From contig DASXMJ010000023.1 of assembly GCA_036495685.1 (NCBI GenBank), forward strand, positions 77,020 through 141,019: DNA of 64,000 bases. The letters run 5' to 3'. The translations under genes were made by a program, and so were the position numbers. Origin of the DNA: Candidatus Binataceae bacterium. Its GTDB lineage: Bacteria > Desulfobacterota > Binatia > Binatales > Binataceae. Shown in pieces: positions 1 through 64,000 of the stretch. The notes below the pieces were generated by a model. The model was not told the DNA's origin. It worked only from the letters and a program-made list of their open reading frames with translations, and did no database searches. How positions within the stretch are numbered: position 1 is the first letter of the stretch; every line of letters begins with the position of its first letter.

Positions 1-155
1 CGAATTACCGATGCTATTCCGTGGACGCCGAGGGAGCTCGCGATCAGATCGGCTGCGACGCGCTCGTTGCCAGGCGGATTGCTGGTGTCCAGCCGGACAA
101 GCGCGCGCAGGATATCGAGCGCCTCGTTCTGAATACCCTCCCACGGAATCTTCAT
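1..155 (-). CDS. M20 family metallopeptidase (ArgE/DapE-like), N-terminal fragment; the gene continues past the window start
   Basis: Minus-strand translation from the ATG at 153-155 gives MKIPWEGIQNEALDILRALVRLDTSNPPGNERVAADLIASSLGVHG, a typical M20 N-terminus. A GAGGA RBS lies about 15 nt upstream. It is not in the ORF track because it is truncated by the window edge. Confidence 0.45.
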   Translation of the reverse strand, partial: MKIPWEGIQNEALDILRALVRLDTSNPPGNERVAADLIASSLGVHGIASVI

Positions 156-291
156 CACCGTAACTTCAGGTCCTCTCGATGTTGTTCGACCGCTGCGAAT
201 AATGCGGGGAACCAGCGATTCCCGCAAGGGGAACCAAATGGTGACCCGCACCTGCGTTTCGGTCTAGTCTGGCTCTGGAGCTCCACAGAAA

Positions 292-1068
292 TTGCGCATC
301 ACCTGCATCGAGCGCGTACTAATCGCGACCCCTTCCATCGCGGAGTCTCGCCGGCAATGGGCACGCGCTGGCTTTGCCATCGCGCCGAATGAAACTGAGC
401 TCGGGAGAGTCCGCTTCGTGGGACTGGCTGCGGGAGCGATCGAGATCGACTTGTGCGAGCCTGCCGGTGTCAACGCTACCCCGCTAGCGGCCGCGGTCGG
501 CGAGGCGGCCTCGCGTGGGGGCGGAATCATCGGATGGACCTGGGGAGTTGCTCGGGGCGAGCGGCATTCGAACATGCCCATCCAGCTGCCCGGAGTGGAA
601 GCGCGTGCACTTCCGCAGGAGCTCAGCGGCGTCTTTACCGCCGCGCTCGAAGTCACTGCCGATCAGAGCGCGCGTTGCCAGAGGCACCGCGAGACCTTCG
701 GAAGCAATCCGAACACGGTGGAATTTCTTGAGCACATCGTGGTGATGGCGCCAGCGCTCGACGACGCGATCGCGACCCACGAAGCCCTCGGAATTCCTTG
801 CAAGCGCATCCGTGAGGTCGGCGGCGGCACGCGCCAGGCGTTCTTCAAACTCGAGCGGACCGTCATCGAGGTCGTAGGGCCAACTCGTGATCGCACTGGA
901 TGCTGGGGGCTCGCGTTCATGTGCAGTGACATCGCACGGGCGGTCGCGGTGGTGCGGGAAAACGGGCTTGCGGCTACCGAACCAAAACCGGCCGTCCAGG
1001 GCGGCCTGATTGCCCGCATCGTCGATCCGATCGAGGGCGTGTCCATCGCCTTCATGCAGGCGCCGTGA
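292..1068 (+). CDS. VOC (glyoxalase/bleomycin-resistance/dioxygenase) superfamily protein with two modules
   Basis: A 258-aa ORF with two beta-alpha-beta-beta-beta-like modules (IERVLIATPSIAES... and EFLEHIVVMAPALDDAIATHEALGI...). The exact start is uncertain. Confidence 0.55.
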   Translation: MRITCIERVLIATPSIAESRRQWARAGFAIAPNETELGRVRFVGLAAGAIEIDLCEPAGVNATPLAAAVGEAASRGGGIIGWTWGVARGERHSNMPIQLPGVEARALPQELSGVFTAALEVTADQSARCQRHRETFGSNPNTVEFLEHIVVMAPALDDAIATHEALGIPCKRIREVGGGTRQAFFKLERTVIEVVGPTRDRTGCWGLAFMCSDIARAVAVVRENGLAATEPKPAVQGGLIARIVDPIEGVSIAFMQAP

Positions 1069-1199
1069 CTTCGAACGGAACGTGCTTCTGAATCCGCGGC
1101 ATCCGGTTCCACCGCTTTTGCCGACCCCCTGACGGCAGAGCTTTTGCGCCGCCCTCAGCGATGAATGAGAAGAGAATTCTGGGGACTTCGAACGGGATC

Positions 1200-1991
1200 T
1201 CAATTCCCCTTGAAGTCGGGCGCGCGCCGCTCCAGGAAAGACTGCAACCCTTCCTTGAAATCATTCGATCGAAACAGGATCAGCAGTTGGGTCAAGACGT
1301 GATGGGTATGCGACTCGAAGTCTTCGCTTAGGCCGTGGCGGAACAGCCGCTTCATCGCCCTGATCCCGAGCGGGGCGTTCGCCGCTATCTTTTCTGCCCA
1401 GCGCATCGATTCCGCCATCAGGTCGTCGTGCGTGACGATCTGGTTTACCAGCCCCAATTCGACCGCACGCTGCGGGGTAATGTCGTCAGCAATGAAACCG
1501 ATCTCGCACGCCCGTGCCCATCCCACCAGCCGTGGCAAATACCAGGTGCCGCCACTCTCCGGCACGATGCCGCGCTTGGCGAATGCCGGCGCGAGTTTCG
1601 CGCGATCGCTCATCAGGCGCAGGTCGCAACCGAGCGCCAAATCGAACCCGTAACCGGCCGCCGGACCGTTAATCGCGCAGATGACCGGAGTGTCGATGCG
1701 ATGAAGCGTCACGGTCGGAATTTCCAGCGTGCTCAGATGTGAGACCCCGCCACTACCGAGCGTGCCGCCGATACCGCTACCGGCAGCAGTGTCTTTGAGA
1801 TCCAGCCCGGAACAGAATCCGCGGCCCTCGCCAGTCAGAACAATCGCGCGCACGTCGCTATCGCGGTCGTACTCAGTCAGCCTCAGACCCAGCGCGGTAA
1901 GCATCTCCACGCTGATCGCATTCATTCGATCGGGACGATTCAGTCTAAGGACCGCGACATGTCCCTTTTTTTCGGCAATTAAATCACTCAT
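1200..1991 (-). CDS. enoyl-CoA hydratase/isomerase (crotonase family)
   Basis: 263 aa; starts HVAVLRLNRPDRMNAIS and carries the oxyanion-hole motif GEGRGFCSGLDLKD. Confidence 0.85.
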   Translation of the reverse strand: MSDLIAEKKGHVAVLRLNRPDRMNAISVEMLTALGLRLTEYDRDSDVRAIVLTGEGRGFCSGLDLKDTAAGSGIGGTLGSGGVSHLSTLEIPTVTLHRIDTPVICAINGPAAGYGFDLALGCDLRLMSDRAKLAPAFAKRGIVPESGGTWYLPRLVGWARACEIGFIADDITPQRAVELGLVNQIVTHDDLMAESMRWAEKIAANAPLGIRAMKRLFRHGLSEDFESHTHHVLTQLLILFRSNDFKEGLQSFLERRAPDFKGN

Positions 1992-2226
1992 CGAGATCTC
2001 CTCAACGCACCGGTCCCTACCATATCCACCTCAGACCCAACAACGTTTTCGATTCCTTGATCGTATTCGGCGGCACGCCTCCCACTCGCGTTCTTCCCGC
2101 GGGTGCCGCGCGGCGTGTGGAGAACACGTACGTCTGGGCCATCTGAACCGGCGAAGTCCGATGCCCGAATCTCCAGCGTGACGTCGTCACGGCGGCCCAC
2201 TCAAAAGCGCAGAGTAGCCATAAAAA

Positions 2227-4671
2227 CTACGGCTCCGAGTAAGCCGCTTTGTACTGCTCGTGCAGTTTCTCTTGGGCGGCCGCAGCCTCATCCGCGGTAT
2301 TATAAGGGCCGATTCGCACCGCATACTGCGTCTCTCCGTTTATAGTTCTGGTTTTCTCGCACGCTTTGTACCCGAGCCCCGCGATGCGCCCGACCATCGC
2401 GTCCGCTTCGCTCTTCTCGCTTACCGCACTCACCTCAATGTTGTAGCGGTGAGGCGTCGGCACGCATTGTGATGGAGCTGGGCCAGTGGATGGCGCGCTT
2501 TCAGTCGCGGACTCCTCATCCCCGGAAGCAGCCTCCGAGGAAATGATCGTCGTTTTCGATCGCGGGAGCGATGGCGCCGGCTCATTGCGTCTTTCAGTCG
2601 ATGCCATTTTCCCATGTTTTGGCGTGTTCGGTTTCACCACCATTGGCGGTGCAGGTTCGGCTGGGCCTCTGGATTCGGGCATGCTCTCGGGCGGCCGCGG
2701 CGGAATCGCCTTGCTCGCCTGGACCGGCGCCACGGTTGGCTGCGTCGCATTTTCTTCTCGGTAACGCTTCCAGCGGTCAATTCCGGAGGAAAGCGCGAGC
2801 AGCAACACAACGACCAAGCCTATCCGCAATCTCCCACGGCGGCGACACAGACCCCGCGTGCTACGGCGACCATCGTCACGGGGTGAAGGCTCGCGAGCTT
2901 CGCCGAAAACGAATTGCTCCCGCTCGAGACCTCGCTCTCTCCCACGAGCTTCAGGCGCGGCCCGGGGAATCGGAGGGGGCTCACGCCGGGGACCCGTCGC
3001 GGTGTCGGACGGCAACTCGATAACTTTACTGGGCTGCTCAGAAGCCGCCGCCCACAGCACCGCGAAAACGCGATGCGAACCGCTAAGTCCCTTGAGGTTC
3101 AGATCCCGACCACCATCAAAGCGAATATCGCCGGCGCTCTCGGTCATCGCCTTGAAGGTCGCCGACACTAGGATCTGTGCACCGCTGGCGGCGGCGCCGA
3201 TTCGCGCCGCCAGGACCACCGTTTTTCCGAAAAAGTCACCCGCCTCGCGGATCGCCTCGCCGGTGTTGAGACCGATGCGCACCCGCAGGGGTGCCTCGGG
3301 ATGCTGCTTCGAGTACGTTGCCAGCCATCGCTGGATCTCCACCGCGCACAGCAACGCGCGGCGCGCACTCGAAAACGCAACCATGAAACCATCACCCATG
3401 GTTTTAACTTCGTAGCCGCCCTCCTTGGCGACCTGCTCGCGAACCGCACGATTGTGGATTTGAAAGACCTCCTGCGCGCGCAGATCGCCGAGCTTCTCGA
3501 TGATCAGGGTGGAGTTCTCGATGTCCGAAAACATGATGCTCACGGTTCCATCAGGAGCCGCGTGGCCGCTCAGATTCGGCCGCTCCACCATCACGGTCGA
3601 TGCCATCTGGTCCATCGCCCCACGCGAGGAGCCGGCGATGGTGTGCAGCGTCTCTCGGACCATCGCTGCACTCAGGGGCCGCTCCGCCGGGGTCTTCGCG
3701 AGCAGTTTCAGCACCAGAGCATCAAGCGCCGGCGAGATGCCCGGAGCATGCTTTGAGGGCACTTCCGGTACCGCGTTGACGTGCTGCGAGATAATGGCCA
3801 TCAGATCGTCGCCGATGAACGGCGGACGACCGGTGAGCAATTCGTAGATCAGCGCGCCCAGTGAATAGAGATCGCTTCGCGGCTCGAGCGCGCGCCCCAC
3901 CGCCTGCTCAGGCGACATATAGGCAGCCGTCCCGACCATCATCCCATGCGACGTAATGCGCGATTGATCGGGTGCAATCGCAAGGCCGAAATCACCGAGC
4001 AGCGGCGTACCGTCGCCGGAAAGAAACACATTGGCGGGCTTGATGTCGCGATGGACGATGCCGAGCGAATGCGCATATTCAACTCCAAGACACAGCTGTT
4101 CGGCGATTCGAATGGTATCGGTGACCGGCAAACGATGACCGGGTGCGTGGCGCAGCAAATCGCTGAGCGAACCCCCAGGCACATATTGGCTGACGATGTA
4201 GGGGCGGCCCTGCTCCGCTTCGCCGATGTCGTAGATGCCGACGATATGCGGGTGGTCGCCGAGGCGGCCCATCGCGCGTGCCTCGCGCAGAACTCGCGCG
4301 CGGCCCGCGTCGTCCAGCCCCTCGACCCGAAACAAGGCAACCGCCACATCGCGATCCAAGGTCTCGTCGTGGGCGAGGTAGACGACCTTGCTGCCGCCCT
4401 CGCCCAGGATCCGACGCACGCGATAGCGCCCGCCGGCGATCGACTCCACCTGGGGCTGGGCCGCGGCGGAGGGTGGGCCCGCGGTACCCACCCCAGAGCC
4501 TAACGACGAATTGGAGCGCGCGGAAAGCGACTTACCGCATCTACCGCAGAACTTCTCATCGGCGCGGTTGCTGGCGCCGCATACGGAGCAGGCAACTTCG
4601 AGCGCCGCCCCGCATTGGCCACAGAAACTACGCCCCTCGGCGTTAGCGCTGCCACAGGACCCACACAGCAC
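2227..4671 (-). CDS. multidomain signalling protein: double zinc ribbon - Ser/Thr protein kinase - class III adenylyl/guanylyl cyclase - TM helix - SPOR domain
   Basis: 814 aa. The N-terminus has two CxxC...CxxC ribbons. Kinase motifs are present: GEGGSKVVY, HRDIKPAN, DFG, SPE. The cyclase domain carries FSDIENST, KTMGDGFMVAF and RIGLNTGEA. A hydrophobic helix LRIGLVVVLLLALSSGI follows. The C-terminal roughly 75 aa match the SPOR pattern (YNIEVSAVSEKSEADAMVGRIAGLGYKA...YAVRIGPYNTADEA). Confidence 0.85.
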   Translation of the reverse strand: MLCGSCGSANAEGRSFCGQCGAALEVACSVCGASNRADEKFCGRCGKSLSARSNSSLGSGVGTAGPPSAAAQPQVESIAGGRYRVRRILGEGGSKVVYLAHDETLDRDVAVALFRVEGLDDAGRARVLREARAMGRLGDHPHIVGIYDIGEAEQGRPYIVSQYVPGGSLSDLLRHAPGHRLPVTDTIRIAEQLCLGVEYAHSLGIVHRDIKPANVFLSGDGTPLLGDFGLAIAPDQSRITSHGMMVGTAAYMSPEQAVGRALEPRSDLYSLGALIYELLTGRPPFIGDDLMAIISQHVNAVPEVPSKHAPGISPALDALVLKLLAKTPAERPLSAAMVRETLHTIAGSSRGAMDQMASTVMVERPNLSGHAAPDGTVSIMFSDIENSTLIIEKLGDLRAQEVFQIHNRAVREQVAKEGGYEVKTMGDGFMVAFSSARRALLCAVEIQRWLATYSKQHPEAPLRVRIGLNTGEAIREAGDFFGKTVVLAARIGAAASGAQILVSATFKAMTESAGDIRFDGGRDLNLKGLSGSHRVFAVLWAAASEQPSKVIELPSDTATGPRREPPPIPRAAPEARGRERGLEREQFVFGEAREPSPRDDGRRSTRGLCRRRGRLRIGLVVVLLLALSSGIDRWKRYREENATQPTVAPVQASKAIPPRPPESMPESRGPAEPAPPMVVKPNTPKHGKMASTERRNEPAPSLPRSKTTIISSEAASGDEESATESAPSTGPAPSQCVPTPHRYNIEVSAVSEKSEADAMVGRIAGLGYKACEKTRTINGETQYAVRIGPYNTADEAAAAQEKLHEQYKAAYSEP

Positions 4672-4777
4672 CCGCCTATTGTAACCAGACGCTTCGCCGA
4701 GGACACACGGGTGTACAGCAAATTCCTGCCGCCTAGGGAGCTGCGATCGATCCCGGCGAAATCCGCGAAATTGGCTG

Positions 4778-5749
4778 CTACGCGGATGCGATCCGGAAGC
4801 CCAGCTTCGGAAAGTGGTTCACAATCTTGCCTAGCTGCGAATCTTCGCGTTCAATCGCAATCTCGTAAGCCGAACTCGCCACCACCATCCCCGTCACCGG
4901 ATCGAAGCCGTAGTCTTCCGGTGTCACCGAGACCCGCGCCCCGGGCTTGAGCTCGTTGGGATCGCCGCTGTCCGCGGATTGTTTCGTCCCCGGGGTGCTC
5001 TCTTTCGCGATCTTGAGTGCCTCGTCCGCGTCCATCGGATTAACGTCGCCGTATCCCATCGCGTCGATTCGTTCAAACCACCTCATGAGGCTCGCACACT
5101 TCTGCGCCATCGCGAATGCACCCGGCTCGGCCCGCAGGAACCACACGCAATGGAAGCATGCGGCATCTGCGAGACTGAACGACGAGCCGAGGATGAAGGG
5201 CTGGTCGGCGAGCGTGCGATCCAGGTTGTCGAGGTAGGCGCGCACATAGTTGCGCGCATCGGGGGCAAGCAACGTGAGCTCTTCGAAATTGGCGCCGCGC
5301 ATCATCTTGGAGCGGTCGTCGAGAAACTCCTTACCGATCAGCGGCGCCAGCTTCTCAAAGATCACCGGGGTGGTGGAAAAGAAGAATCGTCGATCGGCGA
5401 ACAGGTTGATCATGAGACACGCCGCCTGCGTCCCGTGCGGATAGCTGGTCGGCTCCGGGAACAGTTCGTCGATTTTGCGGATGATAATCCCGGTGTCGCA
5501 CCACACGTCGGCGCCGATTTGGAGCACCGGAATGCGCCGATAGCCACCGGTCAACGGAATCAGCTTGGGCTTGGGCATGATGACCGGCTGCTCGACCGAT
5601 CGCCAGCTTACTTTCTTATGCGCAAAAATCTTCCGGATCTTTTCGGAAAACGGCGAGCTCGCATACTGATGAAGAATTATCTCGGGCACTGGGTCGCTCC
5701 TGACCTCGGCGCGGGATGGCAGCGCCAAGTCCGAGAGAGTTAACCACAA
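4778..5749 (-). CDS. glutathione S-transferase family protein
   Basis: 323 aa. It has a thioredoxin-like N-terminus (ILHQYASSPFSEKIRKIF...IPVLQIG) and an alpha-helical GST C-terminal region. Confidence 0.65.
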   Translation of the reverse strand: MWLTLSDLALPSRAEVRSDPVPEIILHQYASSPFSEKIRKIFAHKKVSWRSVEQPVIMPKPKLIPLTGGYRRIPVLQIGADVWCDTGIIIRKIDELFPEPTSYPHGTQAACLMINLFADRRFFFSTTPVIFEKLAPLIGKEFLDDRSKMMRGANFEELTLLAPDARNYVRAYLDNLDRTLADQPFILGSSFSLADAACFHCVWFLRAEPGAFAMAQKCASLMRWFERIDAMGYGDVNPMDADEALKIAKESTPGTKQSADSGDPNELKPGARVSVTPEDYGFDPVTGMVVASSAYEIAIEREDSQLGKIVNHFPKLGFRIASA

Positions 5750-5839
5750 CCGCGCCGGGACACAAAGTCACAATATTTGGCTTCGCATCTTTGTGCCCGG
5801 GTGGTGGCTCTGCCTGAAAAACTGATAGCTTGCCCACCC

Positions 5840-6496
5840 ATGTACGAGAATCCCGAATTCGACCTCTATGAAGCAATTTACACCACGCGCTCCATGCGCC
5901 GGCTCAAGCCCGATCCGGTCCCACCCGCCCTCATCGTTAAAGTCATCGAGGCCGCGACCATGGGTCCAAGCGGCGGCAATCGCCAGCCCTGGAAATTCGT
6001 GGTCGTGCGGGATGCTGATACCAAGACGTTCGTGGGCGAACGCTACCTGCGGGCGTGGAAGATGTATTTCACCGGCAAAGCGCGGGCGCTCGCCGAGAAT
6101 GATCCGCAAAGTCCGCAGGGCCGCATCCTGCGTTCGGCCAACTATCTTGCCGAGCATATCGCCGAAGTCCCGGTCATGATCTTCTGCTGCGTAAAGCGCT
6201 ACATCGACGCGGGCCGGGTCGGACAGCCCATGGTCAACGCGATCTTTCCCGCGATCCAGAATCTCTGCCTGGCGGCGCGCGGCTATGGCCTGGGCACGTC
6301 GATTACCGGACTGCACACGCGATTCGGCGAGGAGGTGAATGCGAGGCTCGGCGTCCCAAGCGAATACGTGAACGTCGCCCTGATTCCGCTGGGCTATCCC
6401 AAGGGAAGGTGGGACCGTCCCGCCCGCAAAGCGGCTCTGGAAGTGACTTTCTGGGAGAAATGGGGCAAAGCCAGCAGCTCGATTCCGCCCGAATAA
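5840..6496 (+). CDS. nitroreductase family protein
   Basis: Contains RSMRRLKPDPV and PSGGNRQPWKFVVV, typical of NAD(P)H nitroreductases. The start is set at MYENPEF, internal to the track ORF. Confidence 0.8.
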   Translation: MYENPEFDLYEAIYTTRSMRRLKPDPVPPALIVKVIEAATMGPSGGNRQPWKFVVVRDADTKTFVGERYLRAWKMYFTGKARALAENDPQSPQGRILRSANYLAEHIAEVPVMIFCCVKRYIDAGRVGQPMVNAIFPAIQNLCLAARGYGLGTSITGLHTRFGEEVNARLGVPSEYVNVALIPLGYPKGRWDRPARKAALEVTFWEKWGKASSSIPPE

Positions 6497-6533
6497 CCCA
6501 GCCGGACGCCGGGTTGCCGGTTAGAGCTCTTTT

Positions 6534-6746
6534 TCAGTTTTCGATCACCACCAGCACGACGTTGCGCTGAACCTGATCGCCGGCCTTGACCCGCACTTCC
6601 CGGATCCGCCCCGCAACAGTCGCCTTGATGGGAATTTCCACCTTCATCGACTCGATGACCATGATTTCCTCGCCGCGCGCGACCTGCGCGCCCGTCTCCA
6701 CGTTCACTCGCAGTACTTTGCCAACCGCAGGGCTTTTCAAATCCAT
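6534..6746 (-). CDS. stand-alone biotin/lipoyl attachment domain protein (biotin carboxyl carrier-like, 70 aa)
   Basis: The whole protein is a single biotinyl domain with an ESMKVE biotinylation lysine motif and a GDQVQ hammerhead motif. Confidence 0.75.
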   Translation of the reverse strand: MDLKSPAVGKVLRVNVETGAQVARGEEIMVIESMKVEIPIKATVAGRIREVRVKAGDQVQRNVVLVVIEN

Positions 6747-6927
6747 TGGTTCTGCGATTCCTTTCCCACCGCCCGCTAACGCCTCTTAGCAACCATGACC
6801 CTCGGCGCGCCAACGCTGCGCACCGAGGTTGTACCTTGAGTTTGCGCGCTGCGCAGATGTACTAAGAAGGCATAGGGCGGGCTTTTGGGGACCGGTGGGT
6901 CCGAATATAAAAGTCGGCTATGGGGTG

Positions 6928-8289
6928 ATGGCTTTGGCGATGAACGGCCGGATGAGTGGATTTGTCGCTGCTCGTACGCTCAATATTTACCCGCGCGGCG
7001 CATATCGCTGGCGCCTCCTGCTCCTGACCGTGCTCGCCTCGATCCTGGGAGCGTACGAATTCCAGCTGGCACCCCTGCTCTCCCTGCTGCTTCCGGACAT
7101 TCACATGAGCACCATCGCCTACGGGTGGTTCATAACCTTCGCGGTAATGACCTCCGCTATCTCGGCGTTTTATGGCGGACCGCTCGCCGATCGCTATGGA
7201 CGAGTGCTGATCATCGATCTCTGCCTCGGTGCGGTGACCGTCCTCGTGTTCCTAAACCTTTTCATGTACAACGCCGTCTCCTTCGTAATCATTCGCACCC
7301 TGATGAGCGTCGTCGGGGGCCTGATGGCCGGCGCCGGCGCGGCTCTAATCCGTGACATGTCGCCGCGACTCAGCCGCGCGCTGGCGTTCGGCCTGCTGAC
7401 TATTGGCCCGGTCGGGGCAAACTTTCTCTCCAATTTCATCGCGGGCCATACGCTGCCAATCTTCCACACCTGGCAATCGCAGATCTGGATCACCGGCTTT
7501 CTCGGAATTGCGATGTATCTTCCGATCCTGCTCGGCCTAAAGGACCTGAGTCCTGACTTACGGGTCCAGATTTTCCGCAGCGAGGTGGCCGCGATGCAGG
7601 CCGAGGGTCGCGCCCCGGCGGCGTCCGAGCTGCCCTCAAGCACGCGCGACGCGTTCGGGCGGTTGCTCAAGCATTTTGAAGTCTGGTTGCTGGTGGTAGG
7701 GGTGGTCGCCAATCTGACACTCTATTTCACGATTCAACCCTTCGGACCGCTGATGTTCACCCAGGCTTTTCACTACACCCCCGCTGCGGCCGCGAGCATG
7801 AATGCCCACTTCTGGCTGGCAAACCTGGCGGCGCTGGTGGTGACCGGGTTCATTTCGGATCGTCTTCAGACCCGAAAACCCATCGCCATCTTCGGGGGAC
7901 TCCTGTCTTGTGCCCTCCTGGTGTGGTGGATTCCCACCTTCGGCCATACCCTGCCCCGCTTCACGATGGCCATTGTCGCAACCACGCTTGGATGCTTCCT
8001 TGCCATAGGCTACGTGCCGTGGGCAGCCCAGTTCTCTGAAACGCTCGAAGACGTGTCGCCCGCGCTTCAGGCAACCGGATGGGCGTTCTTCGGTATGATG
8101 GCTCGCGGATGGGCCGCTATCGCCGCACCGCTCACCCTATATGTGGCCGCCCACTATGGCTGGGCATCGTGGATCAAGGTGTCGCTTGGCGGAATGGTAC
8201 TGTACCTGATCGCGATGGTGCTGACGCGACCGCATGGCGCCGCTCAACACGCGGTCGCCCGTCCCTCCACCAAAGCCGCGCAGGCCTGA
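6928..8289 (+). CDS. MFS transporter
   Basis: About 450 aa and highly hydrophobic, with about 12 predicted helices and MFS-like loop motifs. The start is chosen at an internal ATG (MALAMNGR). Confidence 0.7.
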   Translation: MALAMNGRMSGFVAARTLNIYPRGAYRWRLLLLTVLASILGAYEFQLAPLLSLLLPDIHMSTIAYGWFITFAVMTSAISAFYGGPLADRYGRVLIIDLCLGAVTVLVFLNLFMYNAVSFVIIRTLMSVVGGLMAGAGAALIRDMSPRLSRALAFGLLTIGPVGANFLSNFIAGHTLPIFHTWQSQIWITGFLGIAMYLPILLGLKDLSPDLRVQIFRSEVAAMQAEGRAPAASELPSSTRDAFGRLLKHFEVWLLVVGVVANLTLYFTIQPFGPLMFTQAFHYTPAAAASMNAHFWLANLAALVVTGFISDRLQTRKPIAIFGGLLSCALLVWWIPTFGHTLPRFTMAIVATTLGCFLAIGYVPWAAQFSETLEDVSPALQATGWAFFGMMARGWAAIAAPLTLYVAAHYGWASWIKVSLGGMVLYLIAMVLTRPHGAAQHAVARPSTKAAQA

Positions 8290-8395
8290 GGGCAGCAGAA
8301 CTCCGCCGCACCCAGAAACGAAGGTAGAAGCGCGCCGAACAATTGCCCTCCACGGGTCTCGGTCCGGGAGCGGCAGAGATTGGCGATGGCCCCGG

Positions 8396-9952
8396 CTAGG
8401 GGCGCATTGTCCGCGTCCTTGGACCCAGCTGGGTGGGGACTATCTCGTAGGCCTGATGGACCCAGTCCACGAGCAACGGGCGGGTATCGCGTGGATCGAT
8501 AATCTCTTCGATTCCAAATGAGTCCGCAGTCCGAATCGGTGAACGAATCGCATTGAATTTTTCTTCCAGTTCGCGCCGGAGTTTTTCGGGATCGCTCGCA
8601 GCTGCCAGATCGCGTTTGTAGGCCGCCTCGATTCCACCCTCAATCGGCAGCGAGCCCCAGTCCGCGGATGGCCATGCGTATCGCAGGTTTAGCCCAGTCG
8701 TAATGCCGTGACCGGCACCCGCCACCCCAAAGGCGCGGCGCACCATGATCGCGACTTTGGGCGTGATGGTCTGGAACATCGCGTAAAGCGCGCGCACGCC
8801 GCGACGGATGGTTCCGGAACTTTCCGCTTCGCGGCCGATCAGAAAGCCCGGTTGATCGACGAAATTGACGATCGGCAGATGGAACGTGTCGCAGAGGTCG
8901 AGGAACTTCGCCATCTTGTCCGATGCGGGTCCATCCAGCGAACCACCGATCGCGTAGGGATCGTTCGCCATCACCGCCACACCGTAACCATCGAGCCGCG
9001 CGAACCCGGTTATCAACGATGGGCCGAAAAACGGCGTCATTTCGAAAAAGGAATCGCGATCCATGACCAGCTCAAGGATTCGCCGTGCATCGTAGCCGTG
9101 GCGGCGGTTGCGCGGAATCAGCGAAATCAGTTCCTCCTCCCGGCGATGGGGGTCGTCACTCGGTGTGACGCGCGGCGGCATTTGCCACACGCTTTGCGGC
9201 AGATAAGAGAGGAAGCGTCGGATCTGCTCGAAGGCCTCCTCTTCGCTCTCGGCTTCGTTGTCGACTGCGCCGCTCGTATGCGCATGGATCTCCGAACCGC
9301 CGAGTTCCTCCTTGGTCAGGTCCTCGCCCACGCCCCATTTGACGACGGGTGGTCCCGCCACGAAGAGCTGACTGGTACCTTTGACCATTACCGCAAAATG
9401 CGTCGCTGCAACCCGCGCCGCGCCGATTCCCGCGACCGAGCCCATGCAACCCGCGACCACCGGCACCTCGCCCATCAGCTGCACGAGAACGTCGAAATCC
9501 GGATTTGCAGGCACGTAGGTACGTCGCGTGGTTTCAAAGGTCTTCACGCTGCCGCCGCCCCCGGTCCCGTCGACCAGCCGGATGATCGGGATGTGCAGTT
9601 CGTGCGCGAGCAGCTCCGCATAGCTGTGCTTGTTGCCAATCGAGGCATCGGCGGCGCCGCCGCGTACCGTGAAGTCGTCGCCACCCACCGCGACCCGTCG
9701 GCCGTTAATGCGGCCAGTCCCACCCACGAAGTTCGCGGGCCGGAACTCGACCAGCTTGTCGCCGTCGTATTTCGTCATTCCGGCAATCGCGCCGTATTCG
9801 TGGAACGAACCTTTGTCGAGCAGCCGATCGAGACGTTCGCGCACCGTCAGCTTACCGCCATCGTGCTGGCGCTTGATATTCTCGACGCCGCCCATCTGCT
9901 TGGCTAACTGCTCGCGGCGGCGAATTTCATCGATCTCGGGCTGCCAGGACAT
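8396..9952 (-). CDS. acyl-CoA carboxylase carboxyltransferase subunit (PccB/MmdA family)
   Basis: The N-terminus (MSWQPEIDEIRRREQLAKQMGG...KRQHDGGKLTVRERLDRLLD) and overall length match propionyl-CoA carboxylase beta / methylmalonyl-CoA decarboxylase alpha. The ATG at 9952 has a GGAGGGAG RBS 6 nt upstream. Confidence 0.85.
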   Translation of the reverse strand: MSWQPEIDEIRRREQLAKQMGGVENIKRQHDGGKLTVRERLDRLLDKGSFHEYGAIAGMTKYDGDKLVEFRPANFVGGTGRINGRRVAVGGDDFTVRGGAADASIGNKHSYAELLAHELHIPIIRLVDGTGGGGSVKTFETTRRTYVPANPDFDVLVQLMGEVPVVAGCMGSVAGIGAARVAATHFAVMVKGTSQLFVAGPPVVKWGVGEDLTKEELGGSEIHAHTSGAVDNEAESEEEAFEQIRRFLSYLPQSVWQMPPRVTPSDDPHRREEELISLIPRNRRHGYDARRILELVMDRDSFFEMTPFFGPSLITGFARLDGYGVAVMANDPYAIGGSLDGPASDKMAKFLDLCDTFHLPIVNFVDQPGFLIGREAESSGTIRRGVRALYAMFQTITPKVAIMVRRAFGVAGAGHGITTGLNLRYAWPSADWGSLPIEGGIEAAYKRDLAAASDPEKLRRELEEKFNAIRSPIRTADSFGIEEIIDPRDTRPLLVDWVHQAYEIVPTQLGPRTRTMRP

Positions 9953-10133
9953 ACTCGTCTCCCTCCGCAATCCTCCGATCCTAGCGCCTTTGCCCTCTCG
10001 CTGTCAGGGAGAGGACCCGAGGAGAGTCCAGCCGCAAGCGCGGCTCTTTCGCCCGCGCTTCAGCAGGGCGCGGCGAGTTTCCCGTCGCGGGAGAGGTAAT
10101 CGATCTGTTACCTTCTACGCCGTGACCACTCCG

Positions 10134-11489
10134 ATGCCGCCCGCGAAGCGCGCCGCCCTTACCGGATGGGGCCGCTACCCGAGTGCCGCGAGTGATATTT
10201 TCCGACCCGAAAAACTCGCCGAGCTTGCGGCGATCGTCAGCAGCAATGCGACTTCTCTCATCGCGCGTGGAGCGGGTCGCGCCTACGGCGATGCGGCCCT
10301 GAATCACGACCAACGGGTCGTTGATGTACAGCGGCTCAACCGCATGCTGGCATTCGACCCCGACAGTGGGTTGCTCCGATGTGAGGCCGGCGTAACGCTC
10401 GCGGCAATAATCGAGGTCTTCCTGCGACGCGGTTTTTTCCCGCCGGTGGTTCCGGGAACCCAGTTTGTCACGCTGGGCGGTTCGGTCGCCGCCGATATCC
10501 ACGGCAAGAGCCACCACCGCGATTCGTCTCTGGCCACCCACGTCACCTGTATCGAGCTGATGCTCGCATCGGGCGAAGTGAAACGCTGCTCGCGCGAGGA
10601 AAATCCTGACCTTTTCTGGGCGACGGTGGGAGGAATGGGGCTCACGGGCGTCATCCTCGAGGTCGAGCTGCGCCTGCGTCGCGTGGAGAGCGCGTGGTTC
10701 GATGGCGAAATCGCGATAGCGGCCAACCTCGACGAAGCCATCGAGACCTTCGAGCGCACCGAACGACAATATGGATACTCTGTCGCCTGGATCGATTGCG
10801 CCGGGACGCGCGGCTCACTAGGCCGCTCGGTCATCAACCTTGGCAACGTCGCCTCTCGCGAGGCGCTCGCTCCTCCGCTCCGCCAGCAGCCGCTTCGGAT
10901 TCCGTCCCGATTCGCTCCCACGGTGCCCTTCAATCTGCCCAACTTCACGTTGAGCTCGCTCGGCATCAAGACCTTCAACGCCGCGATCTATGCGATGAAC
11001 CGCAAAGGCCCGCGCCTGTTCGACTACCAGAGCTTTTTTTTTCCGCTCGATTTCATCCGCCACTGGAACCGCATCTACGGCCAGCGCGGGTTCGTTCAGT
11101 ACCAGTGCGTATGGCCAGCCAACGAAAGCCGCGAGGGCCTGATCGAGATGCTCGAAGCGATCAGCAAATGGGGCGGCGGGTCCTTCCTGACGGTACTCAA
11201 GAAATTCGGCCCCCAGGACGGGATGCTTTCCTTTCCGATGCCCGGCTACACACTCGCGTTGGATTTTCCGGTGAGCAAAGGGCTGATGGAATTTCTCGAC
11301 CGACTGGATGCCATGGTCCTCAAGCGCGCCGGCCGCGTGTACCTGGCCAAAGATGCGCGCCTCAAACCGGAGATGTTCAGTGCAATGTATCCAAACCTCG
11401 CGCGGTGGCAACAAGTCAAACGCGCGGCCGATCCCAACAACCGGTTCTCGTCAAACCTCGCGCGCAGGGTCGGCCTGCTGCCATCGTAG
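10134..11489 (+). CDS. dprE1: decaprenylphosphoryl-beta-D-ribose 2'-oxidase (DprE1), FAD-dependent
   Basis: Near-motif-for-motif match to mycobacterial DprE1: LTGWGR, GRAYGD, VPGTQFVTLGG, DIHGKSHH, LFWATVGGMGLTGVI, FGPQDGMLSFPMPGYTLALDFP, RVYLAKDAR, LARRVGLL. The track ORF N-terminal extension overlaps the upstream gene and is rejected. Confidence 0.85.
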   Translation: MPPAKRAALTGWGRYPSAASDIFRPEKLAELAAIVSSNATSLIARGAGRAYGDAALNHDQRVVDVQRLNRMLAFDPDSGLLRCEAGVTLAAIIEVFLRRGFFPPVVPGTQFVTLGGSVAADIHGKSHHRDSSLATHVTCIELMLASGEVKRCSREENPDLFWATVGGMGLTGVILEVELRLRRVESAWFDGEIAIAANLDEAIETFERTERQYGYSVAWIDCAGTRGSLGRSVINLGNVASREALAPPLRQQPLRIPSRFAPTVPFNLPNFTLSSLGIKTFNAAIYAMNRKGPRLFDYQSFFFPLDFIRHWNRIYGQRGFVQYQCVWPANESREGLIEMLEAISKWGGGSFLTVLKKFGPQDGMLSFPMPGYTLALDFPVSKGLMEFLDRLDAMVLKRAGRVYLAKDARLKPEMFSAMYPNLARWQQVKRAADPNNRFSSNLARRVGLLPS

Positions 11490-11888
11490 TTCGATGAATG
11501 TGCGACCCAACCCGGTCCCCAGGCGGGAAGCGGGATCCGTAGGCAATGCAGTCACGATCAGTGCCGCGATTTTCTCGGCGGCGTCGATTTCACTCGCACT
11601 TCGAACCACGCCGCACGCCAGATCCCTCCGGCGGCCCGGATGCGAAACGACTTTCTCCCCGATGGGGAAACGGTCGCGCCCCACCTACGGGACCGGAGAG
11701 ACAACGATTCAGAGACCTCGGGGCTCCCTTTCCAAAGCAAGACGGCGCCAGAACATCACGCATCGATGCACGGGCACGGATGCCCCCGCCGCAATCTTTT
11801 TGGCGGCAATGCGGTCTTGGAGGCCAGCGCACTCACCAGCGGAGCGCGAGGACTTTCGCCTGCCCACACGGACGAACCGAACGGTGCG

Positions 11889-12623
11889 ATGTCTAAGATC
11901 CTGATCCTCGGCGCGACCAGCCCTATCGCGCGCGCTCTCGCGATGCGCTTCGCGGCGGAGGGCAATTCGGTTTTTCTCGCAGCCCGCGACCGGGTAGAGG
12001 CCGAGCGATTGGCCGCCGATATCACCATCCGAACCGGGGCAGCAGCGATTCCGGGGGTTTTCGACGCGGCCGAATTGTACTTTCATGCGACGTTCTTTGA
12101 AAAGACCCTAGCAGCATTGGGCGGCCTCGATGGTGTTATCCTCTGCTTCGGCACTCTGGGCGACGAAACGACAGCGCAGACCAGCCCCGACGAAGCGGTC
12201 GCAACCGTGAACCAGAATTTCACCGGCGCCGTGAGCCTGTTGACACTCGCCGCCCGCCACCTGGAGCAGCAGCGCAGCGGCTTCATCGTCGTGATCGGCT
12301 CGGTCGCGGGCGAGCGCGGGCGCGCAAAGAACTACGTATACGGCTCCGCCAAAGGCGCCCTGGCGATATTCGCCCAGGGCCTGCGGGCACGGATGGCGCG
12401 CGCCGGGGTGCAGGTTCTGACAGTCAAGCTCGGCACTGTCGACACTCGCATGACCTGGGGTCGCGACAGTCGGCTCGTAATGGCTCCAGAAGCCGCCGCT
12501 GACAAGATCATCGCCGCCTGGCGCCGCAAGGCCGAGGTGGTCTACGTGCCATGGTTGTGGCGGCCGATTATGGGAGTAGTCAGGATGATCCCCGAGCGCA
12601 TCTTCAAGCGCACAACTTTTTAG
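11889..12623 (+). CDS. dprE2: decaprenylphospho-2'-keto-ribose reductase (DprE2), SDR family
   Basis: The Rossmann N-terminus ILILGATSPIARA, AGERGRAKNYVYGSAKGALA, VLTVKLGTVDTRM and a C-terminal RMIPERIFK match Rv3791-like DprE2. Confidence 0.8.
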   Translation: MSKILILGATSPIARALAMRFAAEGNSVFLAARDRVEAERLAADITIRTGAAAIPGVFDAAELYFHATFFEKTLAALGGLDGVILCFGTLGDETTAQTSPDEAVATVNQNFTGAVSLLTLAARHLEQQRSGFIVVIGSVAGERGRAKNYVYGSAKGALAIFAQGLRARMARAGVQVLTVKLGTVDTRMTWGRDSRLVMAPEAAADKIIAAWRRKAEVVYVPWLWRPIMGVVRMIPERIFKRTTF

Positions 12624-12875
12624 CAATTTTCTGTTGGCTTTTCTTGAACAGGTCTGGGGGAACCGAATTCACACACAAGATGCAAAATTCCGGTCCCCTG
12701 AAACGCAAATGCACTTCACGGAGTGCTGCCGGCAACACCGATGGCAGGACCCTTGCTCGCAGAACAGATCGCTGCCGGGCGCTTGGACTCGCGCTAGCAT
12801 TTTGTCCGATCCGCCGGCTGCACTATAAAAAGTATATGGGCGGATCTTATCGCCCCAACCACGAGGAATCATTTT

Positions 12876-14054
12876 ATGGCTGGAGAGCCGGGACAACTTC
12901 GCAAGCTCAAATACCAAGGGGCCGTCGATGCCGATGGACACGTTCTCGAAGACGCCGCCCTCTGGGACCGGTATATCGAGGCAAAGTACAAGCCGGGTGC
13001 TGTACGAATCCGCCAAGACGATCGCGGCGAAGAGCACCTTGAAATTGGCGGCAAGTTCTCCAAGATTTTCTATGGCCCGCGGCTGGCGGGATTGAGCGGC
13101 ATGGGCTCCACGCGCGAGCAGCCGTGGCAGAATCTTCGCGGCTACGGCGTGAACGCTCCGTTCGGCGCAATGGATCCCAAGGAGCGCCTGACCCGAATCG
13201 AGAAGGAAGGTCTCAGGGCCGCATTCATCTATCCTACCCTGAGCCTGCTCTATGAAACCGAGTGCGAGGACATCGAACTCGCCCAGGCACTAACGCGCGC
13301 CTACAACCGATGGATTGTGGACTTCTGCAAGGACAGCGGTGGCAAGCTAATTCCGATCGCGCATTTGTCGCTGGGCGATCCCGAGGCCGCCGCTCGCGAA
13401 CTCGAACGTGCCGTGAAAGACGGCTGCAAGGGCGGATGGGTGGCGCCATTCGTAATGACGCGCAAGCCGCATGCGCATCCCGATCACGACGCGCTGTTCG
13501 CCAGGGCCCAGGAACTTGGCGTGCCGCTGGGAATCCATCCGACTATTGAACCGAACTGGGCTCAACCCGGCAGATACGACTGGAAGTATCTGCGCGGGCA
13601 GTTCTACTTCCTGAATGTCACCGCCGGTGACGGCATCCGCCACGCTTTCACCTCGTTCTTCCAGTACGGAACCCTCGACAAATTTCCGCAATTGAAACTG
13701 GTTCTGCTGGAGGCGGGCGCTGGGTGGATCGCGTACTGGCTCGACCGGCTCGACGCGGTCTACGCGAGCGGAATCGGCCGCACGGTGCCGCTGAAGGAAA
13801 AGCCCAGCGTCTATTTCAAACGGCAATGCTGGATTTCAGCCGATCCGGACGAGTCGGCGTTACCCGCGATGGTTGACTTGGTCGGCGCCGAGCGCTTTTT
13901 CTGGGCATCCGATTTTCCGCATCCCGATCACGTCGGCGATTACATCGAGGAAGTTGAAGAACTGGGTGGCAAGCTGAAACCCGGCGACCGCGAAAAGGTG
14001 CTGGGGACCAACGTGATGCAAGCCTACGGCTGCCATGACCTAGGCGCCCTCTAA
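12876..14054 (+). CDS. amidohydrolase-2 family (ACMSD/LigW-like metal-dependent hydrolase/decarboxylase)
   Basis: 392 aa with a TIM-barrel amidohydrolase_2 signature, including a C-terminal FWASDFPHPDH and an N-terminal DADGHVLE. Confidence 0.7.
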   Translation: MAGEPGQLRKLKYQGAVDADGHVLEDAALWDRYIEAKYKPGAVRIRQDDRGEEHLEIGGKFSKIFYGPRLAGLSGMGSTREQPWQNLRGYGVNAPFGAMDPKERLTRIEKEGLRAAFIYPTLSLLYETECEDIELAQALTRAYNRWIVDFCKDSGGKLIPIAHLSLGDPEAAARELERAVKDGCKGGWVAPFVMTRKPHAHPDHDALFARAQELGVPLGIHPTIEPNWAQPGRYDWKYLRGQFYFLNVTAGDGIRHAFTSFFQYGTLDKFPQLKLVLLEAGAGWIAYWLDRLDAVYASGIGRTVPLKEKPSVYFKRQCWISADPDESALPAMVDLVGAERFFWASDFPHPDHVGDYIEEVEELGGKLKPGDREKVLGTNVMQAYGCHDLGAL

Positions 14055-14106
14055 AGCGACGCGGCGCAAGGTTTCTCGGCGCACAGATTTTACCGGCCCG
14101 GAACCA

Positions 14107-14138
14107 AACGGCCCCCGAGGAAACCCTCGGGGGCCGTT
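14107..14138. terminator. bidirectional intrinsic terminator hairpin between convergent genes
   Basis: A perfect 14-bp inverted repeat, AACGGCCCCCGAGG, a 4-nt loop, then CCTCGGGGGCCGTT, followed by CATTTTCC. It lies between the amidohydrolase stop at 14054 and the korB stop at 14164. Confidence 0.6.
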
Positions 14139-14163
14139 CATTTTCCGCTATTGAGCCCGCCCG

Positions 14164-15165
14164 TCAGCTAACTGACCAGGTATCGCCCTTCAGCATCAGC
14201 TTCGCGAGGCTACCGGCACCCTGCTTGGCCTGCGACTCCTCGAGTTGCTGATTCATCGCCGCGTCATAGGTCGGACGTGACACCGCGTAGAAAACCCCCA
14301 CCGGGGTGGGCATCGGCGGCTCGAAGTTGCCCAGCATGAACGCGAGCGACAAATTGCTCTCGTCGTGCACGACCAGGTCTTTTTCGCTCGCGCCGTTCGT
14401 CCCGAGCACCACGACTTCCGGGCGCATGCCGTTCATCCTGATGCCTTTATCGCGGTTCTTGCCGAAGATAAGAGGCTTACCGTGTTCGAGCACCAGCTGA
14501 TGCTCAGCCTTGATGCCCTTATCGCTCACGTCGTTGAATGCGCCATCGTTGAAGATGTTGCAGTTCTGCAGAATCTCAAGGAACGAAGCGCCGCGGTGTT
14601 GGTGCGCGCGCTTGAGCATCTCGCCCAGGTGCTTTTGTTCGACGTCGATCGCACGCGCCACAAAGGTCGCATGCGTCCCGAGCGCAACCGTAATGGGATT
14701 GAACGGAAAATCCACCGACCCGGCAGGCGTCGACTTGGTAACCTTGCCGACCTCTGAAGTCGGCGAATACTGGCCCTTGGTCAATCCGTAGATCTTGTTG
14801 TTGAAGAGCAGAATCTTCAGGTCAACGTTGCGGCGCAGCACGTGAATCAGGTGATTGCCCCCGATGGATAGCCCGTCGCCATCCCCGGTCACCACCCACA
14901 CGTCGAGGTCCGGCCGCGTTACCTTGAGTCCGGTCGCGATCGCTGGCGCACGGCCATGAATGGTGTGGAAGCCATAGGTGTTCATGTAGTAGGGGAAGCG
15001 GCTCGAGCATCCGATACCGGAGATGAACACGACCTTGTGCGGCTCGATGCCAAATTCCGGCATCGTCTTCTGCACCTGCGCGAGAATCGCATAGTCGCCG
15101 CATCCCGGGCACCAGCGCACCTCCTGGTCAGAAACAAAATCTTTGCGGTTAAGCGCGGTAGCCAT
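14164..15165 (-). CDS. korB: 2-oxoglutarate/2-oxoacid:ferredoxin oxidoreductase beta subunit (TPP-binding)
   Basis: Carries CPGCGDY, the TPP motif GDGDGLSIGGNHL, and KGQYSPTS. Confidence 0.9.
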   Translation of the reverse strand: MATALNRKDFVSDQEVRWCPGCGDYAILAQVQKTMPEFGIEPHKVVFISGIGCSSRFPYYMNTYGFHTIHGRAPAIATGLKVTRPDLDVWVVTGDGDGLSIGGNHLIHVLRRNVDLKILLFNNKIYGLTKGQYSPTSEVGKVTKSTPAGSVDFPFNPITVALGTHATFVARAIDVEQKHLGEMLKRAHQHRGASFLEILQNCNIFNDGAFNDVSDKGIKAEHQLVLEHGKPLIFGKNRDKGIRMNGMRPEVVVLGTNGASEKDLVVHDESNLSLAFMLGNFEPPMPTPVGVFYAVSRPTYDAAMNQQLEESQAKQGAGSLAKLMLKGDTWSVS

Positions 15166-15171
15166 TTCTAC

Positions 15172-17073
15172 TCAGCCCTCCAATGCCCGCTGGATACGGG
15201 TTACGAGTTCGCTCACCTTGAAGGGACGCCCCTGGATTTTGTTGAAGCCAAAGGCGTCGATTAGATAGTCGGCGCGAATCATTTTAAGTAGTTGCCCCAT
15301 ATTCATCTCGGCAACCATCACCTGCTTGAACTTGCGCAGCCGCTCCGCGAGGTCCTTCGGGAGCGGATTCAGATAGCGCAGATGGATATGGGAAACCTTA
15401 CGGCCCTTCTCGCGCACCTGCTTGACTGCCTCGCGAATCGGACCGAACGTCGAACCCCATCCGAGCACCACCAGGTCACCGCCGTCCGGGTCGCCGAACA
15501 CCTGGGTCGGCGGAATTTCCTGCGCAATGCCGGCGACCTTGCGCGCACGAATGCGAATCATCAGCTCGTGATTGGCGGGCGAGTAGCTGATGTTGCCGGT
15601 GAGGTTTTCTCCCGTAATGCCGCCCAGGCGGTGCTCCAAGCCGGGAGTGCCCGGAATCGCCCAGGGGCGCGCCAACGTCTCGTCGTCGCGCGAATAGGGC
15701 AGGAATCCGTTCGGGTCCGTGCGGAACTCCACCTTGATTGGTGGTAACTGCTCGATATCGGGTAGCAGCCACGGCTCCGCACCGTTCGCGAGCTGCCCGT
15801 CGGTCATCAGGATGACCGGCGTCATATACTTGATCGCGATTCGCACCGCTTCGTAGGCGCATTCAAAGCAATCGGCGGGCGTGCAAGCTGCGATGATCGG
15901 AATCGGTGACTCGCCGTGCCGGCCGTACATCGCCATCAGCAGGTCGGCCTGTTCAGGCTTGGTCGGCATTCCGGTCGAAGGGCCCGCGCGCTGAATATCG
16001 GTAACGACCAGCGGCAACTCGACCTTCACGGCAAGGCCGATAGCCTCTTCTTTGAGATTCATGCCCGGGCCGGAGGTCGTGGTAATCCCGATCGCACCCC
16101 CGAACGCCGCGCCGATCGCCGACGATACGCCGGCAATCTCGTCTTCGGCCTGGAAAGTATAAATCGGAAAATTCTTGAGACCGGAGAGTTCGTGCAACAC
16201 GTCGCTGGCCGGGGTAATCGGGTACGAACCCAGAAACAGCGGGCGTCCCGCCTTGACCGCCGCCGCGACGAACCCGAGCGCGGTGGCGGTGTTACCGGTG
16301 ATATTGCGATATAGGCCCGGTTTGATCTTCGCGGCCGGGACTTCGTACGACGATGCGAACATCTCGGTCGTCTCGCCGTAGTTGAAGCCTGCCTTGAAAG
16401 TACGCAGATTTGCCTCGAGTACGTCAGGGGTCTTCTTGAAACGCGTCTCCAGGTACTGAATCGTGCTCTGGGTTGGTCGCTGATAGAGCCACGACAGCAT
16501 ACCGAGCACGAACATGTTGCGGCAGCGGAACACGGCGCGGTTGTTCAGGCCCATGCCATGGGTCGCCAGTGTGGTCAGCTTGGTGACGTCGACCTGGATA
16601 ACCTGGAACTTGTCCAGCGAATGATCGGTCAGGGGGTTTGAGTTGTAACCGGCGCGCTTTAGGTTGGCGTCGGTAAATGCTTCGCGATCGACGATCACCA
16701 CGGCGTTGGGAGGGATGTCCTCCAGGTTCGCCATCAGGGCCGCCGGATTCATCGCGACCAGTACGTTGGGCTCGTCGCCCGCGGTGAAGATCTCGTTGCT
16801 CGAAAAATTGAGCTGGAAGCCGCTGACCCCGGCCAGAGTTCCCGCCGGAGCGCGAATTTCCGCGGGAAAGTCGGGCAGTGTCGCGATGTCGTTACCGGCG
16901 AGTGCCGACTCCGCCGTAAACTGCATCCCGGTTAACTGCATCCCATCGCCCGAGTCCCCGGCAAAGCGGATGACGACCCGATCGCGCTTTAAGTGGGGTT
17001 TCTCTGCGCCAGCGGATCCCGCTTGACCCTGCGATCCGGCAGTCTGCGCGGCAGCCTCAGGTGGTACAGCCAT
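15172..17073 (-). CDS. korA: 2-oxoglutarate/2-oxoacid:ferredoxin oxidoreductase alpha subunit
   Basis: 633 aa with pyruvate:ferredoxin-oxidoreductase-type domains. It sits 7 nt upstream of korB. An AAGGAG RBS lies 9 nt before the ATG. Confidence 0.9.
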   Translation of the reverse strand: MAVPPEAAAQTAGSQGQAGSAGAEKPHLKRDRVVIRFAGDSGDGMQLTGMQFTAESALAGNDIATLPDFPAEIRAPAGTLAGVSGFQLNFSSNEIFTAGDEPNVLVAMNPAALMANLEDIPPNAVVIVDREAFTDANLKRAGYNSNPLTDHSLDKFQVIQVDVTKLTTLATHGMGLNNRAVFRCRNMFVLGMLSWLYQRPTQSTIQYLETRFKKTPDVLEANLRTFKAGFNYGETTEMFASSYEVPAAKIKPGLYRNITGNTATALGFVAAAVKAGRPLFLGSYPITPASDVLHELSGLKNFPIYTFQAEDEIAGVSSAIGAAFGGAIGITTTSGPGMNLKEEAIGLAVKVELPLVVTDIQRAGPSTGMPTKPEQADLLMAMYGRHGESPIPIIAACTPADCFECAYEAVRIAIKYMTPVILMTDGQLANGAEPWLLPDIEQLPPIKVEFRTDPNGFLPYSRDDETLARPWAIPGTPGLEHRLGGITGENLTGNISYSPANHELMIRIRARKVAGIAQEIPPTQVFGDPDGGDLVVLGWGSTFGPIREAVKQVREKGRKVSHIHLRYLNPLPKDLAERLRKFKQVMVAEMNMGQLLKMIRADYLIDAFGFNKIQGRPFKVSELVTRIQRALEG

Positions 17074-17197
17074 CTCAGTCCAATCTCCTTGTCCCTCGTG
17101 TTTGGAAAGTACTCCGGTTTGACGAAGGGCTACAAACGTTCACGCACGCAGAATTAAAGTATAACTAATGTGTGGTAAGCGCGAAAGAGGCCCATTC
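17074..17197 (-). promoter_or_regulatory. candidate promoter region for korAB: an AT-rich island in a GC-rich background
   Basis: On the minus strand, TTGCCG (-35-like), a spacer, TAAGAAT, and further TTAGTTATACTTTAAT with a TATACT -10-like hexamer. It lies about 60-100 nt upstream of the korA ATG. Confidence 0.3.
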
Positions 17198-17479
17198 TTA
17201 TCTGATGCGAAAATCGGCAAATTGACCGCTATATTCTGACCATTCCTCGTGCACTCTGCTGACATGAGCGGCAGGCGGTCCGAGGTGTGCCCACGCCGCG
17301 AGCATCTTGAGTACATCTTCCCGCCCTTCGGCCACGATCTCAACCTCTCCTGACGGCCGGTTGCGAACCCATCCCTTTAGTCCAAGATCTTGCGCCTCGT
17401 CTCTGGCCGTGTAGCGAAAGCCTACCCCTTGGACTCGCCCGCTCACGATCATGCGAAGCTGCCTCAGGTGAGGCTCCAT
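17198..17479 (-). CDS. acyP: acylphosphatase
   Basis: 93 aa with VSGRVQGVGFRY and GWVRNRPSGEVE motifs. Confidence 0.8.
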   Translation of the reverse strand: MEPHLRQLRMIVSGRVQGVGFRYTARDEAQDLGLKGWVRNRPSGEVEIVAEGREDVLKMLAAWAHLGPPAAHVSRVHEEWSEYSGQFADFRIR

Positions 17480-17482
17480 TCC

Positions 17483-19519
<2,037 letters not shown>

Positions 19520-19702
19520 CTACTTTACCTGATATCGATCATCGAGCCCGCCAGGGTTGCTCATGCGGGTACAGCGTAAAGCTCGCTGCGGCGTGACCTT
19601 GGTGGTCTGCGCGTCCACAAGCACCACCAGGATGAGAACTCGGGCGGCGGCGTGTAACGGGTACCTGAGGTCGGCAACGGACGCGCGAAGGAGTCTTCTT
19701 CT

Positions 19703-20134
19703 TCAATGGTGCGGCTTCTTCAGCCACCGCCCCATAACTACCCGCTGTTCGACCGCGTAGCCAAGCCGCTCGTAAAAGCCGATTACTTTCTTGTTGGTCT
19801 CGCGAATCATCAGCATCGCTTTTGGCACCCCTCGCTGAGCCAGCCACCCTTCGGCATGCGCCATGATCTCGCGTCCTGCTCCCTTCTCCTGATGCTTGGG
19901 GGCGACTGCGACATAGTAGATCCATCCACGATGACCATCGTGGCCCACCATCGCGGTCGCCACGATCTTCGACTCGCCACCAGCGACACCCACAAGCAAT
20001 ATCGAATTTTCGGAGCCTACGCAGAACTCGATGTCAGAAGCCGGATCGTTCCATGGACGCGTGAGCTCGCACGCCTCCCACAGCGCAACCACCTTTTCGA
20101 AATCGGCAGGGGCATACGAACGGACGGTCAGCAC
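19703..20134 (-). CDS. GNAT family N-acetyltransferase
   Basis: 143 aa with acetyl-CoA binding motifs YYVAVAPKHQEKGAGREIM. Confidence 0.8.
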   Translation of the reverse strand: MLTVRSYAPADFEKVVALWEACELTRPWNDPASDIEFCVGSENSILLVGVAGGESKIVATAMVGHDGHRGWIYYVAVAPKHQEKGAGREIMAHAEGWLAQRGVPKAMLMIRETNKKVIGFYERLGYAVEQRVVMGRWLKKPHH

Positions 20135-20140
20135 TTACGG

Positions 20141-20836
20141 CTACCTGCGTGCGTAGCCCATCGCATCCAGAAAATCGTCGAGGGTCTCGAAACGGAGATA
20201 CATATTGGTCCGCTTCTGCTTGCCGATGGTCGAGCTCGACTCGTTGGAATAGGCGTGGCCGGGATACACTACCGTCGAATCATCAAGGCTTTTCAGGGTC
20301 CGGTTCAAGCTGTAGTACATCGCTTCCGGATCCGATCCCGGCAAGTCGACCCGCCCGCATGAGTTGATGAAGAGCGTATCGCCCGCGATAAGGTTTCCGG
20401 CTGCCAGGAAACACTGCGACCCCGGTGTATGCCCGGGCGTATGGAGAAACTTGACGTCGATATCCCCCACCTTGATCACGTCGCCGGCGTCCATCTTGAC
20501 CAGGTCGGAGTCGGATAGTCCCGCAACTCGCTTAGTGCCCTCTGCCTCGTGCTTGTTGACGTACACTTTGGCCTTGACGCGCTTGAGCATCTCCGCAGAG
20601 CCCTCGATACTTTGCCCCATCATATGCCCGCCCAGGTGGTCCTGGTGGTAGTGAGTGATCAGAATCTTGTCGATTTCGTAGCCTTCCTTCTCCACGAAAT
20701 CGCAGATCGCGTTGGTGTCCCAGGCGGGGTCGACTACCGCTACTTTATGCGAAACTGGGTCACCCAGAATGTAGACGTAGTTGGCCATCGGGCCGATCTG
20801 TGCCTGGCGCAAGTAGAGCCGTGGTTCATCCGCCAT
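20141..20836 (-). CDS. MBL-fold metallo-hydrolase (glyoxalase II-like)
   Basis: HYHQDHLGG metal-binding motif; 231 aa. Confidence 0.8.
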   Translation of the reverse strand: MADEPRLYLRQAQIGPMANYVYILGDPVSHKVAVVDPAWDTNAICDFVEKEGYEIDKILITHYHQDHLGGHMMGQSIEGSAEMLKRVKAKVYVNKHEAEGTKRVAGLSDSDLVKMDAGDVIKVGDIDVKFLHTPGHTPGSQCFLAAGNLIAGDTLFINSCGRVDLPGSDPEAMYYSLNRTLKSLDDSTVVYPGHAYSNESSSTIGKQKRTNMYLRFETLDDFLDAMGYARR

Positions 20837-20854
20837 GGTGCGAGCTCTCCCCGT

Positions 20855-21526
20855 TCAGGATTTTGCCCTGCGGCGTGTCGCCAATTGCCGGGCCGCGGCC
20901 CTGCGCCGCGCCGCCTTGATTTCCGGAGCGTCGAGGCGCAATCCGCGATCCCACAGAAACTCGGGCTCGCCAAGCCGCTTCGCGACCCAGCGGGATTGCA
21001 CGAACAGGTGGTCGCTGAGGCGGTTGACGTAAATGATGAGGTGCTCGTTGACGGGTTCCTCGCGCTTGAGGCGCCATAGCTGACGCTCCGCGCGCCGGCA
21101 CACGGTGCGGGCCAGATGCAGAAATGCATTCAGTTCGCCACCGCCGGGCAAGGTGAAGGATTTGAGCGATTCGAGCTCTTCCTCCATCTTGTCCATCTCT
21201 TCCTCGAGCTTGGCTACTTCCGCCGCGCTCATCTTGTGCATCCCTTCGTATTCGCCGTCGGCGGGAGTCGCCAGTTCGCTGCCAACATCGAACAGCTCGT
21301 TCTGGATGCGTCGCAGGCACTCGAAATACCATTCGCCTTCGTTTCCGAATTTGAAGATATATTTCGGCAAGTAGGTCCTGACGATGCCGATGACGGAATT
21401 GAGCTCGTCGATCGTCCCATAGCTTTCGATACGGCCGCTTTCCTTCGCGACCCGGGCTCCCCCTACCAGAGCGGTCGTGCCCTTGTCTCCAGTGCGCGTG
21501 TAGATATGTGTGAGCCGAATCGCCAT
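20855..21526 (-). CDS. ATP:cob(I)alamin adenosyltransferase, PduO type
   Basis: The N-terminus IYTRTGDKGTTAL...SYGTIDELNSVIG matches PduO/MMAB-family adenosyltransferases. Confidence 0.85.
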   Translation of the reverse strand: MAIRLTHIYTRTGDKGTTALVGGARVAKESGRIESYGTIDELNSVIGIVRTYLPKYIFKFGNEGEWYFECLRRIQNELFDVGSELATPADGEYEGMHKMSAAEVAKLEEEMDKMEEELESLKSFTLPGGGELNAFLHLARTVCRRAERQLWRLKREEPVNEHLIIYVNRLSDHLFVQSRWVAKRLGEPEFLWDRGLRLDAPEIKAARRRAAARQLATRRRAKS

Positions 21527-21984
21527 CAGAGCCCAGCTTTTTTGCGTTGCGCCTCGTAGCTGGCATCACCCAGATCGGTCGACACCGGCAGTCCGCTCTC
21601 GTGCCATCCGGCGACGACCAGGTTGCCGGATTGATCGCGCTGGCCGCCGAATCCGCCCGCCACGTTGGTCAAATCGGTGTATCCGGCTTCTTCGAGCATC
21701 TCGCACGCTCGCATCGAGCGCCCGCCTGCCTGGCAGCCTACCACCAGCTTCCGACTTTTCGGGAGAACTTTCCCGACGACCTCGACAAAGTCCGGATTCG
21801 CCTGCATCTGTCCCGGCCCCTTGATGAATACCACCGGGATGTTGATCGCACCCGCGGCGTGACCTTGGGCGAATTCGCGCTCTGTGCGAACGTCAAGGTA
21901 AACCGCGTCAGGGTTTTGCTTCAAAGCCTCGAACGCCTCAGTCGGCCGGAATTGCTTGATCGGCATTGGCCTAAATTCCTCCAT
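21526..21984 (-). CDS. rhodanese-like sulfurtransferase domain protein
   Basis: 152 aa with an active-site loop CQAGGRS and LDVRTEREF. Its stop overlaps the adenosyltransferase start. Confidence 0.8.
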   Translation of the reverse strand: MEEFRPMPIKQFRPTEAFEALKQNPDAVYLDVRTEREFAQGHAAGAINIPVVFIKGPGQMQANPDFVEVVGKVLPKSRKLVVGCQAGGRSMRACEMLEEAGYTDLTNVAGGFGGQRDQSGNLVVAGWHESGLPVSTDLGDASYEAQRKKAGL

Positions 21985-22043
21985 AAGCTCCGCGCGACAA
22001 TCCTAGCAGGTAACATGAAAGAGGGGTCGAGCTCCGTTGTAGA

Positions 22044-22072
22044 ATGGTGAGTGGTTGACGAATTCACCATTT
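22044..22072. repeat. inverted repeat AATGGTGA...TCACCATT, immediately upstream of the transposase gene
   Basis: aatggtgagtggttgacgaattcaccatt has 8-bp perfect arms. It is plausibly the subterminal IR of the IS110/IS1111-type element. Confidence 0.35.
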
Positions 22073-22094
22073 ACGAAGAGGAGGAACGACCCCA

Positions 22095-23159
22095 ATGTTG
22101 TACGCCGGAATAGATTACCACAAACGATACTCGCAGGTGCACGTCATCGACGAGCAGGGGCGAACCCGAGTCACGGCACGACTGGCGAACGACTTAGCCA
22201 GCCTGCGGGGGTTTTTCGGTAAGTTGGCGGAGCCGTGTCGGGCGGTGGTTGAAGCGGGCTGGAACTGGGGCGTGATGTACGACTGGCTGGACGCAATCGA
22301 GAACGTGGCCGAGGTCGAGCTGGCGCATCCATATCGAGTCCGCGCGATCGCGGCGGCCCAGGTCAAGACCGATTCGATCGATGCGCACACCCTGGCGCAG
22401 CTGCTGCGGGTCAATCTGATCCCGCGCGCCTATGTACCAGGAGTGGAGACCCGACGGCTGCGCGAGCTGGTGCGCCAACGGGTGTTCCTGGTGCGGATGC
22501 GGACGATGGTGAAGAACCGCGTCCAGGCGCTGCTCGCACGCCAGCATGTGCCGCTGCCGGCGGTGAGCGATATTTTCGGCAAGCGCGGACGGGACTACTT
22601 GAGTAAGCTTAAGCTCGAAGGCGCGACACAGGAGCTCTTGCGCCAGGATCTCGAGTTGCTCGAGACCCTCACGGAGGAAGTGCGCGCGACCGAAAAGTGG
22701 CTGCACCAAGCGACCCAGAGCGATCAGCGGGTGGGAGCATTGCGTACCATTCCGGGGCTCGGCGAACTTCTAGCGACCGTGGTGGCGTTGGAGATCGACC
22801 GGATTGAGCGCTTTGAGACTCCCGCCAAACTCGCCGCCTACGCCGGACTGGTGCCGACCACCCATTCCTCCGGCGGGCACACTTTCCACGGCAAGCTGAT
22901 GCCGCAGAGCAACAAGTGGCTGCGCTGGGCGCTGGTGGAAGCGGCCTGGGTGGCGGTCAGACTCGATCCTTACTTCCGGGCGCACTTCGCCAAGCGCCGC
23001 GCGCACAAACCAGCCCAAAGCGCGATCATCGCGACCGCGCGCCGACTGCTGGAGGTGGTGTGGCATGTGCTCAAAGAAAATCGCCCCTATCAGAGCCGGC
23101 CAGTAACCGGTCCGAATCGAGCGTTAAACACTTCCTCGGCTGCCTTCGTCGCACCCTAG
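22095..23159 (+). CDS. IS110 family transposase
   Basis: 354 aa. It has the N-terminal DEDD-type motif YAGIDYHK and a C-terminal IS116/IS110/IS902-type domain. Confidence 0.9.
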   Translation: MLYAGIDYHKRYSQVHVIDEQGRTRVTARLANDLASLRGFFGKLAEPCRAVVEAGWNWGVMYDWLDAIENVAEVELAHPYRVRAIAAAQVKTDSIDAHTLAQLLRVNLIPRAYVPGVETRRLRELVRQRVFLVRMRTMVKNRVQALLARQHVPLPAVSDIFGKRGRDYLSKLKLEGATQELLRQDLELLETLTEEVRATEKWLHQATQSDQRVGALRTIPGLGELLATVVALEIDRIERFETPAKLAAYAGLVPTTHSSGGHTFHGKLMPQSNKWLRWALVEAAWVAVRLDPYFRAHFAKRRAHKPAQSAIIATARRLLEVVWHVLKENRPYQSRPVTGPNRALNTSSAAFVAP

Positions 23160-23332
23160 CCTTCGGGGCTCGCTAGCAGGATAAGGAGCCGAGGATCGAA
23201 TCAGTTACCACGTGTGGCAGGGCCACGAAGAGAAGGATGATCTGGATCTTAACCCGCGCCAAGAGGCGCCGAAAAGAAAAAACTACTTACAAACGTGGGA
23301 CCCTTGTGGAGGAAGGATAAGGACAAACCGCG

Positions 23333-23351
23333 CCGCGCCGAAACGGCGCGG
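23333..23351 (-). terminator. possible intrinsic terminator downstream of the nitroreductase gene
   Basis: An 8-bp GC stem (CGCCGCGCCG aaa CGGCGCGG) that, read on the minus strand, is followed by TTTGT. Confidence 0.3.
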
Positions 23352-23494
23352 AAGAAAAATACATACAAGTAAGTACATCAGATGAGACGGGAGACTTGAC
23401 TGCCTCTTTCAGAGAAGGGTGCCAAAAAACCCGGGAACAGGGCCGGGCAGAATTTCCGCTCAAAATGCCTGCTCGCAGGTCGTTGCGCCCCCAA

Positions 23495-24007
23495 CTATGC
23501 GCTCGGGTTCCCGTAACGCTCGTAATGAACCATCTCTTTTTTCGGGCGCAGCGGACGCGACTCGGGAGGCCGTTTTGGGTCCGAATAACCGAAGGGCAAA
23601 ATGGTGAAGATTGCCCACGGCGCGGGAGCGCCGAGCATCTCGCAGATTTTGAGGTTGTCAAAATTGCCGACCCAGCAGGTACCGAGTCCCAACGCCCAAC
23701 CCGCCACCGCCATGTTCTGCACCGCCTGCGCGCAGTCGACATCGGCCCACCGCGCGTTCTCGGTGTTCTTTAGCACGACGATCGCGGCGGGCGCGTCGGA
23801 GACAAAACGTCCGGTCGAGCAAAGCTCGCCCATCTTCTTGAGGCACGCCCGATCGCGCACCACGATGAATTGCCAGGGCTGCAGGTTGCGTGCGCTCATC
23901 GCATGCCGGCCTGCATCGACGATGTGCTCGAGTTTGTCGCTTTCAACGTCGCGCGTGGAAAATCCGCGCTGCACTCGTCTGCTTTTGATGGCCTCGATCG
24001 CTTCCAT
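23495..24007 (-). CDS. nitroreductase family protein
   Basis: 170 aa with RRVQRGFSTRDV, NLQPWQFIVV and a C-terminal LPFGY. Confidence 0.8.
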   Translation of the reverse strand: MEAIEAIKSRRVQRGFSTRDVESDKLEHIVDAGRHAMSARNLQPWQFIVVRDRACLKKMGELCSTGRFVSDAPAAIVVLKNTENARWADVDCAQAVQNMAVAGWALGLGTCWVGNFDNLKICEMLGAPAPWAIFTILPFGYSDPKRPPESRPLRPKKEMVHYERYGNPSA

Positions 24008-24097
24008 GGGAACACTCCTGTCGAGAATCGGAATCGACCTGCTGAGCGCGGTTCGGCGACTCCCCCCGCGTGTGTGGCGACCGGCGAGGACCGGACC

Positions 24098-24379
24098 TCA
24101 GCCGCGTTTGTATACGATATAACTCTCGGCGAACTTCGCGATGCGATCCTGCACCGACGCGGTCCGCTGCGTACCCAGGAAGAACTGGACCAGTTCCTCG
24201 TGGCCGATCTCGCCACCGGGACTCAGCAATTCCACCAGCTCGTCGATTAGGGTGGGAAATTTCTCGCTCGGGATGTAGTAGTTCGCCCAGCCGAAGTTGC
24301 AGTGGCGATGGAGAATCTTCGCAATGGTCTTTTCCAGGACCTCGCGCCGGCCGCCATCGTGATTCTGTTCGTCGCTCAA
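24098..24379 (-). CDS. hypothetical protein (93 aa)
   Basis: No recognisable family. It is tightly linked (30-nt gap) downstream of the YiiX-like gene. Confidence 0.45.
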   Translation of the reverse strand: MSDEQNHDGGRREVLEKTIAKILHRHCNFGWANYYIPSEKFPTLIDELVELLSPGGEIGHEELVQFFLGTQRTASVQDRIAKFAESYIVYKRG

Positions 24380-24409
24380 GTCGTCTGCTCCGTGCTCAGA
24401 TTGATGCGG

Positions 24410-25294
24410 CTATGCGCCTTTCTTGATTTGTGCCAACGGCGCGTCGTCCGCCCATCGAATCTTCCGATAGTCGAACCGCATGCTCTCGATAATATTAAAC
24501 TTGACGATTTCGAAGTAGGGAGAGAGATCGAAATCTCGCGGCGTTATGAGCGTCGGGGAAACCTGCCGCCAGATTCCCGGCGGCTTGGTAGACCGCCGCG
24601 GCCACAACGCGAGGCGCGAGGTCGGAATGGGATCATCGGGTAATTGCTCGTAGCGCGGCACGATTGGAAAGCGCACCCGGTTGAAGCACGAAGCGAGCAA
24701 GCTGGAGCAGATCACCCGGGTCGGTTCTCCACTGCCAAACTGCAAAGCGGTGCGGCGAAAGCGACGGGGAATGAGACTGACCGGCAGAAAGTAGCGGCCC
24801 AGATCGACCACATTCTTGACGTCGTAGTTGGCGCCGACGCTGCGCAGCGCCTCGTCCAATACCTCCGCCAAGTCAGCCGTCGAGAGATTATACGGGCGGC
24901 AGATACGGATGTTGAAATCCCGATACTTGGTCAACGGCGAGAGGACCACGCCGCGGTCCACCAGCGCCTCGACGACTAAGAAAGTCTCCTCTTCACCAAA
25001 TTCCGCGACCAGCTCGCCGCGCTTGTGCGGGTCCCGCCGCAGCGGCTCGTCGCCGACGAACAGCGCCGAATGCGACCACGAGCTTTGGGTCAGATACTTG
25101 ATGCATTCGCTAATCCGTTCGTTGCCCTCGACCAAAACCACGTCGCCTTTGCGGATATGGCGTTTGAGGCTCGCCATGTCGTTGGGCGAATGGAGCTCGT
25201 AGCTCTTGAGCGGCTTGGTCAGAACTCGGACCGCGGCATCGGAAAGCCGCTGCCGCAGTCGAGCGAAGAGATTCAATTTCCGCCGCTCGGCCAT
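24410..25294 (-). CDS. YiiX/DUF830-like permuted papain-fold (NlpC/P60 superfamily) protein
   Basis: GDVVLVEG...SSWSHSALFVGD parallels E. coli YiiX GDIIFQ...SDYSHTGMLV. A later Cys-containing segment is RVICSSLLASCF. The assignment is recalled from memory, not a search. Confidence 0.5.
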   Translation of the reverse strand: MAERRKLNLFARLRQRLSDAAVRVLTKPLKSYELHSPNDMASLKRHIRKGDVVLVEGNERISECIKYLTQSSWSHSALFVGDEPLRRDPHKRGELVAEFGEEETFLVVEALVDRGVVLSPLTKYRDFNIRICRPYNLSTADLAEVLDEALRSVGANYDVKNVVDLGRYFLPVSLIPRRFRRTALQFGSGEPTRVICSSLLASCFNRVRFPIVPRYEQLPDDPIPTSRLALWPRRSTKPPGIWRQVSPTLITPRDFDLSPYFEIVKFNIIESMRFDYRKIRWADDAPLAQIKKGA

Positions 25295-25527
25295 TTAAGC
25301 GTAGATCGCATAAGAAATTTGCGCTCTGCCCAGATAATACGGACTGATCGCTCATGGAAACAAGCGATTTTCCAGAGTAGTCAAGGTGGTGCTGTCGCCG
25401 AGGCGTTTTCAGCTCGTGCCCCTCTTCCGGTGTGTCTTGGGGCAGCAGCCGCGCCCAGCTCAGCGCACCTTGTGGGACCCGGATTGGCAAGCGGGAGCCG
25501 CCCGACGCGCGCGACACAACAGTCAAG

Positions 25528-26556
25528 TCAGATCTTGAACTGCCAAACGATGGCGTAGAACGGAACGTCGACCTTGCTCTGCTCCGGGTCGTCGGTCTTG
25601 ATCGCCAGCTGTCCACGCAATTGACCATCCGGCGTACCGCGCCGAAGCGTCACCGTAATGCGATATTCCCTACCCGCCTTGACCGGATCGGCCGAGGCGA
25701 CTACCGAGGGCGTCGAACTCGAGATGTCAAGTACCTTGACGTCTCGCGGACTGGAATTGGTGAGCCGCAGAATCCGGACGACGTCCTGGCCCTTGGGAAC
25801 GATGCCAAATGAAACCTGCGCGGGGTCGAGCGTCAGGTCGCCCGCGACAGTTCCGAAGACATCGATCTGCAGCGGCGCCCGGTTGGTAGTCACCTTGATC
25901 GCATCATCGAAGGTTCCCGCCGGCATGGTCGGCAGCAGATCGACTTTCAGGAGCGCGCCTAGCTTGCCGTCCTTGCGCGGTTCGATCGCAACCTTGATCG
26001 ACGGGCTCGAGTTGCTGACCGAGCTGACCTTGAACCCTTTCTGCGCAGTCAGGTCATCGATCGTGACTTCCTGCGTCGCCGTGGCCCCCTTGCGAACCGT
26101 ACCGAATGCGACCTGCGCCGGCGTCGCGGCGACTTGCTGCCTGACCATGCCCTGCATCGTCATCACTGCTTGCGGCGTCGCAGGATCGTTGGTGAATGCG
26201 GTGATGGTTCGGACCTGGTGGCCCTTCTGGAAATGCGTGTCGAACCCTACCGAGATGTCCGCCTCCTCGCCGGGCGCCAGGTGGTTTTTGCTGGGCGCCG
26301 CCGCGGTGCATCCGCAGGAGGTTTTCATGCCGCGGATTTCCAGCTCACCGCTCCCGGTGTTTTTGATCTTGAAGACGTGGTCCACCATTTTCCCTTCAAG
26401 CGCAGTCCCGAAATCGTAGAAGGGATTGAGCACCTGAACCTTGGGCTGCGGACCCGGGGGCGCAGAGTTAAGTCCGGGAATCTGGGGCGGACTCTGCGCG
26501 GCCGCGACGCCGCGGATCAGCACAGTGGCCACGAAGGCAAGCAGCATTCGACGCAT
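25528..26556 (-). CDS. secreted DUF1573 domain protein with additional Ig-like repeats
   Basis: Signal peptide MRRMLLAFVATVLIRGVAAAQ. The DUF1573 hallmark is FYDFGTALEGKMVDHVFKIKNTGSGELEIRGMKTSCGCT. Two further roughly 100-aa repeats follow (QVAFGTV..., QVSFGIV...). The start is chosen at the signal peptide, not at the track ORF start. Confidence 0.65.
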   Translation of the reverse strand: MRRMLLAFVATVLIRGVAAAQSPPQIPGLNSAPPGPQPKVQVLNPFYDFGTALEGKMVDHVFKIKNTGSGELEIRGMKTSCGCTAAAPSKNHLAPGEEADISVGFDTHFQKGHQVRTITAFTNDPATPQAVMTMQGMVRQQVAATPAQVAFGTVRKGATATQEVTIDDLTAQKGFKVSSVSNSSPSIKVAIEPRKDGKLGALLKVDLLPTMPAGTFDDAIKVTTNRAPLQIDVFGTVAGDLTLDPAQVSFGIVPKGQDVVRILRLTNSSPRDVKVLDISSSTPSVVASADPVKAGREYRITVTLRRGTPDGQLRGQLAIKTDDPEQSKVDVPFYAIVWQFKI

Positions 26557-26627
26557 AACGCGCTCCAACTTCCACGCGCACCAAGCACGCGGTCCAGAAT
26601 AATCAATCCGTTCGTCCTGAATGGCGG

Positions 26628-28010
26628 TCAAGAGGCTTTCGCTGCGGGCATTTCACCGGTCGCGCGGGGGGCGGGCTCGTATCTCCTGAGAAAGCCCGTC
26701 GAAAAGTCGCCGCGGATAAAATCCGGGTCGTGCAGAATCTTGAGATGGAGGGGGATATTGGTCCGGATTCCGTCGATCAAATACTCGCGCAACGCGGCGC
26801 GCGCCCGCAGCATGGTCAGCTTGCGGGTCTCGGAATGGACAATCAGTTTTGCAACCAGCGGATCGTAGTGCACCGGCACCCGATAACCGTCGTAAAGGGC
26901 GGTTTCGACCCGCACGCCCAATCCCCCAGGCGGATGATGGTTTGAAACCAGTCCGGGCGACGGCAGGTGCTTCTCCGGATCCTCCGCGTAAATGCGAAAT
27001 TCCATGGCGCATCCGCTGAAGGTTACCTGCTTCTGCTTGAGGTTGAGCCGCTCGCCCAGCGCCAGCCGAATGCTTTCCTTGACCAGGTCGATGCCGGTCA
27101 CCATCTCGGTGACTCCGTGCTCGACCTGGATTCGCGTGTTCATCTCGATGAAATGGAACTCGCCGTCTGGGGCGAGGAGAAACTCCACCGTGCCGACGTT
27201 CGAATAGCCCACCACTTCAGCCGCGCGCACCGCCGCCTTACCCATCTTCTCGCGCCAGCGCGGATTCAGTACCGGACACGGCGATTCCTCGATAACCTTC
27301 TGATGACGACGCTGGATCGAGCAGTCGCGCTCACCCAGATGCAGCACGTTGCGGAAGTTGTCAGCGACAATCTGGAATTCAACGTGGCGCGCATGTTCGA
27401 GGTACTTCTCCAGGTACATGGTCCGCGAATTGAAGGCCGCTTCGCTTTCGGCGCGCGCCAACGGAAACAGACGCTCCAGCTCCTTCACGTCGCGCACCAC
27501 GCGCATCCCTTTCCCGCCTCCCCCCGCTGCCGCCTTGATCAGCACCGGAAATCCCAGCCGCTTTGCGTCCGTGAGCGCATCGCGAACCTCGGTAACGCCC
27601 TTTCCATCGCTCCCCGGAAGCACCGGAACGCCGGCACGTTTCATGATGCGCCGGGCGCGCGGCTTGTCACCCATAAGCCGGATGTGGCGAGCGCGCGGCC
27701 CGACGAACTGAAGGCCGGATCGTTGACAGGCTTCCGCGAAATCACCGTTCTCGGAAAGAAAGCCGTATCCGGGATGGACCGCGTCGGCGCCGTAGGTCAG
27801 CGCGGCGCTCAGAATCGAGGGGATGCTGAGGTAGCTATCTTCTGCCGCAGGCGGCCCGATGCACACCGATTCATCGGCCATCCGAACATGCAGCGCATCT
27901 TTGTCCGCCGTGGAATAGACCGCCACTGTCGGGATCCCGAGTTCGCGACATGCGCGGATTATGCGAATCGCGATCGTGCCCCGATTGGCGACGAGAAGCT
28001 TCTTGAACAT
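26628..28010 (-). CDS. accC: acetyl-CoA carboxylase biotin carboxylase subunit
   Basis: 460 aa with MFKKLLVANRGTIAIRIIRACRELGI and an ATP-grasp fold. Confidence 0.95.
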   Translation of the reverse strand: MFKKLLVANRGTIAIRIIRACRELGIPTVAVYSTADKDALHVRMADESVCIGPPAAEDSYLSIPSILSAALTYGADAVHPGYGFLSENGDFAEACQRSGLQFVGPRARHIRLMGDKPRARRIMKRAGVPVLPGSDGKGVTEVRDALTDAKRLGFPVLIKAAAGGGGKGMRVVRDVKELERLFPLARAESEAAFNSRTMYLEKYLEHARHVEFQIVADNFRNVLHLGERDCSIQRRHQKVIEESPCPVLNPRWREKMGKAAVRAAEVVGYSNVGTVEFLLAPDGEFHFIEMNTRIQVEHGVTEMVTGIDLVKESIRLALGERLNLKQKQVTFSGCAMEFRIYAEDPEKHLPSPGLVSNHHPPGGLGVRVETALYDGYRVPVHYDPLVAKLIVHSETRKLTMLRARAALREYLIDGIRTNIPLHLKILHDPDFIRGDFSTGFLRRYEPAPRATGEMPAAKAS

Positions 28011-28039
28011 TGGAACGTTCTAGCGATTGCGCGGGCGGC

Positions 28040-28516
28040 TCAGCCTACCTCTATCACCATCAAAGCCTGGCCGTACTCAACGGGCTGGGCGTTCTCGGCA
28101 ACTATCCTCACGACACGCCCTGCAGCAGGCGCTTCGATCTCATTCATCATCTTCATCGCTTCAATAATACAGACTGTCTGACCTTTGCGCACCGAGGAGC
28201 CTTCCTCCACAAACGGCGCGGCATCGGGAGCGGAGGCACGGTAAAAGGTCCCGACCATCGGGCTCTCGACGAGCATCTGGTTCGAAGCAAGTTCGACCGC
28301 GGCCCCATCTGTTTTGGCGGCGACTTTCGCGCCCGCTCGGCGCCTCCCGGGCTTGACCGATACTGCGGAGGAATTGGGCTGCGAATTGGCCTCGAGTGAG
28401 GGAGCCAGCGGAGCACGAACCAGGCGAACCTTGCCCTTTTTGTCTTCGATTTCGAGTTCGACCAGGCCGTGGTCGTTCATCAGGGCAATCAGGGCCTTTA
28501 TCTCTCGAACTTCCAT
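28040..28516 (-). CDS. accB: acetyl-CoA carboxylase biotin carboxyl carrier protein
   Basis: The C-terminal biotinyl domain reads CIIEAMKMMNEIEAP. The start is set at MEVREIKALI. It lies upstream of accC. Confidence 0.85.
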   Translation of the reverse strand: MEVREIKALIALMNDHGLVELEIEDKKGKVRLVRAPLAPSLEANSQPNSSAVSVKPGRRRAGAKVAAKTDGAAVELASNQMLVESPMVGTFYRASAPDAAPFVEEGSSVRKGQTVCIIEAMKMMNEIEAPAAGRVVRIVAENAQPVEYGQALMVIEVG

Positions 28517-28565
28517 TCCTTCTCCAAGATCATGGCATGCCAACGCCAATTGCGCGAACGGTCGC

Positions 28566-29081
28566 CTACGGGGCTGCCGCCCTGGTCGACAGCAGTGTTG
28601 CCGCGGCGCGTAGCGCCAAGTAGTACCCTTCTGCACCGAACCCCATGATTCGGCCGACTGCCAGATCCGCGATGGTGGAATGATGGCGGAATGATTCGCG
28701 TCGGTAGACGTTGGACAGATGCACCTCGATTACCGGAACGGCGATCGCCGCAAGCGCGTCGCGAATCGCGATGCTCGTGTGGGTGTAGGCACCCGGATTT
28801 ACGAGGATCAGGTCAGATCGATCGCGGGCCTTCTGGATGCGATCGACGATCGCGCCCTCGGAATTCGACTGGAAGCTGTCGACCGAAAGACTCAGCTCGC
28901 GCCCCAGTCGTTTCAACTCCCGGTCGATATCGCGAAGCCGGGTACGGCCATAGACTTCCGGTTCGCGCTCTCCCAGGAGATTCAGGTTAGGCCCGTGAAC
29001 CACCAGGACGCGAAAAGCTCGCCCGCTCTTGGCTTCGCCGTCAGCTCGGCCGCGCCCGGAAGCATCTTTCTCCCGCGTCAC
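28566..29081 (-). CDS. aroQ: type II 3-dehydroquinate dehydratase
   Basis: [21 protein letters not shown] and [15 protein letters not shown] match the type II family. The start is an approximate GTG. It forms the conserved aroQ-accB-accC arrangement. Confidence 0.75.
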
Positions 29082-29266
29082 GTCCCCGCACAACTCCTCG
29101 CGGCATTGAACCCTACCGCACCCTCGACTTCAAGCCGGTCTGCCCCCGCAGCGACCGCAAGCGGCAAACCTGATCACCAGGTGCCAGTTGGTCCGCTCGC
29201 GATTTGGTCGCTCGCGGCTTGTATTGCGGGCGGGGAGAAGCGGGGGGTCGGCGACCGGCATCACAA

Positions 29267-29650
29267 TCAGTAATACGCAATTTCGATCAGGTGCCGGTTG
29301 GGGTCGAAGAAGTAGACCGACTTGCATGCTCCGCGCGCACCTCCGCTAACTCCGGGCCCGCGCATGTTGCCCACCGTGTCGAACGAGTCACCATATTCGA
29401 TTCCCGCCTCGCGCACCCTCTGGAAAGTGTGGTCAAATTCCTCGCGCGACATCGAAAACGCCAGGTGCTCGCCACCCCTGGTTCCGAAGGGAGCGAGCTG
29501 CAGCATAAAATCCGGCTCCACTTTGATAACCGAGAACGGCGTCCCTTCCCGCGCTCCCTCATGCGCGAAGCCGAGAATGCACGTGTAAAAAGCGATGCTT
29601 TTCTCGCGATCGTTCACGTTGAGAATGAGATGATCCAGACGGGTTGCCAT
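29267..29650 (-). CDS. VOC family protein (glyoxalase/bleomycin resistance)
   Basis: 127 aa. The N-terminus reads LDHLILNVNDREKSIAFYTCILGF. Confidence 0.75.
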   Translation of the reverse strand: MATRLDHLILNVNDREKSIAFYTCILGFAHEGAREGTPFSVIKVEPDFMLQLAPFGTRGGEHLAFSMSREEFDHTFQRVREAGIEYGDSFDTVGNMRGPGVSGGARGACKSVYFFDPNRHLIEIAYY

Positions 29651-29765
29651 TTGGGAACTCCTCGGGCACGGGCGCCGGCCGGCCTCGACCCATGCCGCGC
29701 GTCCACGACATTGACTATTCGATAGCGGTTCCGGGTGTGGCGGTCTTGCGCTAAAGTGTCAACCA

Positions 29766-30542
29766 ATGCCGACAAAGCGTCAGCACTTCTTTGACCCGCG
29801 CCACTACCAGATTCGCGCCGGATTCCCCGCCGAGTACGCGCACGGCGCCATCGTCGAGCCCCATCGACATCCGTGGCACCAGCTCACCTTCGCCTCGCAG
29901 GGCGTCGTCACCGTCACCACGCGCGAGGGCTCATGGGTCGTCCCCACGCATCGCGGGTTATGGGTCCCGGCACGCACCCGCCACTGGCTGGAGATGTCTG
30001 GAACGGTTTCACTGCGCGCGCTCTATGTCGCGCCGACCCTGAGCACCACCCTGCCCGACAAATGCTGCGTGGTCGAAATCTCTCCGCTGATGCGCGAATT
30101 GATTCTTCGGGTATCCGAACTCAAGGGACTCAACTCCCATATCCCGCTCCATTCCCATCTGGTCCCGGTGATGCTCGATCATCTTCACTTGATGCAATCG
30201 GACCCTATTCATTTGCCACTGCCCCGCGACGGGCGCGCAAAGCGAATCGTATCCCTTCTCGGGCAAGAACCCGCCAACCGAAAACCGCTCGGCGAACTCG
30301 CCAAGACCGCCGGTGCCAGCAAGCGCACCCTCGAGAGACTGTTCAAGTCAGAGACCGGACTTGGCTTCGGCAAATGGCGCCAACAGTTCCGTTTAGGTCA
30401 TGCGCTGCGGCTGCTCGCGGCGGGTCAAGCGGTGACCAGCGTGGCACTCGATGTCGGCTACGAGAGCCCCAGCGCGTTTATCTCGGCATTTCGCATGACC
30501 TTCGGGCAGACGCCCGGGGAGTATTTCCGCTCTGCGTATTAG
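29766..30542 (+). CDS. AraC family transcriptional regulator (cupin sensor domain plus HTH)
   Basis: An N-terminal cupin-like domain and a C-terminal AraC HTH (ESPSAFISAFRMTFGQTPGEYFR). It is divergent from the VOC gene. Confidence 0.8.
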   Translation: MPTKRQHFFDPRHYQIRAGFPAEYAHGAIVEPHRHPWHQLTFASQGVVTVTTREGSWVVPTHRGLWVPARTRHWLEMSGTVSLRALYVAPTLSTTLPDKCCVVEISPLMRELILRVSELKGLNSHIPLHSHLVPVMLDHLHLMQSDPIHLPLPRDGRAKRIVSLLGQEPANRKPLGELAKTAGASKRTLERLFKSETGLGFGKWRQQFRLGHALRLLAAGQAVTSVALDVGYESPSAFISAFRMTFGQTPGEYFRSAY

Positions 30543-30860
30543 CTCCCGATTGCGGCGCGCGATGACCCGCGCTGTCTGGCACCCCCACACAATCAGAGAA
30601 GGGTGTGGTTTCCCTTCCCGTCTCGGGAAGCAGAAAGAATTTTCTCGTCATCGCCTGTCCTTCGAGAGGGACTTCCCTCATGAATGCCGAGTTGACCGTG
30701 TACCGCAAATCAGTGCCGCGAGACTTGGATTTCCTTCGCAGCCTGCGTTTTCTTCGGTGCCGAACAGACGACGTGCAAACCTACCAGAGAGGAACTTTTC
30801 CGACCACCACATTTACTCGAATAGCTTGAGCGACGGCGCAACGCTCGCTGCTGCTGAACC

Positions 30861-31307
30861 CTAGGCCGCTTCGGGCGGAGCGAAAACGGTAAGCCCGAAG
30901 AGCGGTTCGCTATCCGTGCGAAGAGTGTGCATCGCGCCGGCCGGAATAGTCAGGATGTCGCCCGCTTTGATCTGCTGTTCATTGCCCGCGACACGTGCAG
31001 TCGCCGACCCCTCAAGCACATAGATGATCTGGTCACCACGATGGCTGTTCTCGCGATCGCTGTGGAAGTTCGCCGGGATCGTGAAGGTCATCGTCTCGCT
31101 CTGCGCAGTCCGCCGCAGGCGCTTGCCGCGCGCCTTCGTGCCGTCACCACGAAACGCCATCAGGTTGGAGATGTTAAGCGGATTCTCGAGTGCGCCGCCG
31201 GTCGACGTGGTCAGTTCATTCATTTGTTGCTCGAAGACCGCCTCGGAAATGATCCCCTTGCGATAAGCCCTCAGCAATTGGGTGAAGACAAAATCCTTGC
31301 TCGCCAT
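30861..31307 (-). CDS. cupin domain protein
   Basis: The C-terminal cupin motif reads HSDRENSHRGDQIIYVLEGSATARVAGNEQQIKAGDILTIPAGAMH. The start is set at MASKDF. Confidence 0.6.
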   Translation of the reverse strand: MASKDFVFTQLLRAYRKGIISEAVFEQQMNELTTSTGGALENPLNISNLMAFRGDGTKARGKRLRRTAQSETMTFTIPANFHSDRENSHRGDQIIYVLEGSATARVAGNEQQIKAGDILTIPAGAMHTLRTDSEPLFGLTVFAPPEAA

Positions 31308-31472
31308 AGCCTTGGCTCCTCTGCGAAGCTTACAGGAAAAGATCTGACTAAGCGGACCGTAGCACATGCCGGACGCGGCGGTAAAAGCGGACGAGGCGAG
31401 GTTGCGCCGCAGCAGAGCCTATTTGCGAGTGGATCAAGGGCAGAAGATTCGCGATCCGGGTACAGAAGGTCG

Positions 31473-32360
31473 CTATCTTTCGGTTCGGTTCTTGAGCCCC
31501 TCCTGGTAAACCTCCCGCCGACTGCGACCGGTCAGCCTCGCGACAATTGCGCTCGCCTGCTTCAGGCTGACTCCCTCTTCCAGCAGCATGTCCACAGTGA
31601 CCGCTTGACCGTGGCCCGCGGCCGCGCCGTCGGCCGCGCCCGCGACGACGATCGTGATCTCACCGAGCGGATTGGTGTTCTCGAATCTAGCCGCCAGCTC
31701 ACCGAGCGAACCGCGCAGCGTTTCTTCGTAGGTCTTGGTGGTCTCGCGCATCACCGCGGCTTCGCGCTCATTGCCGAAGATCGAAGCCATTGTCGCCAGG
31801 GTCCCACCAAGCCGGCGCGCGGCCTCGTAGAAGATCATGGTACGCGGTTCGCCGGAGAGCCCCTCAAGCTCCTTGCGCAACGCGCCCTCGCGCGTGGGGA
31901 GAAATCCCTCGAACACGAATCGATCGGTGGGCAGACCGGCGATCGACAAGGCAGCGATTGCCGCCGATGGGCCTGGAATCGCCTTCACGACTATCGCCGC
32001 ATCGAGCGCCGCGCGAACCAGGCGATAGCCCGGATCTGAAATCGCCGGCGTGCCAGCATCGCTCACCAGCGCTATGCGCGCGCCTTGCCTGAGTCGCGCA
32101 ACCAAGTCGGGCACGCGTCGTTGCTCGTTGTGCTCGTAATGCGAGAGCAGTTGCTTGCGGAGGCCGTGCGCGGCGAGAAACTGCCCCGTCCGGCGCGTAT
32201 CCTCGCATGCGATCAAATCGACTCCTTCCAGCACCTGCAAGGCGCGGGCGCTGATATCGCCGGGGTTACCGATCGGCGTTGCGACCACGTACAGGACCCC
32301 GGGCGAATTTGCGCTGCTGCTCAAAACCGCACCGGAGTTGGGTCGTTTGTCCGGGGACAA
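31473..32360 (-). CDS. rsmI: 16S rRNA (cytidine1402-2'-O)-methyltransferase
   Basis: LYVVATPIGNPGDISARALQVLEGVDLIACEDTRRTGQ is the classic RsmI N-terminus. Confidence 0.85.
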   Translation of the reverse strand: MSPDKRPNSGAVLSSSANSPGVLYVVATPIGNPGDISARALQVLEGVDLIACEDTRRTGQFLAAHGLRKQLLSHYEHNEQRRVPDLVARLRQGARIALVSDAGTPAISDPGYRLVRAALDAAIVVKAIPGPSAAIAALSIAGLPTDRFVFEGFLPTREGALRKELEGLSGEPRTMIFYEAARRLGGTLATMASIFGNEREAAVMRETTKTYEETLRGSLGELAARFENTNPLGEITIVVAGAADGAAAGHGQAVTVDMLLEEGVSLKQASAIVARLTGRSRREVYQEGLKNRTER

Positions 32361-32408
32361 ATCGCGGCACTACAATGTGTCCGCCGGGCTGAGCAGGAGC
32401 AACCGCCA

Positions 32409-33275
32409 GTGGCCGACGCGGAAAGGGCTATTCTTCTAATCTCGTGCATCGATCGCCCGGGCATCATAGCCCGCGTCGCCGGCCAGCTGTTCCATCTCGG
32501 GTGCAATATTATCACCTCAGACCAGCACACCGATGACGCCGACGGGCACTTCTTCTGGCGCATCGACTTCGAAAGCAACCAGCGCCCGCTTTCCGAGGTG
32601 GCGCAGAATTTAACCGACGGCCTCGCCCGCCTGCTGCCGTGGGAGCAGTTGCGCTGGCATCTCTATGAAGCCTCCAGCCACGACCGGATCGTCATCATGG
32701 TCTCGCGCCTGGCGCATTGCATGATGGATTTGCTAAGCCGCTATCGCTTCGGCGAGCTCGAAGCCGAGGTCGTCGGCGTAATCAGCAATCATCCCGATTT
32801 GGAGCCGCTGGCGCGCCCCTTTGGAGTTCCCTTCGACGTGATTCCCGTCAGCAAGGACAAAAAACCGGAGGCCGAGGCGCGGCTGCTAGAGCGTCTGGTC
32901 GAGCTTAAGGCCGATACGGTGGTGCTCGCGCGCTACATGCAAGTTTTGTCCGGCGATTTCCTCAGGAAGTGGCAGAAACCGATCGTGAACATCCACCACG
33001 GCTTTTTGCCCGCGTTTGCAGGAGCGAGTCCGTACCGCCAGGCGCATGACCGAGGGGTTAAACTAATCGGCGCCACCGCACATTACGTGAGCGAGGAACT
33101 GGACGCCGGTCCGATCATCGCACAGGCCACCACGGCGATTACCCATCGCGACACCATCGCGGACCTCGCGCGCAAGGGCAAAGATCTGGAAGTAATCGCC
33201 CTGGCCAAGGCGGTGCGAGCACACCTGCACAAGCAGGTGCTGATACATCACAACCGCACCATCGTGTTCGAGTAG
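32409..33275 (+). CDS. purU: formyltetrahydrofolate deformylase
   Basis: An N-terminal ACT domain (ILLISCIDRPGIIARVAG) and a C-terminal formyl-transferase domain (HHGFLPAFAGASPYRQA). The start is set at the GTG at 32409 because the longer track ORF overlaps rsmI. Confidence 0.85.
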   Translation: MADAERAILLISCIDRPGIIARVAGQLFHLGCNIITSDQHTDDADGHFFWRIDFESNQRPLSEVAQNLTDGLARLLPWEQLRWHLYEASSHDRIVIMVSRLAHCMMDLLSRYRFGELEAEVVGVISNHPDLEPLARPFGVPFDVIPVSKDKKPEAEARLLERLVELKADTVVLARYMQVLSGDFLRKWQKPIVNIHHGFLPAFAGASPYRQAHDRGVKLIGATAHYVSEELDAGPIIAQATTAITHRDTIADLARKGKDLEVIALAKAVRAHLHKQVLIHHNRTIVFE

Positions 33276-33398
33276 CTCCCGACCCCGGTCCGGGGAGCGG
33301 CCGGTGAGGGACCATCGGCGCACGGCACCCTTCCACCCAGCGCAACTGGGAGGCGGGAGCGTTCTGGCGCCCGGTTCCAGTGCTCGATCCGCAAGCGG

Positions 33399-34061
33399 TC
33401 AGGAGGTGAACCCCTTCTTCGCCTTCAGCTCCTTAAGCAGGGTATCGATCCTCTGTTCACGCTCGAGCACGTGGAAGCGCAGGTCAACCTCGTCATCGGT
33501 TCCGACCAGTTCGCCATTGGCCCTGCCCAGGGCCTCTTCGCGAGCGACCTTGGAGCGCATTCGATCGAAGGTGCGGCTTTCCCCATTGGGCGCTTGCGCA
33601 TCGGCCGCGCGTCGGGTGGCACGTGATCGTCGATGCTGCACGATCAGCATGTCCACCCTTTCGCGGGCCTCGGCGAGCTTTACTTCGAGCCGTTTCAGCG
33701 CGGTTTTCAGAGCCTCGACCTGCGCCTCCTGGTCCGCGATCTGCTGATCCAGGCTCTCATTCAGTTGCTGAAATCGCAGCGCACGCTCCAGAGCTGCGCG
33801 CGCCAGTCCGTCATCCTTCTTATCGACCGCCAGTTCGGCCTTGCGCATCCACTCGGCGTGCTTCTCACCGGTCTCGTTTTTCTTCTTCTCCAGCAAGTGC
33901 AGGTCGGCCAGCGCGATCGCGACCTGGGTCTTGACCTGTATGAATTGGTTTTCCATGTCGAGAATCACCTGCTTGAGCATCTTCTCGGGATTCTCGGCCT
34001 GGTCGAGCAGGTCGTTCAGGTTGGCCCGAACGAGCGTCGCAACACGATCTAGCAGTGCCAT
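33399..34061 (-). CDS. pspA: PspA/IM30 (phage shock protein A / Vipp1) family protein
   Basis: 220 aa, a coiled-coil protein with MALLDRVATLVRANLNDLLDQAENPEKMLKQVILDMENQ. Confidence 0.85.
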   Translation of the reverse strand: MALLDRVATLVRANLNDLLDQAENPEKMLKQVILDMENQFIQVKTQVAIALADLHLLEKKKNETGEKHAEWMRKAELAVDKKDDGLARAALERALRFQQLNESLDQQIADQEAQVEALKTALKRLEVKLAEARERVDMLIVQHRRSRATRRAADAQAPNGESRTFDRMRSKVAREEALGRANGELVGTDDEVDLRFHVLEREQRIDTLLKELKAKKGFTS

Positions 34062-34141
34062 AAAAACCTCCTCGCTCGCGTGAGTAAGGGTCCCGCAATT
34101 GCCGCGTCGCTGCTAAGCGATCTCATCGCGCACCCGGTGCC

Positions 34142-35584
34142 CTACTCTCGGTCGCCATTCTTGGAGCCCGCGGGGCGCTCCGCCTTGTCGCCGATCATGC
34201 GAACCTTTTTGAGCAGCTCGGACATCTGCATGCCCGACAGCGCTTCGAACAGCGCCGGGACCTGAGCAGCCATCTGGGCGATATCGCCGGTAATCTTGTG
34301 CAGGCCCGCGGAATCACCGTCGCCGGTAGAAACCACCGTGATGCGATCGACGTTGGCCAAGGGGCTCGCCAAAGCCTTCACCACCTCGGGCAGGCCGGTA
34401 ATCAATTTGTCTGCTACCGCAGCCTGGTTGTATTCCTGGTACGCCTCGGCCTTGAGATTCATCGCACGGGCTTCGGCCTCGCCTTTCTTGAAGATAATTT
34501 CCGCTTCCGCCTCGCCTTGCGCGCGGATCGCGCTGGCGCGCCCTTGCGCCTCGGCCATCATGCGCGCCTTCTCGGCCTCGGCGATGGTCTGGATGCGCTG
34601 GCGTTCGACCTCGGCCTGCTTGAGCACTGTGGCGATCAGTTCCTTTTCACGGCGCACAATCTCGGCTTCCTGCACCTTCACCTGGCGCTCTTTCTCGACC
34701 TGCTGGACCTTGACGGATTCGGCCACTACCTGCTGCTGCATGACGTTGGCCTGAATCTCGTAGGCCTTGTCGGCCTGCGCCTGCTGGCGCTTCACCAGCT
34801 CCGCATATTCGGCCTTCTTCACCTCGAGGTCGCGCTGCGCCTCGGCTTGTCGGGCCAGCGATGCGGTTTCCGCCGCGACCCGCTCCTGGTCTGCCTGCGC
34901 CTTGGCGATGGCCGCTTCACGCAGCGCGATCGCCCGCTTGATCGCGGTGTCGCGGTCCGCCTCCGCCGCGGCCACGTCGGCATCGCGCCGGATGCGCGCG
35001 ATATCTGGGCGGCCCATGTTGGTGATGTACTCGTTCTTGTCACGGACCTCCTTGATCGTGAAGGAAATCACTTCAAGACCCATCTTGTTCATGTCGTCGG
35101 CACAGGTTGAGCGCATCCGATCGGCCACCATCTCGGGTTGCTTCACGATCTCCTCGACCGTTAGCTGCCCGATGATTCCGCGCAGGTGCCCTTCCATTAC
35201 CAGGCGAATCAGCGCCTCGCGGTCCGGAGCGAGCTTGGTGAGGAACTGTTCCGACGCGGTTAGAATCGACTCGGGGTCCGACTTGACCTTGATTTGCGCG
35301 ACTGCCTCGACGGTCACCGCCACGCCTTGCTTGGTATAGAGGTCCTGCTGGGGGGCGACATCGAAAGACATCAGCTCCAGCGACAGCTCGCGGCAGTTCT
35401 CTACCATCGGGAAGATGACAGTGCCGTGTCCCTTGATGACCCGGGTGCCGCGAAATCCATACACCACCAGCGCCTCGTGCGGCCCGGCCTTCCGGTACAG
35501 CCTTGCAAACACCACCATCACCAGGAGCAGAGCGCCGACCGCGATCACGGCAACGATCACAGCGTCGGTTAACACGTTAGACAT
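34142..35584 (-). CDS. flotillin (SPFH/band-7 domain) family protein
   Basis: An N-terminal TM segment, an SPFH domain, then a long Ala/Glu/Gln-rich coiled-coil flotillin region (FloT/YuaG-like). Confidence 0.85.
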   Translation of the reverse strand: MSNVLTDAVIVAVIAVGALLLVMVVFARLYRKAGPHEALVVYGFRGTRVIKGHGTVIFPMVENCRELSLELMSFDVAPQQDLYTKQGVAVTVEAVAQIKVKSDPESILTASEQFLTKLAPDREALIRLVMEGHLRGIIGQLTVEEIVKQPEMVADRMRSTCADDMNKMGLEVISFTIKEVRDKNEYITNMGRPDIARIRRDADVAAAEADRDTAIKRAIALREAAIAKAQADQERVAAETASLARQAEAQRDLEVKKAEYAELVKRQQAQADKAYEIQANVMQQQVVAESVKVQQVEKERQVKVQEAEIVRREKELIATVLKQAEVERQRIQTIAEAEKARMMAEAQGRASAIRAQGEAEAEIIFKKGEAEARAMNLKAEAYQEYNQAAVADKLITGLPEVVKALASPLANVDRITVVSTGDGDSAGLHKITGDIAQMAAQVPALFEALSGMQMSELLKKVRMIGDKAERPAGSKNGDRE

Positions 35585-35624
35585 ATTTCCTCCTCGCGGA
35601 TCATCAACGCACTCGTAGCGAGCA

Positions 35625-36248
35625 TTAGTCTCGAGCTCTGGCCTCACCTCCGGCCATTTCTTCCCAGCGGCGAACGTACGCGATTCCCTGTTCGTAGCGA
35701 GTCACGACAACTTCCGTGCCGCGCGCGAGGGCCTCGCCCTTCTCGCTGCGAGCGCCACAGGTATGGCGCGTGCCCGCCTGGGAAAAGATGATCTCGCCGG
35801 TGCCACCCGGGCCGACCGGGCTGACAATGCGTGCGAGCACCCCGACCCGATCGTAGTCCGCGGGATCCAGTTCCCGGTCATGCGCGAGCAGCAGCTTGAC
35901 GACGAACCAGAAGATGATGGCTGCGCCCACGGTTCCGGCTCCGCCGGCGAACAACAGAATCAGCAGCGCGGCCAGCGGCGAATGCTCGGTCAGCAGGTAA
36001 CCGGTGGCGCCAAACCAGGCCAGGAACACGGTTATCGTCCCCAGGTTGAAGACCGGTAAAGAACCGCGAGCGCTGCCGGCATCGGGCGCATGCGCATCGG
36101 GTAGCGCGGCATGCCCATGAAACCAACGCACGAAGTGAAGGTGCGGGAAGTGAAAGTGCGTCAGGTGCAGACCGCCGAATACAAACGCAATCACGCTCAG
36201 CGCGGTCCCGACGAAAAAACACACCAGGTAGAAAGTCGCCCAGGTCAT
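35625..36248 (-). CDS. NfeD-like membrane protein (flotillin partner, YuaF-like) with a C-terminal OB fold
   Basis: An N-terminal multi-TM region and a C-terminal soluble beta-domain (GTEVVVTRYEQGIAYVRRWEE). It sits immediately upstream of flotillin, as in yuaF-floT. Confidence 0.65.
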   Translation of the reverse strand: MTWATFYLVCFFVGTALSVIAFVFGGLHLTHFHFPHLHFVRWFHGHAALPDAHAPDAGSARGSLPVFNLGTITVFLAWFGATGYLLTEHSPLAALLILLFAGGAGTVGAAIIFWFVVKLLLAHDRELDPADYDRVGVLARIVSPVGPGGTGEIIFSQAGTRHTCGARSEKGEALARGTEVVVTRYEQGIAYVRRWEEMAGGEARARD

Positions 36249-36769
36249 GGACGGACCCCGACGGATTTTCGGTTTGCGGCTTTGCTGAGCGGGTGCGCAC
36301 CGAGATCTGGTTTCAGCACTTCGCTCAGGCGTTCGACCAGTTGCGGCGCGTCCAGAACCGCGCCCAGCAGGATCAAACACTTGCGCGTGTCATCGTGCCG
36401 AGCCACCCGCAGCAGCGCGTCGCTCACCTCCGGGTCAGAAGCGAATTGCTCCGCCCCCTCGATGAGCCAGAGGTCGAGGCGATCGCGCATGGCGCGCAGG
36501 TCACTGGTCAGCTCGGTGTGGTAGCCCTCCGGGTCGTCGACCAGATACCCGGGATGAACCTTGAAAAAACGGGCCAGCAGCATGCGCGAGGCATTGGTCA
36601 TATGCGGGCGAGTGCCGCTTTCGATTTGCGACAGATAGGATTGGCTGAGCCCCGCGCCCACTTCCTTCTTAAGCGCGCGGGCGAGATCCTGCTGGGTCAT
36701 CTCGCGGCCCATGCCGCGCAGGGTCCCTTCGACCAGGCGCAGATAGCGCAACTTCTCGCTCAGCTTCAT
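36245..36769 (-). CDS. XRE-family HTH transcriptional regulator
   Basis: HTH_3 motif MTQQDLARALKKEVGAGLSQSYLSQIESGTR. The start is set at MKLSEKL. It overlaps the NfeD start by 4 nt. Confidence 0.7.
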   Translation of the reverse strand: MKLSEKLRYLRLVEGTLRGMGREMTQQDLARALKKEVGAGLSQSYLSQIESGTRPHMTNASRMLLARFFKVHPGYLVDDPEGYHTELTSDLRAMRDRLDLWLIEGAEQFASDPEVSDALLRVARHDDTRKCLILLGAVLDAPQLVERLSEVLKPDLGAHPLSKAANRKSVGVRP

Positions 36770-36784
36770 CCAGGCCTCGTTATC

Positions 36785-36814
36785 ACAGATTGCAATAATA
36801 CTATTGCAATCTGT
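36785..36814. promoter_or_regulatory. perfect palindromic operator-like site (12-6-12) upstream of the XRE regulator gene
   Basis: ACAGATTGCAAT aatact ATTGCAATCTGT, a perfect inverted repeat. It sits about 16 nt upstream of the regulator start. It is AT-rich against a GC-rich background. Confidence 0.55.
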
Positions 36815-36912
36815 AAAGGTCAAGCGGAGCCGGAGGCCTCTCCCCTGACGGTCGGTCGCGCCCGGCCGCCACTGCACGACGGTCACCCGGGTTCTGTGGC
36901 ATATTCGACCAT

Positions 36913-37557
36913 GTGCGGACCTTGCCCGAACTGTTCAGGAACAATCGGAGATGGGCGAACCGGATGGAGCACGATCACCCCGGTTTCTTCAGCCAGCTTG
37001 CAGCGCAGCAGGCGCCCGAGTTCCTCTGGATCGGATGCTCGGACAGCCGTGTCCCCGCCAATCAGATCGTCGACCTCATGCCCGGCGAGATATTCGTCCA
37101 CCGCAATATCGCCAATGTCGTCGACCACGCCGACGGAAATTGCCTGGCAGTTATCCAGTACGCGGTCGGCGAGCTGCGCGTAAAGCACATCATGGTGGTC
37201 GGCCATTATCGCTGTGGTGGGGTCCGCGCCGCTCTTGAAACCGAGCGGGGAGGTCTGGTCGACGACTGGCTGGCTCCGATTCGTGCCCTCCACCGGCGTC
37301 ATCGCGCATTCTTCGACCTCTGCTCCGGCGAGACCGCGCGCTGGGACAAGCTCTGCGAGCTCAACGTGCTGGAGCAGGCCCGCAGCGTGTCGCAAACCAC
37401 CATGGTGCGTGAGGCGTGGGCGCGCGGCCAGGATTTAGCGGTCCATGGCTGGATCTATTCAGTTGCGGACGGGTATCTTCGCGACCTCGACGTCACGGTC
37501 GCCAACGCGGAGGAGGCGAAGACGGCCTTCGCAGGAAGATTCGCGCAACTACTGTAA
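36913..37557 (+). CDS. beta-class carbonic anhydrase
   Basis: Carries CSDSRV and HYRCGG zinc-ligand motifs; 214 aa. Confidence 0.85.
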   Translation: MRTLPELFRNNRRWANRMEHDHPGFFSQLAAQQAPEFLWIGCSDSRVPANQIVDLMPGEIFVHRNIANVVDHADGNCLAVIQYAVGELRVKHIMVVGHYRCGGVRAALETERGGLVDDWLAPIRALHRRHRAFFDLCSGETARWDKLCELNVLEQARSVSQTTMVREAWARGQDLAVHGWIYSVADGYLRDLDVTVANAEEAKTAFAGRFAQLL

Positions 37558-37698
37558 CTCCTTCCGCAGCCTCGACATTTAGTCCTTCTTTCTTGCGCAG
37601 GAGGCGGCGCAACGTGCGCGTGGGGGAACTTCCCCGGCCCGTGCGTCCCGGAGGCGGAATTGAAAGGGCGCGCGCTTCGCTGGTTCGAGGAAAGCCGC

Positions 37699-39186
37699 TT
37701 AGACCGGCCCGACGAAGAAATTCAGCGAGCGGTTGGCGAACGTGATGATCGGCGTCCAGTAGATACCTAGTGCGATCGTCGCGCCCGCCAGTACCCCCAT
37801 CAGGCCGTAGTTCCAGGTGTCGCCGGCAATCTTGCCCTCGTCGCCGTTGGGCAAATCCAGGAACATCGTCTTGATCGGACGCATGTAGTAGTAGAGCGAA
37901 ACCACCGAATTCATCACGCCCACGATCGCGAGCACATAGAACCCCCCGTGGATAACCGCGGCGAACAAATAGAACTTGCCGATGAACCCGATCGTGAGCG
38001 GGATACCCGTCAGCGACAGCAGGAAGATGCTCAGCGCAATCGCCGGGACCACTCCGCCCCGCCATGCGAGCCCGCGGTAGGCATCGATATCTTCGCGACC
38101 GGTACTGTTGGCGACGATCATCACCACCAGGAACGCGCCCGCATCCATTAGGTAGTAGGCGAACAGGTAGAACATCATCGCACGGATTCCGTCGTTCGAC
38201 AGCACCACGAACCCCATCAACGCGTAGCCCGCCTGCGCGATACTCGAATACGCCAACAGCCGCTTCATGTTGGTCTGCTGCAGCGCGGCGAGATTGCCCA
38301 GCGTCATCGTTATGACGCAGATGACCAGCAGCAGTTGCGGCCAATCGACACCCTTTGGCACCTGCCAGCTTCCGCTTGCGGTGAGCGAGGAGATGGCGGG
38401 AAAGAAAAACCGGGTCAGCAGCGCGAACCCCGCGGCCTTGGATCCGATCGCCAGAAAGGTGGTGATCGGAATCGGCGCGCCCGTGTACACATCGGGCGCC
38501 CACATGTGAAACGGCACCGACGCGACCTTGTAGCCCATCCCGGCCAGGATCAGGACCAGCGAAATGAACACCGTCAGCACCGGGAGCGCGCCGTGAGTGG
38601 TCAGGGCCTTGTTGATAACGGCGAAATCGAGCGAGCCACTGATACCGAAGATCCAGCTCATCCCGTAAATCATCGTGCCCGATGCGACCCCGCCGTAGAT
38701 GAGATACTTGAGCGCGGCCTCCAGCGAGCGCCGGTTGTGGCGCAGAAACCCGGTCAGGATGTACGAAGTCAAGCTCACGAACTCGAGTGAAAGATACGCC
38801 ATCAAAAGATTCGCCGACTCGGCCATCAAAAACATCGCCACCGTGCTCGCGAGCAGGATGGCGTAGTATTCGCCCTGATCGCACCCCCGCACTTCCTCGG
38901 AGCCCATCGACATCCAGACCGCAACCAGCGCGGCCAGCGCAATCAGCGCGCGAAAAAACATCGCGAAGCCGTCGAACACCAGCATCCTGTGAAACAGCCA
39001 GGCACTCGCGGTAACCGGGGTCAGCGCAATCAGCAGCAGTGCGCCGGCGGTGATGATCAGGGCCAGGTCGCCCAGGTGGGTCTTGTTTGTGACCAGCAGA
39101 TCGACGATGACCAGGAGCAGAAGGCCCCCGGTCAGCAGCAGCTCGGGCAGAAAATGAGCTAGGCTCGCGAAGTTTCCCAGGTCCAT
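37699..39186 (-). CDS. nuoN: NADH-quinone oxidoreductase subunit N
   Basis: A 495-aa polytopic antiporter-like subunit. It is the last gene of the nuo operon. Confidence 0.9.
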   Translation of the reverse strand: MDLGNFASLAHFLPELLLTGGLLLLVIVDLLVTNKTHLGDLALIITAGALLLIALTPVTASAWLFHRMLVFDGFAMFFRALIALAALVAVWMSMGSEEVRGCDQGEYYAILLASTVAMFLMAESANLLMAYLSLEFVSLTSYILTGFLRHNRRSLEAALKYLIYGGVASGTMIYGMSWIFGISGSLDFAVINKALTTHGALPVLTVFISLVLILAGMGYKVASVPFHMWAPDVYTGAPIPITTFLAIGSKAAGFALLTRFFFPAISSLTASGSWQVPKGVDWPQLLLVICVITMTLGNLAALQQTNMKRLLAYSSIAQAGYALMGFVVLSNDGIRAMMFYLFAYYLMDAGAFLVVMIVANSTGREDIDAYRGLAWRGGVVPAIALSIFLLSLTGIPLTIGFIGKFYLFAAVIHGGFYVLAIVGVMNSVVSLYYYMRPIKTMFLDLPNGDEGKIAGDTWNYGLMGVLAGATIALGIYWTPIITFANRSLNFFVGPV

Positions 39187-39198
39187 CGGCTTTTAATC

Positions 39199-40698
39199 TC
39201 AGTGCAGCAGCGCGACCGCGGGCCCCGGCGTCGAGAGCACCACCTGATTGAGGTGCACAAGCGAAGTGTTGAGCAGCCCCAGAATCGCCTGCGGGTAAAC
39301 GCCCAGGATCAGCACGATCGCCGCGAGCGGCACCAGGGTGAACGACTCGCGGAAGCTCAAGTCCAGGTAGCCTGCGTACTTCTCGTTGAACGGACCCAGA
39401 TAAATCCGCTGATAGGTCCATAGGAGATATCCCGCGGTCAAGATCGCGGTCGCCGCGCCGAACACGGTCATCAACGGATAGGTCTGCCATGCGCCGATCA
39501 GCACCAGGACTTCCGAAATGAATGCCGACATGCCCGGCAGCGCCATGCCGGCAAAGAACGCGAACCCGGTCATGCCGGCGTACAGCGGCATCTGCTGAGC
39601 GAGCCCGCCGAACCCCGCGATCTCGCGATGATGCGCGCGGTCGTAGATCACGCCGACCAGGATGAAGAGCATGGCGGTGACGGTGCCGTGATTGAACATC
39701 TGCAACACGGCGCCGTTGATTCCCGCGGCCGTGAACGACGCAACCCCCAGCATCACGTAGCCCATGTGGCTGATCGAAGAATAAGCGATCAGTTTCTTGA
39801 AATCAGTCTGCGCCATCGCGCACAAAGCGCCGTACACGATGTTGATGGTCCCGATCACCCCCAAGAACAGCCACGCTAACTGATGGGTGGCTTCGGGAAG
39901 CATCGCGAAATTGACGCGCAGGATTCCATAGGTGCCCATCTTGAGCAGCACGCCCGCCAGGATGACGGAAATCGCGGTTGGCGCTTCCACGTGCGCATCC
40001 GGCAGCCAGGTGTGAAACGGAAACGCGGGAATCTTGATCGCAAAGCCGATGAACAGCGCGATCCATACGATGCGCTGGAAGGTCGTTGAATAGTGTGATG
40101 CATTCGACGCGAGCACCGTCATGTCGAAGGTGCTCTGTGCGCCGTAGTAGTAGAGGCCGAGCATGGCCAGCAGGATCAGCACCGAGCCAAACAGCGTGTA
40201 GAGAAAGAACTTGATCGCCGCGTACTCGCGCCGCGGGCCGCCCCATATGCCGATCAGGAAGTACATCGGCAGCAGCATCACTTCCCAGAAAATGTAGAAC
40301 AGGAAGAAATCCAACGAGACAAACACGCCCATCATTCCGGCGTCGAGCATCAGCAGCAGCGCATAGTAAGCCTTCTCGGCGCGAGTGATGCTGAAGCTGG
40401 CGAACACCGAGATGAAGCAAATGAGCGCGGTCAGCAGCACCATCGAGATCGAGATGCCGTCGACGCCCATGAAGTAGGTGATGTGATAGGCCGGAATCCA
40501 CTGGTACTTTTCCGCAAACTGGATGGCGGTGGTCGTGGTGTCGAAGCTCGTGTAGAGGCCGATCGCGATCGCGAGCTGAACGGCGGTGGCCGCGGCGGCG
40601 ATCCATTTGCAGGCGTTCTGCATGGCCGCGGGCATCGCGAGACACACGACCATGCCGGCGACCGGAACGAAGGTAATAAGCGTCAGCGCGTGATCCAT
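39199..40698 (-). CDS. nuoM: NADH-quinone oxidoreductase subunit M
   Basis: A 499-aa antiporter-like subunit. Confidence 0.9.
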   Translation of the reverse strand: MDHALTLITFVPVAGMVVCLAMPAAMQNACKWIAAAATAVQLAIAIGLYTSFDTTTTAIQFAEKYQWIPAYHITYFMGVDGISISMVLLTALICFISVFASFSITRAEKAYYALLLMLDAGMMGVFVSLDFFLFYIFWEVMLLPMYFLIGIWGGPRREYAAIKFFLYTLFGSVLILLAMLGLYYYGAQSTFDMTVLASNASHYSTTFQRIVWIALFIGFAIKIPAFPFHTWLPDAHVEAPTAISVILAGVLLKMGTYGILRVNFAMLPEATHQLAWLFLGVIGTINIVYGALCAMAQTDFKKLIAYSSISHMGYVMLGVASFTAAGINGAVLQMFNHGTVTAMLFILVGVIYDRAHHREIAGFGGLAQQMPLYAGMTGFAFFAGMALPGMSAFISEVLVLIGAWQTYPLMTVFGAATAILTAGYLLWTYQRIYLGPFNEKYAGYLDLSFRESFTLVPLAAIVLILGVYPQAILGLLNTSLVHLNQVVLSTPGPAVALLH

Positions 40699-40731
40699 TT
40701 CCGATAGGTTCCCGTTCCCGTTGGCACGCGC

Positions 40732-42795
40732 TCAGACGTGCAGCACTGCGCGCACCAGTAGAATCACCATCACGGCAGCCAAAATGCCGTACAAATATCC
40801 GTTTATCGAACCGGTCTGGAGCCGGCGCAGGCGCCCGCCCAAATCCAGCGTCACCAGCGACGCGGCGTTGACCAGTCCATCCACGACGTAATTGTCAAAG
40901 AGGCCCGACAGCCACGATCCGAACACCGTGATCGATGCGGCCAGGTTCACCACCCCGTCAATGATGTGCAAATCGAACCATGCGAATCCCCGCGTAGCCC
41001 ACAGGTACGGCTGCACAAACACGAAATCGTACAGCTCGTCGACGTAGTACTTGTTCAGCACCCAATCGTAGGCGACGCCGCCGAAAGCCTGACTGAAGCG
41101 GCTCGGATCGATGGCTCCCTGTCGATACATAAAGTCGGCAGCCAACCATCCCAGCACGACCATCGTGAACGTAACGAACCCCAGGCCGGCTTCAATCGAG
41201 TGATTGTGGATTTGCGCCGCGTAAATCGCGCGCGTCGCGGTGCTGCTGAAGACTGGCTCCAGAAACACCTCGAACGGCTTGAACGTTGCGATGAAGTCCG
41301 GAATCTTTACCAGCCCGCCGACCAAGGAGAGAACCCCGAGCACGATCAGCACCAGCGCCATCGAGGGCGGGGATTCGTGCAGATGATGTTCCTGCTCGTG
41401 GGTACCGTGGAACTCGCCAAAAAACGTCATGTACACCTGGCGGAACATATAAAAGACGGTGAGCGCCGCGCCGAGCAGGAGAAAGCCCCAGACCACTGTG
41501 TGGCCGTGAGCGAAGGCCTCCCAGATGATCTCATCCTTGGACATGAAACCCGCAAACGGCGGCACCCCGGAAAGCGCCAGGGTCGCGACCAGGAAGGTGA
41601 CAAATGTGACTGGCATCTTGTGGCGCAGGCCACCCATCTTGCGCATGTCCTGCTCGCCACCCATCGCGTGGATGACCGAACCGGAGCCGAGAAATAGACA
41701 GGCCTTGAAGAACGCGTGGGTCATCAGATGGAATACACCGGCCGAGTAAGCGCCCACCCCCAACGCCGCGAACATGTAGCCAAGCTGACTGACGGTCGAG
41801 TATGCGAGCACCTTCTTGATGTCATTTTGCGCGACGCCGATAGTGGCCGCGGCGAGCGCCGTCAGCCCTCCCACCACCGCCACCACCGTCATGGTCGCCG
41901 GCGCCATGGAAAACAGGAAGTTGAGTCGCGCGACCATGTAGATGCCTGCGGTAACCATGGTCGCCGCATGAATCAGCGCGCTGACCGGGGTCGGACCCGC
42001 CATCGCATCGGGAAGCCAGACGTAGAGCGGAATTTGTGCGGACTTGCCAGTGGCCCCTGCGAACATCAGCAGGGTTACAAAGGTGACCAGGGTCATCCCG
42101 AGGTAGCCCGGCATGCCGGCCAGCAGCGGGGCGTACTGTGCGACTTCGCGCGTGACCAGGGTCGGATGTCCCACTTTCCCGAGTGCCGCGAACAGGCTGT
42201 AGAGCGCGATGACGAACGCCCAGTCGCCGACGCGGTTGACGATGAAGGCCTTGTTGCCGGCGGTGGTATTGGCGAGCACCTTGTACCAGAAGCCGATCAG
42301 CGCGAAGGAGCACAACCCGACCCCCTCCCATCCGACGAACATCAGCCACAGGTTGTCGCCAAGAACCAGCACCAGCATCGCGAAGGTAAACAGGTTAAGC
42401 CACCCGAAGAACCGCCAGTACGACTCCTCGTCGTGCATGTAGCCGATCGAGTAAATATGAATTAGTCCGCCGACTCCGGTGACAATCAGGGTCATGATCA
42501 TCGAGAGCGGGTCTAACCAGAAGGCGATCTCAAGGTTCAATCCGCCGATGTCGATCCATTTCCACAGCTCGTCGAGCATGAAGCGGTTTTCCGGTGGGAC
42601 CGCGATCATCGCTGCAAACGCTTTCACCGCGAGCGCAAACGCCACCACCACTACGCCACACCCGACCAGGCTGATGGCCCGTTTGCCGAACGTCTTCTGC
42701 AGCCAGGGTCCGGCCAGGAAGTTGAGCGCCGCGCCGAGCAACGGCAGCAGCACGATATAGCGCGCGATCGTTGTGCTTACCGGATGGTCCATCAC
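40732..42795 (-). CDS. nuoL: NADH-quinone oxidoreductase subunit L
   Basis: 687 aa with a long C-terminal amphipathic helix region, typical of NuoL. Confidence 0.9.
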   Translation of the reverse strand: MMDHPVSTTIARYIVLLPLLGAALNFLAGPWLQKTFGKRAISLVGCGVVVVAFALAVKAFAAMIAVPPENRFMLDELWKWIDIGGLNLEIAFWLDPLSMIMTLIVTGVGGLIHIYSIGYMHDEESYWRFFGWLNLFTFAMLVLVLGDNLWLMFVGWEGVGLCSFALIGFWYKVLANTTAGNKAFIVNRVGDWAFVIALYSLFAALGKVGHPTLVTREVAQYAPLLAGMPGYLGMTLVTFVTLLMFAGATGKSAQIPLYVWLPDAMAGPTPVSALIHAATMVTAGIYMVARLNFLFSMAPATMTVVAVVGGLTALAAATIGVAQNDIKKVLAYSTVSQLGYMFAALGVGAYSAGVFHLMTHAFFKACLFLGSGSVIHAMGGEQDMRKMGGLRHKMPVTFVTFLVATLALSGVPPFAGFMSKDEIIWEAFAHGHTVVWGFLLLGAALTVFYMFRQVYMTFFGEFHGTHEQEHHLHESPPSMALVLIVLGVLSLVGGLVKIPDFIATFKPFEVFLEPVFSSTATRAIYAAQIHNHSIEAGLGFVTFTMVVLGWLAADFMYRQGAIDPSRFSQAFGGVAYDWVLNKYYVDELYDFVFVQPYLWATRGFAWFDLHIIDGVVNLAASITVFGSWLSGLFDNYVVDGLVNAASLVTLDLGGRLRRLQTGSINGYLYGILAAVMVILLVRAVLHV

Positions 42796-42964
42796 CAGTT
42801 GCTCACGTCAAACGGCCATGCCGGAAGCCGGAGGTCGGAAGCTCAGCACCGCGGCACCGCAGTCCCCGCCACGACGAATCCCGCTGATATAAGCAGAAAA
42901 CTGAACTCCCGAAAAGGCGAATCGGCGCGTCGCGCAGAGCCGAAATTGTCGTTGCAACCGAGCG

Positions 42965-43279
42965 TTATCCACTGAGCGTTTCGGTCGCATCGACATCGAT
43001 AGTTTTGAAATTCTGGTAGATGGCGAGCACCACGGCCAGGCCGATGACCGCCTCTGCCGCAGCCAACATGATCACGAAGATGGCGAATATCTGACCGTCA
43101 TATTTGCCGCCACCATAGAAGGCGAAGGCCAGATAGTTGATGTTGGCCGAATTCAGAATGAGCTCGATGCCCATGAGGATTCCGATCGCGTTGCGGCGCG
43201 TGAGCACGCACACCATCCCCAGCGAGAAAATGACAAGGCTTAGCAACAGAAAGTGACCGAGCCCGATCGCGCCTGGCAT
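42965..43279 (-). CDS. nuoK: NADH-quinone oxidoreductase subunit K
   Basis: 104 aa with 3 TM segments (GILMGIELILNSANINYLAF). The start is internal to the track ORF. Confidence 0.85.
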   Translation of the reverse strand: MPGAIGLGHFLLLSLVIFSLGMVCVLTRRNAIGILMGIELILNSANINYLAFAFYGGGKYDGQIFAIFVIMLAAAEAVIGLAVVLAIYQNFKTIDVDATETLSG

Positions 43280-43302
43280 TGCGACTCTCCCGTACAGCCC
43301 CT

Positions 43303-43800
43303 CTATCCGCGCGCCTCGTGGCGCGAGATGACGATCGCCCCAATCAGGGCCGCCAGCAGCACCAGCGACGCGACCTCGAACGGCAACACGTAGTCGCCCA
43401 GGAATGCGTTGCCGATTCCGTAGGTGGTGGGCGCAGGGGTGGGCCTGGCCGCCAGGTGCCAAGGTGTCCGTTCGATCGCGTAGGCCATGACCGCGCCCGC
43501 AACCGCGACGATCGCCAGAGCCGGGACCAGTCCGACCGCGCGATTTGAGACGGTAACGTCGGCGATGCCCTGGGTCAGCATCACGGCGAAAATCGTCAGT
43601 ACCAGGATTCCTCCGACGTAAACCAGCAACTGCACCATCGCGACGAAGTCAGCAGCCAGCAGTACGTACAGACCAACTACCCCCATGAAAGCGCCGAGCA
43701 GCGCGAAGGTCGAGTAAACAATATTGCGCGAGAACGTGACCATGCAGGATGAGCCTACGGTCAGCGCTGCAAGCGCGTAAAAGACTATGGTCGCGACCAC
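43303..43800 (-). CDS. nuoJ: NADH-quinone oxidoreductase subunit J
   Basis: The hydrophobic core is conserved. A GTG start is chosen so the gene does not overlap nuoI; the start is approximate. Confidence 0.75.
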   Translation of the reverse strand: MVATIVFYALAALTVGSSCMVTFSRNIVYSTFALLGAFMGVVGLYVLLAADFVAMVQLLVYVGGILVLTIFAVMLTQGIADVTVSNRAVGLVPALAIVAVAGAVMAYAIERTPWHLAARPTPAPTTYGIGNAFLGDYVLPFEVASLVLLAALIGAIVISRHEARG

Positions 43801-43835
43801 TCTAGCAAAGCTCCTCCCGGCTTCTGCGGAAACGC

Positions 43836-44408
43836 CTAGGCCTCGCCTTCTTCTTCCACCGGCTTTTCCCCGCCAGGCTGAGCGAACTCGTTGATATAGC
43901 GCATGCCGCGATTCAGGATCGGTGCGATTCGCGGATCGGTCTCCGGGCCCTTCTTGGGCTTGTAGGCCAGCACCGGTTCCTTGACGAATCTCCGAATCAG
44001 ACTCTCCAGCGAATAGTCGGCGCCTTCGAATTCGGTCGTATGGTGGATCGATCCGGTCGGACACGGCTCACTACATAATCCGCAGTACATGCACTTGGCG
44101 ATGTCAATGTCGAACTGCGAAATTTCCATCGCGCGCGTTTTGGGGTCCTTCTCGCACGCGATGACGATGCAATCGATCGGGCAGGCACGTTCGCACGCCA
44201 GGCATCCGGTGCAGATTTCGAGATCGACTTCCAGGATGCCCCGGTAGCGGAACGGCAGCGTGTCCTGCACCCGCACCGGCGTGCGGTCCGGATATTGCAC
44301 CGTGTATGGGCGTCTCACGAAATGCGACGCGGTCACTGCCATCCCCTCGAAAATCGAGGTGACCGCGTCTTTTATGTTTTGCAGATAGGAGCCAAACGCA
44401 CCCATGGT
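43836..44408 (-). CDS. nuoI: NADH-quinone oxidoreductase subunit I (2x[4Fe-4S] ferredoxin-like)
   Basis: Two CxxCxxCxxxCP motifs (CTGCLACERACP and CMYCGLCSEPCP). Confidence 0.9.
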   Translation of the reverse strand, partial: TMGAFGSYLQNIKDAVTSIFEGMAVTASHFVRRPYTVQYPDRTPVRVQDTLPFRYRGILEVDLEICTGCLACERACPIDCIVIACEKDPKTRAMEISQFDIDIAKCMYCGLCSEPCPTGSIHHTTEFEGADYSLESLIRRFVKEPVLAYKPKKGPETDPRIAPILNRGMRYINEFAQPGGEKPVEEEGEA

Positions 44409-44415
44409 TAAATTC

Positions 44416-45606
44416 CTAAATCGTCGGATGAAAGTAGAGTTCCATCCGTGAGCGGCGCACATAGTGGGTGACCCGGCGCAGGAACATGGCCAGCACGATC
44501 AGGCCAACTGCGAACATCAGGTAGCCCATGACGGCGTTGCCGTCGGGCCAAATCGCCACCCACACCGCGGTGCCGATCAGATTCGTGAAGGCCATGGGCA
44601 CGAGATATTTCCAGCACACGGTCATGAGCTGATCGATTCGCACCCGCGGCAAAGTCCCCCGAATCCACATCGAAACGAACACCACCGCCAGCACTTTAAC
44701 GTTGAAAATGAGCAGCTCGAGCAGGTTCATCGCCAGCTGGCTGTCGCTCACGTGCGGGAACTGCCATCCCCCCAAGAACAGTGTCGTCATCAGAGCGCCG
44801 ATAAGAAACAGGTTGCCCCACTCGGCCATGAAGAAGAACGTGTAGCGCATCCCGCTGTATTCGGTGGCAAATCCCGCGACCAGCTCGCTTTCCGCTTCCG
44901 GCAGGTCGAACGGCGTACGGTTCCCTTCCGCGAGCGCGGATATGAAAAGGATATTGGCGGCGATGAAGGTGAACGGGTTGGCGAACAGGAACCAATGCTG
45001 CGGCGCCCAGCCCTGCGCGCGAATGATTCCCTGCATCGAAAGCGTCCCGGTCATCAACACCACCGGAAAAATCGACAACCCGGCGGGAATCTCATAGCTC
45101 ACGATCTGAGCCGCGGAACGAATCCCGCCGATCAGCGACCACTTGTTGTTCGATGCCCACCCGGCCATCAGCACGCCAACCACGGTCAGCGCGGTGATTG
45201 AGGTGAAGAACAGCACGCCCACGTTCAGATCGGCCAGGATCAGGCTGCTGGAAAACGGCATCACCGACCAGGGCAGAATGAAGGCGAGCATCACCAAATA
45301 GGGAGCGAGTTTGAATAGGGGCGCGTCAGCTTCTGCAGGGATCAGGTCCTCTTTGCAGATGTTCTTGAGGCCGTCGGCAAGCCACTGCAGAAAACCTTGC
45401 GGTCCTACGCGATTGGGTCCCACCCGTGACTGAATTCGCGCCCACACCCTCCGCTCCAGCCAGGTCACGATACCGGCGAAGGGCATCGCGACCAGCAGGA
45501 ACACGACCGCGCCCGCCACAAATTCCACCACCCCCGCGACCACGGCGTAGTTGGGATGAGCCCCAAACGCGCCCGATGCGATCAGACTGGCTATCAGCGT
45601 CTCCAT
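44416..45606 (-). CDS. nuoH: NADH-quinone oxidoreductase subunit H
   Basis: ERRVWARIQSRVGPNRVGPQGFLQ is a NuoH/ND1 signature; 8 TM. Confidence 0.9.
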   Translation of the reverse strand: METLIASLIASGAFGAHPNYAVVAGVVEFVAGAVVFLLVAMPFAGIVTWLERRVWARIQSRVGPNRVGPQGFLQWLADGLKNICKEDLIPAEADAPLFKLAPYLVMLAFILPWSVMPFSSSLILADLNVGVLFFTSITALTVVGVLMAGWASNNKWSLIGGIRSAAQIVSYEIPAGLSIFPVVLMTGTLSMQGIIRAQGWAPQHWFLFANPFTFIAANILFISALAEGNRTPFDLPEAESELVAGFATEYSGMRYTFFFMAEWGNLFLIGALMTTLFLGGWQFPHVSDSQLAMNLLELLIFNVKVLAVVFVSMWIRGTLPRVRIDQLMTVCWKYLVPMAFTNLIGTAVWVAIWPDGNAVMGYLMFAVGLIVLAMFLRRVTHYVRRSRMELYFHPTI

Positions 45607-45613
45607 TGCGGGC

Positions 45614-46732
45614 CTAGCGATCGATCTCCGGCGCGATGACGTCGAGGCTCGCGATGAGGGTTACCAGGTCGGCAATCATCAGGCCGCGGCTCAATTTCTG
45701 GATAATTCCCATTGCGGCGAACGACCCGGTGCGAACATGGACCCGCCATGGATAGCCGGTGCCGTCGCTCACCACGTACCATCCCATGTCGCCGCGCCCG
45801 GACTCGATCCGAACCTGGCACTCGCCCTTGGGTGGCTTAAAATTGCGGGGCACCTTGGCCAGCACCGGACCGGCGGGAATCTGGTTAAGGGCCTGGCGCA
45901 GAATCTTGGACGATTCGTGCATCTCGCGGATGCGCACCATGTAGCGATCCATCGAATCGCCTACCGTACCCCACTCTCCCGATCCGACTGGCACGTCGAA
46001 ATCGAACTCGGGGTAAACCGAGTAAGAGAGGTCCTTGCGGAGATCCCACTTGATCCCGCAGGCGCGAAGGTTCGGTCCGACCAGGTTGTAGTCAATCGCC
46101 TCTTGCGGGGTTACCACGCCCACGTTGGCAAGCCGCTCGATATAGATCTTGTTGAACGAAATCAGCGAGTTGTACTCCTCGAGGATGGGATCGAAATGCT
46201 CCAGGTACGCGAGCGCCTTCTCGCGCCATCCGGGTGGCAGGTCCCAGGCCACGCCGCCGATGCGCATGTAGTTGAAGGTCAGGCGCGCACCGCATAGCTC
46301 CTCGATCAGATCGTTGATCATCTCTCGCTCGCGGATGGCATGGGTGAAGGGGGTCATCGCGCCGATGTCCATGCCCATCGTCCCGACCGAGATGAGGTGA
46401 GAGGCGATCCGATTGAACTCGGCGGCGATCACCCGGCAGTATTCGCCCCGTTTCGGAACCTCGATCCCGGCCAGTCGCTCGCTGGCCATGCCCCAGCCCT
46501 GGTTGGTGAACATCGCGCACACGTAGTCGACCCGATCGGTGTAGGGCATGAAGCCGTGGTAACCGACCTTCTCGGCGATCTTTTCGATCGAGCGATGCAG
46601 ATAACCAACGTCGGGGACCGCTTCGCGCATCACTTCCCCATCCGCTCGCACCACGAAGCGCAGCACCCCGTGTGTAGAGGGATGCTGGGGGCCCATGTTG
46701 AGCGTCATTTCTTCAGTATGAAAGGTGCTCAT
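45614..46732 (-). CDS. nuoD: NADH-quinone oxidoreductase subunit D (49 kDa)
   Basis: [16 protein letters not shown] at the N-terminus and [31 protein letters not shown] at the C-terminus. Confidence 0.9.
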
Positions 46733-47238
46733 TTCCGTTTCGGATCGAGCCGAATGATGGGGCTCTCGCGGACTGTTGAGATGCCATGATATTCGAGCGG
46801 CTCGACAAAGTCCTTGCGTAATGGATGGCCTGGCCAGTCTTCCGGCATCAGGATCCGGCGCAAGTCGCTATGACCCTCAAAGCTTACCCCGAGCAGATCG
46901 AAAATCTCCCGTTCCATCCAGTTCGCCGATTTCCACACTCCCTCCAGCGTATGTACCACCGGATCTTCCCGCGGCAGCTGGACCTTGAGCACCGCTCCGT
47001 GGCGGAGCTGGTAGGAGAAAAAGTGATAGACGACCTCGATGCGATCCTTGTAATCGACGCCACTCTCGTTGGACAGACAATCCATCGCCGTCTCGGGGTC
47101 GTCGCGCAGGGCGATCGCGACTTCGACGATCGCTGCAGGATCGATCACGCAGAATGGGTCGGGCTTGCTTTCGGAAATTTCTAGAACGCGATCGCCGAAC
47201 CGTTCTTTGACCCGCTGATATATCGCAAGCGGTTCCAT
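46729..47238 (-). CDS. nuoC: NADH-quinone oxidoreductase subunit C (30 kDa)
   Basis: [27 protein letters not shown] motif. The start is set at MEPLAIYQ. It overlaps the nuoD start by 4 nt. Confidence 0.85.
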
Positions 47239-47240
47239 CC

Positions 47241-47744
47241 TCAGGCCGCGGTCACCCGCGCCCCGTTGCCGCGGGTGAGCCAGCGCTCGGTCATCATCTT
47301 TTCCTGGAGCTTCAGCAGGCCTTCGGTGAGTGCCTCGGGACGCGGAGGGCATCCGGGCACGTAGACATCGACCGGCAGGATTTTGTCCACCCCGTCGCAC
47401 ACCGAGTAGGCAAGCTGGAAGAGCCCGCCGCAGCTCGCGCACGAACCCATCGAAATCACGTATCGAGGCTCGGGCATCTGGTCGTAGAGCAGGCGGGTTC
47501 GAAGCGCCATCTTCAGGGTCAGGGTTCCAGCCACGATCATCAGGTCAGACTGGCGCGCCGAGGCGCGCGGACTTGCGCCGAAACGATCGATATCCGCGCG
47601 TGGACCCCCCGTATGCATCAATTCAATCGCGCAACACGCCAGGCCGAACAGCATGTACCAGATGCTCGATTTGCGCATCCAGTTGAGGAGCTCATCGGTC
47701 TTGGTCGTGAGCACGTAATCGGGCAGCGTATTCAGAAGCGACAT
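47241..47744 (-). CDS. nuoB: NADH-quinone oxidoreductase subunit B (20 kDa, N2 cluster)
   Basis: GLACCAIE...[10 protein letters not shown]...GCPPRP cysteine ligands. Confidence 0.9.
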
Positions 47745-47758
47745 AACTCTCTCACCAC

Positions 47759-48145
47759 TTACTCCGGCACTTTTTTGACCCACTCCAGGTCATGCTTGAC
47801 CCAAACGTAAATCAGCCCCACGAACAGGATCAGCAAGAAGATGAGAATTTCCGAGAGTGCGTAGAACCGCTGACCGCCACGAACCCAATCGAGATAGACT
47901 GTCGCGATCGGGTAAACAAAGGCGACTTCCACTTCGAACACCACAAAGATTAACGCTATCAGGTAGAAGCGCACGTTGAAGTTGATCCATGCCCGGCCGG
48001 TCGGCGGTTCGCCGCACTCATAGGGCATCACCTTGCGCTCGTAAGGGTTGTTTGGAGCCAGCAGCCTCTGCAGCCCGAACATCGCCGCTATTAGCCCGAT
48101 GCCGAAGATGGTCAGAGCCAGCGGCACTCCGAAGTGCAAATACAT
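47759..48145 (-). CDS. nuoA: NADH-quinone oxidoreductase subunit A
   Basis: 128 aa with 3 TM and the ND3 signature YECGEPP. It is the first gene of the operon. Confidence 0.9.
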
Positions 48146-48512
48146 GAGCTGATTACCGCAACCTCAATTAGTTGTACCAGATCGTGGTGTCAAGAAGAGC
48201 GACTTTTCGTGGAACCTTTGACGCTTAAGCGAAACTTCTTCTAGCGATCAATATATCTCAGCTGAAGCTGCTGAGATACCGGCACCAATTTCCTTGATTT
48301 GGAGAGCTTCTCGAGAATTGCAAAGCGGTCTCATCACCCACGCGCGATGGACGTTGGCGATTGGATCACGAACTGAGGTGACTTCAGCCGCCCTCCTGCG
48401 GCATTTTCGCGCGCGGCGTCCCAAAACTTCGTCTCGTCGACGCGATCCTTACTCAGCCCTCAGGTAGGTGCTTTCCGAAGCGGCGCGCGGTCACAGCGGG
48501 CGAAACGGGCTA
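48146..48512 (-). promoter_or_regulatory. nuo operon upstream region with promoter-like and palindromic elements
   Basis: On the minus strand, a perfect TTGACA -35 hexamer, a 17-nt spacer and TAATTG. There is also a TATATT -10-like hexamer next to an inverted repeat, CTCAGC-7-GCTGAG. A GAGGT RBS precedes the nuoA ATG. Confidence 0.3.
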
Positions 48513-48848
48513 TCAGGACATTTCCTTAATCAGCTTGCCGCTGCGCGCTTTCTCGACCGTGGACTCAAACCGAGGTCCCAGGTCTACGCCCATTTCCTTG
48601 GCGCGCTTCTTAGCCCACAGGCCAACGTTGCGGGAGTCACGGTAGAAGGATTCGTCGCGTGGCTTGGAGGTATCAAAACTCTGAAGCCGCGAGGCTTCGC
48701 TCTCGACCACGGCGAAGCAAGACATCACCCGCCGCAGCCGCGTCGAGTGACAGGCGCGGCAGGAACGGCGCTCGCGCTTCCTGCGCCCCAGCACGACATG
48801 CGAGCTGACCTGGCCGCACCGCGCGCATTCATACTCAAAAATCGGCAT
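48513..48848 (-). CDS. FmdB-family zinc-ribbon protein
   Basis: The N-terminus MPIFEYECARCG...CRAC matches the FmdB CxxC-CxxC ribbon. The start is set at MPIFEY. Confidence 0.6.
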   Translation of the reverse strand: MPIFEYECARCGQVSSHVVLGRRKRERRSCRACHSTRLRRVMSCFAVVESEASRLQSFDTSKPRDESFYRDSRNVGLWAKKRAKEMGVDLGPRFESTVEKARSGKLIKEMS

Positions 48849-48930
48849 CTGGCGCGAAGGATATCGTGCCCCCATTAGGCTGGCAATCAAGGACGGAGAA
48901 ACCCACAACTGCCCGATCCGTAAGCCAGAC

Positions 48931-49146
48931 CTAGCGGGATGGGTAAATCAGGTTTGCAATTGGACTTCCGGCCAGAAACAGTACCCCTATCGCTCCTACC
49001 ACCAGCCCGGTTCCCAGCCACCACGGCGAGCGATATTCGGCCCCCAGGACGATCATCAGCAGCGCCCAGACCGGCAGAACCGCCGAGATGCCAAATCGGA
49101 TCAGCGCGCTGACCGCACGCTCTGCTCTTTCAACTTGATCGGCCAT
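48931..49146 (-). CDS. small membrane protein (71 aa, 2 TM)
   Basis: Hydrophobic. Its start lies 7 nt from the GT-C gene stop. Confidence 0.4.
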   Translation of the reverse strand: MADQVERAERAVSALIRFGISAVLPVWALLMIVLGAEYRSPWWLGTGLVVGAIGVLFLAGSPIANLIYPSR

Positions 49147-49152
49147 TGGTTC

Positions 49153-50910
49153 CTATCTAGCGATTCCACGGTCGCTCTTCAAACCCGACGCCGGCTCAAT
49201 CAGATAGAGCGCCGGAGGACCTTCCCCGCCTGAAATATTTGACCTCTCTACCAGTCGTAGGCGCCCTCGATAGGAGTCCGGCAGCATAGCCAGGTCCCTG
49301 TCTCGAGCGATCAGGTACCCTCCGGAAGGAGTGGCAGGTTCCTTCCTGATAGCCGGGGGAAGGCCTCTCCCCAAGACCAGCGGCGGTACCAGTGCCCCAT
49401 AGTAGAAGGCCAGGTCGAAATCGGCATCATGGACCACAAACAGCGGATGACCATCGATCCGTTCGCGAACCTGCGCAACGAAGCTCTTGTAACTGCGCGA
49501 CCTCGCAAGCTCGGGTCGGACGAAAGTGTCGATCAGAACGACGCCCGCAAAGCTGATCACGCCGATCATTGCGCCGACCAGAAATGTCGAGCGTCGAACT
49601 AAAAATACGAACGCAGCTACCGCAGCCACCGCAGAAATGCCTAGAAGGATCATGAACGGCGGGCTCCGGGTCGCGATGCCGCGTTCCAGAATCGTCATCA
49701 GCGCCGCATCGCTCGATTGTAGCGTCAGCGGCGGATTCCTCGTGGCAGTCGCGAGAGCCAGCGGGACCGCCAGCAGCGCTGCGAACCCTATCAGCGCGCT
49801 TACCCCGTCGCGAATCTTTGCGCCTCCCGGGTAGCCGCCCGTCGGCTGCTTCATGCCGAAAGCAGCTGCGGACAAAATCGCAACTCCCGGCAGAGCGGGT
49901 AGAATGTAGTCGTCGCGCTTGGCGCTGGCGACCGAGAACACAATCACGACAGCAGCGACCAGGCTCGCCTGGAAGACCAGGGGCCTGCGCTGCGGGTTCG
50001 ATACTTCTCCGGTTGCAAAGCCTGCCAGGGTTGCGGGCATCAACAAAATCAACGGGTTAGCCTGGCCGATGAGACGCGCCGTGATGTACCAGAACGGCCG
50101 CGAGGCTTCACCGGTACCGCCCAGACTGGCAGGAGCGAAATGCCCGAAGTTCTCATGTAGAAAAATGCGCACTTCGTGGGATCCTCCGATGATCAGATAT
50201 GGCGCGTACCAAAGAAAGCCGATCGTCGCCGCGATGACGAAAATCTGCCAGGGCCATGCGCTACGCAGTAGCGGCCGCACATGGTCACGCTCGAATGCAA
50301 CAAACAGCAATCCTGCGCATGCCGCGAGGATCAGGACCACCGGCCCCTTGGTTACGACACCGAGTCCGAGTAGTGCTCCGGTTGCGTAAATACGCGCGCT
50401 TGATGCTCTGCCCCCGAACATCGGGTACGCGACGAGCCAGGCACTCATCAGGAGCGCCACCATTAACATGTCGGTCAGGGCCAGAGTCGCCCGCGAGGAA
50501 AATCCGTAGATGCCGAGAATGAACATTAACGCCAGCCACCCCTCAGCGACGCCAATCTCGGATGCCGTCCACCCCAGGACTTCCACCGCGATGACCGTCG
50601 CGGCAACCACCGAGACGATGCGCGCACGGGTCTCATCGACCGTGCCGCCGGTGGCCTTGCTGATCAGTGCGGAAAGCCAGTAATAGAGCGGCGGTTTGCG
50701 ATCTACGAAGCCGTAGTAGTCGCGCGGGTTGAACCAATTGCCGTCGCGAACCACGCTTACGATCCATTCCGCGGATTGCGGTTCGGCGTCCTTCTGAAAC
50801 GGCGCACTGATCCCCTGCGTCAGAACCAAAAAGGCCAAGATGGCAGCGGCGACCAGGTGGATTGTCGGCACACCGCGAGCGGCGACTAGCGGCCCGTCAC
50901 CCTGGGTCAT
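49153..50910 (-). CDS. GT-C fold glycosyltransferase, ArnT/PMT-like (GT83/GT39 family)
   Basis: A polytopic N-terminal half with a loop DRKPPLYYW and GLGVVTKGPVVLILA (compare ArnT YFEKPIAGYW / GMGVMTKGFLALAVP). It has a soluble C-terminal periplasmic domain. Its start overlaps the asparaginase stop by 4 nt. Confidence 0.65.
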   Translation of the reverse strand: MTQGDGPLVAARGVPTIHLVAAAILAFLVLTQGISAPFQKDAEPQSAEWIVSVVRDGNWFNPRDYYGFVDRKPPLYYWLSALISKATGGTVDETRARIVSVVAATVIAVEVLGWTASEIGVAEGWLALMFILGIYGFSSRATLALTDMLMVALLMSAWLVAYPMFGGRASSARIYATGALLGLGVVTKGPVVLILAACAGLLFVAFERDHVRPLLRSAWPWQIFVIAATIGFLWYAPYLIIGGSHEVRIFLHENFGHFAPASLGGTGEASRPFWYITARLIGQANPLILLMPATLAGFATGEVSNPQRRPLVFQASLVAAVVIVFSVASAKRDDYILPALPGVAILSAAAFGMKQPTGGYPGGAKIRDGVSALIGFAALLAVPLALATATRNPPLTLQSSDAALMTILERGIATRSPPFMILLGISAVAAVAAFVFLVRRSTFLVGAMIGVISFAGVVLIDTFVRPELARSRSYKSFVAQVRERIDGHPLFVVHDADFDLAFYYGALVPPLVLGRGLPPAIRKEPATPSGGYLIARDRDLAMLPDSYRGRLRLVERSNISGGEGPPALYLIEPASGLKSDRGIAR

Positions 50911-51848
50911 GATGTTCTTGCCAGCCTCAGCGGCTCGACCCAACAGTGCCGCAGCTCAGCCGAGTCGAAGGTCGCGACCTGCATGGCGGCGGCGTTATGC
51001 GCAAATCCGATCCGTCCCTTGCGGTCCACGATGACTATTCCACCTTCCGCTCTTGCCGGCTCGAGCAGGGTGGCGACCGCGCGGTGAGCAACGGACGATG
51101 GAGACTGCCCCGAAAGTGCAGCGACCGCCTCCCGGCAGAGTCCGGCCAGGATAATCGCCTCGCCGTGTCCGGTCGCTGAGGCCCCTCCTCGAGCCGACAC
51201 AAAGGTTCCCGCGCCAACTATGGCGGAATCGCCGACGCGACCGGGAATTTTGCCCGGAATTCCGCCAGTTGAAGTCCCCGCAGCGATATTGCCATTTGAG
51301 TCGATCGCCACGGCGCCCACCGTGCTGGGCGCGGCTGCGCTCGAGCCTTGGTTGCGAAGTTGGAACTGCCGCGCACGCCAGCGCTCGCGTGCGCGAGCAG
51401 TGATCAGATCCTCGACACGACACAACTCGATCCCGGCGCGCCGGGCGAATCGATGCGCCCCGCTGCCGGCGAGCATCACATGAGGTGTCTCCTCCATTAC
51501 CGCCCGCGCCAACATCAACGGGTTCTTGACCCGACTCACGGCGGCAACCGCGCCCGCCGATATCCGCGCCTTCCCGCGTTCCATGACCATGACGGACGCA
51601 TCCATCTCTACGGTTCCGACGCTGGTGAGAACCGAGCCGGTTCCCGCGTTGAACCGCGGATCGTCCTCTAGCTCCACCACCGTCACCTGCACGGCATCGA
51701 GGGCACTCCCACCTTCTCGGAGCAGCTCGGCGCCGCGTCGAACCGCCGCGAGCAGCGCATGTCGGCGCTCCGCTCGTTCCGCGGCCGGTCCTTTCGCACC
51801 CGCACCTCCATGTGCAATCAGTGCAGGCGATATACGCCGAAGCGTCAT
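50907..51848 (-). CDS. isoaspartyl peptidase / L-asparaginase (Ntn hydrolase, plant-type)
   Basis: IAHGGAG at the N-terminus, the autoproteolytic site GAVAIDSNGNIAAGTSTGG, and HGEAII. The start is set at MTLRRIS. Confidence 0.8.
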   Translation of the reverse strand: MTLRRISPALIAHGGAGAKGPAAERAERRHALLAAVRRGAELLREGGSALDAVQVTVVELEDDPRFNAGTGSVLTSVGTVEMDASVMVMERGKARISAGAVAAVSRVKNPLMLARAVMEETPHVMLAGSGAHRFARRAGIELCRVEDLITARARERWRARQFQLRNQGSSAAAPSTVGAVAIDSNGNIAAGTSTGGIPGKIPGRVGDSAIVGAGTFVSARGGASATGHGEAIILAGLCREAVAALSGQSPSSVAHRAVATLLEPARAEGGIVIVDRKGRIGFAHNAAAMQVATFDSAELRHCWVEPLRLARTS

Positions 51849-51849
51849 T

Positions 51850-52650
51850 TCATAAGGCCGGGCGGCGCGCCCAAATGAACAGGCGCTTGAAATCAAAAGT
51901 AACCGCTCCCGAGGTGCCGTAGGCCCTCTCCAGGCGGTGCCGGTAGGAATCGAGAAACGCTGTGCGCCGATCCTCGGGAAGCGCGTCGATAAACGGTCGC
52001 AGCCCGGTAGCGCGATACCACTCGACCACCTCCGCGGGACTCTGCATTGGATGGTGGAAGGTGCGGTAGAAGCAATCGATTTCCGAAAACCCAATCTCAC
52101 GCAGGATTTGCTGGTATTTCCCGGGCGGCGGCACTTCACGGAACGATTCGTCGATCCCGGAGAGCAGCGCGCACCACGGCTCCTCGCGCGCCAGATCACT
52201 CAGTGCCGCCTTCGCGGTTTCGCGATCGTTGGCCGGCATCTGGATGACCATGCGACCGCCGGGGACGAGGGCACGCAGCCAGTGTCCGAGCACCTCGCGA
52301 TGCTTTGGTATCCACTGCAGAGCCGCGTTCGAGAAGATAATCGCGTACTCGCGCTCACTACCGAGTCTCGCGATATCGCCAACTCGGAATCCGACCCGGT
52401 CGCGAAGTTCGCGCGCCAGGGTCGCTCTGGTTTTTTGTGCAGCGTCGATCATTGCCGGCGACAGATCGACCCCGAGCGCCTCGCCCCGGGACGCGCGTCG
52501 AGCAAGTTCGATGGTGTGGTCGCCCGTCCCGCAGCCCAGATCGGCGATACGCTCGTCGCCAGAAATCGGCAGGCGAGCAAGGATCAGCTCGACCGGCTCC
52601 GCCCGATAGCGGCGAAAACGGTTATACAGCTCCGGTTCCCAGTCGCTCAT
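51850..52650 (-). CDS. tam: trans-aconitate 2-methyltransferase
   Basis: Matches E. coli Tam along its length: MSDWEPELYNRF, the SAM motif ADLGCGTGD, FSNAALQWIP, ATGLRPFIDAL, and a C-terminal RLFIWARRPAL. Confidence 0.8.
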   Translation of the reverse strand: MSDWEPELYNRFRRYRAEPVELILARLPISGDERIADLGCGTGDHTIELARRASRGEALGVDLSPAMIDAAQKTRATLARELRDRVGFRVGDIARLGSEREYAIIFSNAALQWIPKHREVLGHWLRALVPGGRMVIQMPANDRETAKAALSDLAREEPWCALLSGIDESFREVPPPGKYQQILREIGFSEIDCFYRTFHHPMQSPAEVVEWYRATGLRPFIDALPEDRRTAFLDSYRHRLERAYGTSGAVTFDFKRLFIWARRPAL

Positions 52651-52745
52651 GTCAGCAATTTGCGCCTCGAAGGCAGCATAGGTGCCGACCGCCTGCCTCT
52701 CAAGGCGCTTGCCCGCCCTAAGGCTATCGGACAAACCATAGCGGC

Positions 52746-53744
52746 ATGAATTCGTCCCCTTCGGCGGGCGCCGGCGCCTCGCGCCATTCGCGACGTTTCG
52801 CGCTGATTGGCGGGGTCATGGTGGGGCTGGCCACCCTGCTCTGGCTGGCCGCGGCAACGCTGGTTGCTTATCGACTGAAATATCCAGGGTTCCTGGAGGA
52901 TGGACTGACCGACGTGTATGGCCCTGCTGTCCCGGTGGACATCGCGTCCTTGCCCCTCGATCCCCGAAAAGCGTTCGGAGCGGATTTCGAATCGGTGAAA
53001 ATCCACTTGAGCAGAGATCGCAGCGTCGACGGATGGATGATTCCGGGCAAACTCCCCGCGGCTATGCTGCTGGTCCCGCCTGCCGGAGGTACGCGACGCA
53101 CGATGATTCCGTACGCGAAATTCCTGCACGCAACAGGCTACCCAATCCTGGCCATCGACAGCGGCGACAATCCTCAAACCGGCACCACCTGGGGATGGAA
53201 CGAGCGTACGGCAGCACTTTCCGCCGCCAGCGAGCTGCGGCGGCGCGGCTTCAAAAGAATTGGCGCGTTGGGAGTTTCCGAAGGGGCGGCCGAGATAATT
53301 CTGGTGCAGGCTGCGGGCGCGTCGTTTGACGCGATCGTCGCCGATAGCCCTTATGGAAGCCTGGCCGGAATGTTCCAGCGGGTTCCCTCGATCGCCGGCT
53401 TAAATCCGGCGCTGCAACAGACCGCGCTCTGGGAAGCGGGGTTTTTTTTAGGTCACTCGATCTGGAAGGTCGATCCCGCCAAAGCCGCCCGCGACCTGGG
53501 TCCCGCCGGAATTCTGGTCATTCACAATCAGGGCGACAAGATCGTTCCAATCTCGGATGCGGAAGCTATCAGTACCGCGGCCGGCAATCGCGGCGAACTC
53601 TGGATCGTGCCGGGAGATGGACATGGCGACGCCATCTTCGAAGCACCCGCTGAATACGCCGCGCGCGTGGTCAAGTTCCTCGAGCAGAATTTACTGGTGC
53701 CCAGCTCAAGCGGTCCAAGGAATACCGCGTCCGCGAGCCCTTGA
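52746..53744 (+). CDS. alpha/beta hydrolase (dienelactone hydrolase/S9-like)
   Basis: An N-terminal TM anchor, a GVSEGA nucleophile elbow, and later Asp/His in DKIVPI...GDGHGD. Confidence 0.7.
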   Translation: MNSSPSAGAGASRHSRRFALIGGVMVGLATLLWLAAATLVAYRLKYPGFLEDGLTDVYGPAVPVDIASLPLDPRKAFGADFESVKIHLSRDRSVDGWMIPGKLPAAMLLVPPAGGTRRTMIPYAKFLHATGYPILAIDSGDNPQTGTTWGWNERTAALSAASELRRRGFKRIGALGVSEGAAEIILVQAAGASFDAIVADSPYGSLAGMFQRVPSIAGLNPALQQTALWEAGFFLGHSIWKVDPAKAARDLGPAGILVIHNQGDKIVPISDAEAISTAAGNRGELWIVPGDGHGDAIFEAPAEYAARVVKFLEQNLLVPSSSGPRNTASASP

Positions 53745-53920
53745 ACCTCCGCGTCTAGTCGTCGTCACGCAAAGCAGTCATTCCAAATGTGGTTTTCCAG
53801 ATGGGGTCAGGCTGGTTAGTTTCCGCACCCCGGTTGGGGACCTGCAGCGCCCCAAGAAAAAAGCGCAAGCAACAATCACTGCCTTGATCGTTTTACCGGC
53901 GAACTCCGGTCGCAACCGCG

Positions 53921-54814
53921 CTACATCCGCGGCGGGCTTAAGTCCACCAGCAATGTCGACTTGAGGCGATCGAACAACGCATCGATGTCCCACGGACCGT
54001 CGTTATAGATGACCCTATCGGCCACGATGTGCCGATAACGCATGATCCGGTAGCCGGATGCACCGAAACATTGCCCGGTAACGCTAGCGGCTTCATCGCT
54101 GGCGAGGAACACGCAGAGTGGCGCGACGTTGATGGGATCGCGTGGAGTTCCTTCCACGCTCTGGCTCTGCGCTATTCCGGTCGCACCCGGCATGCGGCCC
54201 GCCGGAATCGTATCGGTCATGCGGGTGGATGCACCAGGCATGATCGCATTTACGGTGATGCCGTACTTTTGCAGCGCGTTTGCCGAACTGTAGGTCAGCC
54301 CGAGAATCCCGGCCTTCGCTGCGGCATAGTTCGGCTGCCCGGGGCTGCCGAGCGCGGAATTCGATGAAAAATTTATCACGCGCCCGCTCTTATGCTCGCG
54401 CATGTGGGCCGTGGCCGGCCGCATGGTGCAGTAGTGGCCCTTGAGATGGACCCGAATTACGTCATCCCATTCCTGCTCGCTCATGTTGAAGATCATTCGA
54501 TCGCGCAGAATGCCGGCGACGTTGACCAGGATATCGAGCTTGCAGAACTCCTTGACCGCCTGATTGATGAGGCCCTCACCACCCTCCACGGTGGAGATGT
54601 CCATGTGGTTGGAAGTCGCCTTGCCGCCGGCAGCTTTGATCTCCTTGACCACATCTTCGGCCGGAGTGCTGGTCTCACGCGCGCCCGCGACAGTAACGCC
54701 CAGGTCATTGACCACCACCGCGGCACCCTGCGCGGCAAATGTCTTCGCGATTCCGCGGCCGATCCCGCGGCCGCCCCCGGTGATTACCGCAACCTTGCCA
54801 TCGAGCTTACCCAT
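53921..54814 (-). CDS. SDR family oxidoreductase
   Basis: VAVITGGGRGIGRGIA Rossmann motif and an NVAG...YAAAK catalytic region. Confidence 0.8.
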   Translation of the reverse strand: MGKLDGKVAVITGGGRGIGRGIAKTFAAQGAAVVVNDLGVTVAGARETSTPAEDVVKEIKAAGGKATSNHMDISTVEGGEGLINQAVKEFCKLDILVNVAGILRDRMIFNMSEQEWDDVIRVHLKGHYCTMRPATAHMREHKSGRVINFSSNSALGSPGQPNYAAAKAGILGLTYSSANALQKYGITVNAIMPGASTRMTDTIPAGRMPGATGIAQSQSVEGTPRDPINVAPLCVFLASDEAASVTGQCFGASGYRIMRYRHIVADRVIYNDGPWDIDALFDRLKSTLLVDLSPPRM

Positions 54815-54951
54815 AGGTTCGCGTCTCCTTGATGTGATGGAATCCAAACTCTTAAGGGTTTCGGTTCCCACGAGCCGAACAGTCGGTTCTAAAGAAAACG
54901 CCGGCTCGTCTCCAGCGCTTATAGCGCAAAATTCCGTCCACGGGCAGGAAT

Positions 54952-56037
54952 TCAGAAGCTAGCTACGTTCGCCACGACGAATTCCACGATCTGTCCCTGG
55001 GTATTAACCCGGGCGATCTTTCCGTTGGGTTCGGTAAACCACAGATTTCCATCGGGGCCGGCCGCGATGAAGGTCGGAACGGTGTCGGAGCCGGTATGGA
55101 ACGCGGTGAATTCTCCGGAAGGTGAGACGCGCATGACCGTGCGGCTGCCAACGATGGTGACCCAAAGATTACCATCCGAGCCGGTCGCGATTCCGAGCGG
55201 CGATCCTTTCTCCGGCAGATGATATTCGGTTATGGAACCTTGCGGCGTAACCTTGCCGATTTGTTGCGCCGCAAGTTCGGTAAACCATACGTTGCCGTCG
55301 GGACCGAGCGTCATGCAGCCGGGCGTCGCATCTGGGGTCTGGATGGCGAATTCGGCGACCTTGCCGTTAGAAGTAATCCTGCCGAGCCGATTGCCTTTAT
55401 CTTCCGCAAACCAGACATAACCGTCGCGCCCTGCCACGATCTCTGCGGGCCCGCCCCCGCTCGGCAGGCTGAATTCAGTGAGCGTTCCCGATGGGCTCAG
55501 GCGACCGATGCGATTTCCAGTCCGCTCGGTAAACCAGAGATTCCCGTCTTCGCCGGTTGTGATGCCATTAGGGCCGCTCCCGTCGCGCGGCAATTTTACG
55601 TAGGCGACCTTGTCGTCACCCTGCACGCGCCCGATACGGTTACCCACCGTATCAGTGAACCACATCGCTCCATCGGGCCCAGCCGTGAGGCGCTGCGCAA
55701 AGCCGCTTGGATCGATCTTGAACCGCATGACCGAGCCATTGGACTGAATCCGGCCGATACCGTCACCCTGGTACTCGGTGTACCAAACCGCGCCATCCTT
55801 TCCACCAGCGATTGCGTACGGCGAATGAGTGCCGATCGGCCCGCGATGAGCGCGCTCCGGCGGCGCCGGAGGAGCTTTCGCGCGAGCGGTGGCGCAAGCT
55901 GCTAGAACGCACGCCCCTATCGCGGCAAAGACCAGCTGGGCCAGAACCCTTCCGGAAAGCGAAATGGTTCCACAAGCATGTGCCTGTGCCGCCGCGTTGC
56001 GCGGTAACCCAGCTCGCAGTTTCACAGGTGCCGACAC
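54952..56037 (-). CDS. secreted Vgb-like (virginiamycin B lyase-type) beta-propeller repeat protein
   Basis: A signal-anchor N-terminus. It has 7 or more tandem roughly 42-aa repeats of the form GPDGNLWFTE...NRIGR, characteristic of the Vgb/streptogramin-lyase propeller. Confidence 0.65.
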   Translation of the reverse strand: MSAPVKLRAGLPRNAAAQAHACGTISLSGRVLAQLVFAAIGACVLAACATARAKAPPAPPERAHRGPIGTHSPYAIAGGKDGAVWYTEYQGDGIGRIQSNGSVMRFKIDPSGFAQRLTAGPDGAMWFTDTVGNRIGRVQGDDKVAYVKLPRDGSGPNGITTGEDGNLWFTERTGNRIGRLSPSGTLTEFSLPSGGGPAEIVAGRDGYVWFAEDKGNRLGRITSNGKVAEFAIQTPDATPGCMTLGPDGNVWFTELAAQQIGKVTPQGSITEYHLPEKGSPLGIATGSDGNLWVTIVGSRTVMRVSPSGEFTAFHTGSDTVPTFIAAGPDGNLWFTEPNGKIARVNTQGQIVEFVVANVASF

Positions 56038-56041
56038 CTGG

Positions 56042-57196
56042 CTATTTGATGATTGCGCGGCTATGGAGGTCGGCTATCTCCTGTCGGTCAAATCCGAAAT
56101 CCGCGAGAATCTCGTCGGTATGCTCGCCCAGGCCCGGGGCATGACGCCAAAGCTCAGGCTTCTTTCCCGAAAGGCGGGTGCCGGGACGCACGGCGCGGAC
56201 TCGCCCGGCGACTGGATGCTCATATTCGTAGAAGGTCTCGTTGACTACGTACTGAGGATCTTCCCAGATTGTGTCGAAGTCATTTACGCGCCCGCACGGG
56301 ACATCGGCCTTTTCGATTCGCTCGAGCCAGTAGTCGGACGGCTGGCTCGGAAACAGCTCGATTAGTTTGCGCGCGGCATTCCGCACTCGCTCGTTGCGCG
56401 GTTCGTCTCCCTCGAACCACTCGGGATGCCCGACCGCTTCGAGTAGTGCTTTCCAATGTTTGTCGGTCAACGGTGCAATCGTCATGTAGCCGTCTGCCGT
56501 CTTGAAGGGTTCTGCCGAACCCATCGTGGGCGGCAATCCCGGTTGATGGGGCAGCAGCGTATGACGCACGCCGGTGTCACCCATCAGGTAGTATGCGACC
56601 GCGTCTATCATCGCGATCTCGATGTGCTGTCCCTTGCCGGTGCGCGCTTCCTGCAGGGCGGCAAGAATGCCGATTGCAGCCGTCATTGCGGTCACCTTGT
56701 CGGCTATGATGTTTTTTACCGCACGCGGCCGGCCTTGTGTCCGCTGGGTGATCATTACGCCCGCGACTCCCTGGATAATCGGATCGTAGGCGGGTTTGTC
56801 GCGATAAGGACCTTCGAAACCGTAGCCGGCGATCGAGCAGTACACGATCTTGGGGTTGCGTTTCGACACTGCCTCGTAGCCGACACCGAGACGGTCTACC
56901 ACCCCCGGCCGCACGTTCTGGATCACAACGTCGGCTTGCTCCGCCATCCTCAGGAAAACCTCCGCGGCGCCCGGCTGCTTGAGATCGAGGACCATGCCTC
57001 GCTTGCTGCGGTTCCAGTTGAGGATTCCGACCGGCACCCCGTTGCGTTGCGGACCCGGAACGATGCGCACCACGTCCCCCTCGGGCGGCTCGATCTTTAT
57101 GATGTCGGCGCCCAAGTCGCCGAGTATCATCGTGCAAAATGGCCCAGCGACAACCATGCTCAGGTCCAGAACCTTGATGCCTTTAAGCGGACCCAT
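56042..57196 (-). CDS. CoA transferase, family III (CaiB/BaiF)
   Basis: GIKVLDLSMVVAGPFCTMILGDLGADIIKIEPPEGD is the canonical family III N-terminus. Confidence 0.85.
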   Translation of the reverse strand: MGPLKGIKVLDLSMVVAGPFCTMILGDLGADIIKIEPPEGDVVRIVPGPQRNGVPVGILNWNRSKRGMVLDLKQPGAAEVFLRMAEQADVVIQNVRPGVVDRLGVGYEAVSKRNPKIVYCSIAGYGFEGPYRDKPAYDPIIQGVAGVMITQRTQGRPRAVKNIIADKVTAMTAAIGILAALQEARTGKGQHIEIAMIDAVAYYLMGDTGVRHTLLPHQPGLPPTMGSAEPFKTADGYMTIAPLTDKHWKALLEAVGHPEWFEGDEPRNERVRNAARKLIELFPSQPSDYWLERIEKADVPCGRVNDFDTIWEDPQYVVNETFYEYEHPVAGRVRAVRPGTRLSGKKPELWRHAPGLGEHTDEILADFGFDRQEIADLHSRAIIK

Positions 57197-57274
57197 CAGG
57201 AAACCCTCCACCGCTCTTATAGTCGAAGCCGCATTGTCCTAACAATGCGGACCGGCCAACCGACGCGCTGACCC

Positions 57275-58813
57275 TCAAGCGCGGGCAGATTCCTTCGCGA
57301 TGGCGCGAAGCTTTTCAATTCGCGACTTGATTTTGGGAAGCTTCGCTCGATCTTCAAGTTCAAACGGCAGGCGATAGGCCCAGTTGGCCTCGCTGATAAG
57401 CCCCGGATGGTTTATCTGGTCGCTCCAGCCAAACAGGTCCTGGATAGGCAGAACCACGAGCCGGGCCGGTGACGCATACAGCGAACCAATGATCGCATCG
57501 CGTGCCGCATCATCGAGCGGCGATTGCGGATCGACTCGATCCGAAATCCCGAGAGCCTCCAGAAGTTTACCCCGCTCGGACTGGGGCTGCGCGAGCCACC
57601 AGGTCGTAAGCGGTTCGGTGTCATGGGTGCCGGTGGTCGCCAACGACAGTTCCGGGTACTCGACCGGCTTGAGAAATCGTTCCTGCGGGGTTTCCCACGC
57701 CGTGCGCTCCCACTGCATAACTTTGTAGCCGGCAATTCCCAGACGGGACAGGGAAGCGCGAACCCCTGGTGGCACGGAACCGAGATCTTCCGCGAACAGC
57801 GTGCAGCGGCCGGCCGCATCCTGCAACGCTCCAAGAATCTCTTCCCCCTGCGCCTGCTGCGCCGACTCGTCTTCGGGAACGAAGGTACCCTCAGCGTCAG
57901 GATCTTCGCCGAACGAGAATGTCCGATACAGTCCGACGACATGATCTATCCGAAGCAAATCGAACATCGCGGCTGCCCGACGCACCCGCGCGCGCCACAG
58001 TCTGAAGTCGTCCTCGCGCATCCGCTCCCATCGCGGCAACGGCAACCCCCATCGCTGCCCACGCGGGTTGAACGCGTCGGGCGGCGCGCCGATGGTTCGA
58101 CCAAGATCGAACAGCGCTTGGTTTGCCCAGACCTCCGCACTATCCAGCGCCGGCGAGAACGCCATGTCTCCACCAATCATCACGTGATGTTCAGCCGCGT
58201 AAGAGTGCATCGCCGACCACTGACGTTCCGCAAGGAACTGGAACCAGCAATAGCGGGCGATCGGTTCAGTGAATTCCCGTCTCGCGGTATCGAGCGCGAG
58301 CGCCTCCCGGTTGCGCAGCTCGGCGGGCCAGTCTTCCCATGGAGCCCAATCAAATCGGTCCTTCAGCGCCCGAAACAATGCATAGTCGGTAAGCCATTCG
58401 TGGTGTTGCTCGATATATGCCTCGAACTCCTTGCTGTGCGCGAAACGGTCGCGCGATTTACCCCAGGCGCGCTCCAAGATCGGCATTTTGGCGGCGCGCA
58501 CCGCGACCCGCCCGCCCGAAGGGTGCTGGTTGGCGAGCTTCCTCCGTGCGCGAGTAACGCCGCCACGTACAATTCCGTCCACAGCGCGCAACGAGAGCAA
58601 CGCGGGGTCAACCGCAAACACGCTCATCGCGCTGTACGGACTGGTTTCTTCGGGAGCACCCTCGTCAAGCGGAAGCAGCTGAATGAGACCGAGACCCATC
58701 TCACGCGCGAAATCGACCATCGGGGCGAGATCGAGGATCTCGCCCCGCCCCAGGTCGTCCGGCGTGCGCAACGAGAACAGCGGCATCAGTACGCCGGCAA
58801 CCCGTGGCAGCAT
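57275..58813 (-). CDS. malQ: 4-alpha-glucanotransferase (amylomaltase, GH77)
   Basis: 512 aa. The N-terminus reads GVLMPLFSLRTPDDLGRGEILDL. GH77 catalytic regions are present. Confidence 0.9.
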   Translation of the reverse strand: MLPRVAGVLMPLFSLRTPDDLGRGEILDLAPMVDFAREMGLGLIQLLPLDEGAPEETSPYSAMSVFAVDPALLSLRAVDGIVRGGVTRARRKLANQHPSGGRVAVRAAKMPILERAWGKSRDRFAHSKEFEAYIEQHHEWLTDYALFRALKDRFDWAPWEDWPAELRNREALALDTARREFTEPIARYCWFQFLAERQWSAMHSYAAEHHVMIGGDMAFSPALDSAEVWANQALFDLGRTIGAPPDAFNPRGQRWGLPLPRWERMREDDFRLWRARVRRAAAMFDLLRIDHVVGLYRTFSFGEDPDAEGTFVPEDESAQQAQGEEILGALQDAAGRCTLFAEDLGSVPPGVRASLSRLGIAGYKVMQWERTAWETPQERFLKPVEYPELSLATTGTHDTEPLTTWWLAQPQSERGKLLEALGISDRVDPQSPLDDAARDAIIGSLYASPARLVVLPIQDLFGWSDQINHPGLISEANWAYRLPFELEDRAKLPKIKSRIEKLRAIAKESARA

Positions 58814-58844
58814 GATGGAGTATTCGATCGATCGGTCCGGGAAC

Positions 58845-59603
58845 TCAGATCACATAGCCGCCGTTGGGGCTAACCACCTGGCCGACCATGAAGTTGGAGT
58901 CGTCGGTTGCCAGGAACAGCGCCGCGCGGGCGATATCGCGCGGCTCGCCGAAACGGCCGATCGGGGTTGCGCTGATCACCTGCTGGCGCATTTCCGCGGT
59001 AATCGGCGCGGTCATGGGCGTTTCGATGAATCCGGGAGCAATGCAGTTGACCAGTATTCCGTGGCCCACGACTTCTTTGGCCAGCGCCTTGGTGAACGAA
59101 ATGATCCCACCCTTGGCGGCCGAGTACGGGACCGCATATCCAAGACCCGTGGTCCCGGCGATCGACCCCAGATTGATGACGCGTCCCGACTTTTTTGGAA
59201 GCATCAGCTTCAGCGCCTCGCGCGTGCAGTAAAAGGTCGCATCGAGATGCGTGGCGAGCATCTTGTGCCAGTCTTCATCGGCAACGTCCTGAAGACCGGT
59301 AAATTCATTCGATTCGCGCGTCCGCCCGATGCCGGCATTGTTGATGAGAACATCGATTGTGCCGAATGCGGCAACGAAATCGGCGAACATCCTTCTTACC
59401 GCGGCGCTCGACGAGACGTCGGCGACGAAGGGGCGCGCTCTACCGCCCGCGCGCTCGATCTCGGACACCACGTTGTGCGCGGATTCGGGACGAATATCGT
59501 TAACCGCGATGGTCGCGCCCTCGCCCGCGAAGGTCAGACCCATCTCGCGGCCCAACCCCGAGCCGCCGCCGGTGATCATCACGATCTTTTCCTTGAGCTT
59601 CAT
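58845..59603 (-). CDS. SDR family oxidoreductase (FabG-like 3-oxoacyl reductase)
   Basis: IVMITGGGSGLGREMG, NNAGIG, and a YAVPYSAAK catalytic Tyr/Lys. Confidence 0.8.
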   Translation of the reverse strand: MKLKEKIVMITGGGSGLGREMGLTFAGEGATIAVNDIRPESAHNVVSEIERAGGRARPFVADVSSSAAVRRMFADFVAAFGTIDVLINNAGIGRTRESNEFTGLQDVADEDWHKMLATHLDATFYCTREALKLMLPKKSGRVINLGSIAGTTGLGYAVPYSAAKGGIISFTKALAKEVVGHGILVNCIAPGFIETPMTAPITAEMRQQVISATPIGRFGEPRDIARAALFLATDDSNFMVGQVVSPNGGYVI

Positions 59604-59611
59604 TCGATTCC

Positions 59612-59956
59612 TCACGGTTTCTGCTTGGCTTCGCGCAACTGACGTTTCCAATCCAGCCGGCGCGCCTCGGCTCCCGCGGTTTCGGCCTCCGTAATCATTC
59701 CCTTCTTCTGGTAGAACATGCTCAAATTGGTAAACGCGAGAATGTCTTCTGGGTCCTGCGCGATATGTTTCTTGGTGACTTCAATGGCCATGTCGAGATC
59801 GCCTTTCGCCTGATAACACATCGCCATGCCGTGCACCGCATCGGTAAACTTTGGATCGACCTCAAGCGCCTTGCGGTAGGCCACAATTGCCTCGTCATAC
59901 TTTTCGTCGGCATAGAGATCGACCGCTTCATCGTAAAGCTGTTCCACGTCAGGCAT
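59612..59956 (-). CDS. tetratricopeptide repeat protein
   Basis: 114 aa with about 3 TPR units (AIVAYRKALEVDPKFTDAVHGMAMCYQAKGDLDMAIEV). Confidence 0.6.
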   Translation of the reverse strand: MPDVEQLYDEAVDLYADEKYDEAIVAYRKALEVDPKFTDAVHGMAMCYQAKGDLDMAIEVTKKHIAQDPEDILAFTNLSMFYQKKGMITEAETAGAEARRLDWKRQLREAKQKP

Positions 59957-60014
59957 CGTATGTTCTCCCGGACTAGCGTTTTTCCTGGTTCGTTCAGTCT
60001 TATATAATAGAGAT

Positions 60015-60338
60015 TTGCGGATGGATAATTCACCTAACATCACGGAAGCCGAGGTCTACGAAGTTCTCCGCGAGTGTTTCGACCCGGAGATTCCGGTCAA
60101 CATTGTTGATCTCGGACTGGTATACGGCGTCGCTCTGCAAGGGGGAGTGGTCAACGTCACTATGACCCTGACCGCACCCGGATGCCAAATGGGTGCAATG
60201 ATCACCCAGGACATCCAGGACAAGCTGCTCGGCATTCCGGGTTGCGAAGACGCCACCATCGAGTTGGTGTGGGACCCACCGTGGAATCCTCAGATGATGA
60301 GCGCGGCCGCGCGCAAGCAACTGAAGCTGGACGAATGA
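60015..60338 (+). CDS. DUF59/MIP18-family Fe-S cluster assembly protein (SufT/PaaD-like)
   Basis: 107 aa. EVYEVLRECFDPEIPVNIVDLGLVYGV and TLTAPGCQMGAMI match the DUF59 fold. Confidence 0.7.
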   Translation: MRMDNSPNITEAEVYEVLRECFDPEIPVNIVDLGLVYGVALQGGVVNVTMTLTAPGCQMGAMITQDIQDKLLGIPGCEDATIELVWDPPWNPQMMSAAARKQLKLDE

Positions 60339-60490
60339 ACTGACCGCCCCCGTTCTTAAGCAGGCGACGGTCACCGCCGATGGTCACATCGGGCAGGGTG
60401 GCGTCGGCATTCCCAGGCGCCCCTGCTTGATTCGAACCGAAATCGAAGCTCCGCACAGCGGCGTGGCCGCCGGTCGCTCGGTTGTTTGCC

Positions 60491-62101
60491 CTAATCCGGA
60501 TCGAGCAGCACGCCCGGGTTTAGAATTCCCTTCGGATCCAGTGCGCGCTTGGCCGCCTTCAGCGCGCGCGCAAATCCCTCGGGACGCTGCTGGTCGTACC
60601 ACGGCCGATGGTCCCGACCGACCGCGTGATGATGGGTGATCGTTCCGCCGAGCTTGATCAGTTGTTCAGACACCGCCGCCTTTATTTCGTCCCATTGCTC
60701 CATCTCCGAACCGCGCCGGCCGGGCGCCAAAATCGTGTAATAGGGGGCGGGACCGTCCGGGTACACGTGAGTGAATCGGCAGGTCACGGTTCCCATGCCA
60801 CATACCCGTTTCACCGCGTCAGTCGCGCATTGGGTCATCTGACGATGGAACTCCGGAAACCGCTCCCAGGTAATCGCGGTTTCAAACGTGTCGCTAACCA
60901 TCCCCATCGCGACCACGGTGTCACGCAGATAGGGCGCGTTGAGGAATGCATTGCGCCACGCGCCAGCCGCGCCTTCATGGGTCGCATTTTCGTCGCTGCG
61001 AGTCTTACCTGTATCGGCAGGAAGGCGCCCACCATGATCGGCGCAACATTCCAGCGCCCGCTTGATCCACGGGTCGAGCGGATGGTCGGCCGACTCGAAG
61101 GCCAGCACCAGCACGGCCTCGTTCTGCTCGGTGGCTCCCGCGTTGAATGCCTCGCCCGGATCGAGCAGTCGGCAATTGGCCGGATAGATCCCGGACTGCG
61201 CGATCTGGCGCACCGCATCCGCGGCGGAAAGGAAATCATCGAAAGGCACCGATGCCCCGGCACGGAAGGTCGGCCGGTTCTGCACACGCATCCACGCCTC
61301 AGTAATGACCCCCAGAATTCCTTCCGAACCGATGAACATCCGGTCCGGGCTGGGACCAGCGCCGGAACCCGGCAGTCGCCGCGATTCAACTACCCCGGTC
61401 GGCGTGACCACGCGGACCGACTCCACGAAGTCATCAATGTGTGTGTACAGAGTCGCGAAGTGGCCACCCGAGCGGGTCGCGATCCATCCACCTAGCGAGG
61501 AAAATTCAAACGACTGCGGAAAATGGCGGATGGTGTAGCCGTGCGGGCGAAGCTGATCGTCCAGCGCCGGGCCAAGCACGCCAGCCTGAATACGGGCCGC
61601 ACGCGAAACCTTATCGACTTCGAGCACGCGGTCCAGATGCTTGAGATCGATGGAAACCGCGCCGCGATAGCGATCACCCGCGGGCGGCTCGACTCCCCCA
61701 ACCACGCTGGAGCCGCCGCCAAACGGCGCAGCGGCGAGGTTTGCAGTGTCACACCATTCCAGCACCCGGACCAGCTGGGCCTCATCGCGAGGATAGGCGA
61801 CCACGTCGAAAGGATTAGGAAAGTACCTGCGGAACGCGCGCACCACGTCGCGAAAGCTGCTTCCATAACTGTGCAGGGCACGATCATAGGTGGCGCTCGT
61901 GCAGATTGATGCGAGAGCGTCGGGCGGTGCTATCCGGGGCGGTCGCAGGTTGAGCTCGCTCTCCTTGGGCGGCGGCGTAATCTCCAGCGGACCCAGGGCG
62001 AAGCGCTTTTCCATCCGCTCCGCCATATGCCGCTGTTGCTCGAGGTTGGGCCCCTGGTCCTCGTAGCCCCATCCCCAGAATTTACGTCTGCGCTCGGCCA
62101 T
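60491..62101 (-). CDS. FAD-linked oxidase, alkyldihydroxyacetonephosphate synthase (AGPS)-like
   Basis: The N-terminal KFWGWGY (compare AGPS WNGWGY), the FAD-binding [12 protein letters not shown] (compare PIGGGTSV), and a C-terminal [11 protein letters not shown]. The start is set at MAERRRKF, internal to the track ORF. Confidence 0.8.
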
Positions 62102-62249
62102 GTTCTCCGCTCTCCTGTTTCTGACGGTGGGATTCTCCCCGGTCGCTCGGGCGAGCGCAAATCCGCCCGGACGCGGAATCCTCGGGTTGTGTGATCTCGC
62201 CGGAGGTCGTATTTCTCGACTGACTACCCGCAGCGAGGTTTCAGCCCCC

Positions 62250-63131
62250 ATGAGCGAGGAAACTGTCTCATCCGCCGATCCGCATCCCCGCCACAGATTC
62301 GAACTGCTGGGCACGTGGATGTCCTATGCAGACGTCGGCGCAGGGGATCCGATAGTGTTTCTGCACGGCAATCCAACTTCGTCCTATCTGTGGCGCAATG
62401 TCATTCCCCACCTGAAACCCCTTGCACGCTGTATCGCTCCGGATTTGATCGGGATGGGCGCTTCAGGTGCGTCGGCCACCGGGAGCTATCGATTCGCGGA
62501 CCATTCGCGCCACCTCGATGCGTTCCTGGAGGGCGTCGTCCCGAGTGGCCCGCTCACGCTGGTGGTACATGACTGGGGCTCGGCCTTGGGTTTCGCTTGG
62601 GCGCGACGCCATCCCGAACGGATCAAGGGAATTGCTTACATGGAAGCGATCGTGCGTCCGCTCATCTGGGCGGAGTGGTCGGAACGCGCTGTCGGGATTT
62701 TCAAGGCCCTGCGCAGCCCGGCCGGTGACGATATGATCTTGCTCAACAACGTATTCGTCGAACGCATTCTGCCCGGCAGCGTGATCCGCAAGCTCACCCC
62801 CGAAGAGATGGATAACTATCGACGGCCGTTCCGCGATGCCGGCGAATCACGCCGGCCGACGCTGCAATGGCCCCGCGAAATTCCCATCGACGGTGAACCA
62901 GCCGACGTCGTCGCAATCGTGAAGAGCTACTCGGATTGGCTCACGCAAAGCCCGGTGCCCAAGCTGTTCATCAACGCGAATCCCGGTGCGATCCTGGTCG
63001 GAGCGCAGCGTGAGTTCTGCCGCAAATGGCCGAATCAAAGCGAAGTGACGGTCAACGGAGTGCATTTCATCCAGGAAGATTCGCCGCACGAAATCGGCCG
63101 CGCGACCGCGGATTGGTATCGCGAACTGTGA
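62250..63131 (+). CDS. haloalkane dehalogenase, HLD-II subfamily (LinB/DhaA-like)
   Basis: Colinear with LinB: [30 protein letters not shown] (nucleophile Asp plus halide-binding Trp), YMEAIV (catalytic Glu), [10 protein letters not shown] (catalytic His), [13 protein letters not shown]. The start is set at MSEETVSS. Confidence 0.85.
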
Positions 63132-63168
63132 CCCCAGTGCCTGGAAGGTTTCAAAGAGGAGTCGAGCA

Positions 63169-63963
63169 ATGGCCGAATATGCAAACCTGGTCCTTGAGAT
63201 TCGCAACCACGTAGGGCACCTCACGTTCAACCGGCCCCAGGCCGCCAACGGAATCGACCTGGCCCTGGCGCGCGATTTCAGCGACGCGATTCGACGTTGC
63301 CAGGAGGATCCGAGCCTGCGCGCGTTACTCCTGAGCGGCAAAGGCAAAATGTTTTGTGCCGGCGGGGACCTCAAGGCGTTCGCCGCCCAGCCGGCCTCGG
63401 ACCTGCCCAGCTATCTGCGCGAAGTAACCCACTTCCTGCACGGCGCCATCTCGACGTTCGCGCACATGAGTTCTCCGGTCATCGCAGCCGTGCATGGAAG
63501 CGCCGCGGGCGCGGGATTCAGTCTCGCCTGCGCGTGCGATTTCGTGTTCGCGGCGGAAAGCGCCAAGTTCACCCTGGCCTATTCGCGAGCCGGGCTGACG
63601 CCCGATGGTTCGGCGACCTACTTCCTGCCGAGAATCGTCGGGTTTCGTCGCGCGCTCGAGCTGGCGATCATTAACCCGGTCCTGACCGCGGAGGAGGCAC
63701 ACAGCCTGGCGATTGTGACTCGGGTTGTTCCGGATAGCCAATTGCTGGATCAGGCCCGCGCGTTTGCCGAGCAACTCGCCGCGGGTCCGACGCTCGCCTT
63801 CGGCGGAGTCAAACGATTGCTGCTCGAGAGCGTAGCCAACAAGCTCGAGACGCAGATGGCCCTCGAAACCGACTGGATCACCCAGATGGCTCGGACCCGA
63901 GACGGTCGCGAAGGCATCGAGGCCTTTGTTGGAAAACGCACGCCACAATTCAAGGCAGAGTGA
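63169..63963 (+). CDS. enoyl-CoA hydratase/isomerase family protein
   Basis: 264 aa with LTFNRPQAANGID and FCAGGDLKAF crotonase motifs. Confidence 0.85.
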   Translation: MAEYANLVLEIRNHVGHLTFNRPQAANGIDLALARDFSDAIRRCQEDPSLRALLLSGKGKMFCAGGDLKAFAAQPASDLPSYLREVTHFLHGAISTFAHMSSPVIAAVHGSAAGAGFSLACACDFVFAAESAKFTLAYSRAGLTPDGSATYFLPRIVGFRRALELAIINPVLTAEEAHSLAIVTRVVPDSQLLDQARAFAEQLAAGPTLAFGGVKRLLLESVANKLETQMALETDWITQMARTRDGREGIEAFVGKRTPQFKAE

Positions 63964-64000
63964 AAGGCCGAGGGCGCAGCTTTCACGGATGGGCGCATTC

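Follow-up and report, generated by a model that had tools for sequence, protein, structure and literature searches.

We found that a single 814-residue protein, encoded in a 64,000-nucleotide stretch of DNA (the window) from an uncultured soil bacterium, Candidatus Binataceae, combines a double zinc ribbon, a Ser/Thr kinase domain, a class III nucleotidyl cyclase domain, a putative transmembrane (TM) helix, and a SPOR domain, and that its kinase has a lysine in the glycine-rich loop, as in WNK, in place of the canonical β3 lysine. Sequence comparison indicates that zinc-ribbon kinases from several phyla (Binatota, Chloroflexota, and Actinomycetota, including Mycobacterium gastri) form a clade in which this lysine swap is conserved and which is usually linked to cyclases. 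The SPOR-bearing form is a rare, Binataceae-restricted variant of a known modular family.

The five modules that the sequence-only reading had proposed for this protein were all recovered, with the Pfam domains, including SPOR and the cyclase, scoring above their gathering cutoffs and one TM segment being found by hydropathy (Table 1). The gene lies on the minus strand, which that reading had left unstated, and the open reading frame (2227–4671) runs from a GTG start codon at 4669–4671 through 814 codons and a stop codon with no interruption. Because the sequence is from a metagenome-assembled genome (MAG) and the start varies among gene callers (738–836 amino acids), we considered the possibility that the fusion is an assembly or gene-calling artefact joining two or three genes. 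This is, however, hardly credible, given that the frame is open across 2,442 nt, that independent contigs from different samples share the architecture and the flanking genes at 60–91% identity, and that another locus carries a second SPOR subgroup. In these orthologues, which are from Candidatus Binataceae MAGs, the start site is also kept, and the same architecture was present in 33 of the 120 best clusters (90% identity) from independent samples and in six species-representative MAGs. The open reading frame and the fusion were thus confirmed to be real, and mis-assembly was rejected. The conserved flanking genes, which encode a GST and an enoyl-CoA hydratase, gave no hint of function, and no genes for a cAMP receptor, an FHA protein, or a PP2C phosphatase were found within the 64-kb window. 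The terminator-like hairpin weakly indicates that the transcript may end after this gene.

Table 1. Features of the kinase–cyclase–SPOR gene in window coordinates.
Feature	Position	Strand	Basis
Whole gene	2227..4671	-	ORF list, translation; HEY2484009.1 100% identical over 754 aa
Double zinc ribbon, residues 1–50	4522..4671	-	Pfam DZR, Zn_Ribbon_1; conserved Cys; AF2 pLDDT 80–86
PknB-like Ser/Thr kinase domain, residues 77–345	3637..4443	-	Pfam Pkinase; PknB best solved match
Codon of Lys95, third-Gly position of Gly-rich loop (G90-E-G92-G-S-K95)	4387..4389	-	Gapless with Lys of WNK1 'GSFK'; aligns with PknB Ser23
Codon of Ala112, position of canonical β3 (VAIK) Lys	4336..4338	-	Aligns with PknB Lys40 and with Cys of WNK1 'AWCEL'
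Class III nucleotidyl cyclase catalytic domain, Ma1120-like, residues 373–542	3046..3555	-	Pfam Guanylate_cyc; Ma1120 match
Codon of Val486, canonical transition-state Asn position	3214..3216	-	Spacing matches Ala164 of Ma1120
Arg/Pro-rich disordered linker, predicted cytoplasmic, residues 543–611	2839..3045	-	pLDDT <50; Arg-rich stretch just before TM
Predicted single TM helix, residues about 612–634, core 617–631	2770..2838	-	Hydropathy peak 1.81; flank charges; AF2 helix 610–641
Pro/Ser/Ala-rich spacer, predicted periplasmic, residues 635–741	2449..2769	-	Composition; mostly pLDDT <50
SPOR domain, residues 742–814	2230..2448	-	Pfam SPOR; orthologue profile; AF2 fold
Terminator-like hairpin and T-run, overlapping stop codon	2229..2247	-	Consensus scan

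The double zinc ribbon matched DZR (PF12773; residues 3–46, 37.2 bits against a cutoff of 27.3) and Zn_Ribbon_1 (37.2 bits, above the gathering score), and consists of two ribbons with two CxxC knuckles each (C3/C6, C17/C20, C28/C31, and C42/C45). Orthologues with as little as 46% identity retain all eight cysteines, and in several of them an ATG occupies the position of the long start; both observations support the 814-residue start site over shorter calls. The NCBI record HEY2484009.1 ('protein kinase', Candidatus Binataceae), which is 754 residues long, begins 60 residues too late and lacks the zinc ribbon.

The kinase domain matched Pkinase (PF00069; residues 83–338, E 2.8e-45, 155.2 bits against a cutoff of 31.7), and its best solved match was PknB (E 1.7e-57; Foldseek TM 0.92). 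The assignment to the Hanks-type kinases in the sequence-only reading was borne out by this match and by most of the catalytic residues, but not at the ATP-anchoring β3 (VAIK) lysine, the position of which is occupied by Ala112. Among 119 homologues, this residue was Ala in 102, Ser in 16, and Cys in 1, and lysine was absent from all of them. Every catalytic residue other than the β3 lysine was invariant or nearly so when conservation was scored across 68–120 homologues: αC Glu130, His207-Arg-Asp209, Lys211, Asp227-Phe-Gly, and Thr240 were invariant, Asn214 was nearly invariant, and the SPE motif (253–255) was likewise invariant or nearly so. In a BLASTP alignment with WNK1 (6cn9), which is gapless in this region, Lys95 coincides with the glycine-loop lysine of WNK1 and Ala112 with its cysteine. 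Lys95 was kept in 118 of the 119 homologues and was invariant in the group designated A1. The domain thus has a WNK-type active site, that is, a glycine-loop lysine together with a non-lysine β3 residue, in the sense of likeness and not of descent. Membership of the WNK family by descent was rejected, with PknB-type kinases leading the matches at E 1e-57 and WNK lying outside the best 60. As the identity to WNK1 is only 28%, PknB is far closer, and the kinase has DFG rather than DLG, its likeness to WNK is most likely convergent and not a result of common descent.

WNK has been described as the sole functional eukaryotic-type kinase family without the β3 lysine, and its glycine-loop lysine is needed for catalysis (PMC1821047). 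A kinase without the β3 lysine is scored as a pseudokinase by current criteria (PMC12599244), a kinase-like domain followed by a cyclase is also found in animal receptor guanylyl cyclases (PMC1262709), and the cyclase domain of the ANP receptor is a weak sequence match to the window cyclase. These points would fit a protein in which the cyclase is the sole enzymatic output and the kinase-like domain acts as a regulator that binds ATP without phosphorylating, as in those receptors. We consider this unlikely because pseudokinase families usually lose several motifs, whereas Asp209, Lys211, Asn214, Asp227, Glu130, and Thr240 are here invariant or nearly so, and because the lysine is fixed at the exact WNK position and is mutually exclusive with the β3 lysine. 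In the 224 kinase domains of the 150 best representatives, the glycine-loop lysine was present in 80, the β3 lysine in 121, and both in none, which is what a compensated relocation predicts.

The cyclase domain matched Guanylate_cyc (PF00211; residues 373–530, E 3.6e-19, 69.5 bits against a cutoff of 21.9), and the closest solved cyclase was Ma1120 of Mycobacterium avium (4wp3; E 2.4e-43; Foldseek TM 0.93, rmsd 1.7, 42% identity). With residue roles taken from PMC4215837, the two metal-binding aspartates, Asp383 (FSDI) and Asp427 (MGDG), were found to align with those of Ma1120, and the ATP-specifying pair, Lys423 and Asp479, with its K101 and D157. The sequence-only reading had taken the metal-binding aspartates and the Lys, Asn, and Arg positions all to be kept; this was correct for the aspartates, Lys423, and Arg490, but the transition-state asparagine of the Asn-Arg pair is replaced by Val486, located 7 residues past Asp479 and 4 ahead of Arg490, as in D157/A164/R168 of Ma1120. 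Across the family, position 486 was Ile in 79, Val in 27, and Asn in 14. The presence of Ile or Val in 106 of 121 relatives, together with the unclear specificity of the cyclase-like domain of Myxococcus xanthus Pkn2 (PMC1262709), would suit a protein whose output is the kinase and whose cyclase homology domain is weak or dead, serving as a dimerization or regulatory module. This seems improbable, however, because >85% of relatives retain the metal Asp pair, the substrate pair Lys/Asp, and the Arg and because Ma1120, which has Ala164 for the Asn, is an experimentally active adenylyl cyclase, the activity of which is reduced when the Asn is restored (PMC4215837). With an active enzyme that likewise has no Asn as its closest solved relative, the window cyclase is plausibly a functional adenylyl cyclase, in line with the sequence-only reading, and the adenine-specifying Lys423/Asp479 suggest cAMP as its product.

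The hydrophobic segment IGLVVVLLLALSSGI (residues 617–631) was the one such segment in the protein. Its core is short (15 residues), and in the closest orthologues the segment falls just below a standard hydropathy threshold; an equivalent hydrophobic segment was present in all orthologues. The 20-residue flank on its N side contains 8 Lys/Arg and the C flank 4, and the Arg-rich N flank points to an N-in orientation. The 110 residues that follow contain 21 Pro, 13 Ser, and 13 Ala, and were disordered in the AlphaFold2 (AF2) model. TonB_C domains are typically periplasmic. Paralogues with the same chassis have TonB_C, Sel1, or DUF4019 at the same C-terminal position, and Cys736 and Cys771, which flank the start of SPOR, are conserved in the orthologue group, both of which favor a C-out orientation. 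The predicted topology is, therefore, N-in/C-out, with SPOR in the periplasm rather than the cytoplasm, as the sequence-only reading had it. The AF2 model of the whole protein (pTM 0.45) does not fix the relative arrangement of the domains.

The SPOR domain matched PF05036 (residues 742–810, E 8.5e-13, 48.9 bits against a cutoff of 21), and a profile made from 14 orthologous SPOR segments gave CwlC (5e-6), FtsN (4.5e-4), and DedD (0.026) as its first matches among solved structures. The AF2 model (pLDDT 83–93) followed the β-α-β-β-α-β order of the SPOR fold, with strands at 743–750, 770–777, and 780–790 and helices at 753–765 and 793–811, the last short strand being absent from the model. The β1 motif, YNIEVSAV, is divergent from YKVQIGAF of CwlC and the usual Y-x-V-Q-x-G-A-F, and alignment with CwlC indicated a change from Gln to Glu and from Ser to Ala at SPOR positions, although some orthologues keep the Gln. 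The residues important for the septal localization of FtsN and DamX, namely Gln, Ser, and Trp, would correspond to Glu, Ala, and Tyr in the window SPOR, where the presumed equivalence of Tyr to Trp was placed by eye against an FtsN sequence. Given these substitutions, the binding of denuded glycan by this SPOR domain is uncertain, and tethering to the division septum would be by analogy with SPOR domains elsewhere. The substitutions could also mean that SPOR serves only to anchor the protein in the wall or as a spacer, lacking specificity for the septum or denuded glycan, and that the input comes by another route, such as the zinc ribbon or lateral membrane interactions; the conservation of the zinc ribbon and relocated-lysine kinase across phyla, with a C-terminal head that is interchangeable or absent, would agree with this. 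Such a role is rather unlikely in our estimation, because, among the orthologues, SPOR shows strong conservation that exceeds that of the linkers, and the interchangeable heads resemble the alternative sensor domains of other receptor kinases.

With respect to distribution, of the 150 best matches from 1.84 billion representatives only 2 full-length proteins, plus a fragment covering SPOR alone, had the SPOR form, and all were from Binataceae. The architecture is hence far from common in databases, and no description of a kinase–cyclase–SPOR protein was found in the literature searched, in keeping with the suggestion in the sequence-only reading that it is not a described type. The accompanying statement that kinase–cyclase fusions are rare did not hold, since the description of M. 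xanthus Pkn2 dates from 2005, NCBIfam has TIGR03903 as a curated family of such fusions, and about 68 of the 150 best representatives (50% identity) have both a kinase and a cyclase. SPOR, DUF4019, TonB_C, and Sel1 occur as alternative periplasmic heads on one chassis, and in three or more distinct architectures a kinase of the relocated-lysine type is paired with a class III cyclase, which, if the model proposed below holds, suggests a functional coupling of phosphorylation to cAMP synthesis. The WNK-type glycine-loop lysine and the place of SPOR as one among several interchangeable heads had both been missed by the sequence-only reading.

We propose, with about even confidence, that the protein is a peptidoglycan-tethered receptor in which clustering or dimerization switches on phosphorylation and cAMP synthesis. 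It would be a bitopic inner-membrane receptor with the zinc ribbon, kinase, and cyclase in the cytoplasm, the ATP-anchoring lysine of the kinase having presumably shifted from β3 (now Ala112) to the glycine-rich loop (Lys95) in a WNK-like manner. SPOR domains favor glycan strands without stem peptides at the division site. SPOR, on its Pro- and Ser-rich spacer of ~110 residues, would bind peptidoglycan glycan strands, and where this ligand is concentrated the receptor molecules would accumulate and pair. Pairing could generate an N-lobe back-to-back kinase dimer and trans-autophosphorylation, as suggested by the PknB interface residues R10, L33, and D76 and phospho-acceptor T171, which align with R82, L105, D148, and T240; D148 and T240 are invariant, R82 is nearly invariant, and L105 is the family consensus residue. 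Pairing would also complete the two-subunit cyclase active site, as every class III cyclase requires. In this way, the receptor might translate cell-wall or division status into phosphorylation on Ser/Thr and a local supply of cAMP.

A broader reading, which we put forward only tentatively, is that the domain is an active bacterial 'with-no-lysine' kinase that relocated its lysine independently and defines a multi-phylum, cyclase-coupled zinc-ribbon clade, the SPOR-headed member of which is the diderm counterpart of PASTA kinases, reporting septal peptidoglycan through phosphorylation and cAMP. The SPOR proteins known so far either have a structural role in division or are lytic enzymes. If the proposal is true, this would be the first receptor to couple SPOR peptidoglycan recognition to intracellular signaling enzymes, and it would represent a diderm analogue of PASTA kinases and a route from cell-wall remodeling to cAMP. 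The kinases would likewise be a second, independent functional group with the WNK-type swap, a large bacterial clade that current rules would mis-score as pseudokinases.

Among known systems, the SPOR division proteins (FtsN, DamX, DedD, RlpA, and CwlC) resemble the window protein in their SPOR domain, which in FtsN, DamX, and DedD is C-terminal and follows a single TM helix and a long Pro-rich periplasmic linker, the layout predicted for the window protein. They differ in that their cytoplasmic tails are small and non-enzymatic or that they have lytic domains, and none of them is known to carry a kinase or cyclase. In animal receptor guanylyl cyclases, a kinase-like domain lies next to the cyclase. 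These single-pass receptors (e.g., NPR1/GC-A) resemble the window protein in that this domain is immediately N-terminal to a class III cyclase, but their kinase-like domain is without catalytic residues (PMC1262709), their topology is inverted, with an extracellular N-terminal ligand-binding domain, and their specificity residues are those for GTP. Ma1120 shares the metal Asp pair, the Lys/Asp pair, the Arg, and a non-Asn residue at the transition-state position (Ala164, compared with Val486), and its solved cyclase-domain constructs are of 171–210 residues. In WNK and the window kinase alike, a lysine takes the place of the third Gly in the GxGxxG loop and β3 has a small residue. Nothing in the window kinase points to chloride sensing.

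The PASTA receptor kinases (PknB, StkP, and Stk1; NF033483) have the closest kinase domains in sequence and fold, with the dimer-interface and activation-loop residues conserved in the window kinase, and they share the logic of a cytoplasmic kinase, one TM helix, and an extracytoplasmic peptidoglycan-binding domain, a role that SPOR would fill in the window protein. The latter differs in having SPOR for the PASTA repeats, an inserted cyclase, an added zinc ribbon, and a replaced β3 lysine, and it falls outside NF033483 (286.6 bits against a cutoff of 450), matching only the kinase part (profile positions 3–279). TIGR03903 ('TOMM system kinase/cyclase fusion protein') also has a class III cyclase directly after the kinase. 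The window protein does not belong to it, scoring 136.8 bits against the equivalog cutoff of 705.75 and matching, through residues 107–565, profile positions 4–490 only; the 1267-position model has an ATPase/TPR part where the window protein has its TM helix and SPOR. P0081, P0134, and the M. gastri protein, all of them large relatives, were also under this cutoff. M. xanthus Pkn2, described as a kinase with a cyclase-like domain, a TM helix, and an extracellular region (Krupa & Srinivasan, 2005; PMC1262709), has the same module order as the window protein when compared through that published description: a cytoplasmic N-terminal kinase, a cyclase homology domain, one TM helix, and an extracytoplasmic C-terminus. 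Pkn2 was reported to have all the catalytic residues in its kinase, Glu/Thr as specificity residues in its cyclase-like domain, and an extracellular region with no recognized domain, whereas the window protein adds the double zinc ribbon, the SPOR head, and the relocated lysine, and has Lys/Asp as specificity residues.

The kinase-cyclase gene is a single ORF of 814 codons with a GTG start, as indicated by the ORF list and its translation. The five-module architecture proposed in the sequence-only reading was borne out by Pfam, in which every globular module exceeded the curated threshold, the cyclase and SPOR domains included, and one hydrophobic segment (core 617-631; eight Lys/Arg in its N flank and four in its C flank) was present between these two domains. 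The 110 residues after this segment include 21 Pro and 13 Ser. In the AlphaFold2 model (alignment of 68 sequences, mean pLDDT 75), the zinc ribbon, kinase and cyclase were all confident, a helix (610-641) was placed at the TM segment, the SPOR domain was folded as beta-alpha-beta-beta-alpha with a pLDDT of 83-93, and the linkers at 52-72, 543-611 and 643-730 were disordered. Foldseek against the PDB matched the model domain by domain, pairing the kinase with PknB at a TM-score of 0.92 and the cyclase with Ma1120 (TM 0.93, rmsd 1.7 Å), and found no multi-domain template for the whole.

Features of the window and of the 814-aa protein
Feature	Position	Strand	Basis or content
Kinase-cyclase gene	2227-4671	-	GTG start
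Double zinc ribbon	residues 3-46		Pfam
Pkinase	residues 83-338		Pfam, E 2.8e-45
Guanylate_cyc	residues 373-530		Pfam, E 3.6e-19
SPOR	residues 742-810		Pfam, E 8.5e-13
Lys95 codon	4387-4389	-	PknB and WNK1 alignments
Ala112 codon	4336-4338	-	PknB and WNK1 alignments
Cys736 codon	2464-2466	-
Cys771 codon	2359-2361	-
Region absent from HEY2484009.1	4492-4671	-	double zinc ribbon
TACAAT box region	4672-4690	-
Further WNK-like active sites	L010-L051 and L017:3977-8413		Gly-loop Lys, beta3 Ala/Ser
Carboxyl-transferase ORF	8396-9970	-
FAD-binding ORF	9630-11489	+	619 aa
Biotin-lipoyl carrier gene, orthologue loci	L001:3848-4060, L002:3913-4125, L003:3922-4185		70-87 aa
Corresponding position in the window	8290-8395
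IS110/IS116/IS902-family transposase	22095-23159	+	flanking small ORFs 21547-22050 and 23601-24122 without Pfam matches
PspA/IM30 gene directly beside SPFH/flotillin gene	33399-35647	-
Respiratory complex I (nuo) cluster	37699-48145	-	three Proton_antipo_M, chain 6, NADHdh, 49-kDa, 20-kDa, chain 3
High-GC3 ORF, 596 aa	49153-50943	-	no Pfam match at E 1e-5
High-GC3 ORF, 332 aa	52746-53744	+	no Pfam match at E 1e-5
High-GC3 ORF, 296 aa	36293-37183	+	no Pfam match at E 1e-5

NCBI HEY2484009.1, a Candidatus Binataceae MAG entry annotated as 'protein kinase', matched the protein over 754 residues with 100% identity. Kinase, cyclase and SPOR were found together in 33 of the 120 best database clusters (90% identity), all from metagenomes or Binataceae-type MAGs; six species-representative genomes matched across residues 1-814, and orthologues at 74, 64 and 60% identity had the same flanks as the window, with a glutathione S-transferase gene upstream and an enoyl-CoA hydratase gene downstream. 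This recurrence of the architecture with conserved flanking genes indicates a conserved single gene, so that a chimeric assembly was rejected and an artefactual fusion is considered extremely improbable. Furthermore, the eight zinc-ribbon Cys were kept even in orthologues at 46% identity, and at the codon of the GTG several orthologues start with ATG, indicating that the 814-aa form is right and that the 754-aa NCBI model, whose start lies 60 codons after the conserved one so that the double zinc ribbon is lost, is truncated. Several JGI models (738-784 aa) also miss this start and the double zinc ribbon. A -10-like TACAAT box was observed some 9 nt before the GTG, and the start codon has no more than a weak AGG beside it; the promoter scan found no full sigma-70 site upstream of the gene, and the mRNA may be leaderless or begin with a very short leader.

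Genomic context was rejected as a functional clue in view of the metabolic neighbors with their intergenic gaps (88-235 nt), the location of the other SPOR subgroup elsewhere, and the absence of cNMP-binding, FHA or PP2C genes anywhere in the 64-kb window. No second copy of the kinase-cyclase gene was found elsewhere in the window, which is an unremarkable stretch of chromosome containing metabolic genes, a complex I operon, an IS110 transposase, and PspA and flotillin genes that look like a membrane-stress pair. The carboxyl-transferase ORF overlaps the FAD-binding ORF by about 340 nt; the true start of the latter is probably further downstream than listed because its orthologues (L001-L003) are 452-475 aa long. 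Near the carboxyl-transferase gene, these orthologue loci have a small biotin-lipoyl carrier gene, for which the corresponding position in the window would be 8290-8395; the ORF list of the window comprises ORFs of at least 100 aa, a cut-off above the size of such a gene.

The main interest, above the fusion itself, lies in a WNK-like relocated Lys common to a cyclase-associated kinase clade of multiple phyla. The beta3 Lys of PknB (Lys40) aligned with Ala112 of the query, and Lys95 took the place of the third glycine in the Gly-rich loop, where PknB has Ser23. By BLASTP against WNK1, a eukaryotic kinase without the beta3 Lys (kinase domain sequence 100% identical to PDB 6cn9), the alignment was gapless here and paired Lys95 with the WNK1 Gly-loop Lys and Ala112 with a Cys. 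Lys95 was conserved in 118 of 119 homologues, which had Ala (102), Ser (16) or Cys (1) and never Lys at the beta3 position; Glu130, HRD, Lys211 and DFG were invariant and Asn214 nearly so. We conclude that this is most probably a working kinase with a WNK-like design and not a pseudokinase; it is unlikely, though the least so of the alternatives considered here, that it has a regulatory, ATP-binding role like its counterpart in receptor guanylyl cyclases. The Gly-loop Lys with beta3 Ala/Ser was also found in zinc-ribbon kinases of Chloroflexota, Actinomycetota, Mycobacterium gastri and M. ostraviense, the M. gastri protein (1478 aa) having a zinc ribbon, kinase, AAA ATPase and, further on, a cyclase. 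Of 224 kinase domains typed in the best 150 representatives, a sample biased by the query, 80 had the Gly-loop Lys without the beta3 Lys (56 in cyclase-containing proteins), 121 had the beta3 Lys (2 alongside a cyclase) and none had both. The Gly-loop form thus goes strongly with a class III cyclase domain in one protein; the mutual exclusivity, seen in this query-biased sample, is expected of a compensated relocation.

Arg10, Leu33 and Asp76 of the PknB dimer interface and Thr171 of its activation loop corresponded to Arg82, Leu105, Asp148 and Thr240; Asp148 and Thr240 were invariant, Arg82 nearly invariant, and Leu105 in the family consensus. Entries titled 'L33D mutant' and 'D76A mutant' were among the PknB structure matches in the PDB.

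The closest solved cyclase was Ma1120 of Mycobacterium avium (E 2.4e-43), and the roles of its K101, D157, A164 and R168 were used for assignment (PMC4215837). By equivalence, the metal-binding Asp383 and Asp427, the adenine-specifying pair Lys423 and Asp479, and Arg490 were present, in agreement with the earlier reading that both metal Asp and the Lys and Arg were kept; that reading erred in regarding the transition-state Asn as kept, since the position holds Val486. Among 121 relatives it was Ile in 79, Val in 27 and Asn in 14, and the remaining five key residues were conserved in more than 85%. Ma1120, which likewise has a non-Asn residue there (Ala164), is an active adenylyl cyclase whose activity was reduced by putting Asn in (PMC4215837). 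Because this active enzyme also lacks the Asn and the five other key residues are conserved, cAMP synthesis is plausible, and we consider it quite unlikely that the cyclase domain lacks activity and serves for dimerisation.

As to the C-terminal domain, when 14 orthologous SPOR segments were combined into a profile, the first matches were solved SPOR domains (CwlC 5e-6, FtsN 4.5e-4, DedD 0.026); the profile was needed, as the single segment gave only non-significant matches in the PDB (E 0.76-1.4). The sequence was well conserved inside the orthologue group. Since its first strand, YNIEVSAV, diverges from the usual Y-x-V-Q-x-G-A-F, specificity for denuded septal glycan would be an extrapolation. 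Cys736 and Cys771 flank the start of the domain and were kept throughout the main orthologue group, and the second SPOR subgroup has no equivalents; the FtsN SPOR domain contains a disulfide, and the two Cys might form one in the periplasm. An N-in/C-out topology is favored by the abundance of Arg just N-terminal to the TM segment, by these two conserved Cys, and by the paralogue heads at the same C-terminal position, including TonB_C, a domain that is typically periplasmic. In the closest orthologues, the TM segment falls below a simple hydropathy cut-off of 1.8, but alignment showed it to be present there.

The model that we favor, with about even confidence, is a peptidoglycan-tethered receptor with proximity-driven kinase and cyclase outputs. 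Through SPOR binding, the protein would accumulate in places rich in its glycan ligand, of which the division site is the most likely, and the resulting proximity would promote both PknB-like N-lobe dimerisation with trans-autophosphorylation and assembly of the obligately dimeric cyclase active site, so that the cell would receive two signals, phosphorylation and cAMP. It is rather unlikely that SPOR is a passive anchor, with the signal coming in via the zinc ribbon.

In an exhaustive HMMER search of 1.84 billion cluster representatives (50% identity), of which the best 150 proteins were typed, the SPOR-bearing architecture was found in 2 (the database proteins P0020 and P0068), together with one SPOR-only fragment. 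The exact kinase-cyclase-SPOR combination is a rare one, confined to Binataceae. On the same Binataceae chassis, the C-terminal head was SPOR in 33 clusters and DUF4019 in 30, with TonB_C, Sel1, Kelch and NHL as further heads. There were two SPOR subgroups, each at its own conserved locus, the second (P0068 and P0053 loci, L080 and L081; 46-57% identity) having a distinct conserved neighborhood of a hypothetical protein, P450, NUDIX, low-molecular-weight phosphatase and SDR; at L081, the gene adjoins an ECF sigma/anti-sigma (RskA) pair. These alternative heads and the two subgroups indicate that receptor-type kinase-cyclases have radiated within this lineage, the SPOR protein being one of them.

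In literature on SPOR and kinase, Binatota and cyclase, and TIGR03903, we found no description of this architecture, nor, in the literature searched, of a bacterial Gly-loop Lys relocation or WNK-like bacterial kinase, which for such incomplete searches is absence of evidence only; a 2025 bacterial Ser/Thr kinase atlas and a 2025 pseudokinase review mention neither this relocation nor a cyclase-linked or zinc-ribbon kinase family. The query shares the Lys swap with WNK kinases, yet it has DFG and not DLG, with an identity of only 28%, and WNK-like chloride sensing, with nothing in its favor, was rejected. The sequence-only interpretation was supported in part. Its view that kinase-cyclase fusions are rare did not hold, because about 68 of the best 150 representatives (50% identity clusters) carry both domains and such proteins were already known. 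M. xanthus Pkn2, described in 2005, combines a kinase, a cyclase-like domain, a TM segment and an unassigned extracellular region (PMC1262709), and the curated NCBIfam kinase/cyclase fusion family TIGR03903 was matched over kinase and cyclase, far under its cutoff; membership in this family and, likewise from a score below cutoff, in the PASTA-kinase family was rejected. The query is a receptor-type kinase-cyclase of a known kind, in which the predicted peptidoglycan-binding head is the new element.

What the first reader, a model, noticed from the sequence alone, without database searches (positions are those of the whole stretch)
4336..4389. Kinase domain has VAVA instead of the canonical VAVK catalytic lysine; a lysine sits at the WNK position in the glycine loop
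In the beta3 strand the invariant ATP-anchoring lysine (PknB VAVKVL, PKA YAMKIL) reads DVAVALF here; Ala112 replaces Lys. HRD, DFG, SPE and the alpha-C Glu are all intact. The Gly loop reads GEGGSKVVY. Its Lys95 is exactly where WNK kinases place their relocated catalytic lysine (GRGSFKTVY). Either this is a pseudokinase scaffold fused to a cyclase, or it is a bacterial With-No-K-type active kinase. Both are noteworthy.
Basis: partly seen in the sequence, partly recalled or inferred. Interest (0 to 1): 0.65.

Follow-up and report, generated by a model that had tools for sequence, protein, structure and literature searches.

The report
Bacterial kinase with WNK-style relocated lysine
This bacterial signalling protein's kinase domain has moved its ATP-anchoring lysine to the glycine loop, as human WNK kinases do; the same arrangement defines a large clade of kinase–adenylyl-cyclase fusion proteins that I did not find described in the papers I could search.

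Summary
In the 814-aa ORF at 2227..4671 (- strand), Ala112 (4336-4338) sits where PknB has Lys40. Lys95 (4387-4389) sits at the third-glycine position of the Gly loop, where WNK1 has Lys233.

It is not an artefact. Every similarity-selected relative with an aligned N-lobe has the Gly-loop Lys and Ala/Ser/Cys in beta3, except one member that has also lost the HRD aspartate. The boundary is sharp: domains at least 52% identical to the query have the signature, and domains at most 47% identical have the normal beta3 lysine. None of 455 domains has both lysines.

The other catalytic residues (alphaC Glu, HRD Asp, catalytic-loop Lys and Asn, DFG Asp, APE Glu) are kept in 230-232 of 232 members. Three more ATP-pocket positions changed with the lysine and match the WNK1 residue or its class.

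The domain is PknB-like in sequence and fold and is no closer to WNK1 than ordinary bacterial kinases are, so the resemblance is convergent.

The clade is nearly always fused to a class III cyclase. It occurs in Chloroflexota, Actinomycetota (including cultured mycobacteria) and Binatia.

The most likely reading is an active "with-no-lysine" Ser/Thr kinase plus adenylyl cyclase with a periplasmic SPOR domain. Catalysis is inferred, not shown.

The parts
2227..4671 (-). Whole gene, 814 aa: double zinc ribbon, Ser/Thr kinase, class III cyclase, TM helix, SPOR
   Evidence: ORF list. Pfam hits Pkinase 155 bits, Guanylate_cyc 69.5, SPOR 48.9, DZR 37.2. Orthologues of 802-836 aa have the same architecture.
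4525..4665 (-). N-terminal double zinc ribbon (residues 3-49)
   Evidence: Pfam DZR and Zn_Ribbon_1. Retained in relatives from Binataceae to Mycobacterium.
3658..4425 (-). Protein kinase domain (residues 83-338), PknB-like
   Evidence: PF00069 E 2.8e-45. PknB structures E 1e-57. AF2 model pLDDT 87, Foldseek TM 0.84-0.92 to PknB.
4378..4404 (-). Gly loop GEGGSKVVY (residues 90-98). Lys95 (4387-4389) is at the third-glycine position and is the proposed relocated ATP-anchoring lysine.
   Evidence: aligned with WNK1 K233. K in 117/118, 35/35 and 115/115 relatives.
4330..4350 (-). Beta3 strand DVAVALF (residues 108-114). Ala112 (4336-4338) replaces the canonical VAIK lysine.
   Evidence: Aligned to PknB K40 and WNK1 C250. 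In the family this position is A 210, S 21, C 1 of 232.
4282..4284 (-). AlphaC Glu130, the salt-bridge partner of the ATP-anchoring lysine
   Evidence: E in 232/232 family members.
4189..4191 (-). Gatekeeper Ser161
   Evidence: Family S 166 and T 33 of 232, against Met in 158 of 201 canonical relatives. WNK1 has Thr.
4024..4053 (-). Catalytic loop HRDIKPAN (residues 207-214) and beta7 Phe216
   Evidence: D209 232/232, K211 231/232, N214 230/232. Position 216 is W or F in 226/232, against L/M/I in canonical relatives. WNK1 has Phe.
3985..3996 (-). G226 plus DFG (residues 226-229)
   Evidence: DFG Asp 232/232. The DFG-1 residue is Gly in 228/232, against T/L/A/S/M in canonical relatives. WNK1 has Gly.
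3907..3915 (-). SPE (APE-motif equivalent, residues 253-255)
   Evidence: Glu in 231/232.
3082..3555 (-). Class III nucleotidyl cyclase domain (residues 373-530). Predicted adenylyl cyclase: D383, K423, D427, D479 and R490 present, with Val486 (3214-3216) in place of the transition-state Asn.
   Evidence: PF00211 69.5 bits. Residue table. Closest solved relative is the active adenylyl cyclase Ma1120, E 1e-41, which has Ala at the Asn position.
2779..2829 (-). Single hydrophobic segment LRIGLVVVLLLALSSGI (residues 615-631) preceded by an Arg-rich stretch; predicted TM helix, N-terminus inside
   Evidence: Read from the translation. The topology is inferred from the positive-inside rule and from the periplasmic role of SPOR domains.
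2242..2448 (-). C-terminal SPOR domain (residues 742-810)
   Evidence: PF05036 E 8.5e-13, 48.9 bits against a cut-off of 21.

Best explanation
The gene encodes a single-pass membrane receptor. The cytoplasmic part is a double zinc ribbon, a PknB-like Ser/Thr kinase and a class III adenylyl cyclase. The periplasmic part is a SPOR peptidoglycan-binding domain.

The kinase belongs to a large bacterial clade in which the ATP-anchoring lysine has moved from strand beta3 (here Ala112) to the cross-strand neighbouring position at the start of beta2 (Lys95, the third-glycine position of the Gly loop). This is the arrangement of eukaryotic WNK kinases, reached independently.

Proposed mechanism. [quoted passage not shown] The intact HRD, DFG and APE machinery then transfers the phosphate. 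The pocket was remodelled along with the move: Ser gatekeeper, Gly before DFG, aromatic residue on beta7, and loss of the Gly-loop Met / alphaC Phe pair.

By analogy with PASTA kinases, binding of SPOR to septal peptidoglycan would concentrate and dimerise the protein. That would switch on both the kinase (back-to-back dimer) and the obligately dimeric cyclase, giving two outputs: Ser/Thr phosphorylation and cAMP.

Shown: residue positions, conservation, clade structure and domain architecture. Inferred: catalysis through Lys95, topology, SPOR-driven activation and the cAMP output.
For: - **Positions.** A112 is opposite the PknB beta3 Lys. K95 and A112 are opposite WNK1 K233 and C250 without gaps. 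The spacing between the two positions is 17 residues here, in PknB and in WNK1, read from the alignments.
- **Conservation of the pair.** 117/118, 35/35 and 115/115. None of 455 domains has both lysines: 232 have the signature, 201 are canonical and 22 have neither.
- **Catalytic residues in 232 members.** AlphaC E 232, HRD D 232, catalytic-loop K 231, N 230, DFG D 232, APE E 231, F-helix D 231.
- **Beta3 residue** is only A, S or C, as expected if space is needed for a lysine coming from beta2.
- **The one exception.** The only member without the Gly-loop Lys (P0094, Gln) also has HRN instead of HRD.
- **Co-varying pocket positions** match WNK1 (G before DFG) or its residue class (Thr/Ser gatekeeper, aromatic beta7).
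- **Clade.** It is monophyletic in a neighbour-joining tree built without the signature columns, with 31/50 bootstraps.
- **Cyclase.** Both metal Asp, K/D adenine specificity and the Arg are kept. The domain is closest to the active adenylyl cyclase Ma1120, which also lacks the Asn; the A164N mutation drastically reduced its adenylyl cyclase activity.
- **WNK precedent.** K233 of WNK1 is required for catalysis (Xu et al. 2000, Min et al. 2004, as cited in PMC1821047).
Against: - No biochemical data exist for any member that I could find.
- The AF2 model was returned without coordinates, so the distance from Lys95 to Glu130 and the ATP site could not be measured.
- By the formal definition (loss of the VAIK Lys) it counts as a pseudokinase.
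- The near-constant fusion to a cyclase recalls the inactive kinase-homology domain of animal receptor guanylyl cyclases.
- Bootstrap support for the clade is only moderate (62%).
- No phosphatase, FHA or cNMP-binding partner lies nearby; the neighbours are metabolic genes.
- SPOR-driven activation is pure analogy.
Confidence: 0.68

Rival explanations
1. The domain is a true pseudokinase. It binds ATP or serves as a dimerisation scaffold but does not transfer phosphate, and it allosterically controls the fused cyclase, like the kinase-homology domain of animal receptor guanylyl cyclases.
For: The beta3 Lys is absent. The clade is almost always fused to a class III cyclase, either directly or through an AAA_16-TPR module. 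Both domains use ATP. The kinase-like domain of eukaryotic guanylyl cyclases lacks catalytic residues (PMC1262709).
Against: Regulatory kinase-homology domains and the seven bacterial pseudokinase families described so far have decayed HRD and/or DFG motifs (bioRxiv 2025.01.12.632604). Here HRD Asp, catalytic-loop Lys and Asn, DFG Asp, APE Glu and alphaC Glu are kept in 230-232 of 232 members, more strictly than in the canonical comparison set. An invariant Lys at the one position known to substitute for the beta3 Lys is hard to explain for a scaffold. In a 545-aa subfamily the cyclase residues decay while the kinase signature stays, so the kinase is maintained for its own sake.
Confidence: 0.2
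2. The domain is catalytically active but has a changed activity. The remodelled pocket (Trp/Phe on beta7, Ser gatekeeper, Gly before DFG, basic Gly loop) might select another nucleotide or another phospho-acceptor instead of ordinary ATP-dependent Ser/Thr protein phosphorylation.
For: Several residues lining the nucleotide pocket differ systematically from canonical bacterial kinases. Kinase folds with moved or lost lysines have acquired other chemistries in SelO and SidJ (PMC12599244).
Against: The catalytic-loop Lys of HRDxKPxN (typical of Ser/Thr kinases), the APE motif, the activation-loop Thr/Ser and the substrate-binding lobe are PknB-like. WNK1 has the same residue or residue class at these pocket positions and is an ordinary ATP-dependent Ser/Thr kinase.
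Confidence: 0.1
3. The Ala at beta3 is a sequencing or assembly error, or a product of misalignment.
For: The source is a metagenome-assembled genome (P0001 is named MAG Candidatus Binataceae).
Against: Three independent alignments agree. The same pair of residues occurs in several hundred independent sequences from many phyla and sources, including isolate genomes of Mycobacterium.
Confidence: 0.01

Closest known systems
Eukaryotic WNK (With-No-lysine[K]) kinases, e.g. human WNK1 (PDB 5w7t, 6cn9)
   Same: Lys at the third-glycine position of the Gly loop (K233 / K95). A small non-Lys residue in beta3, 17 residues downstream (C250 / A112). AlphaC Glu and the HRD, catalytic-loop Asn and APE motifs retained. 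Gly before the DFG-type motif, a small hydroxyl gatekeeper (T / S) and an aromatic residue on beta7 (F / F or W).
   Different: Only 28% identical. WNK1 is equally distant from this clade (30.2%) and from ordinary bacterial kinases (29.6%), and WNK is absent from the top 50 fold matches. Ours has DFG, not the DLG of the WNK chloride site. No WNK autoinhibitory or CCT-like domains are present. It is bacterial and fused to a cyclase. The resemblance is therefore convergence, not membership.
PknB / Stk1-type bacterial Hanks kinases (M. tuberculosis PknB, PDB 1o6y, 1mru)
   Same: Closest sequence (E 1e-57) and fold (TM 0.84-0.92). A transmembrane receptor kinase with an extracytoplasmic peptidoglycan-binding domain (PASTA there, SPOR here). 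The N-lobe Leu of the back-to-back dimer interface (PknB L33) is kept as L89, read from the alignment.
   Different: The beta3 Lys is replaced. The Gly-loop Met and the alphaC 'RF' Phe, typical of bacterial kinases, are both lost. The gatekeeper is Ser, not Met. There is an additional cyclase domain and an N-terminal zinc ribbon.
Myxococcus xanthus Pkn2 (kinase + cyclase-like domain + TM + external domain)
   Same: The same order of kinase, cyclase-homology region, TM segment and roughly 200-residue external domain. Reported to phosphorylate Ser/Thr (PMC1262709).
   Different: I could not retrieve its sequence, so whether it has the relocated lysine is untested. [quoted passage not shown]
Kinase-homology domain of animal receptor guanylyl cyclases
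   Same: A kinase-fold domain N-terminal to a class III cyclase in a single-pass receptor.
   Different: Those domains lack catalytic-loop residues and are inactive regulators. Here all catalytic residues except the beta3 Lys are kept. The membrane topology also differs, because here the kinase and cyclase precede the TM segment.
Ma1120, class III adenylyl cyclase of Mycobacterium avium (PDB 4wp3)
   Same: The closest solved relative of the cyclase domain (E 1e-41). K/D adenine-specifying pair, both metal Asp, the Arg, and no transition-state Asn (Ala164 there, Val486 here).
   Different: The solved Ma1120 chains are at most 210 residues and show no kinase. Here the cyclase is fused to a kinase.
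Bacterial pseudokinase families of the 2025 bSTK atlas (ActPs1-3, CP1, DYD, DLHK, GLW)
   Same: Loss of the VAIK lysine.
   Different: As described in the preprint and the review, those families replace the Lys with Arg or Thr and/or have lost the HRD or DFG Asp. Neither text describes a compensating Gly-loop Lys (WNK is cited only as a eukaryotic precedent), and neither mentions cyclases.

Membership tests
Hanks-type (ePK-like) Ser/Thr protein kinase, PknB-like | Pfam PF00069 match above the gathering score | tested here: met
   155.2 bits against a cut-off of 31.7, residues 83-338.
Hanks-type (ePK-like) Ser/Thr protein kinase, PknB-like | Bilobal kinase fold | tested here: met
   AF2 model pLDDT 87, pTM 0.87. 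Foldseek TM 0.84-0.92 to PknB.
Hanks-type (ePK-like) Ser/Thr protein kinase, PknB-like | Beta3 (VAIK) lysine | tested here: not met
   Ala112 is opposite PknB Lys40. The position is A, S or C in the whole clade.
Hanks-type (ePK-like) Ser/Thr protein kinase, PknB-like | AlphaC Glu, HRD Asp, catalytic-loop Lys and Asn, DFG Asp, APE Glu | tested here: met
   All are present in the query and in 230-232 of 232 members.
Hanks-type (ePK-like) Ser/Thr protein kinase, PknB-like | Phosphotransfer to Ser/Thr | not testable with these tools
   Needs an in vitro kinase assay.
WNK kinases | Lys at the third-Gly position of GxGxxG (WNK1 K233) | tested here: met
   K95 aligns with K233 without gaps.
WNK kinases | Non-lysine residue at beta3 (WNK1 C250) | tested here: met
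   A112 aligns with C250.
WNK kinases | Common descent with WNK (closest similarity to WNK sequences) | tested here: not met
   28% identity. Identity to WNK1 is 30.2% for the clade and 29.6% for canonical bacterial kinases. The best PDB hits by sequence and fold are PknB, PknA and StkP, not WNK.
WNK kinases | DLG motif of the chloride-binding site, and WNK accessory (autoinhibitory, CCT-like) domains | tested here: not met
   GDFG here against GDLG in WNK1. Pfam finds only zinc ribbon, cyclase and SPOR besides the kinase.
WNK kinases | The Gly-loop Lys is required for catalysis | not testable with these tools
   Needs K95A and A112K mutants.
Pseudokinase (operational definition) | Lacks at least one of the VAIK Lys, HRD Asp and DFG Asp | tested here: met
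   The VAIK Lys is absent.
Pseudokinase (operational definition) | No catalytic activity; relaxed constraint on the remaining catalytic residues | tested here: not met
   The constraint is not relaxed: 230-232 of 232 at every other catalytic position. Activity itself is not testable here.
Class III adenylyl cyclase | PF00211 match; two metal-binding Asp; Lys/Asp adenine-specifying pair; transition-state Arg | tested here: met
   69.5 bits against 21.9. D383, D427, K423, D479 and R490 are present.
Class III adenylyl cyclase | Transition-state Asn | tested here: not met
   Val486. The same position is Ala164 in the active cyclase Ma1120, where A164N lowers activity.
SPOR-domain septal peptidoglycan binders | PF05036 match above the gathering score | tested here: met
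   48.9 bits against 21, residues 742-810.
SPOR-domain septal peptidoglycan binders | Binding to denuded glycan strands; septal localisation | not testable with these tools
   Needs binding and localisation experiments.
TOMM system kinase/cyclase fusion protein (TIGR03903) | Score above the curated equivalog cut-off | tested here: not met
   136.8 bits against 705.75 for the query. 101-307 bits for eight other clade members.

The most novel reading that the evidence does not exclude
A whole bacterial clade of catalytically active 'with-no-lysine' kinases arose independently of eukaryotic WNKs. It reached the same solution down to the accompanying pocket substitutions: Gly-loop Lys, small beta3 residue, Gly before DFG, small hydroxyl gatekeeper and aromatic beta7. 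The clade is structurally tied to cAMP synthesis, giving dual-output receptors (protein phosphorylation plus cAMP). In this protein the receptor would read septal peptidoglycan through a SPOR domain.
Probability: 0.55. Interest if true: 0.75.

Novelty: new variant of a known kind. Interest (0 to 1): 0.62.

Why it matters
WNK kinases have been described as the only functional ePK family lacking the beta3 lysine (PMC1821047). A second, independent and much more diverse lineage with the same relocation would matter in four ways.

- It would show that this active-site rearrangement is a repeatable evolutionary solution. The co-varying positions would indicate which other pocket residues must change with it.
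- It would remove several hundred, probably thousands, of bacterial proteins from the automatic "pseudokinase" bin that motif-based censuses would assign them to.
- It would offer a tractable bacterial model for the WNK-type ATP site. Members occur in cultured mycobacteria, including the human pathogens M. haemophilum and M. riyadhense.
- It would point to an unstudied class of receptors that couple Ser/Thr phosphorylation and cAMP synthesis in one polypeptide.

Tried and rejected
- **Misalignment or artefact.** Rejected by three independent alignments and by conservation.
- **WNK orthology or horizontal transfer from eukaryotes.** Rejected. Identity to WNK1 is the same as for ordinary bacterial kinases, and the fold hits are PknB.
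- **Membership of the TOMM kinase/cyclase family TIGR03903.** Rejected because scores are far below the cut-off.
- **Geometry of Lys95.** Structure prediction returned pLDDT and secondary structure but no coordinates. The distance to Glu130 and ATP could not be measured.
- **Plasmid collection, tblastn.** Only canonical kinases below 47% identity, no clade member.
- **Genomic context.** Only metabolic neighbours: GST, enoyl-CoA hydratase, nitroreductase, MFS transporter, carboxyl transferase. The synteny is conserved among Binataceae but holds no signalling partner. The window has no second kinase or cyclase.
- **Literature.** Nine full-text searches found no description of a bacterial WNK-like kinase or of this kinase-cyclase clade's lysine. 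Perez et al. 2008 (myxobacterial kinome) and Kwon et al. 2019 could not be fetched under the identifiers I tried, and my recalled PMC id for Kwon may be wrong. Prior mention elsewhere therefore cannot be excluded.
- **M. xanthus Pkn2.** Its sequence could not be retrieved, so its status is unknown.
- **Taxonomy of representative clusters.** The cluster look-up gave little.
Full report
**What is at the coordinates**

The range 4336-4389 lies inside an 814-codon ORF on the minus strand, 2227..4671. In its translation the Gly loop GEGGSKVVY is residues 90-98 and the beta3 strand DVAVALF is residues 108-114. Pfam gives the architecture:

| Residues | Domain |
|---|---|
| 3-49 | double zinc ribbon |
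| 83-338 | Pkinase, 155 bits |
| 373-530 | class III cyclase |
| 742-810 | SPOR |

A single hydrophobic segment at 615-631, preceded by an Arg-rich stretch, lies between the cyclase and SPOR. An identical protein is named "MAG: protein kinase [Candidatus Binataceae bacterium]".

**Is the alignment right?**

Yes. HMMER against solved structures gives M. tuberculosis PknB as best hit (E 1e-57). It aligns "rdvavalfr" with "RDVAVKVLR" without gaps, so Ala112 is opposite PknB's ATP-anchoring lysine. I wrote the WNK1 kinase domain from memory and verified it as 100% identical to PDB 5w7t. BLASTP then aligns LGEGGSKVVY...DVAVA with IGRGSFKTVY...EVAWC without gaps, giving K95=K233 and A112=C250.

The two positions are 17 residues apart here, in PknB and in WNK1 (read). 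From established kinase structure (not measured here), the third-Gly position of beta2 and the beta3 Lys are cross-strand neighbours facing the nucleotide. This is why a lysine at either place can reach the phosphates.

**Is it conserved?**

- Of the 120 best homologues, 118 have a kinase domain. Of these, 117 have Lys in the Gly loop, and beta3 is Ala (101 plus the exception), Ser (16) or Cys (1).
- The one exception (P0094, Gln in the Gly loop) also has HRN in place of HRD.
- A scan of 1.84 billion cluster representatives with the kinase domain gave a sharp boundary. All 35 domains at least 52% identical to the query read GEGxxK...VAx[A/S]. Of those at most 47% identical, the full-length ones read GxGxMG...VAxK, apart from a few degenerate domains with neither lysine.
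- Among 455 near-full-length domains, 232 have the relocated pattern, 201 have the canonical pattern, 22 have neither lysine and none has both. The 22 are mostly degenerate repeats in multi-kinase proteins.
- A DNA pattern encoding G-E-G-x-x-K-x-V-[YF]-x9-[DE]-[VIM]-A-x-[AS] was scanned over one genome per species. By my own hand calculation, assuming equal base frequencies, about one chance match is expected. The scan stopped at its 120-stretch limit, and 121 of 123 matches lie in kinase domains. The complete ones have HRDxKPxN and DFG.
- Hosts are mainly Dehalococcoidia and other Chloroflexota, Acidimicrobiia and other Actinomycetota, "delta proteobacterium"/Binatia MAGs, and Myxococcota. 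Isolates include Mycobacterium gastri DSM 43505, Mycolicibacterium hodleri and Mycobacterium sp. 1164985.4.
- A search seeded with the M. gastri protein added M. ostraviense, M. haemophilum, M. colombiense and M. riyadhense. All 115 of its relatives with an aligned N-lobe have the signature.

**Active kinase or pseudokinase?**

Counts in the 232-member set:

| Residue | Kept in |
|---|---|
| alphaC Glu | 232 |
| HRD Asp | 232 |
| catalytic-loop Lys | 231 |
| catalytic-loop Asn | 230 |
| DFG Asp | 232 |
| APE Glu | 231 |
| F-helix Asp | 231 |

This is stricter than in the canonical comparison set. The bacterial pseudokinase families described so far have lost HRD and/or DFG, or carry Arg or Thr at beta3. 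Neither the atlas preprint nor the review describes a compensating Gly-loop lysine or mentions cyclases.

Further pocket positions changed together with the lysine:

| Position | This clade | Canonical bacterial kinases | WNK1 |
|---|---|---|---|
| Gatekeeper | Ser/Thr, 199/232 | Met | Thr |
| Residue before DFG | Gly, 228/232 | T/L/A/S/M | Gly |
| Beta7 residue under the adenine | Trp/Phe, 226/232 | L/M/I | Phe |

The bacterial-kinase hallmark pair of Gly-loop Met and alphaC "RF" Phe is also replaced, by S/K/R and V/I. A coordinated, conserved remodelling of the ATP pocket around an invariant lysine is what an active enzyme would show. A decaying one would not.

**Is it a WNK?**

No. Identity to WNK1 is 28%. 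With signature columns removed, WNK1 is 30.2% identical to the clade and 29.6% to canonical bacterial kinases, while PknB is 41.7% identical to the clade. The AF2 model (pLDDT 87) matches PknB, PknA and Stk1 first, with TM 0.84-0.92, and no WNK appears in the top 50. The motif is DFG, not the DLG of the WNK chloride site. The clade is monophyletic in a neighbour-joining tree (31/50 bootstraps). It works like a WNK at the ATP site but is a PknB-type kinase by descent, so the resemblance is convergence.

**The rest of the protein**

Clade members are nearly always fused to a class III cyclase. The fusion is either direct, as here, or takes the form zinc ribbon - kinase - AAA_16 - TPR - cyclase in proteins of about 1,450 aa. 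None reaches the TOMM kinase/cyclase equivalog cut-off.

The cyclase keeps both metal Asp, the Lys/Asp adenine-specifying pair and the Arg, but has Val486 for the transition-state Asn. Its closest solved relative is M. avium Ma1120 (E 1e-41). Ma1120 is an active adenylyl cyclase with Ala at that position, and its A164N mutant is impaired (PMC4215837). The missing Asn is therefore not evidence of inactivity.

The Arg-rich segment before the TM helix and the known periplasmic role of SPOR domains suggest an N-in topology with SPOR outside. This is an inference.

Neighbours are metabolic genes: GST upstream and enoyl-CoA hydratase downstream. The synteny is kept in orthologues at 60-74% identity, with no signalling partner. 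The window holds no other kinase or cyclase.

**Mechanism proposed**

- Lys95 takes over the role of the beta3 lysine, pairing with Glu130 and holding the ATP phosphates. This rests on conservation and on the WNK1 precedent.
- The intact catalytic loop then phosphorylates Ser/Thr.
- By analogy with PASTA kinases, SPOR-mediated recruitment to septal peptidoglycan would promote dimerisation. That would activate both the kinase and the obligately dimeric cyclase.
- Only the first point is well supported. The remainder is a working model.

**Limits**

- No coordinates were available, so Lys95 geometry is unmeasured.
- No member has been assayed, to my knowledge.
- The closest characterised architecture, M. 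xanthus Pkn2, is reported to phosphorylate Ser/Thr (kinase - cyclase-like - TM, PMC1262709). I could not check it for the signature.
- Two key papers could not be fetched under the identifiers I tried, so prior description cannot be excluded. Within the searchable literature WNK is called the only functional ePK family without the beta3 lysine, and no bacterial counterpart is mentioned.

**Verdict**

It applies to a large clade that I did not find described in the searchable literature. It is a new variant of a known kind, of real interest to kinase specialists, and testable in cultured mycobacteria.

Noticed in passing
window 4492-4671 (residues 1-60): The public NCBI call of this gene (P0001, 754 aa) starts about 60 codons inside the ORF and omits the double zinc ribbon. 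The ribbon is conserved in relatives from Binataceae to Mycobacterium, so GTG at 4671 is the likelier start.
   Followed up: partly
window 3214-3216 (Val486): The cyclase lacks the canonical transition-state Asn; it is V or I in 81 close relatives and N in more distant ones. The closest solved cyclase, the active Ma1120 of M. avium, has Ala there, and its A164N mutant loses activity.
   Followed up: yes
P0072, P0073, P0078, P0086-P0091 (about 545 aa): In this short subfamily the cyclase catalytic residues have decayed (K to R, GD to NE/DE/ND, R to K, and no Pfam cyclase hit in most). The kinase keeps the relocated-lysine signature and all catalytic motifs.
   Followed up: partly
P0094; P0123 residues 606-873 and 898-1176: P0094 is the only member without the Gly-loop Lys (Gln), and it also has HRN for HRD. 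P0123 carries two clade-type domains in tandem. The upstream copy is degenerate (HGD, DFS) but still has the Gly-loop Lys, so it is probably a true pseudokinase derivative.
   Followed up: no
window 4390-4392 (Ser94) and 4291-4293 (Val127): The Gly-loop Met and the alphaC 'RF' Phe pack against each other in typical bacterial kinases. Both are replaced throughout the clade, by S/K/R and V/I. This suggests a remodelled Gly-loop/alphaC interface.
   Followed up: partly
L087 (M. gastri DSM 43505) 325-4761; L076 (M. hodleri); P0265, P0266, P0274, P0278, P0297: Cultured mycobacteria carry ~1,480-aa members with the full signature, built as zinc ribbon - kinase - AAA_16 - (TPR) - cyclase. The species are M. 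gastri, M. hodleri, M. ostraviense, M. haemophilum, M. colombiense and M. riyadhense (two distinct homologues, 78% and 70% identical to the M. gastri query). The named database entries read 'protein kinase domain-containing protein', 'hypothetical protein' or 'non-specific serine/threonine protein kinase'.
   Followed up: partly
L069 and L105: Two contigs carrying clade members are binned as archaea (Bathyarchaeia and Methanobacteriota MAGs). This could be binning contamination or horizontal transfer.
   Followed up: no
L101 2047-7998: A 1,984-aa or longer protein with an ABC1/UbiB atypical kinase domain fused upstream of a clade kinase and an AAA_16 module.
   Followed up: no
window 1200-1991 and 4778-5749; L121, L122: The gene order GST - kinase/cyclase/SPOR - enoyl-CoA hydratase is conserved in Binataceae orthologues at 60-74% protein identity, with nitroreductase and carboxyl transferase further upstream. 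No phosphatase, FHA or cNMP-binding gene is nearby.
   Followed up: yes

Follow-up and report, generated by a model that had tools for sequence, protein, structure and literature searches.

The mycobacterial enzymes DprE1 and DprE2 convert lipid-linked ribose to arabinose, and the pair is commonly assumed to be a marker of Corynebacteriales-type envelopes. Cys387 of Mycobacterium tuberculosis (Mtb) DprE1 is the covalent attachment site of the benzothiazinones (BTZ) and sets drug susceptibility, not catalysis. M. avium, which does not have the Cys, is BTZ-resistant by nature (PMC3035642). Gram-negative pairs have also been proven experimentally, in P. aeruginosa Pa5196 (bioRxiv 10.1101/2020.04.19.049825) and in a further study (PMC11127046). 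The D-Araf cluster of P. (para)aeruginosa Pa5196/PA7 (PsPA7_6245-6251) encodes a DPPR synthase (6246), a GtrA-like protein (6247), DprE1 (6248), and DprE2 (6249), and employs the GT-C enzyme TfpW. Three-component Gram-negative O-antigen pentofuranose systems, such as those of Citrobacter youngae O1/O2, comprise a phosphoribosyltransferase (PPPRS), a flippase, and a GT-C, with auxiliary epimerases (PMC11127046). In the model for these systems, PRPP-derived undecaprenyl-phospho-ribofuranose is optionally epimerised, by DprE1/E2 homologues where the product is Araf, and transferred in the periplasm by the GT-C; the Araf-containing glycans of Gram-negatives are accompanied by such homologues (PMC11127046).

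A DprE1/DprE2-type gene pair in Binataceae

The 64-kb stretch of DNA that was analysed, referred to here as the window, comes from a Binataceae metagenome-assembled genome, a member of the phylum Binatota and thus of a Gram-negative-type uncultured soil lineage rather than an actinobacterium. The nearest relatives (62–96% identity) are Candidatus Binataceae/Binatus MAGs, and the NCBI names given to relatives of the pair are only "FAD-binding oxidoreductase" and "SDR family oxidoreductase". Two ORFs on the + strand were found where the first-pass annotation had placed them. The dprE1-like gene (10134-11489; ATG at 10134, stop at 11487-11489) encodes a 451 aa homologue of the FAD-dependent polyprenyl-phospho-beta-D-ribofuranose 2'-oxidase, and the dprE2-like gene (11889-12623; ATG at 11889, stop at 12621-12623) encodes a 244 aa short-chain dehydrogenase (SDR) homologous to the polyprenyl-phospho-2-keto-erythro-pentofuranose 2-reductase.

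The DprE1-like protein consists of Pfam FAD_binding_4 and ALO C-terminal domains and is 37.7% identical to Mtb DprE1. It scored 455 bits (455.2) against the NCBIfam DprE1 equivalog model NF053785, covering profile positions 2-449 of 449, and the runner-up family scored 77 bits. This score falls below the curated equivalog cutoff of 500 bits, which is tuned to actinobacterial sequences, and the protein was therefore classed as a DprE1-family homologue and not as a certified equivalog. A search of the PDB matched residues 6-449 to the M. smegmatis and M. tuberculosis DprE1 structures at E 1e-94, with the first non-DprE1 structure at 2e-11. In an alignment of 81 family sequences, the equivalents of Mtb Y60, H132, K134, Q334, Q336, K367, and K418 are all kept in the window protein, as they are in nearly all of the sequences aligned; the catalytic Lys, equivalent to K418, is Lys406. 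The assignment of this protein to the DprE1 lineage rather than to generic FAD oxidases was thereby upheld.

The same is true of its partner, which had been proposed to belong to the DprE2 lineage and not to be a generic SDR. Its Pfam domain is PF00106 (adh_short). In the PDB search, residues 3-241 matched chain 21gq_C, the Mtb DprE2 structure, with an E value of 1.5e-27, followed by another SDR at 9e-14, and the identity to Mtb DprE2 is 32%. The protein scored 175.3 bits against the DprE2 model NF053786, below the equivalog cutoff of 250, and cleared the SDR model PRK07102, which carries no named function (268.9 bits, cutoff 267); the top NCBIfam models for the pair are thus DprE1 and DprE2/PRK07102. 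An N-terminal nucleotide-binding glycine motif (GATSPIA) and the catalytic YxxxK at positions 151-155 (Y151-G-S-A-K155) are present, and the C-terminal segment is kept, with IPERIFKR in the window aligned to IPRSIFRK in Mtb.

Taken by itself, the Pfam content (FAD_binding_4/ALO and adh_short), together with the generic oxidoreductase names in the NCBI annotation of relatives, would also suit a generic FAD-linked oxidase and a generic short-chain dehydrogenase with unrelated functions that happen to be neighbours. This explanation is highly improbable and is effectively refuted by the structure matches (DprE1 1e-94, next FAD oxidase 2e-11; DprE2 1.5e-27, next SDR 9e-14), by the adjacency of the two genes, which holds for the window and for almost every one of 80 loci spanning several phyla, and by natural DprE1-SDR fusions in five clusters. 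A UbiA-DprE1 fusion was also seen in one case within the DprE1 family.

We therefore favor, at a probability of about 0.72, a reading of the pair as a polyprenyl-phospho-ribofuranose 2'-epimerase of the DprE1/DprE2 type that would make a lipid-linked D-arabinofuranose donor. The basis for the epimerase reading is homology, retained catalytic residues, conserved pairing, and purifying selection; the substrate, the acceptor, and a phosphoribosyltransferase encoded elsewhere in the genome are what we infer from it. In the proposed mechanism, the FAD enzyme (10134-11489) would oxidise the 2'-OH of polyprenyl-phospho-beta-D-ribofuranose to a 2'-keto intermediate, which the NAD(P)H-dependent SDR (11889-12623) would reduce from the opposite face to polyprenyl-phospho-beta-D-arabinofuranose. 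This product would then be flipped across the inner membrane, where a GT-C glycosyltransferase would add D-Araf to an envelope glycan or glycoprotein. The earlier description of the donor as decaprenyl-linked and of the envelope as arabinan-containing goes too far, as both terms are extrapolations for a Gram-negative-type lineage such as the Binataceae. By analogy with proposals for Gram-negative systems, the lipid carrier is probably undecaprenyl rather than decaprenyl.

Ala375 at the benzothiazinone cysteine position

The HMMER alignment places residues 373-379 of the DprE1-like protein (TLALDFP) against NICVDFP of Mtb DprE1, so that Ala375 (codon GCG, 11256-11258, + strand) occupies the position of Cys387, as had been claimed. 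The substitution had been presented as notable. Across the 81 family sequences sampled, however, this position is Ala in 64, Thr in eight, Cys in seven, and a gap in two, and Cys was found only in Corynebacteriales-type sequences. Ala is thus the default of the family, with Cys the peculiarity of Corynebacteriales, and carries no special meaning beyond inhibitor prediction: covalent nitro-aromatic inhibitors are predicted to be unable to bind. The residue is accordingly of little weight for drug biology.

Selection on the genes and the spacer between them

Between the two genes lies a 399-bp spacer (11490-11888, + strand), which is non-coding by comparison and includes a lineage-specific insert of ~255 nt. 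The corresponding spacer is 345 bp in the closest relative (L010) and 144 bp in L015, from which the insert is absent, and ~20 bp is usual in most Binatota. The window spacer is stop-free in the frame of both genes, while its counterparts in relatives contain stops. Read-through or a DprE1-DprE2 fusion was considered and rejected on account of the stops in L010 and other homologous spacers, indels whose lengths cannot be divided by three, and GC3 without coding bias. A repeat, a mobile element, or a known RNA was likewise rejected, as no second copy was found in the sequences analysed and no Rfam family matched. The spacer also gave no convincing candidate for a promoter or a terminator.

A long spacer without a clear + strand promoter-like site is what would be expected if dprE2 had become uncoupled from dprE1 and the pair were decaying or silenced, leaving the pathway non-functional in this lineage, and the contrast between 399 or 345 bp and the ~20 bp of most Binatota fits such a history. 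We consider it very improbable, given that both ORFs are intact, all catalytic residues are retained, and dN/dS is about 0.09-0.12 relative to L010 and L015, where the spacers are long as well. Overall, dN/dS values of 0.07-0.10 for the dprE1-like gene and 0.06-0.16 for the dprE2-like gene show purifying selection on both (about 0.1; range 0.06-0.16), in keeping with a functional epimerase.

Distribution and inheritance of the pair

The first-pass annotation had described such a pair as unusual outside Corynebacterineae, which does not agree with its distribution. DprE1-like proteins (E ≤ 1e-30) form 1,916 clusters at 50% identity in many phyla, and homologous pairs were seen on Rhizobium, Cereibacter, and Bacteroidota plasmids as well as in Myxococcota, Acidobacteriota, and non-mycolate Actinomycetota, in addition to the published Gram-negative cases. 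Whether the lineage is actinobacterial had also been raised earlier; in the phylogeny, the Binatota DprE1 sequences form a single clade apart from the actinobacterial ones. The Binatota pair is set in conserved synteny among central-metabolism genes, encoding a carboxyltransferase, an amidohydrolase, and a 2-oxoacid:ferredoxin oxidoreductase, and not among envelope genes. In the Binataceae, the pair is a vertically inherited core unit in a housekeeping syntenic block rather than a mobile or strain-variable cassette. The Binatota genomics paper and its supplements (PMC8262859) make no mention of decaprenyl, arabinose, K14136, K16652, or K16653.

The pair therefore consists of true relatives of the mycobacterial lipid-linked ribose-to-arabinose enzymes, and is real but ordinary, such pairs being common outside mycobacteria. 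This corrects the assumption that DprE1/DprE2 mark Corynebacteriales-type envelopes and leads to the prediction that synthesis of a lipid-linked D-arabinofuranose donor is a conserved feature of the Binataceae, an abundant uncultured soil lineage.

Search for pathway partners

In 21 non-Binatota loci, the gene immediately upstream of DprE1 encodes a UbiA-type phosphoribosyltransferase. No such gene was found in the 64-kb window, nor in the 10 kb on either side of the pair at 48 Binatota loci. Searches of six-frame ORFs from the window and all 87 loci, by tblastn and with an HMM built from the 21 locus-derived PPPRS, gave zero Binatota matches even at E ≤ 10. When all window ORFs were screened for transmembrane segments and motifs, only MFS proteins, Nuo subunits, and one GT-C emerged, and no PPPRS. 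Protein database searches with a Myxococcales PPPRS query and with a 12-sequence profile gave no recognisable Binataceae among the best 120 of thousands of matches each, and a cluster look-up for 10 matches yielded Myxococcales names only.

This pattern bears on whether the Binatota clade might use the same chemistry to epimerise another phospho- or lipid-linked sugar or polyol, in genomes that encode no phosphoribosyltransferase. The contrast between 0 of 48 Binatota loci with a UbiA gene within 10 kb (and none in the window) and the 21 loci with one directly upstream is in line with this alternative, as are the central-metabolism neighbourhood, the scores of both proteins below the equivalog cutoffs, and the separate Binatota clade. 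We nonetheless judge it unlikely. The phosphoribosyltransferase is also unlinked in the Corynebacteriales Gordonia, Tsukamurella, and Prescottella (none within 10 kb), some Myxococcales and Bacteroidota loci have none nearby either, and the substrate- and FAD-contacting residues checked are identical to those of other non-Corynebacteriales family members. Under the preferred reading as a ribofuranose 2'-epimerase, the Binatota add a clade whose epimerase genes are not linked to the remaining genes of the pathway. As a tentative and rather doubtful extension, the pair could feed a lineage-wide core D-arabinofuranose envelope polymer, because it is fixed across the Binataceae at one syntenic housekeeping position and not in a variable polysaccharide island; or, if the genomes truly have no phosphoribosyltransferase, its chemistry could have been adopted for a new substrate.

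No GtrA/MATE flippase and no linked GT-C turned up either in the window or up to 10 kb from the pair across 48 Binatota genomes, and no Emb/Aft-type arabinosyltransferase gene was recognised among the large window ORFs scanned. The window GT-C (49153-50943), which had been suggested as a possible consumer of the donor, lies 37 kb from the pair and could not be linked to it: it has only weak similarity to PMT (21.9 bits) and ArnT (47.8 bits, cutoff 567), it has no PDB relative, and no homologue of it occurs beside DprE1 at 80 loci. It was not retained as a candidate for this role. Two ORFs of 140-142 aa located 3' of dprE2 in relatives were considered as GtrA-type flippases and discarded, one being a soluble, secreted-looking protein whose only hydrophobic segment is N-terminal and the other a DUF1329 fragment. 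Neither small ORF occurs in the window.

Comparison with known systems

The two-protein architecture and gene order of the window are those of the mycobacterial DprE1-DprE2 system, with full-length homology (38% and 32%). The equivalents of Mtb DprE1 Y60, H132, K134, Q334/Q336, and K418 (Lys406) are shared, as are the YxxxK and C-terminal segment of DprE2. The changes Cys387 to Ala, Asn385 to Thr, and Tyr314 to Phe are those seen in most non-Corynebacteriales homologues. The systems differ in that the Binataceae host is not a mycolate actinobacterium, the carrier is probably not decaprenyl, and the window has no arabinogalactan/LAM gene context; the Corynebacteriales arabinogalactan/LAM system has an actinobacterial (Mycobacteriales) host and Emb/Aft enzymes, of which none was recognised among the large window ORFs scanned.

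None of the three core components of the O-antigen pentofuranose systems was seen beside the Binatota pair, which lies in a housekeeping block; the O-antigen systems occupy variable polysaccharide loci. The HAD-UbiA/GtrA/FAD oxidase/SDR plasmid clusters of Rhizobium, Cereibacter, and Bacteroidota (e.g., NZ_CP071401.1 and CP139022.1) encode proteins that are 43–48% identical to the window DprE1-like protein and, like it, have Ala in place of Cys387; the DprE1-DprE2 order is also shared. Their phosphoribosyltransferase gene is immediately upstream (with a GtrA gene in Rhizobium), whereas in the Binatota the pair lies on the chromosome and has no such linkage. In Pseudomonas Pa5196/PA7, a Gram-negative pair is genetically needed for D-Araf glycosylation, and the window protein is closer to Mtb DprE1 (37.7% identity) than is the experimentally validated enzyme of P. 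aeruginosa, for which 33% has been reported (10.1101/2020.04.19.049825). The Pseudomonas epimerase genes are strain-specific and clustered with genes for a phosphoribosyltransferase, a phosphatase, and a GtrA-like protein; the Binataceae pair, in contrast, stands alone and is present family-wide at one syntenic position.

Identification of the oxidase and reductase genes

The dprE1-like gene runs from an ATG at 10134 to a stop codon at 11487–11489 on the plus strand and encodes a 451-amino-acid protein with FAD_binding_4 and ALO-type C-terminal domains (Pfam). A longer ORF beginning at 9630 was rejected as an artefact, as it overlaps the divergent carboxyltransferase gene at 8396–9970. The best NCBIfam model for the protein is the DprE1 equivalog NF053785, with a score of 455 bits over the full profile that falls short of the curated cutoff of 500 bits; the next family scores 77 bits. 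When the PDB was searched, the DprE1 proteins of Mycobacterium smegmatis and M. tuberculosis (Mtb) aligned with residues 6–449 at an E-value of about 1e-94, whereas the top FAD oxidase other than DprE1 reached 2e-11. The protein and Mtb DprE1 share 37.7% identity across 454 aligned columns, and equivalents of Mtb Y60, H132, K134, Q334, Q336, K367, and K418 are retained. A further FAD_binding_4 oxidase in the window (60491–62314, minus strand) is of the GlcD/FAD-oxidase_C type and not a DprE1 paralogue.

The dprE2-like gene, from an ATG at 11889 to a stop codon at 12621–12623 on the plus strand, encodes a 244-amino-acid protein (N-terminus MSKILILGATS) with an SDR domain (Pfam). Among solved structures, Mtb DprE2 (DprE1–DprE2 entry 21gq, chain C) comes nearest, matching residues 3–241 with an E-value of 1.5e-27 and 32% identity; the next SDR follows at 9e-14. 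The protein scores 175 bits against the DprE2 equivalog, below the cutoff of 250, and narrowly passes PRK07102, an unnamed SDR model. Its glycine-rich N-terminus and YxxxK motif (151–155) are both preserved, and its C-terminal IPERIFKR pairs with Mtb IPRSIFRK. The DprE1/DprE2 identity that the first-pass annotation gave to the two ORFs is borne out by these full-length PDB matches, which lie far ahead of those to other FAD oxidases and SDRs. Compared with four relatives, dN/dS is 0.07–0.10 for the oxidase and 0.06–0.16 for the reductase, as expected of functional genes under purifying selection.

The genes are separated by 399 bp (11490–11888), compared with about 20 bp in most Binatota, 345 bp in L010, and 144 bp in L015, two DprE1 loci of relatives; by alignment, an insert of about 255 nt is common to the window and L010 and missing in L015. 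The window spacer lacks stops in a frame common to both genes. A coding function was rejected because the counterparts in relatives contain stops, indel lengths are not divisible by three, and GC3 gives no sign of coding bias; the stop-free frame appears coincidental. No second copy was found in the window or comparison loci, no Rfam family matched, and no convincing promoter or terminator was found on the plus strand; the spacer was treated as a lineage-specific intergenic expansion. A palindrome-rich element, translating as ...KDPHLRSSP..GEGK..., recurs in similar form in the spacers of relatives L016, L019, and L025 (approximately 11360–11590) and at L008:11354–11475, and probably represents an intergenic, REP-like repeat of the Binatota lineage.

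Distribution of the family and the Cys387 position

A HMMER pass with the DprE1-like query over 1.84 billion representatives of 50% identity clusters returned 1,916 clusters at E ≤ 1e-30; the best 150 matches listed all score at least 332 bits, compared with 320 bits for Mtb DprE1 in the PDB search. Homologous pairs occur in genomes of Myxococcota, Acidobacteriota, Actinospica, Nanopelagicales, and Solirubrobacterales and on 65 plasmids (Rhizobium, Sinorhizobium, Cereibacter, Salipiger, Agrobacterium, a cyanobacterium, and Bacteroidota). With so many clusters, phyla, and plasmids, the pair is not the Corynebacterineae hallmark, unusual elsewhere, that it had been taken for.

An alignment of 81 sequences (the window, 78 loci, two plasmids, and Mtb) places Ala375 (GCG, 11256–11258) of TLALDFP (residues 373–379) opposite Cys387 of Mtb NICVDFP, the covalent benzothiazinone attachment site, as the first-pass annotation had proposed. 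The seven retained residues are essentially invariant across the alignment. Position 387 is Ala in 64 sequences, Thr in 8, and Cys in 7, so Cys387 is a Corynebacteriales peculiarity and Ala not a lineage-specific replacement; Thr for Asn385 and Phe for Tyr314 are likewise the majority states. Cys is carried by Mtb, Gordonia, Tsukamurella, Prescottella, and one contig labelled 'Acidobacteriaceae bacterium BOG_194' (L087, CAJCHX010000371.1), which nests inside the Tsukamurella branch and looks like a mis-binned Corynebacteriales contig. Insensitivity of the window enzyme to covalent benzothiazinones remains a fair prediction, for which M. avium is the comparison case (PMC3035642), but with Ala in most family members it is trivial here, and the residue is not noteworthy as had been claimed.

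Inheritance and gene order in Binatota

The best 120 database relatives of the DprE1-like protein (66–95% identity) are all metagenome or MAG sequences from soil or sediment, and those with an organism name are assigned to Candidatus Binataceae or Candidatus Binatus. With one genome scanned per GTDB species, about 48 Binatota loci (62–96% identity) were found, many of them carrying the label 'Deltaproteobacteria' or 'uncultured delta proteobacterium'; JBKPEA010000100.1 (96%) and JAFAHS010000062.1 (94%) come nearest. The host of the window is therefore a member of Binataceae (phylum Binatota) rather than an actinobacterium. In a neighbour-joining tree, Binatota DprE1 forms one clade apart from the branches of Actinobacteria, Proteobacteria, and Bacteroidota.

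DprE1 is followed directly by DprE2 in the window and in nearly all loci long enough to show both, which speaks for joint function of the two genes. The surrounding block reads MFS transporter, carboxyltransferase, pair, amidohydrolase, 2-oxoacid:ferredoxin oxidoreductase, acylphosphatase, and LigA; across 33 Binatota loci whose flanks are complete, 25–29 keep each neighbour tested (the acylphosphatase, known from annotation of relatives' loci, was not among the queries). The pair is thus a vertically inherited core unit, not part of a variable glycan island.

Several other features of these loci were recorded. Some Candidatus Binatus genomes encode a pentameric ligand-gated ion-channel homologue (Neur_chan_LBD and Neur_chan_memb) between the carboxyltransferase and dprE1 (L005:8694–9824 and L004:8695–9102); the window lacks it, the gap there being only 163 bp. 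A large minus-strand gene at 2227–4671, encoding a double zinc ribbon, a Ser/Thr protein kinase, an adenylate/guanylate cyclase, and a C-terminal peptidoglycan-binding SPOR domain, keeps its position in relative L002. An IS110-family transposase (DEDD_Tnp_IS110 and Transposase_20) lies at 22095–23159 (plus strand), and a similar one breaks the syntenic block of L005 at 18772–19722. Two stop-to-stop ORFs, 30858–32036 (plus strand, 393 codons) and 35628–36389 (minus strand, 254 codons), have no Pfam match; the former, with a GC3 of 0.62, unusually low for the host genome, may not be a real gene.

Pathway partners and proposed function

We predict, with a probability of about 0.7, that the pair is a polyprenyl-phospho-ribofuranose 2'-epimerase composed of an FAD oxidase and an NAD(P)H reductase. 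Its output would be a lipid-linked D-arabinofuranose donor, which could serve periplasmic glycosylation of some acceptor. At 21 non-Binatota loci (in Actinospica, Nanopelagicales, Solirubrobacterales, a Myxococcales MAG, a Thermoanaerobaculia MAG, a Rhizobium plasmid that also carries a GtrA gene, and a Flammeovirgaceae plasmid), a gene for a UbiA-family polyprenyl-phosphate phosphoribosyltransferase (PPPRS), called decaprenyl-phosphate phosphoribosyltransferase or PRK08238 by annotation or by score, lies immediately 5' of DprE1. Among the cluster representatives, five natural DprE1–SDR fusions (P0364, P0418, P0432, P0455, and P0464; 632–698 amino acids) and one UbiA–DprE1 fusion (P0431; 799 amino acids) lend Rosetta-stone support, outside Actinobacteria, to a pathway of three enzymes.

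A dedicated HMM detected no PPPRS within 10 kb of the pair in any Binatota locus, even at E ≤ 10, and none in the 64-kb window, whose sole polytopic membrane proteins are the MFS transporter, Nuo subunits, and one GT-C glycosyltransferase. Nor was a recognisable Binataceae PPPRS present among the 120 top-ranked of several thousand family members in either of two database searches or in a cluster look-up, a depth at which a miss does not indicate absence. In the main rival reading, which we consider unlikely, the phosphoribosyltransferase is truly absent and the two enzymes would perform identical chemistry on another substrate; since sampled Corynebacteriales loci also lack a PPPRS within 10 kb, unlinked partners do not disqualify the Binatota pair as the predicted epimerase. 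The GT-C protein (49153–50943, minus strand; 596 amino acids, approximately 11 predicted transmembrane segments) had been offered as a possible, though unlinked, consumer of a polyprenyl-phospho-sugar donor. It resembles PMT/ArnT only weakly and has no PDB relative by sequence, and its gene is flanked by the nuo operon and an asparaginase gene; with no homologue near DprE1 at any of 80 loci, it is without any tie to the pair.

The pair belongs to a known and very widespread kind, to which uncultured Binatota add members, and is of mild interest because it is a conserved core pair of an uncultured phylum and lies apart from the other pathway genes. Functional DprE1/DprE2 are already on record from Gram-negatives: they accompany Araf-containing glycans (PMC11127046), and pilin arabinosylation in Pseudomonas aeruginosa Pa5196 requires them (bioRxiv 10.1101/2020.04.19.049825); the Pa5196 DprE1 is 33% identical to the Mtb enzyme, compared with 37.7% for the window protein.
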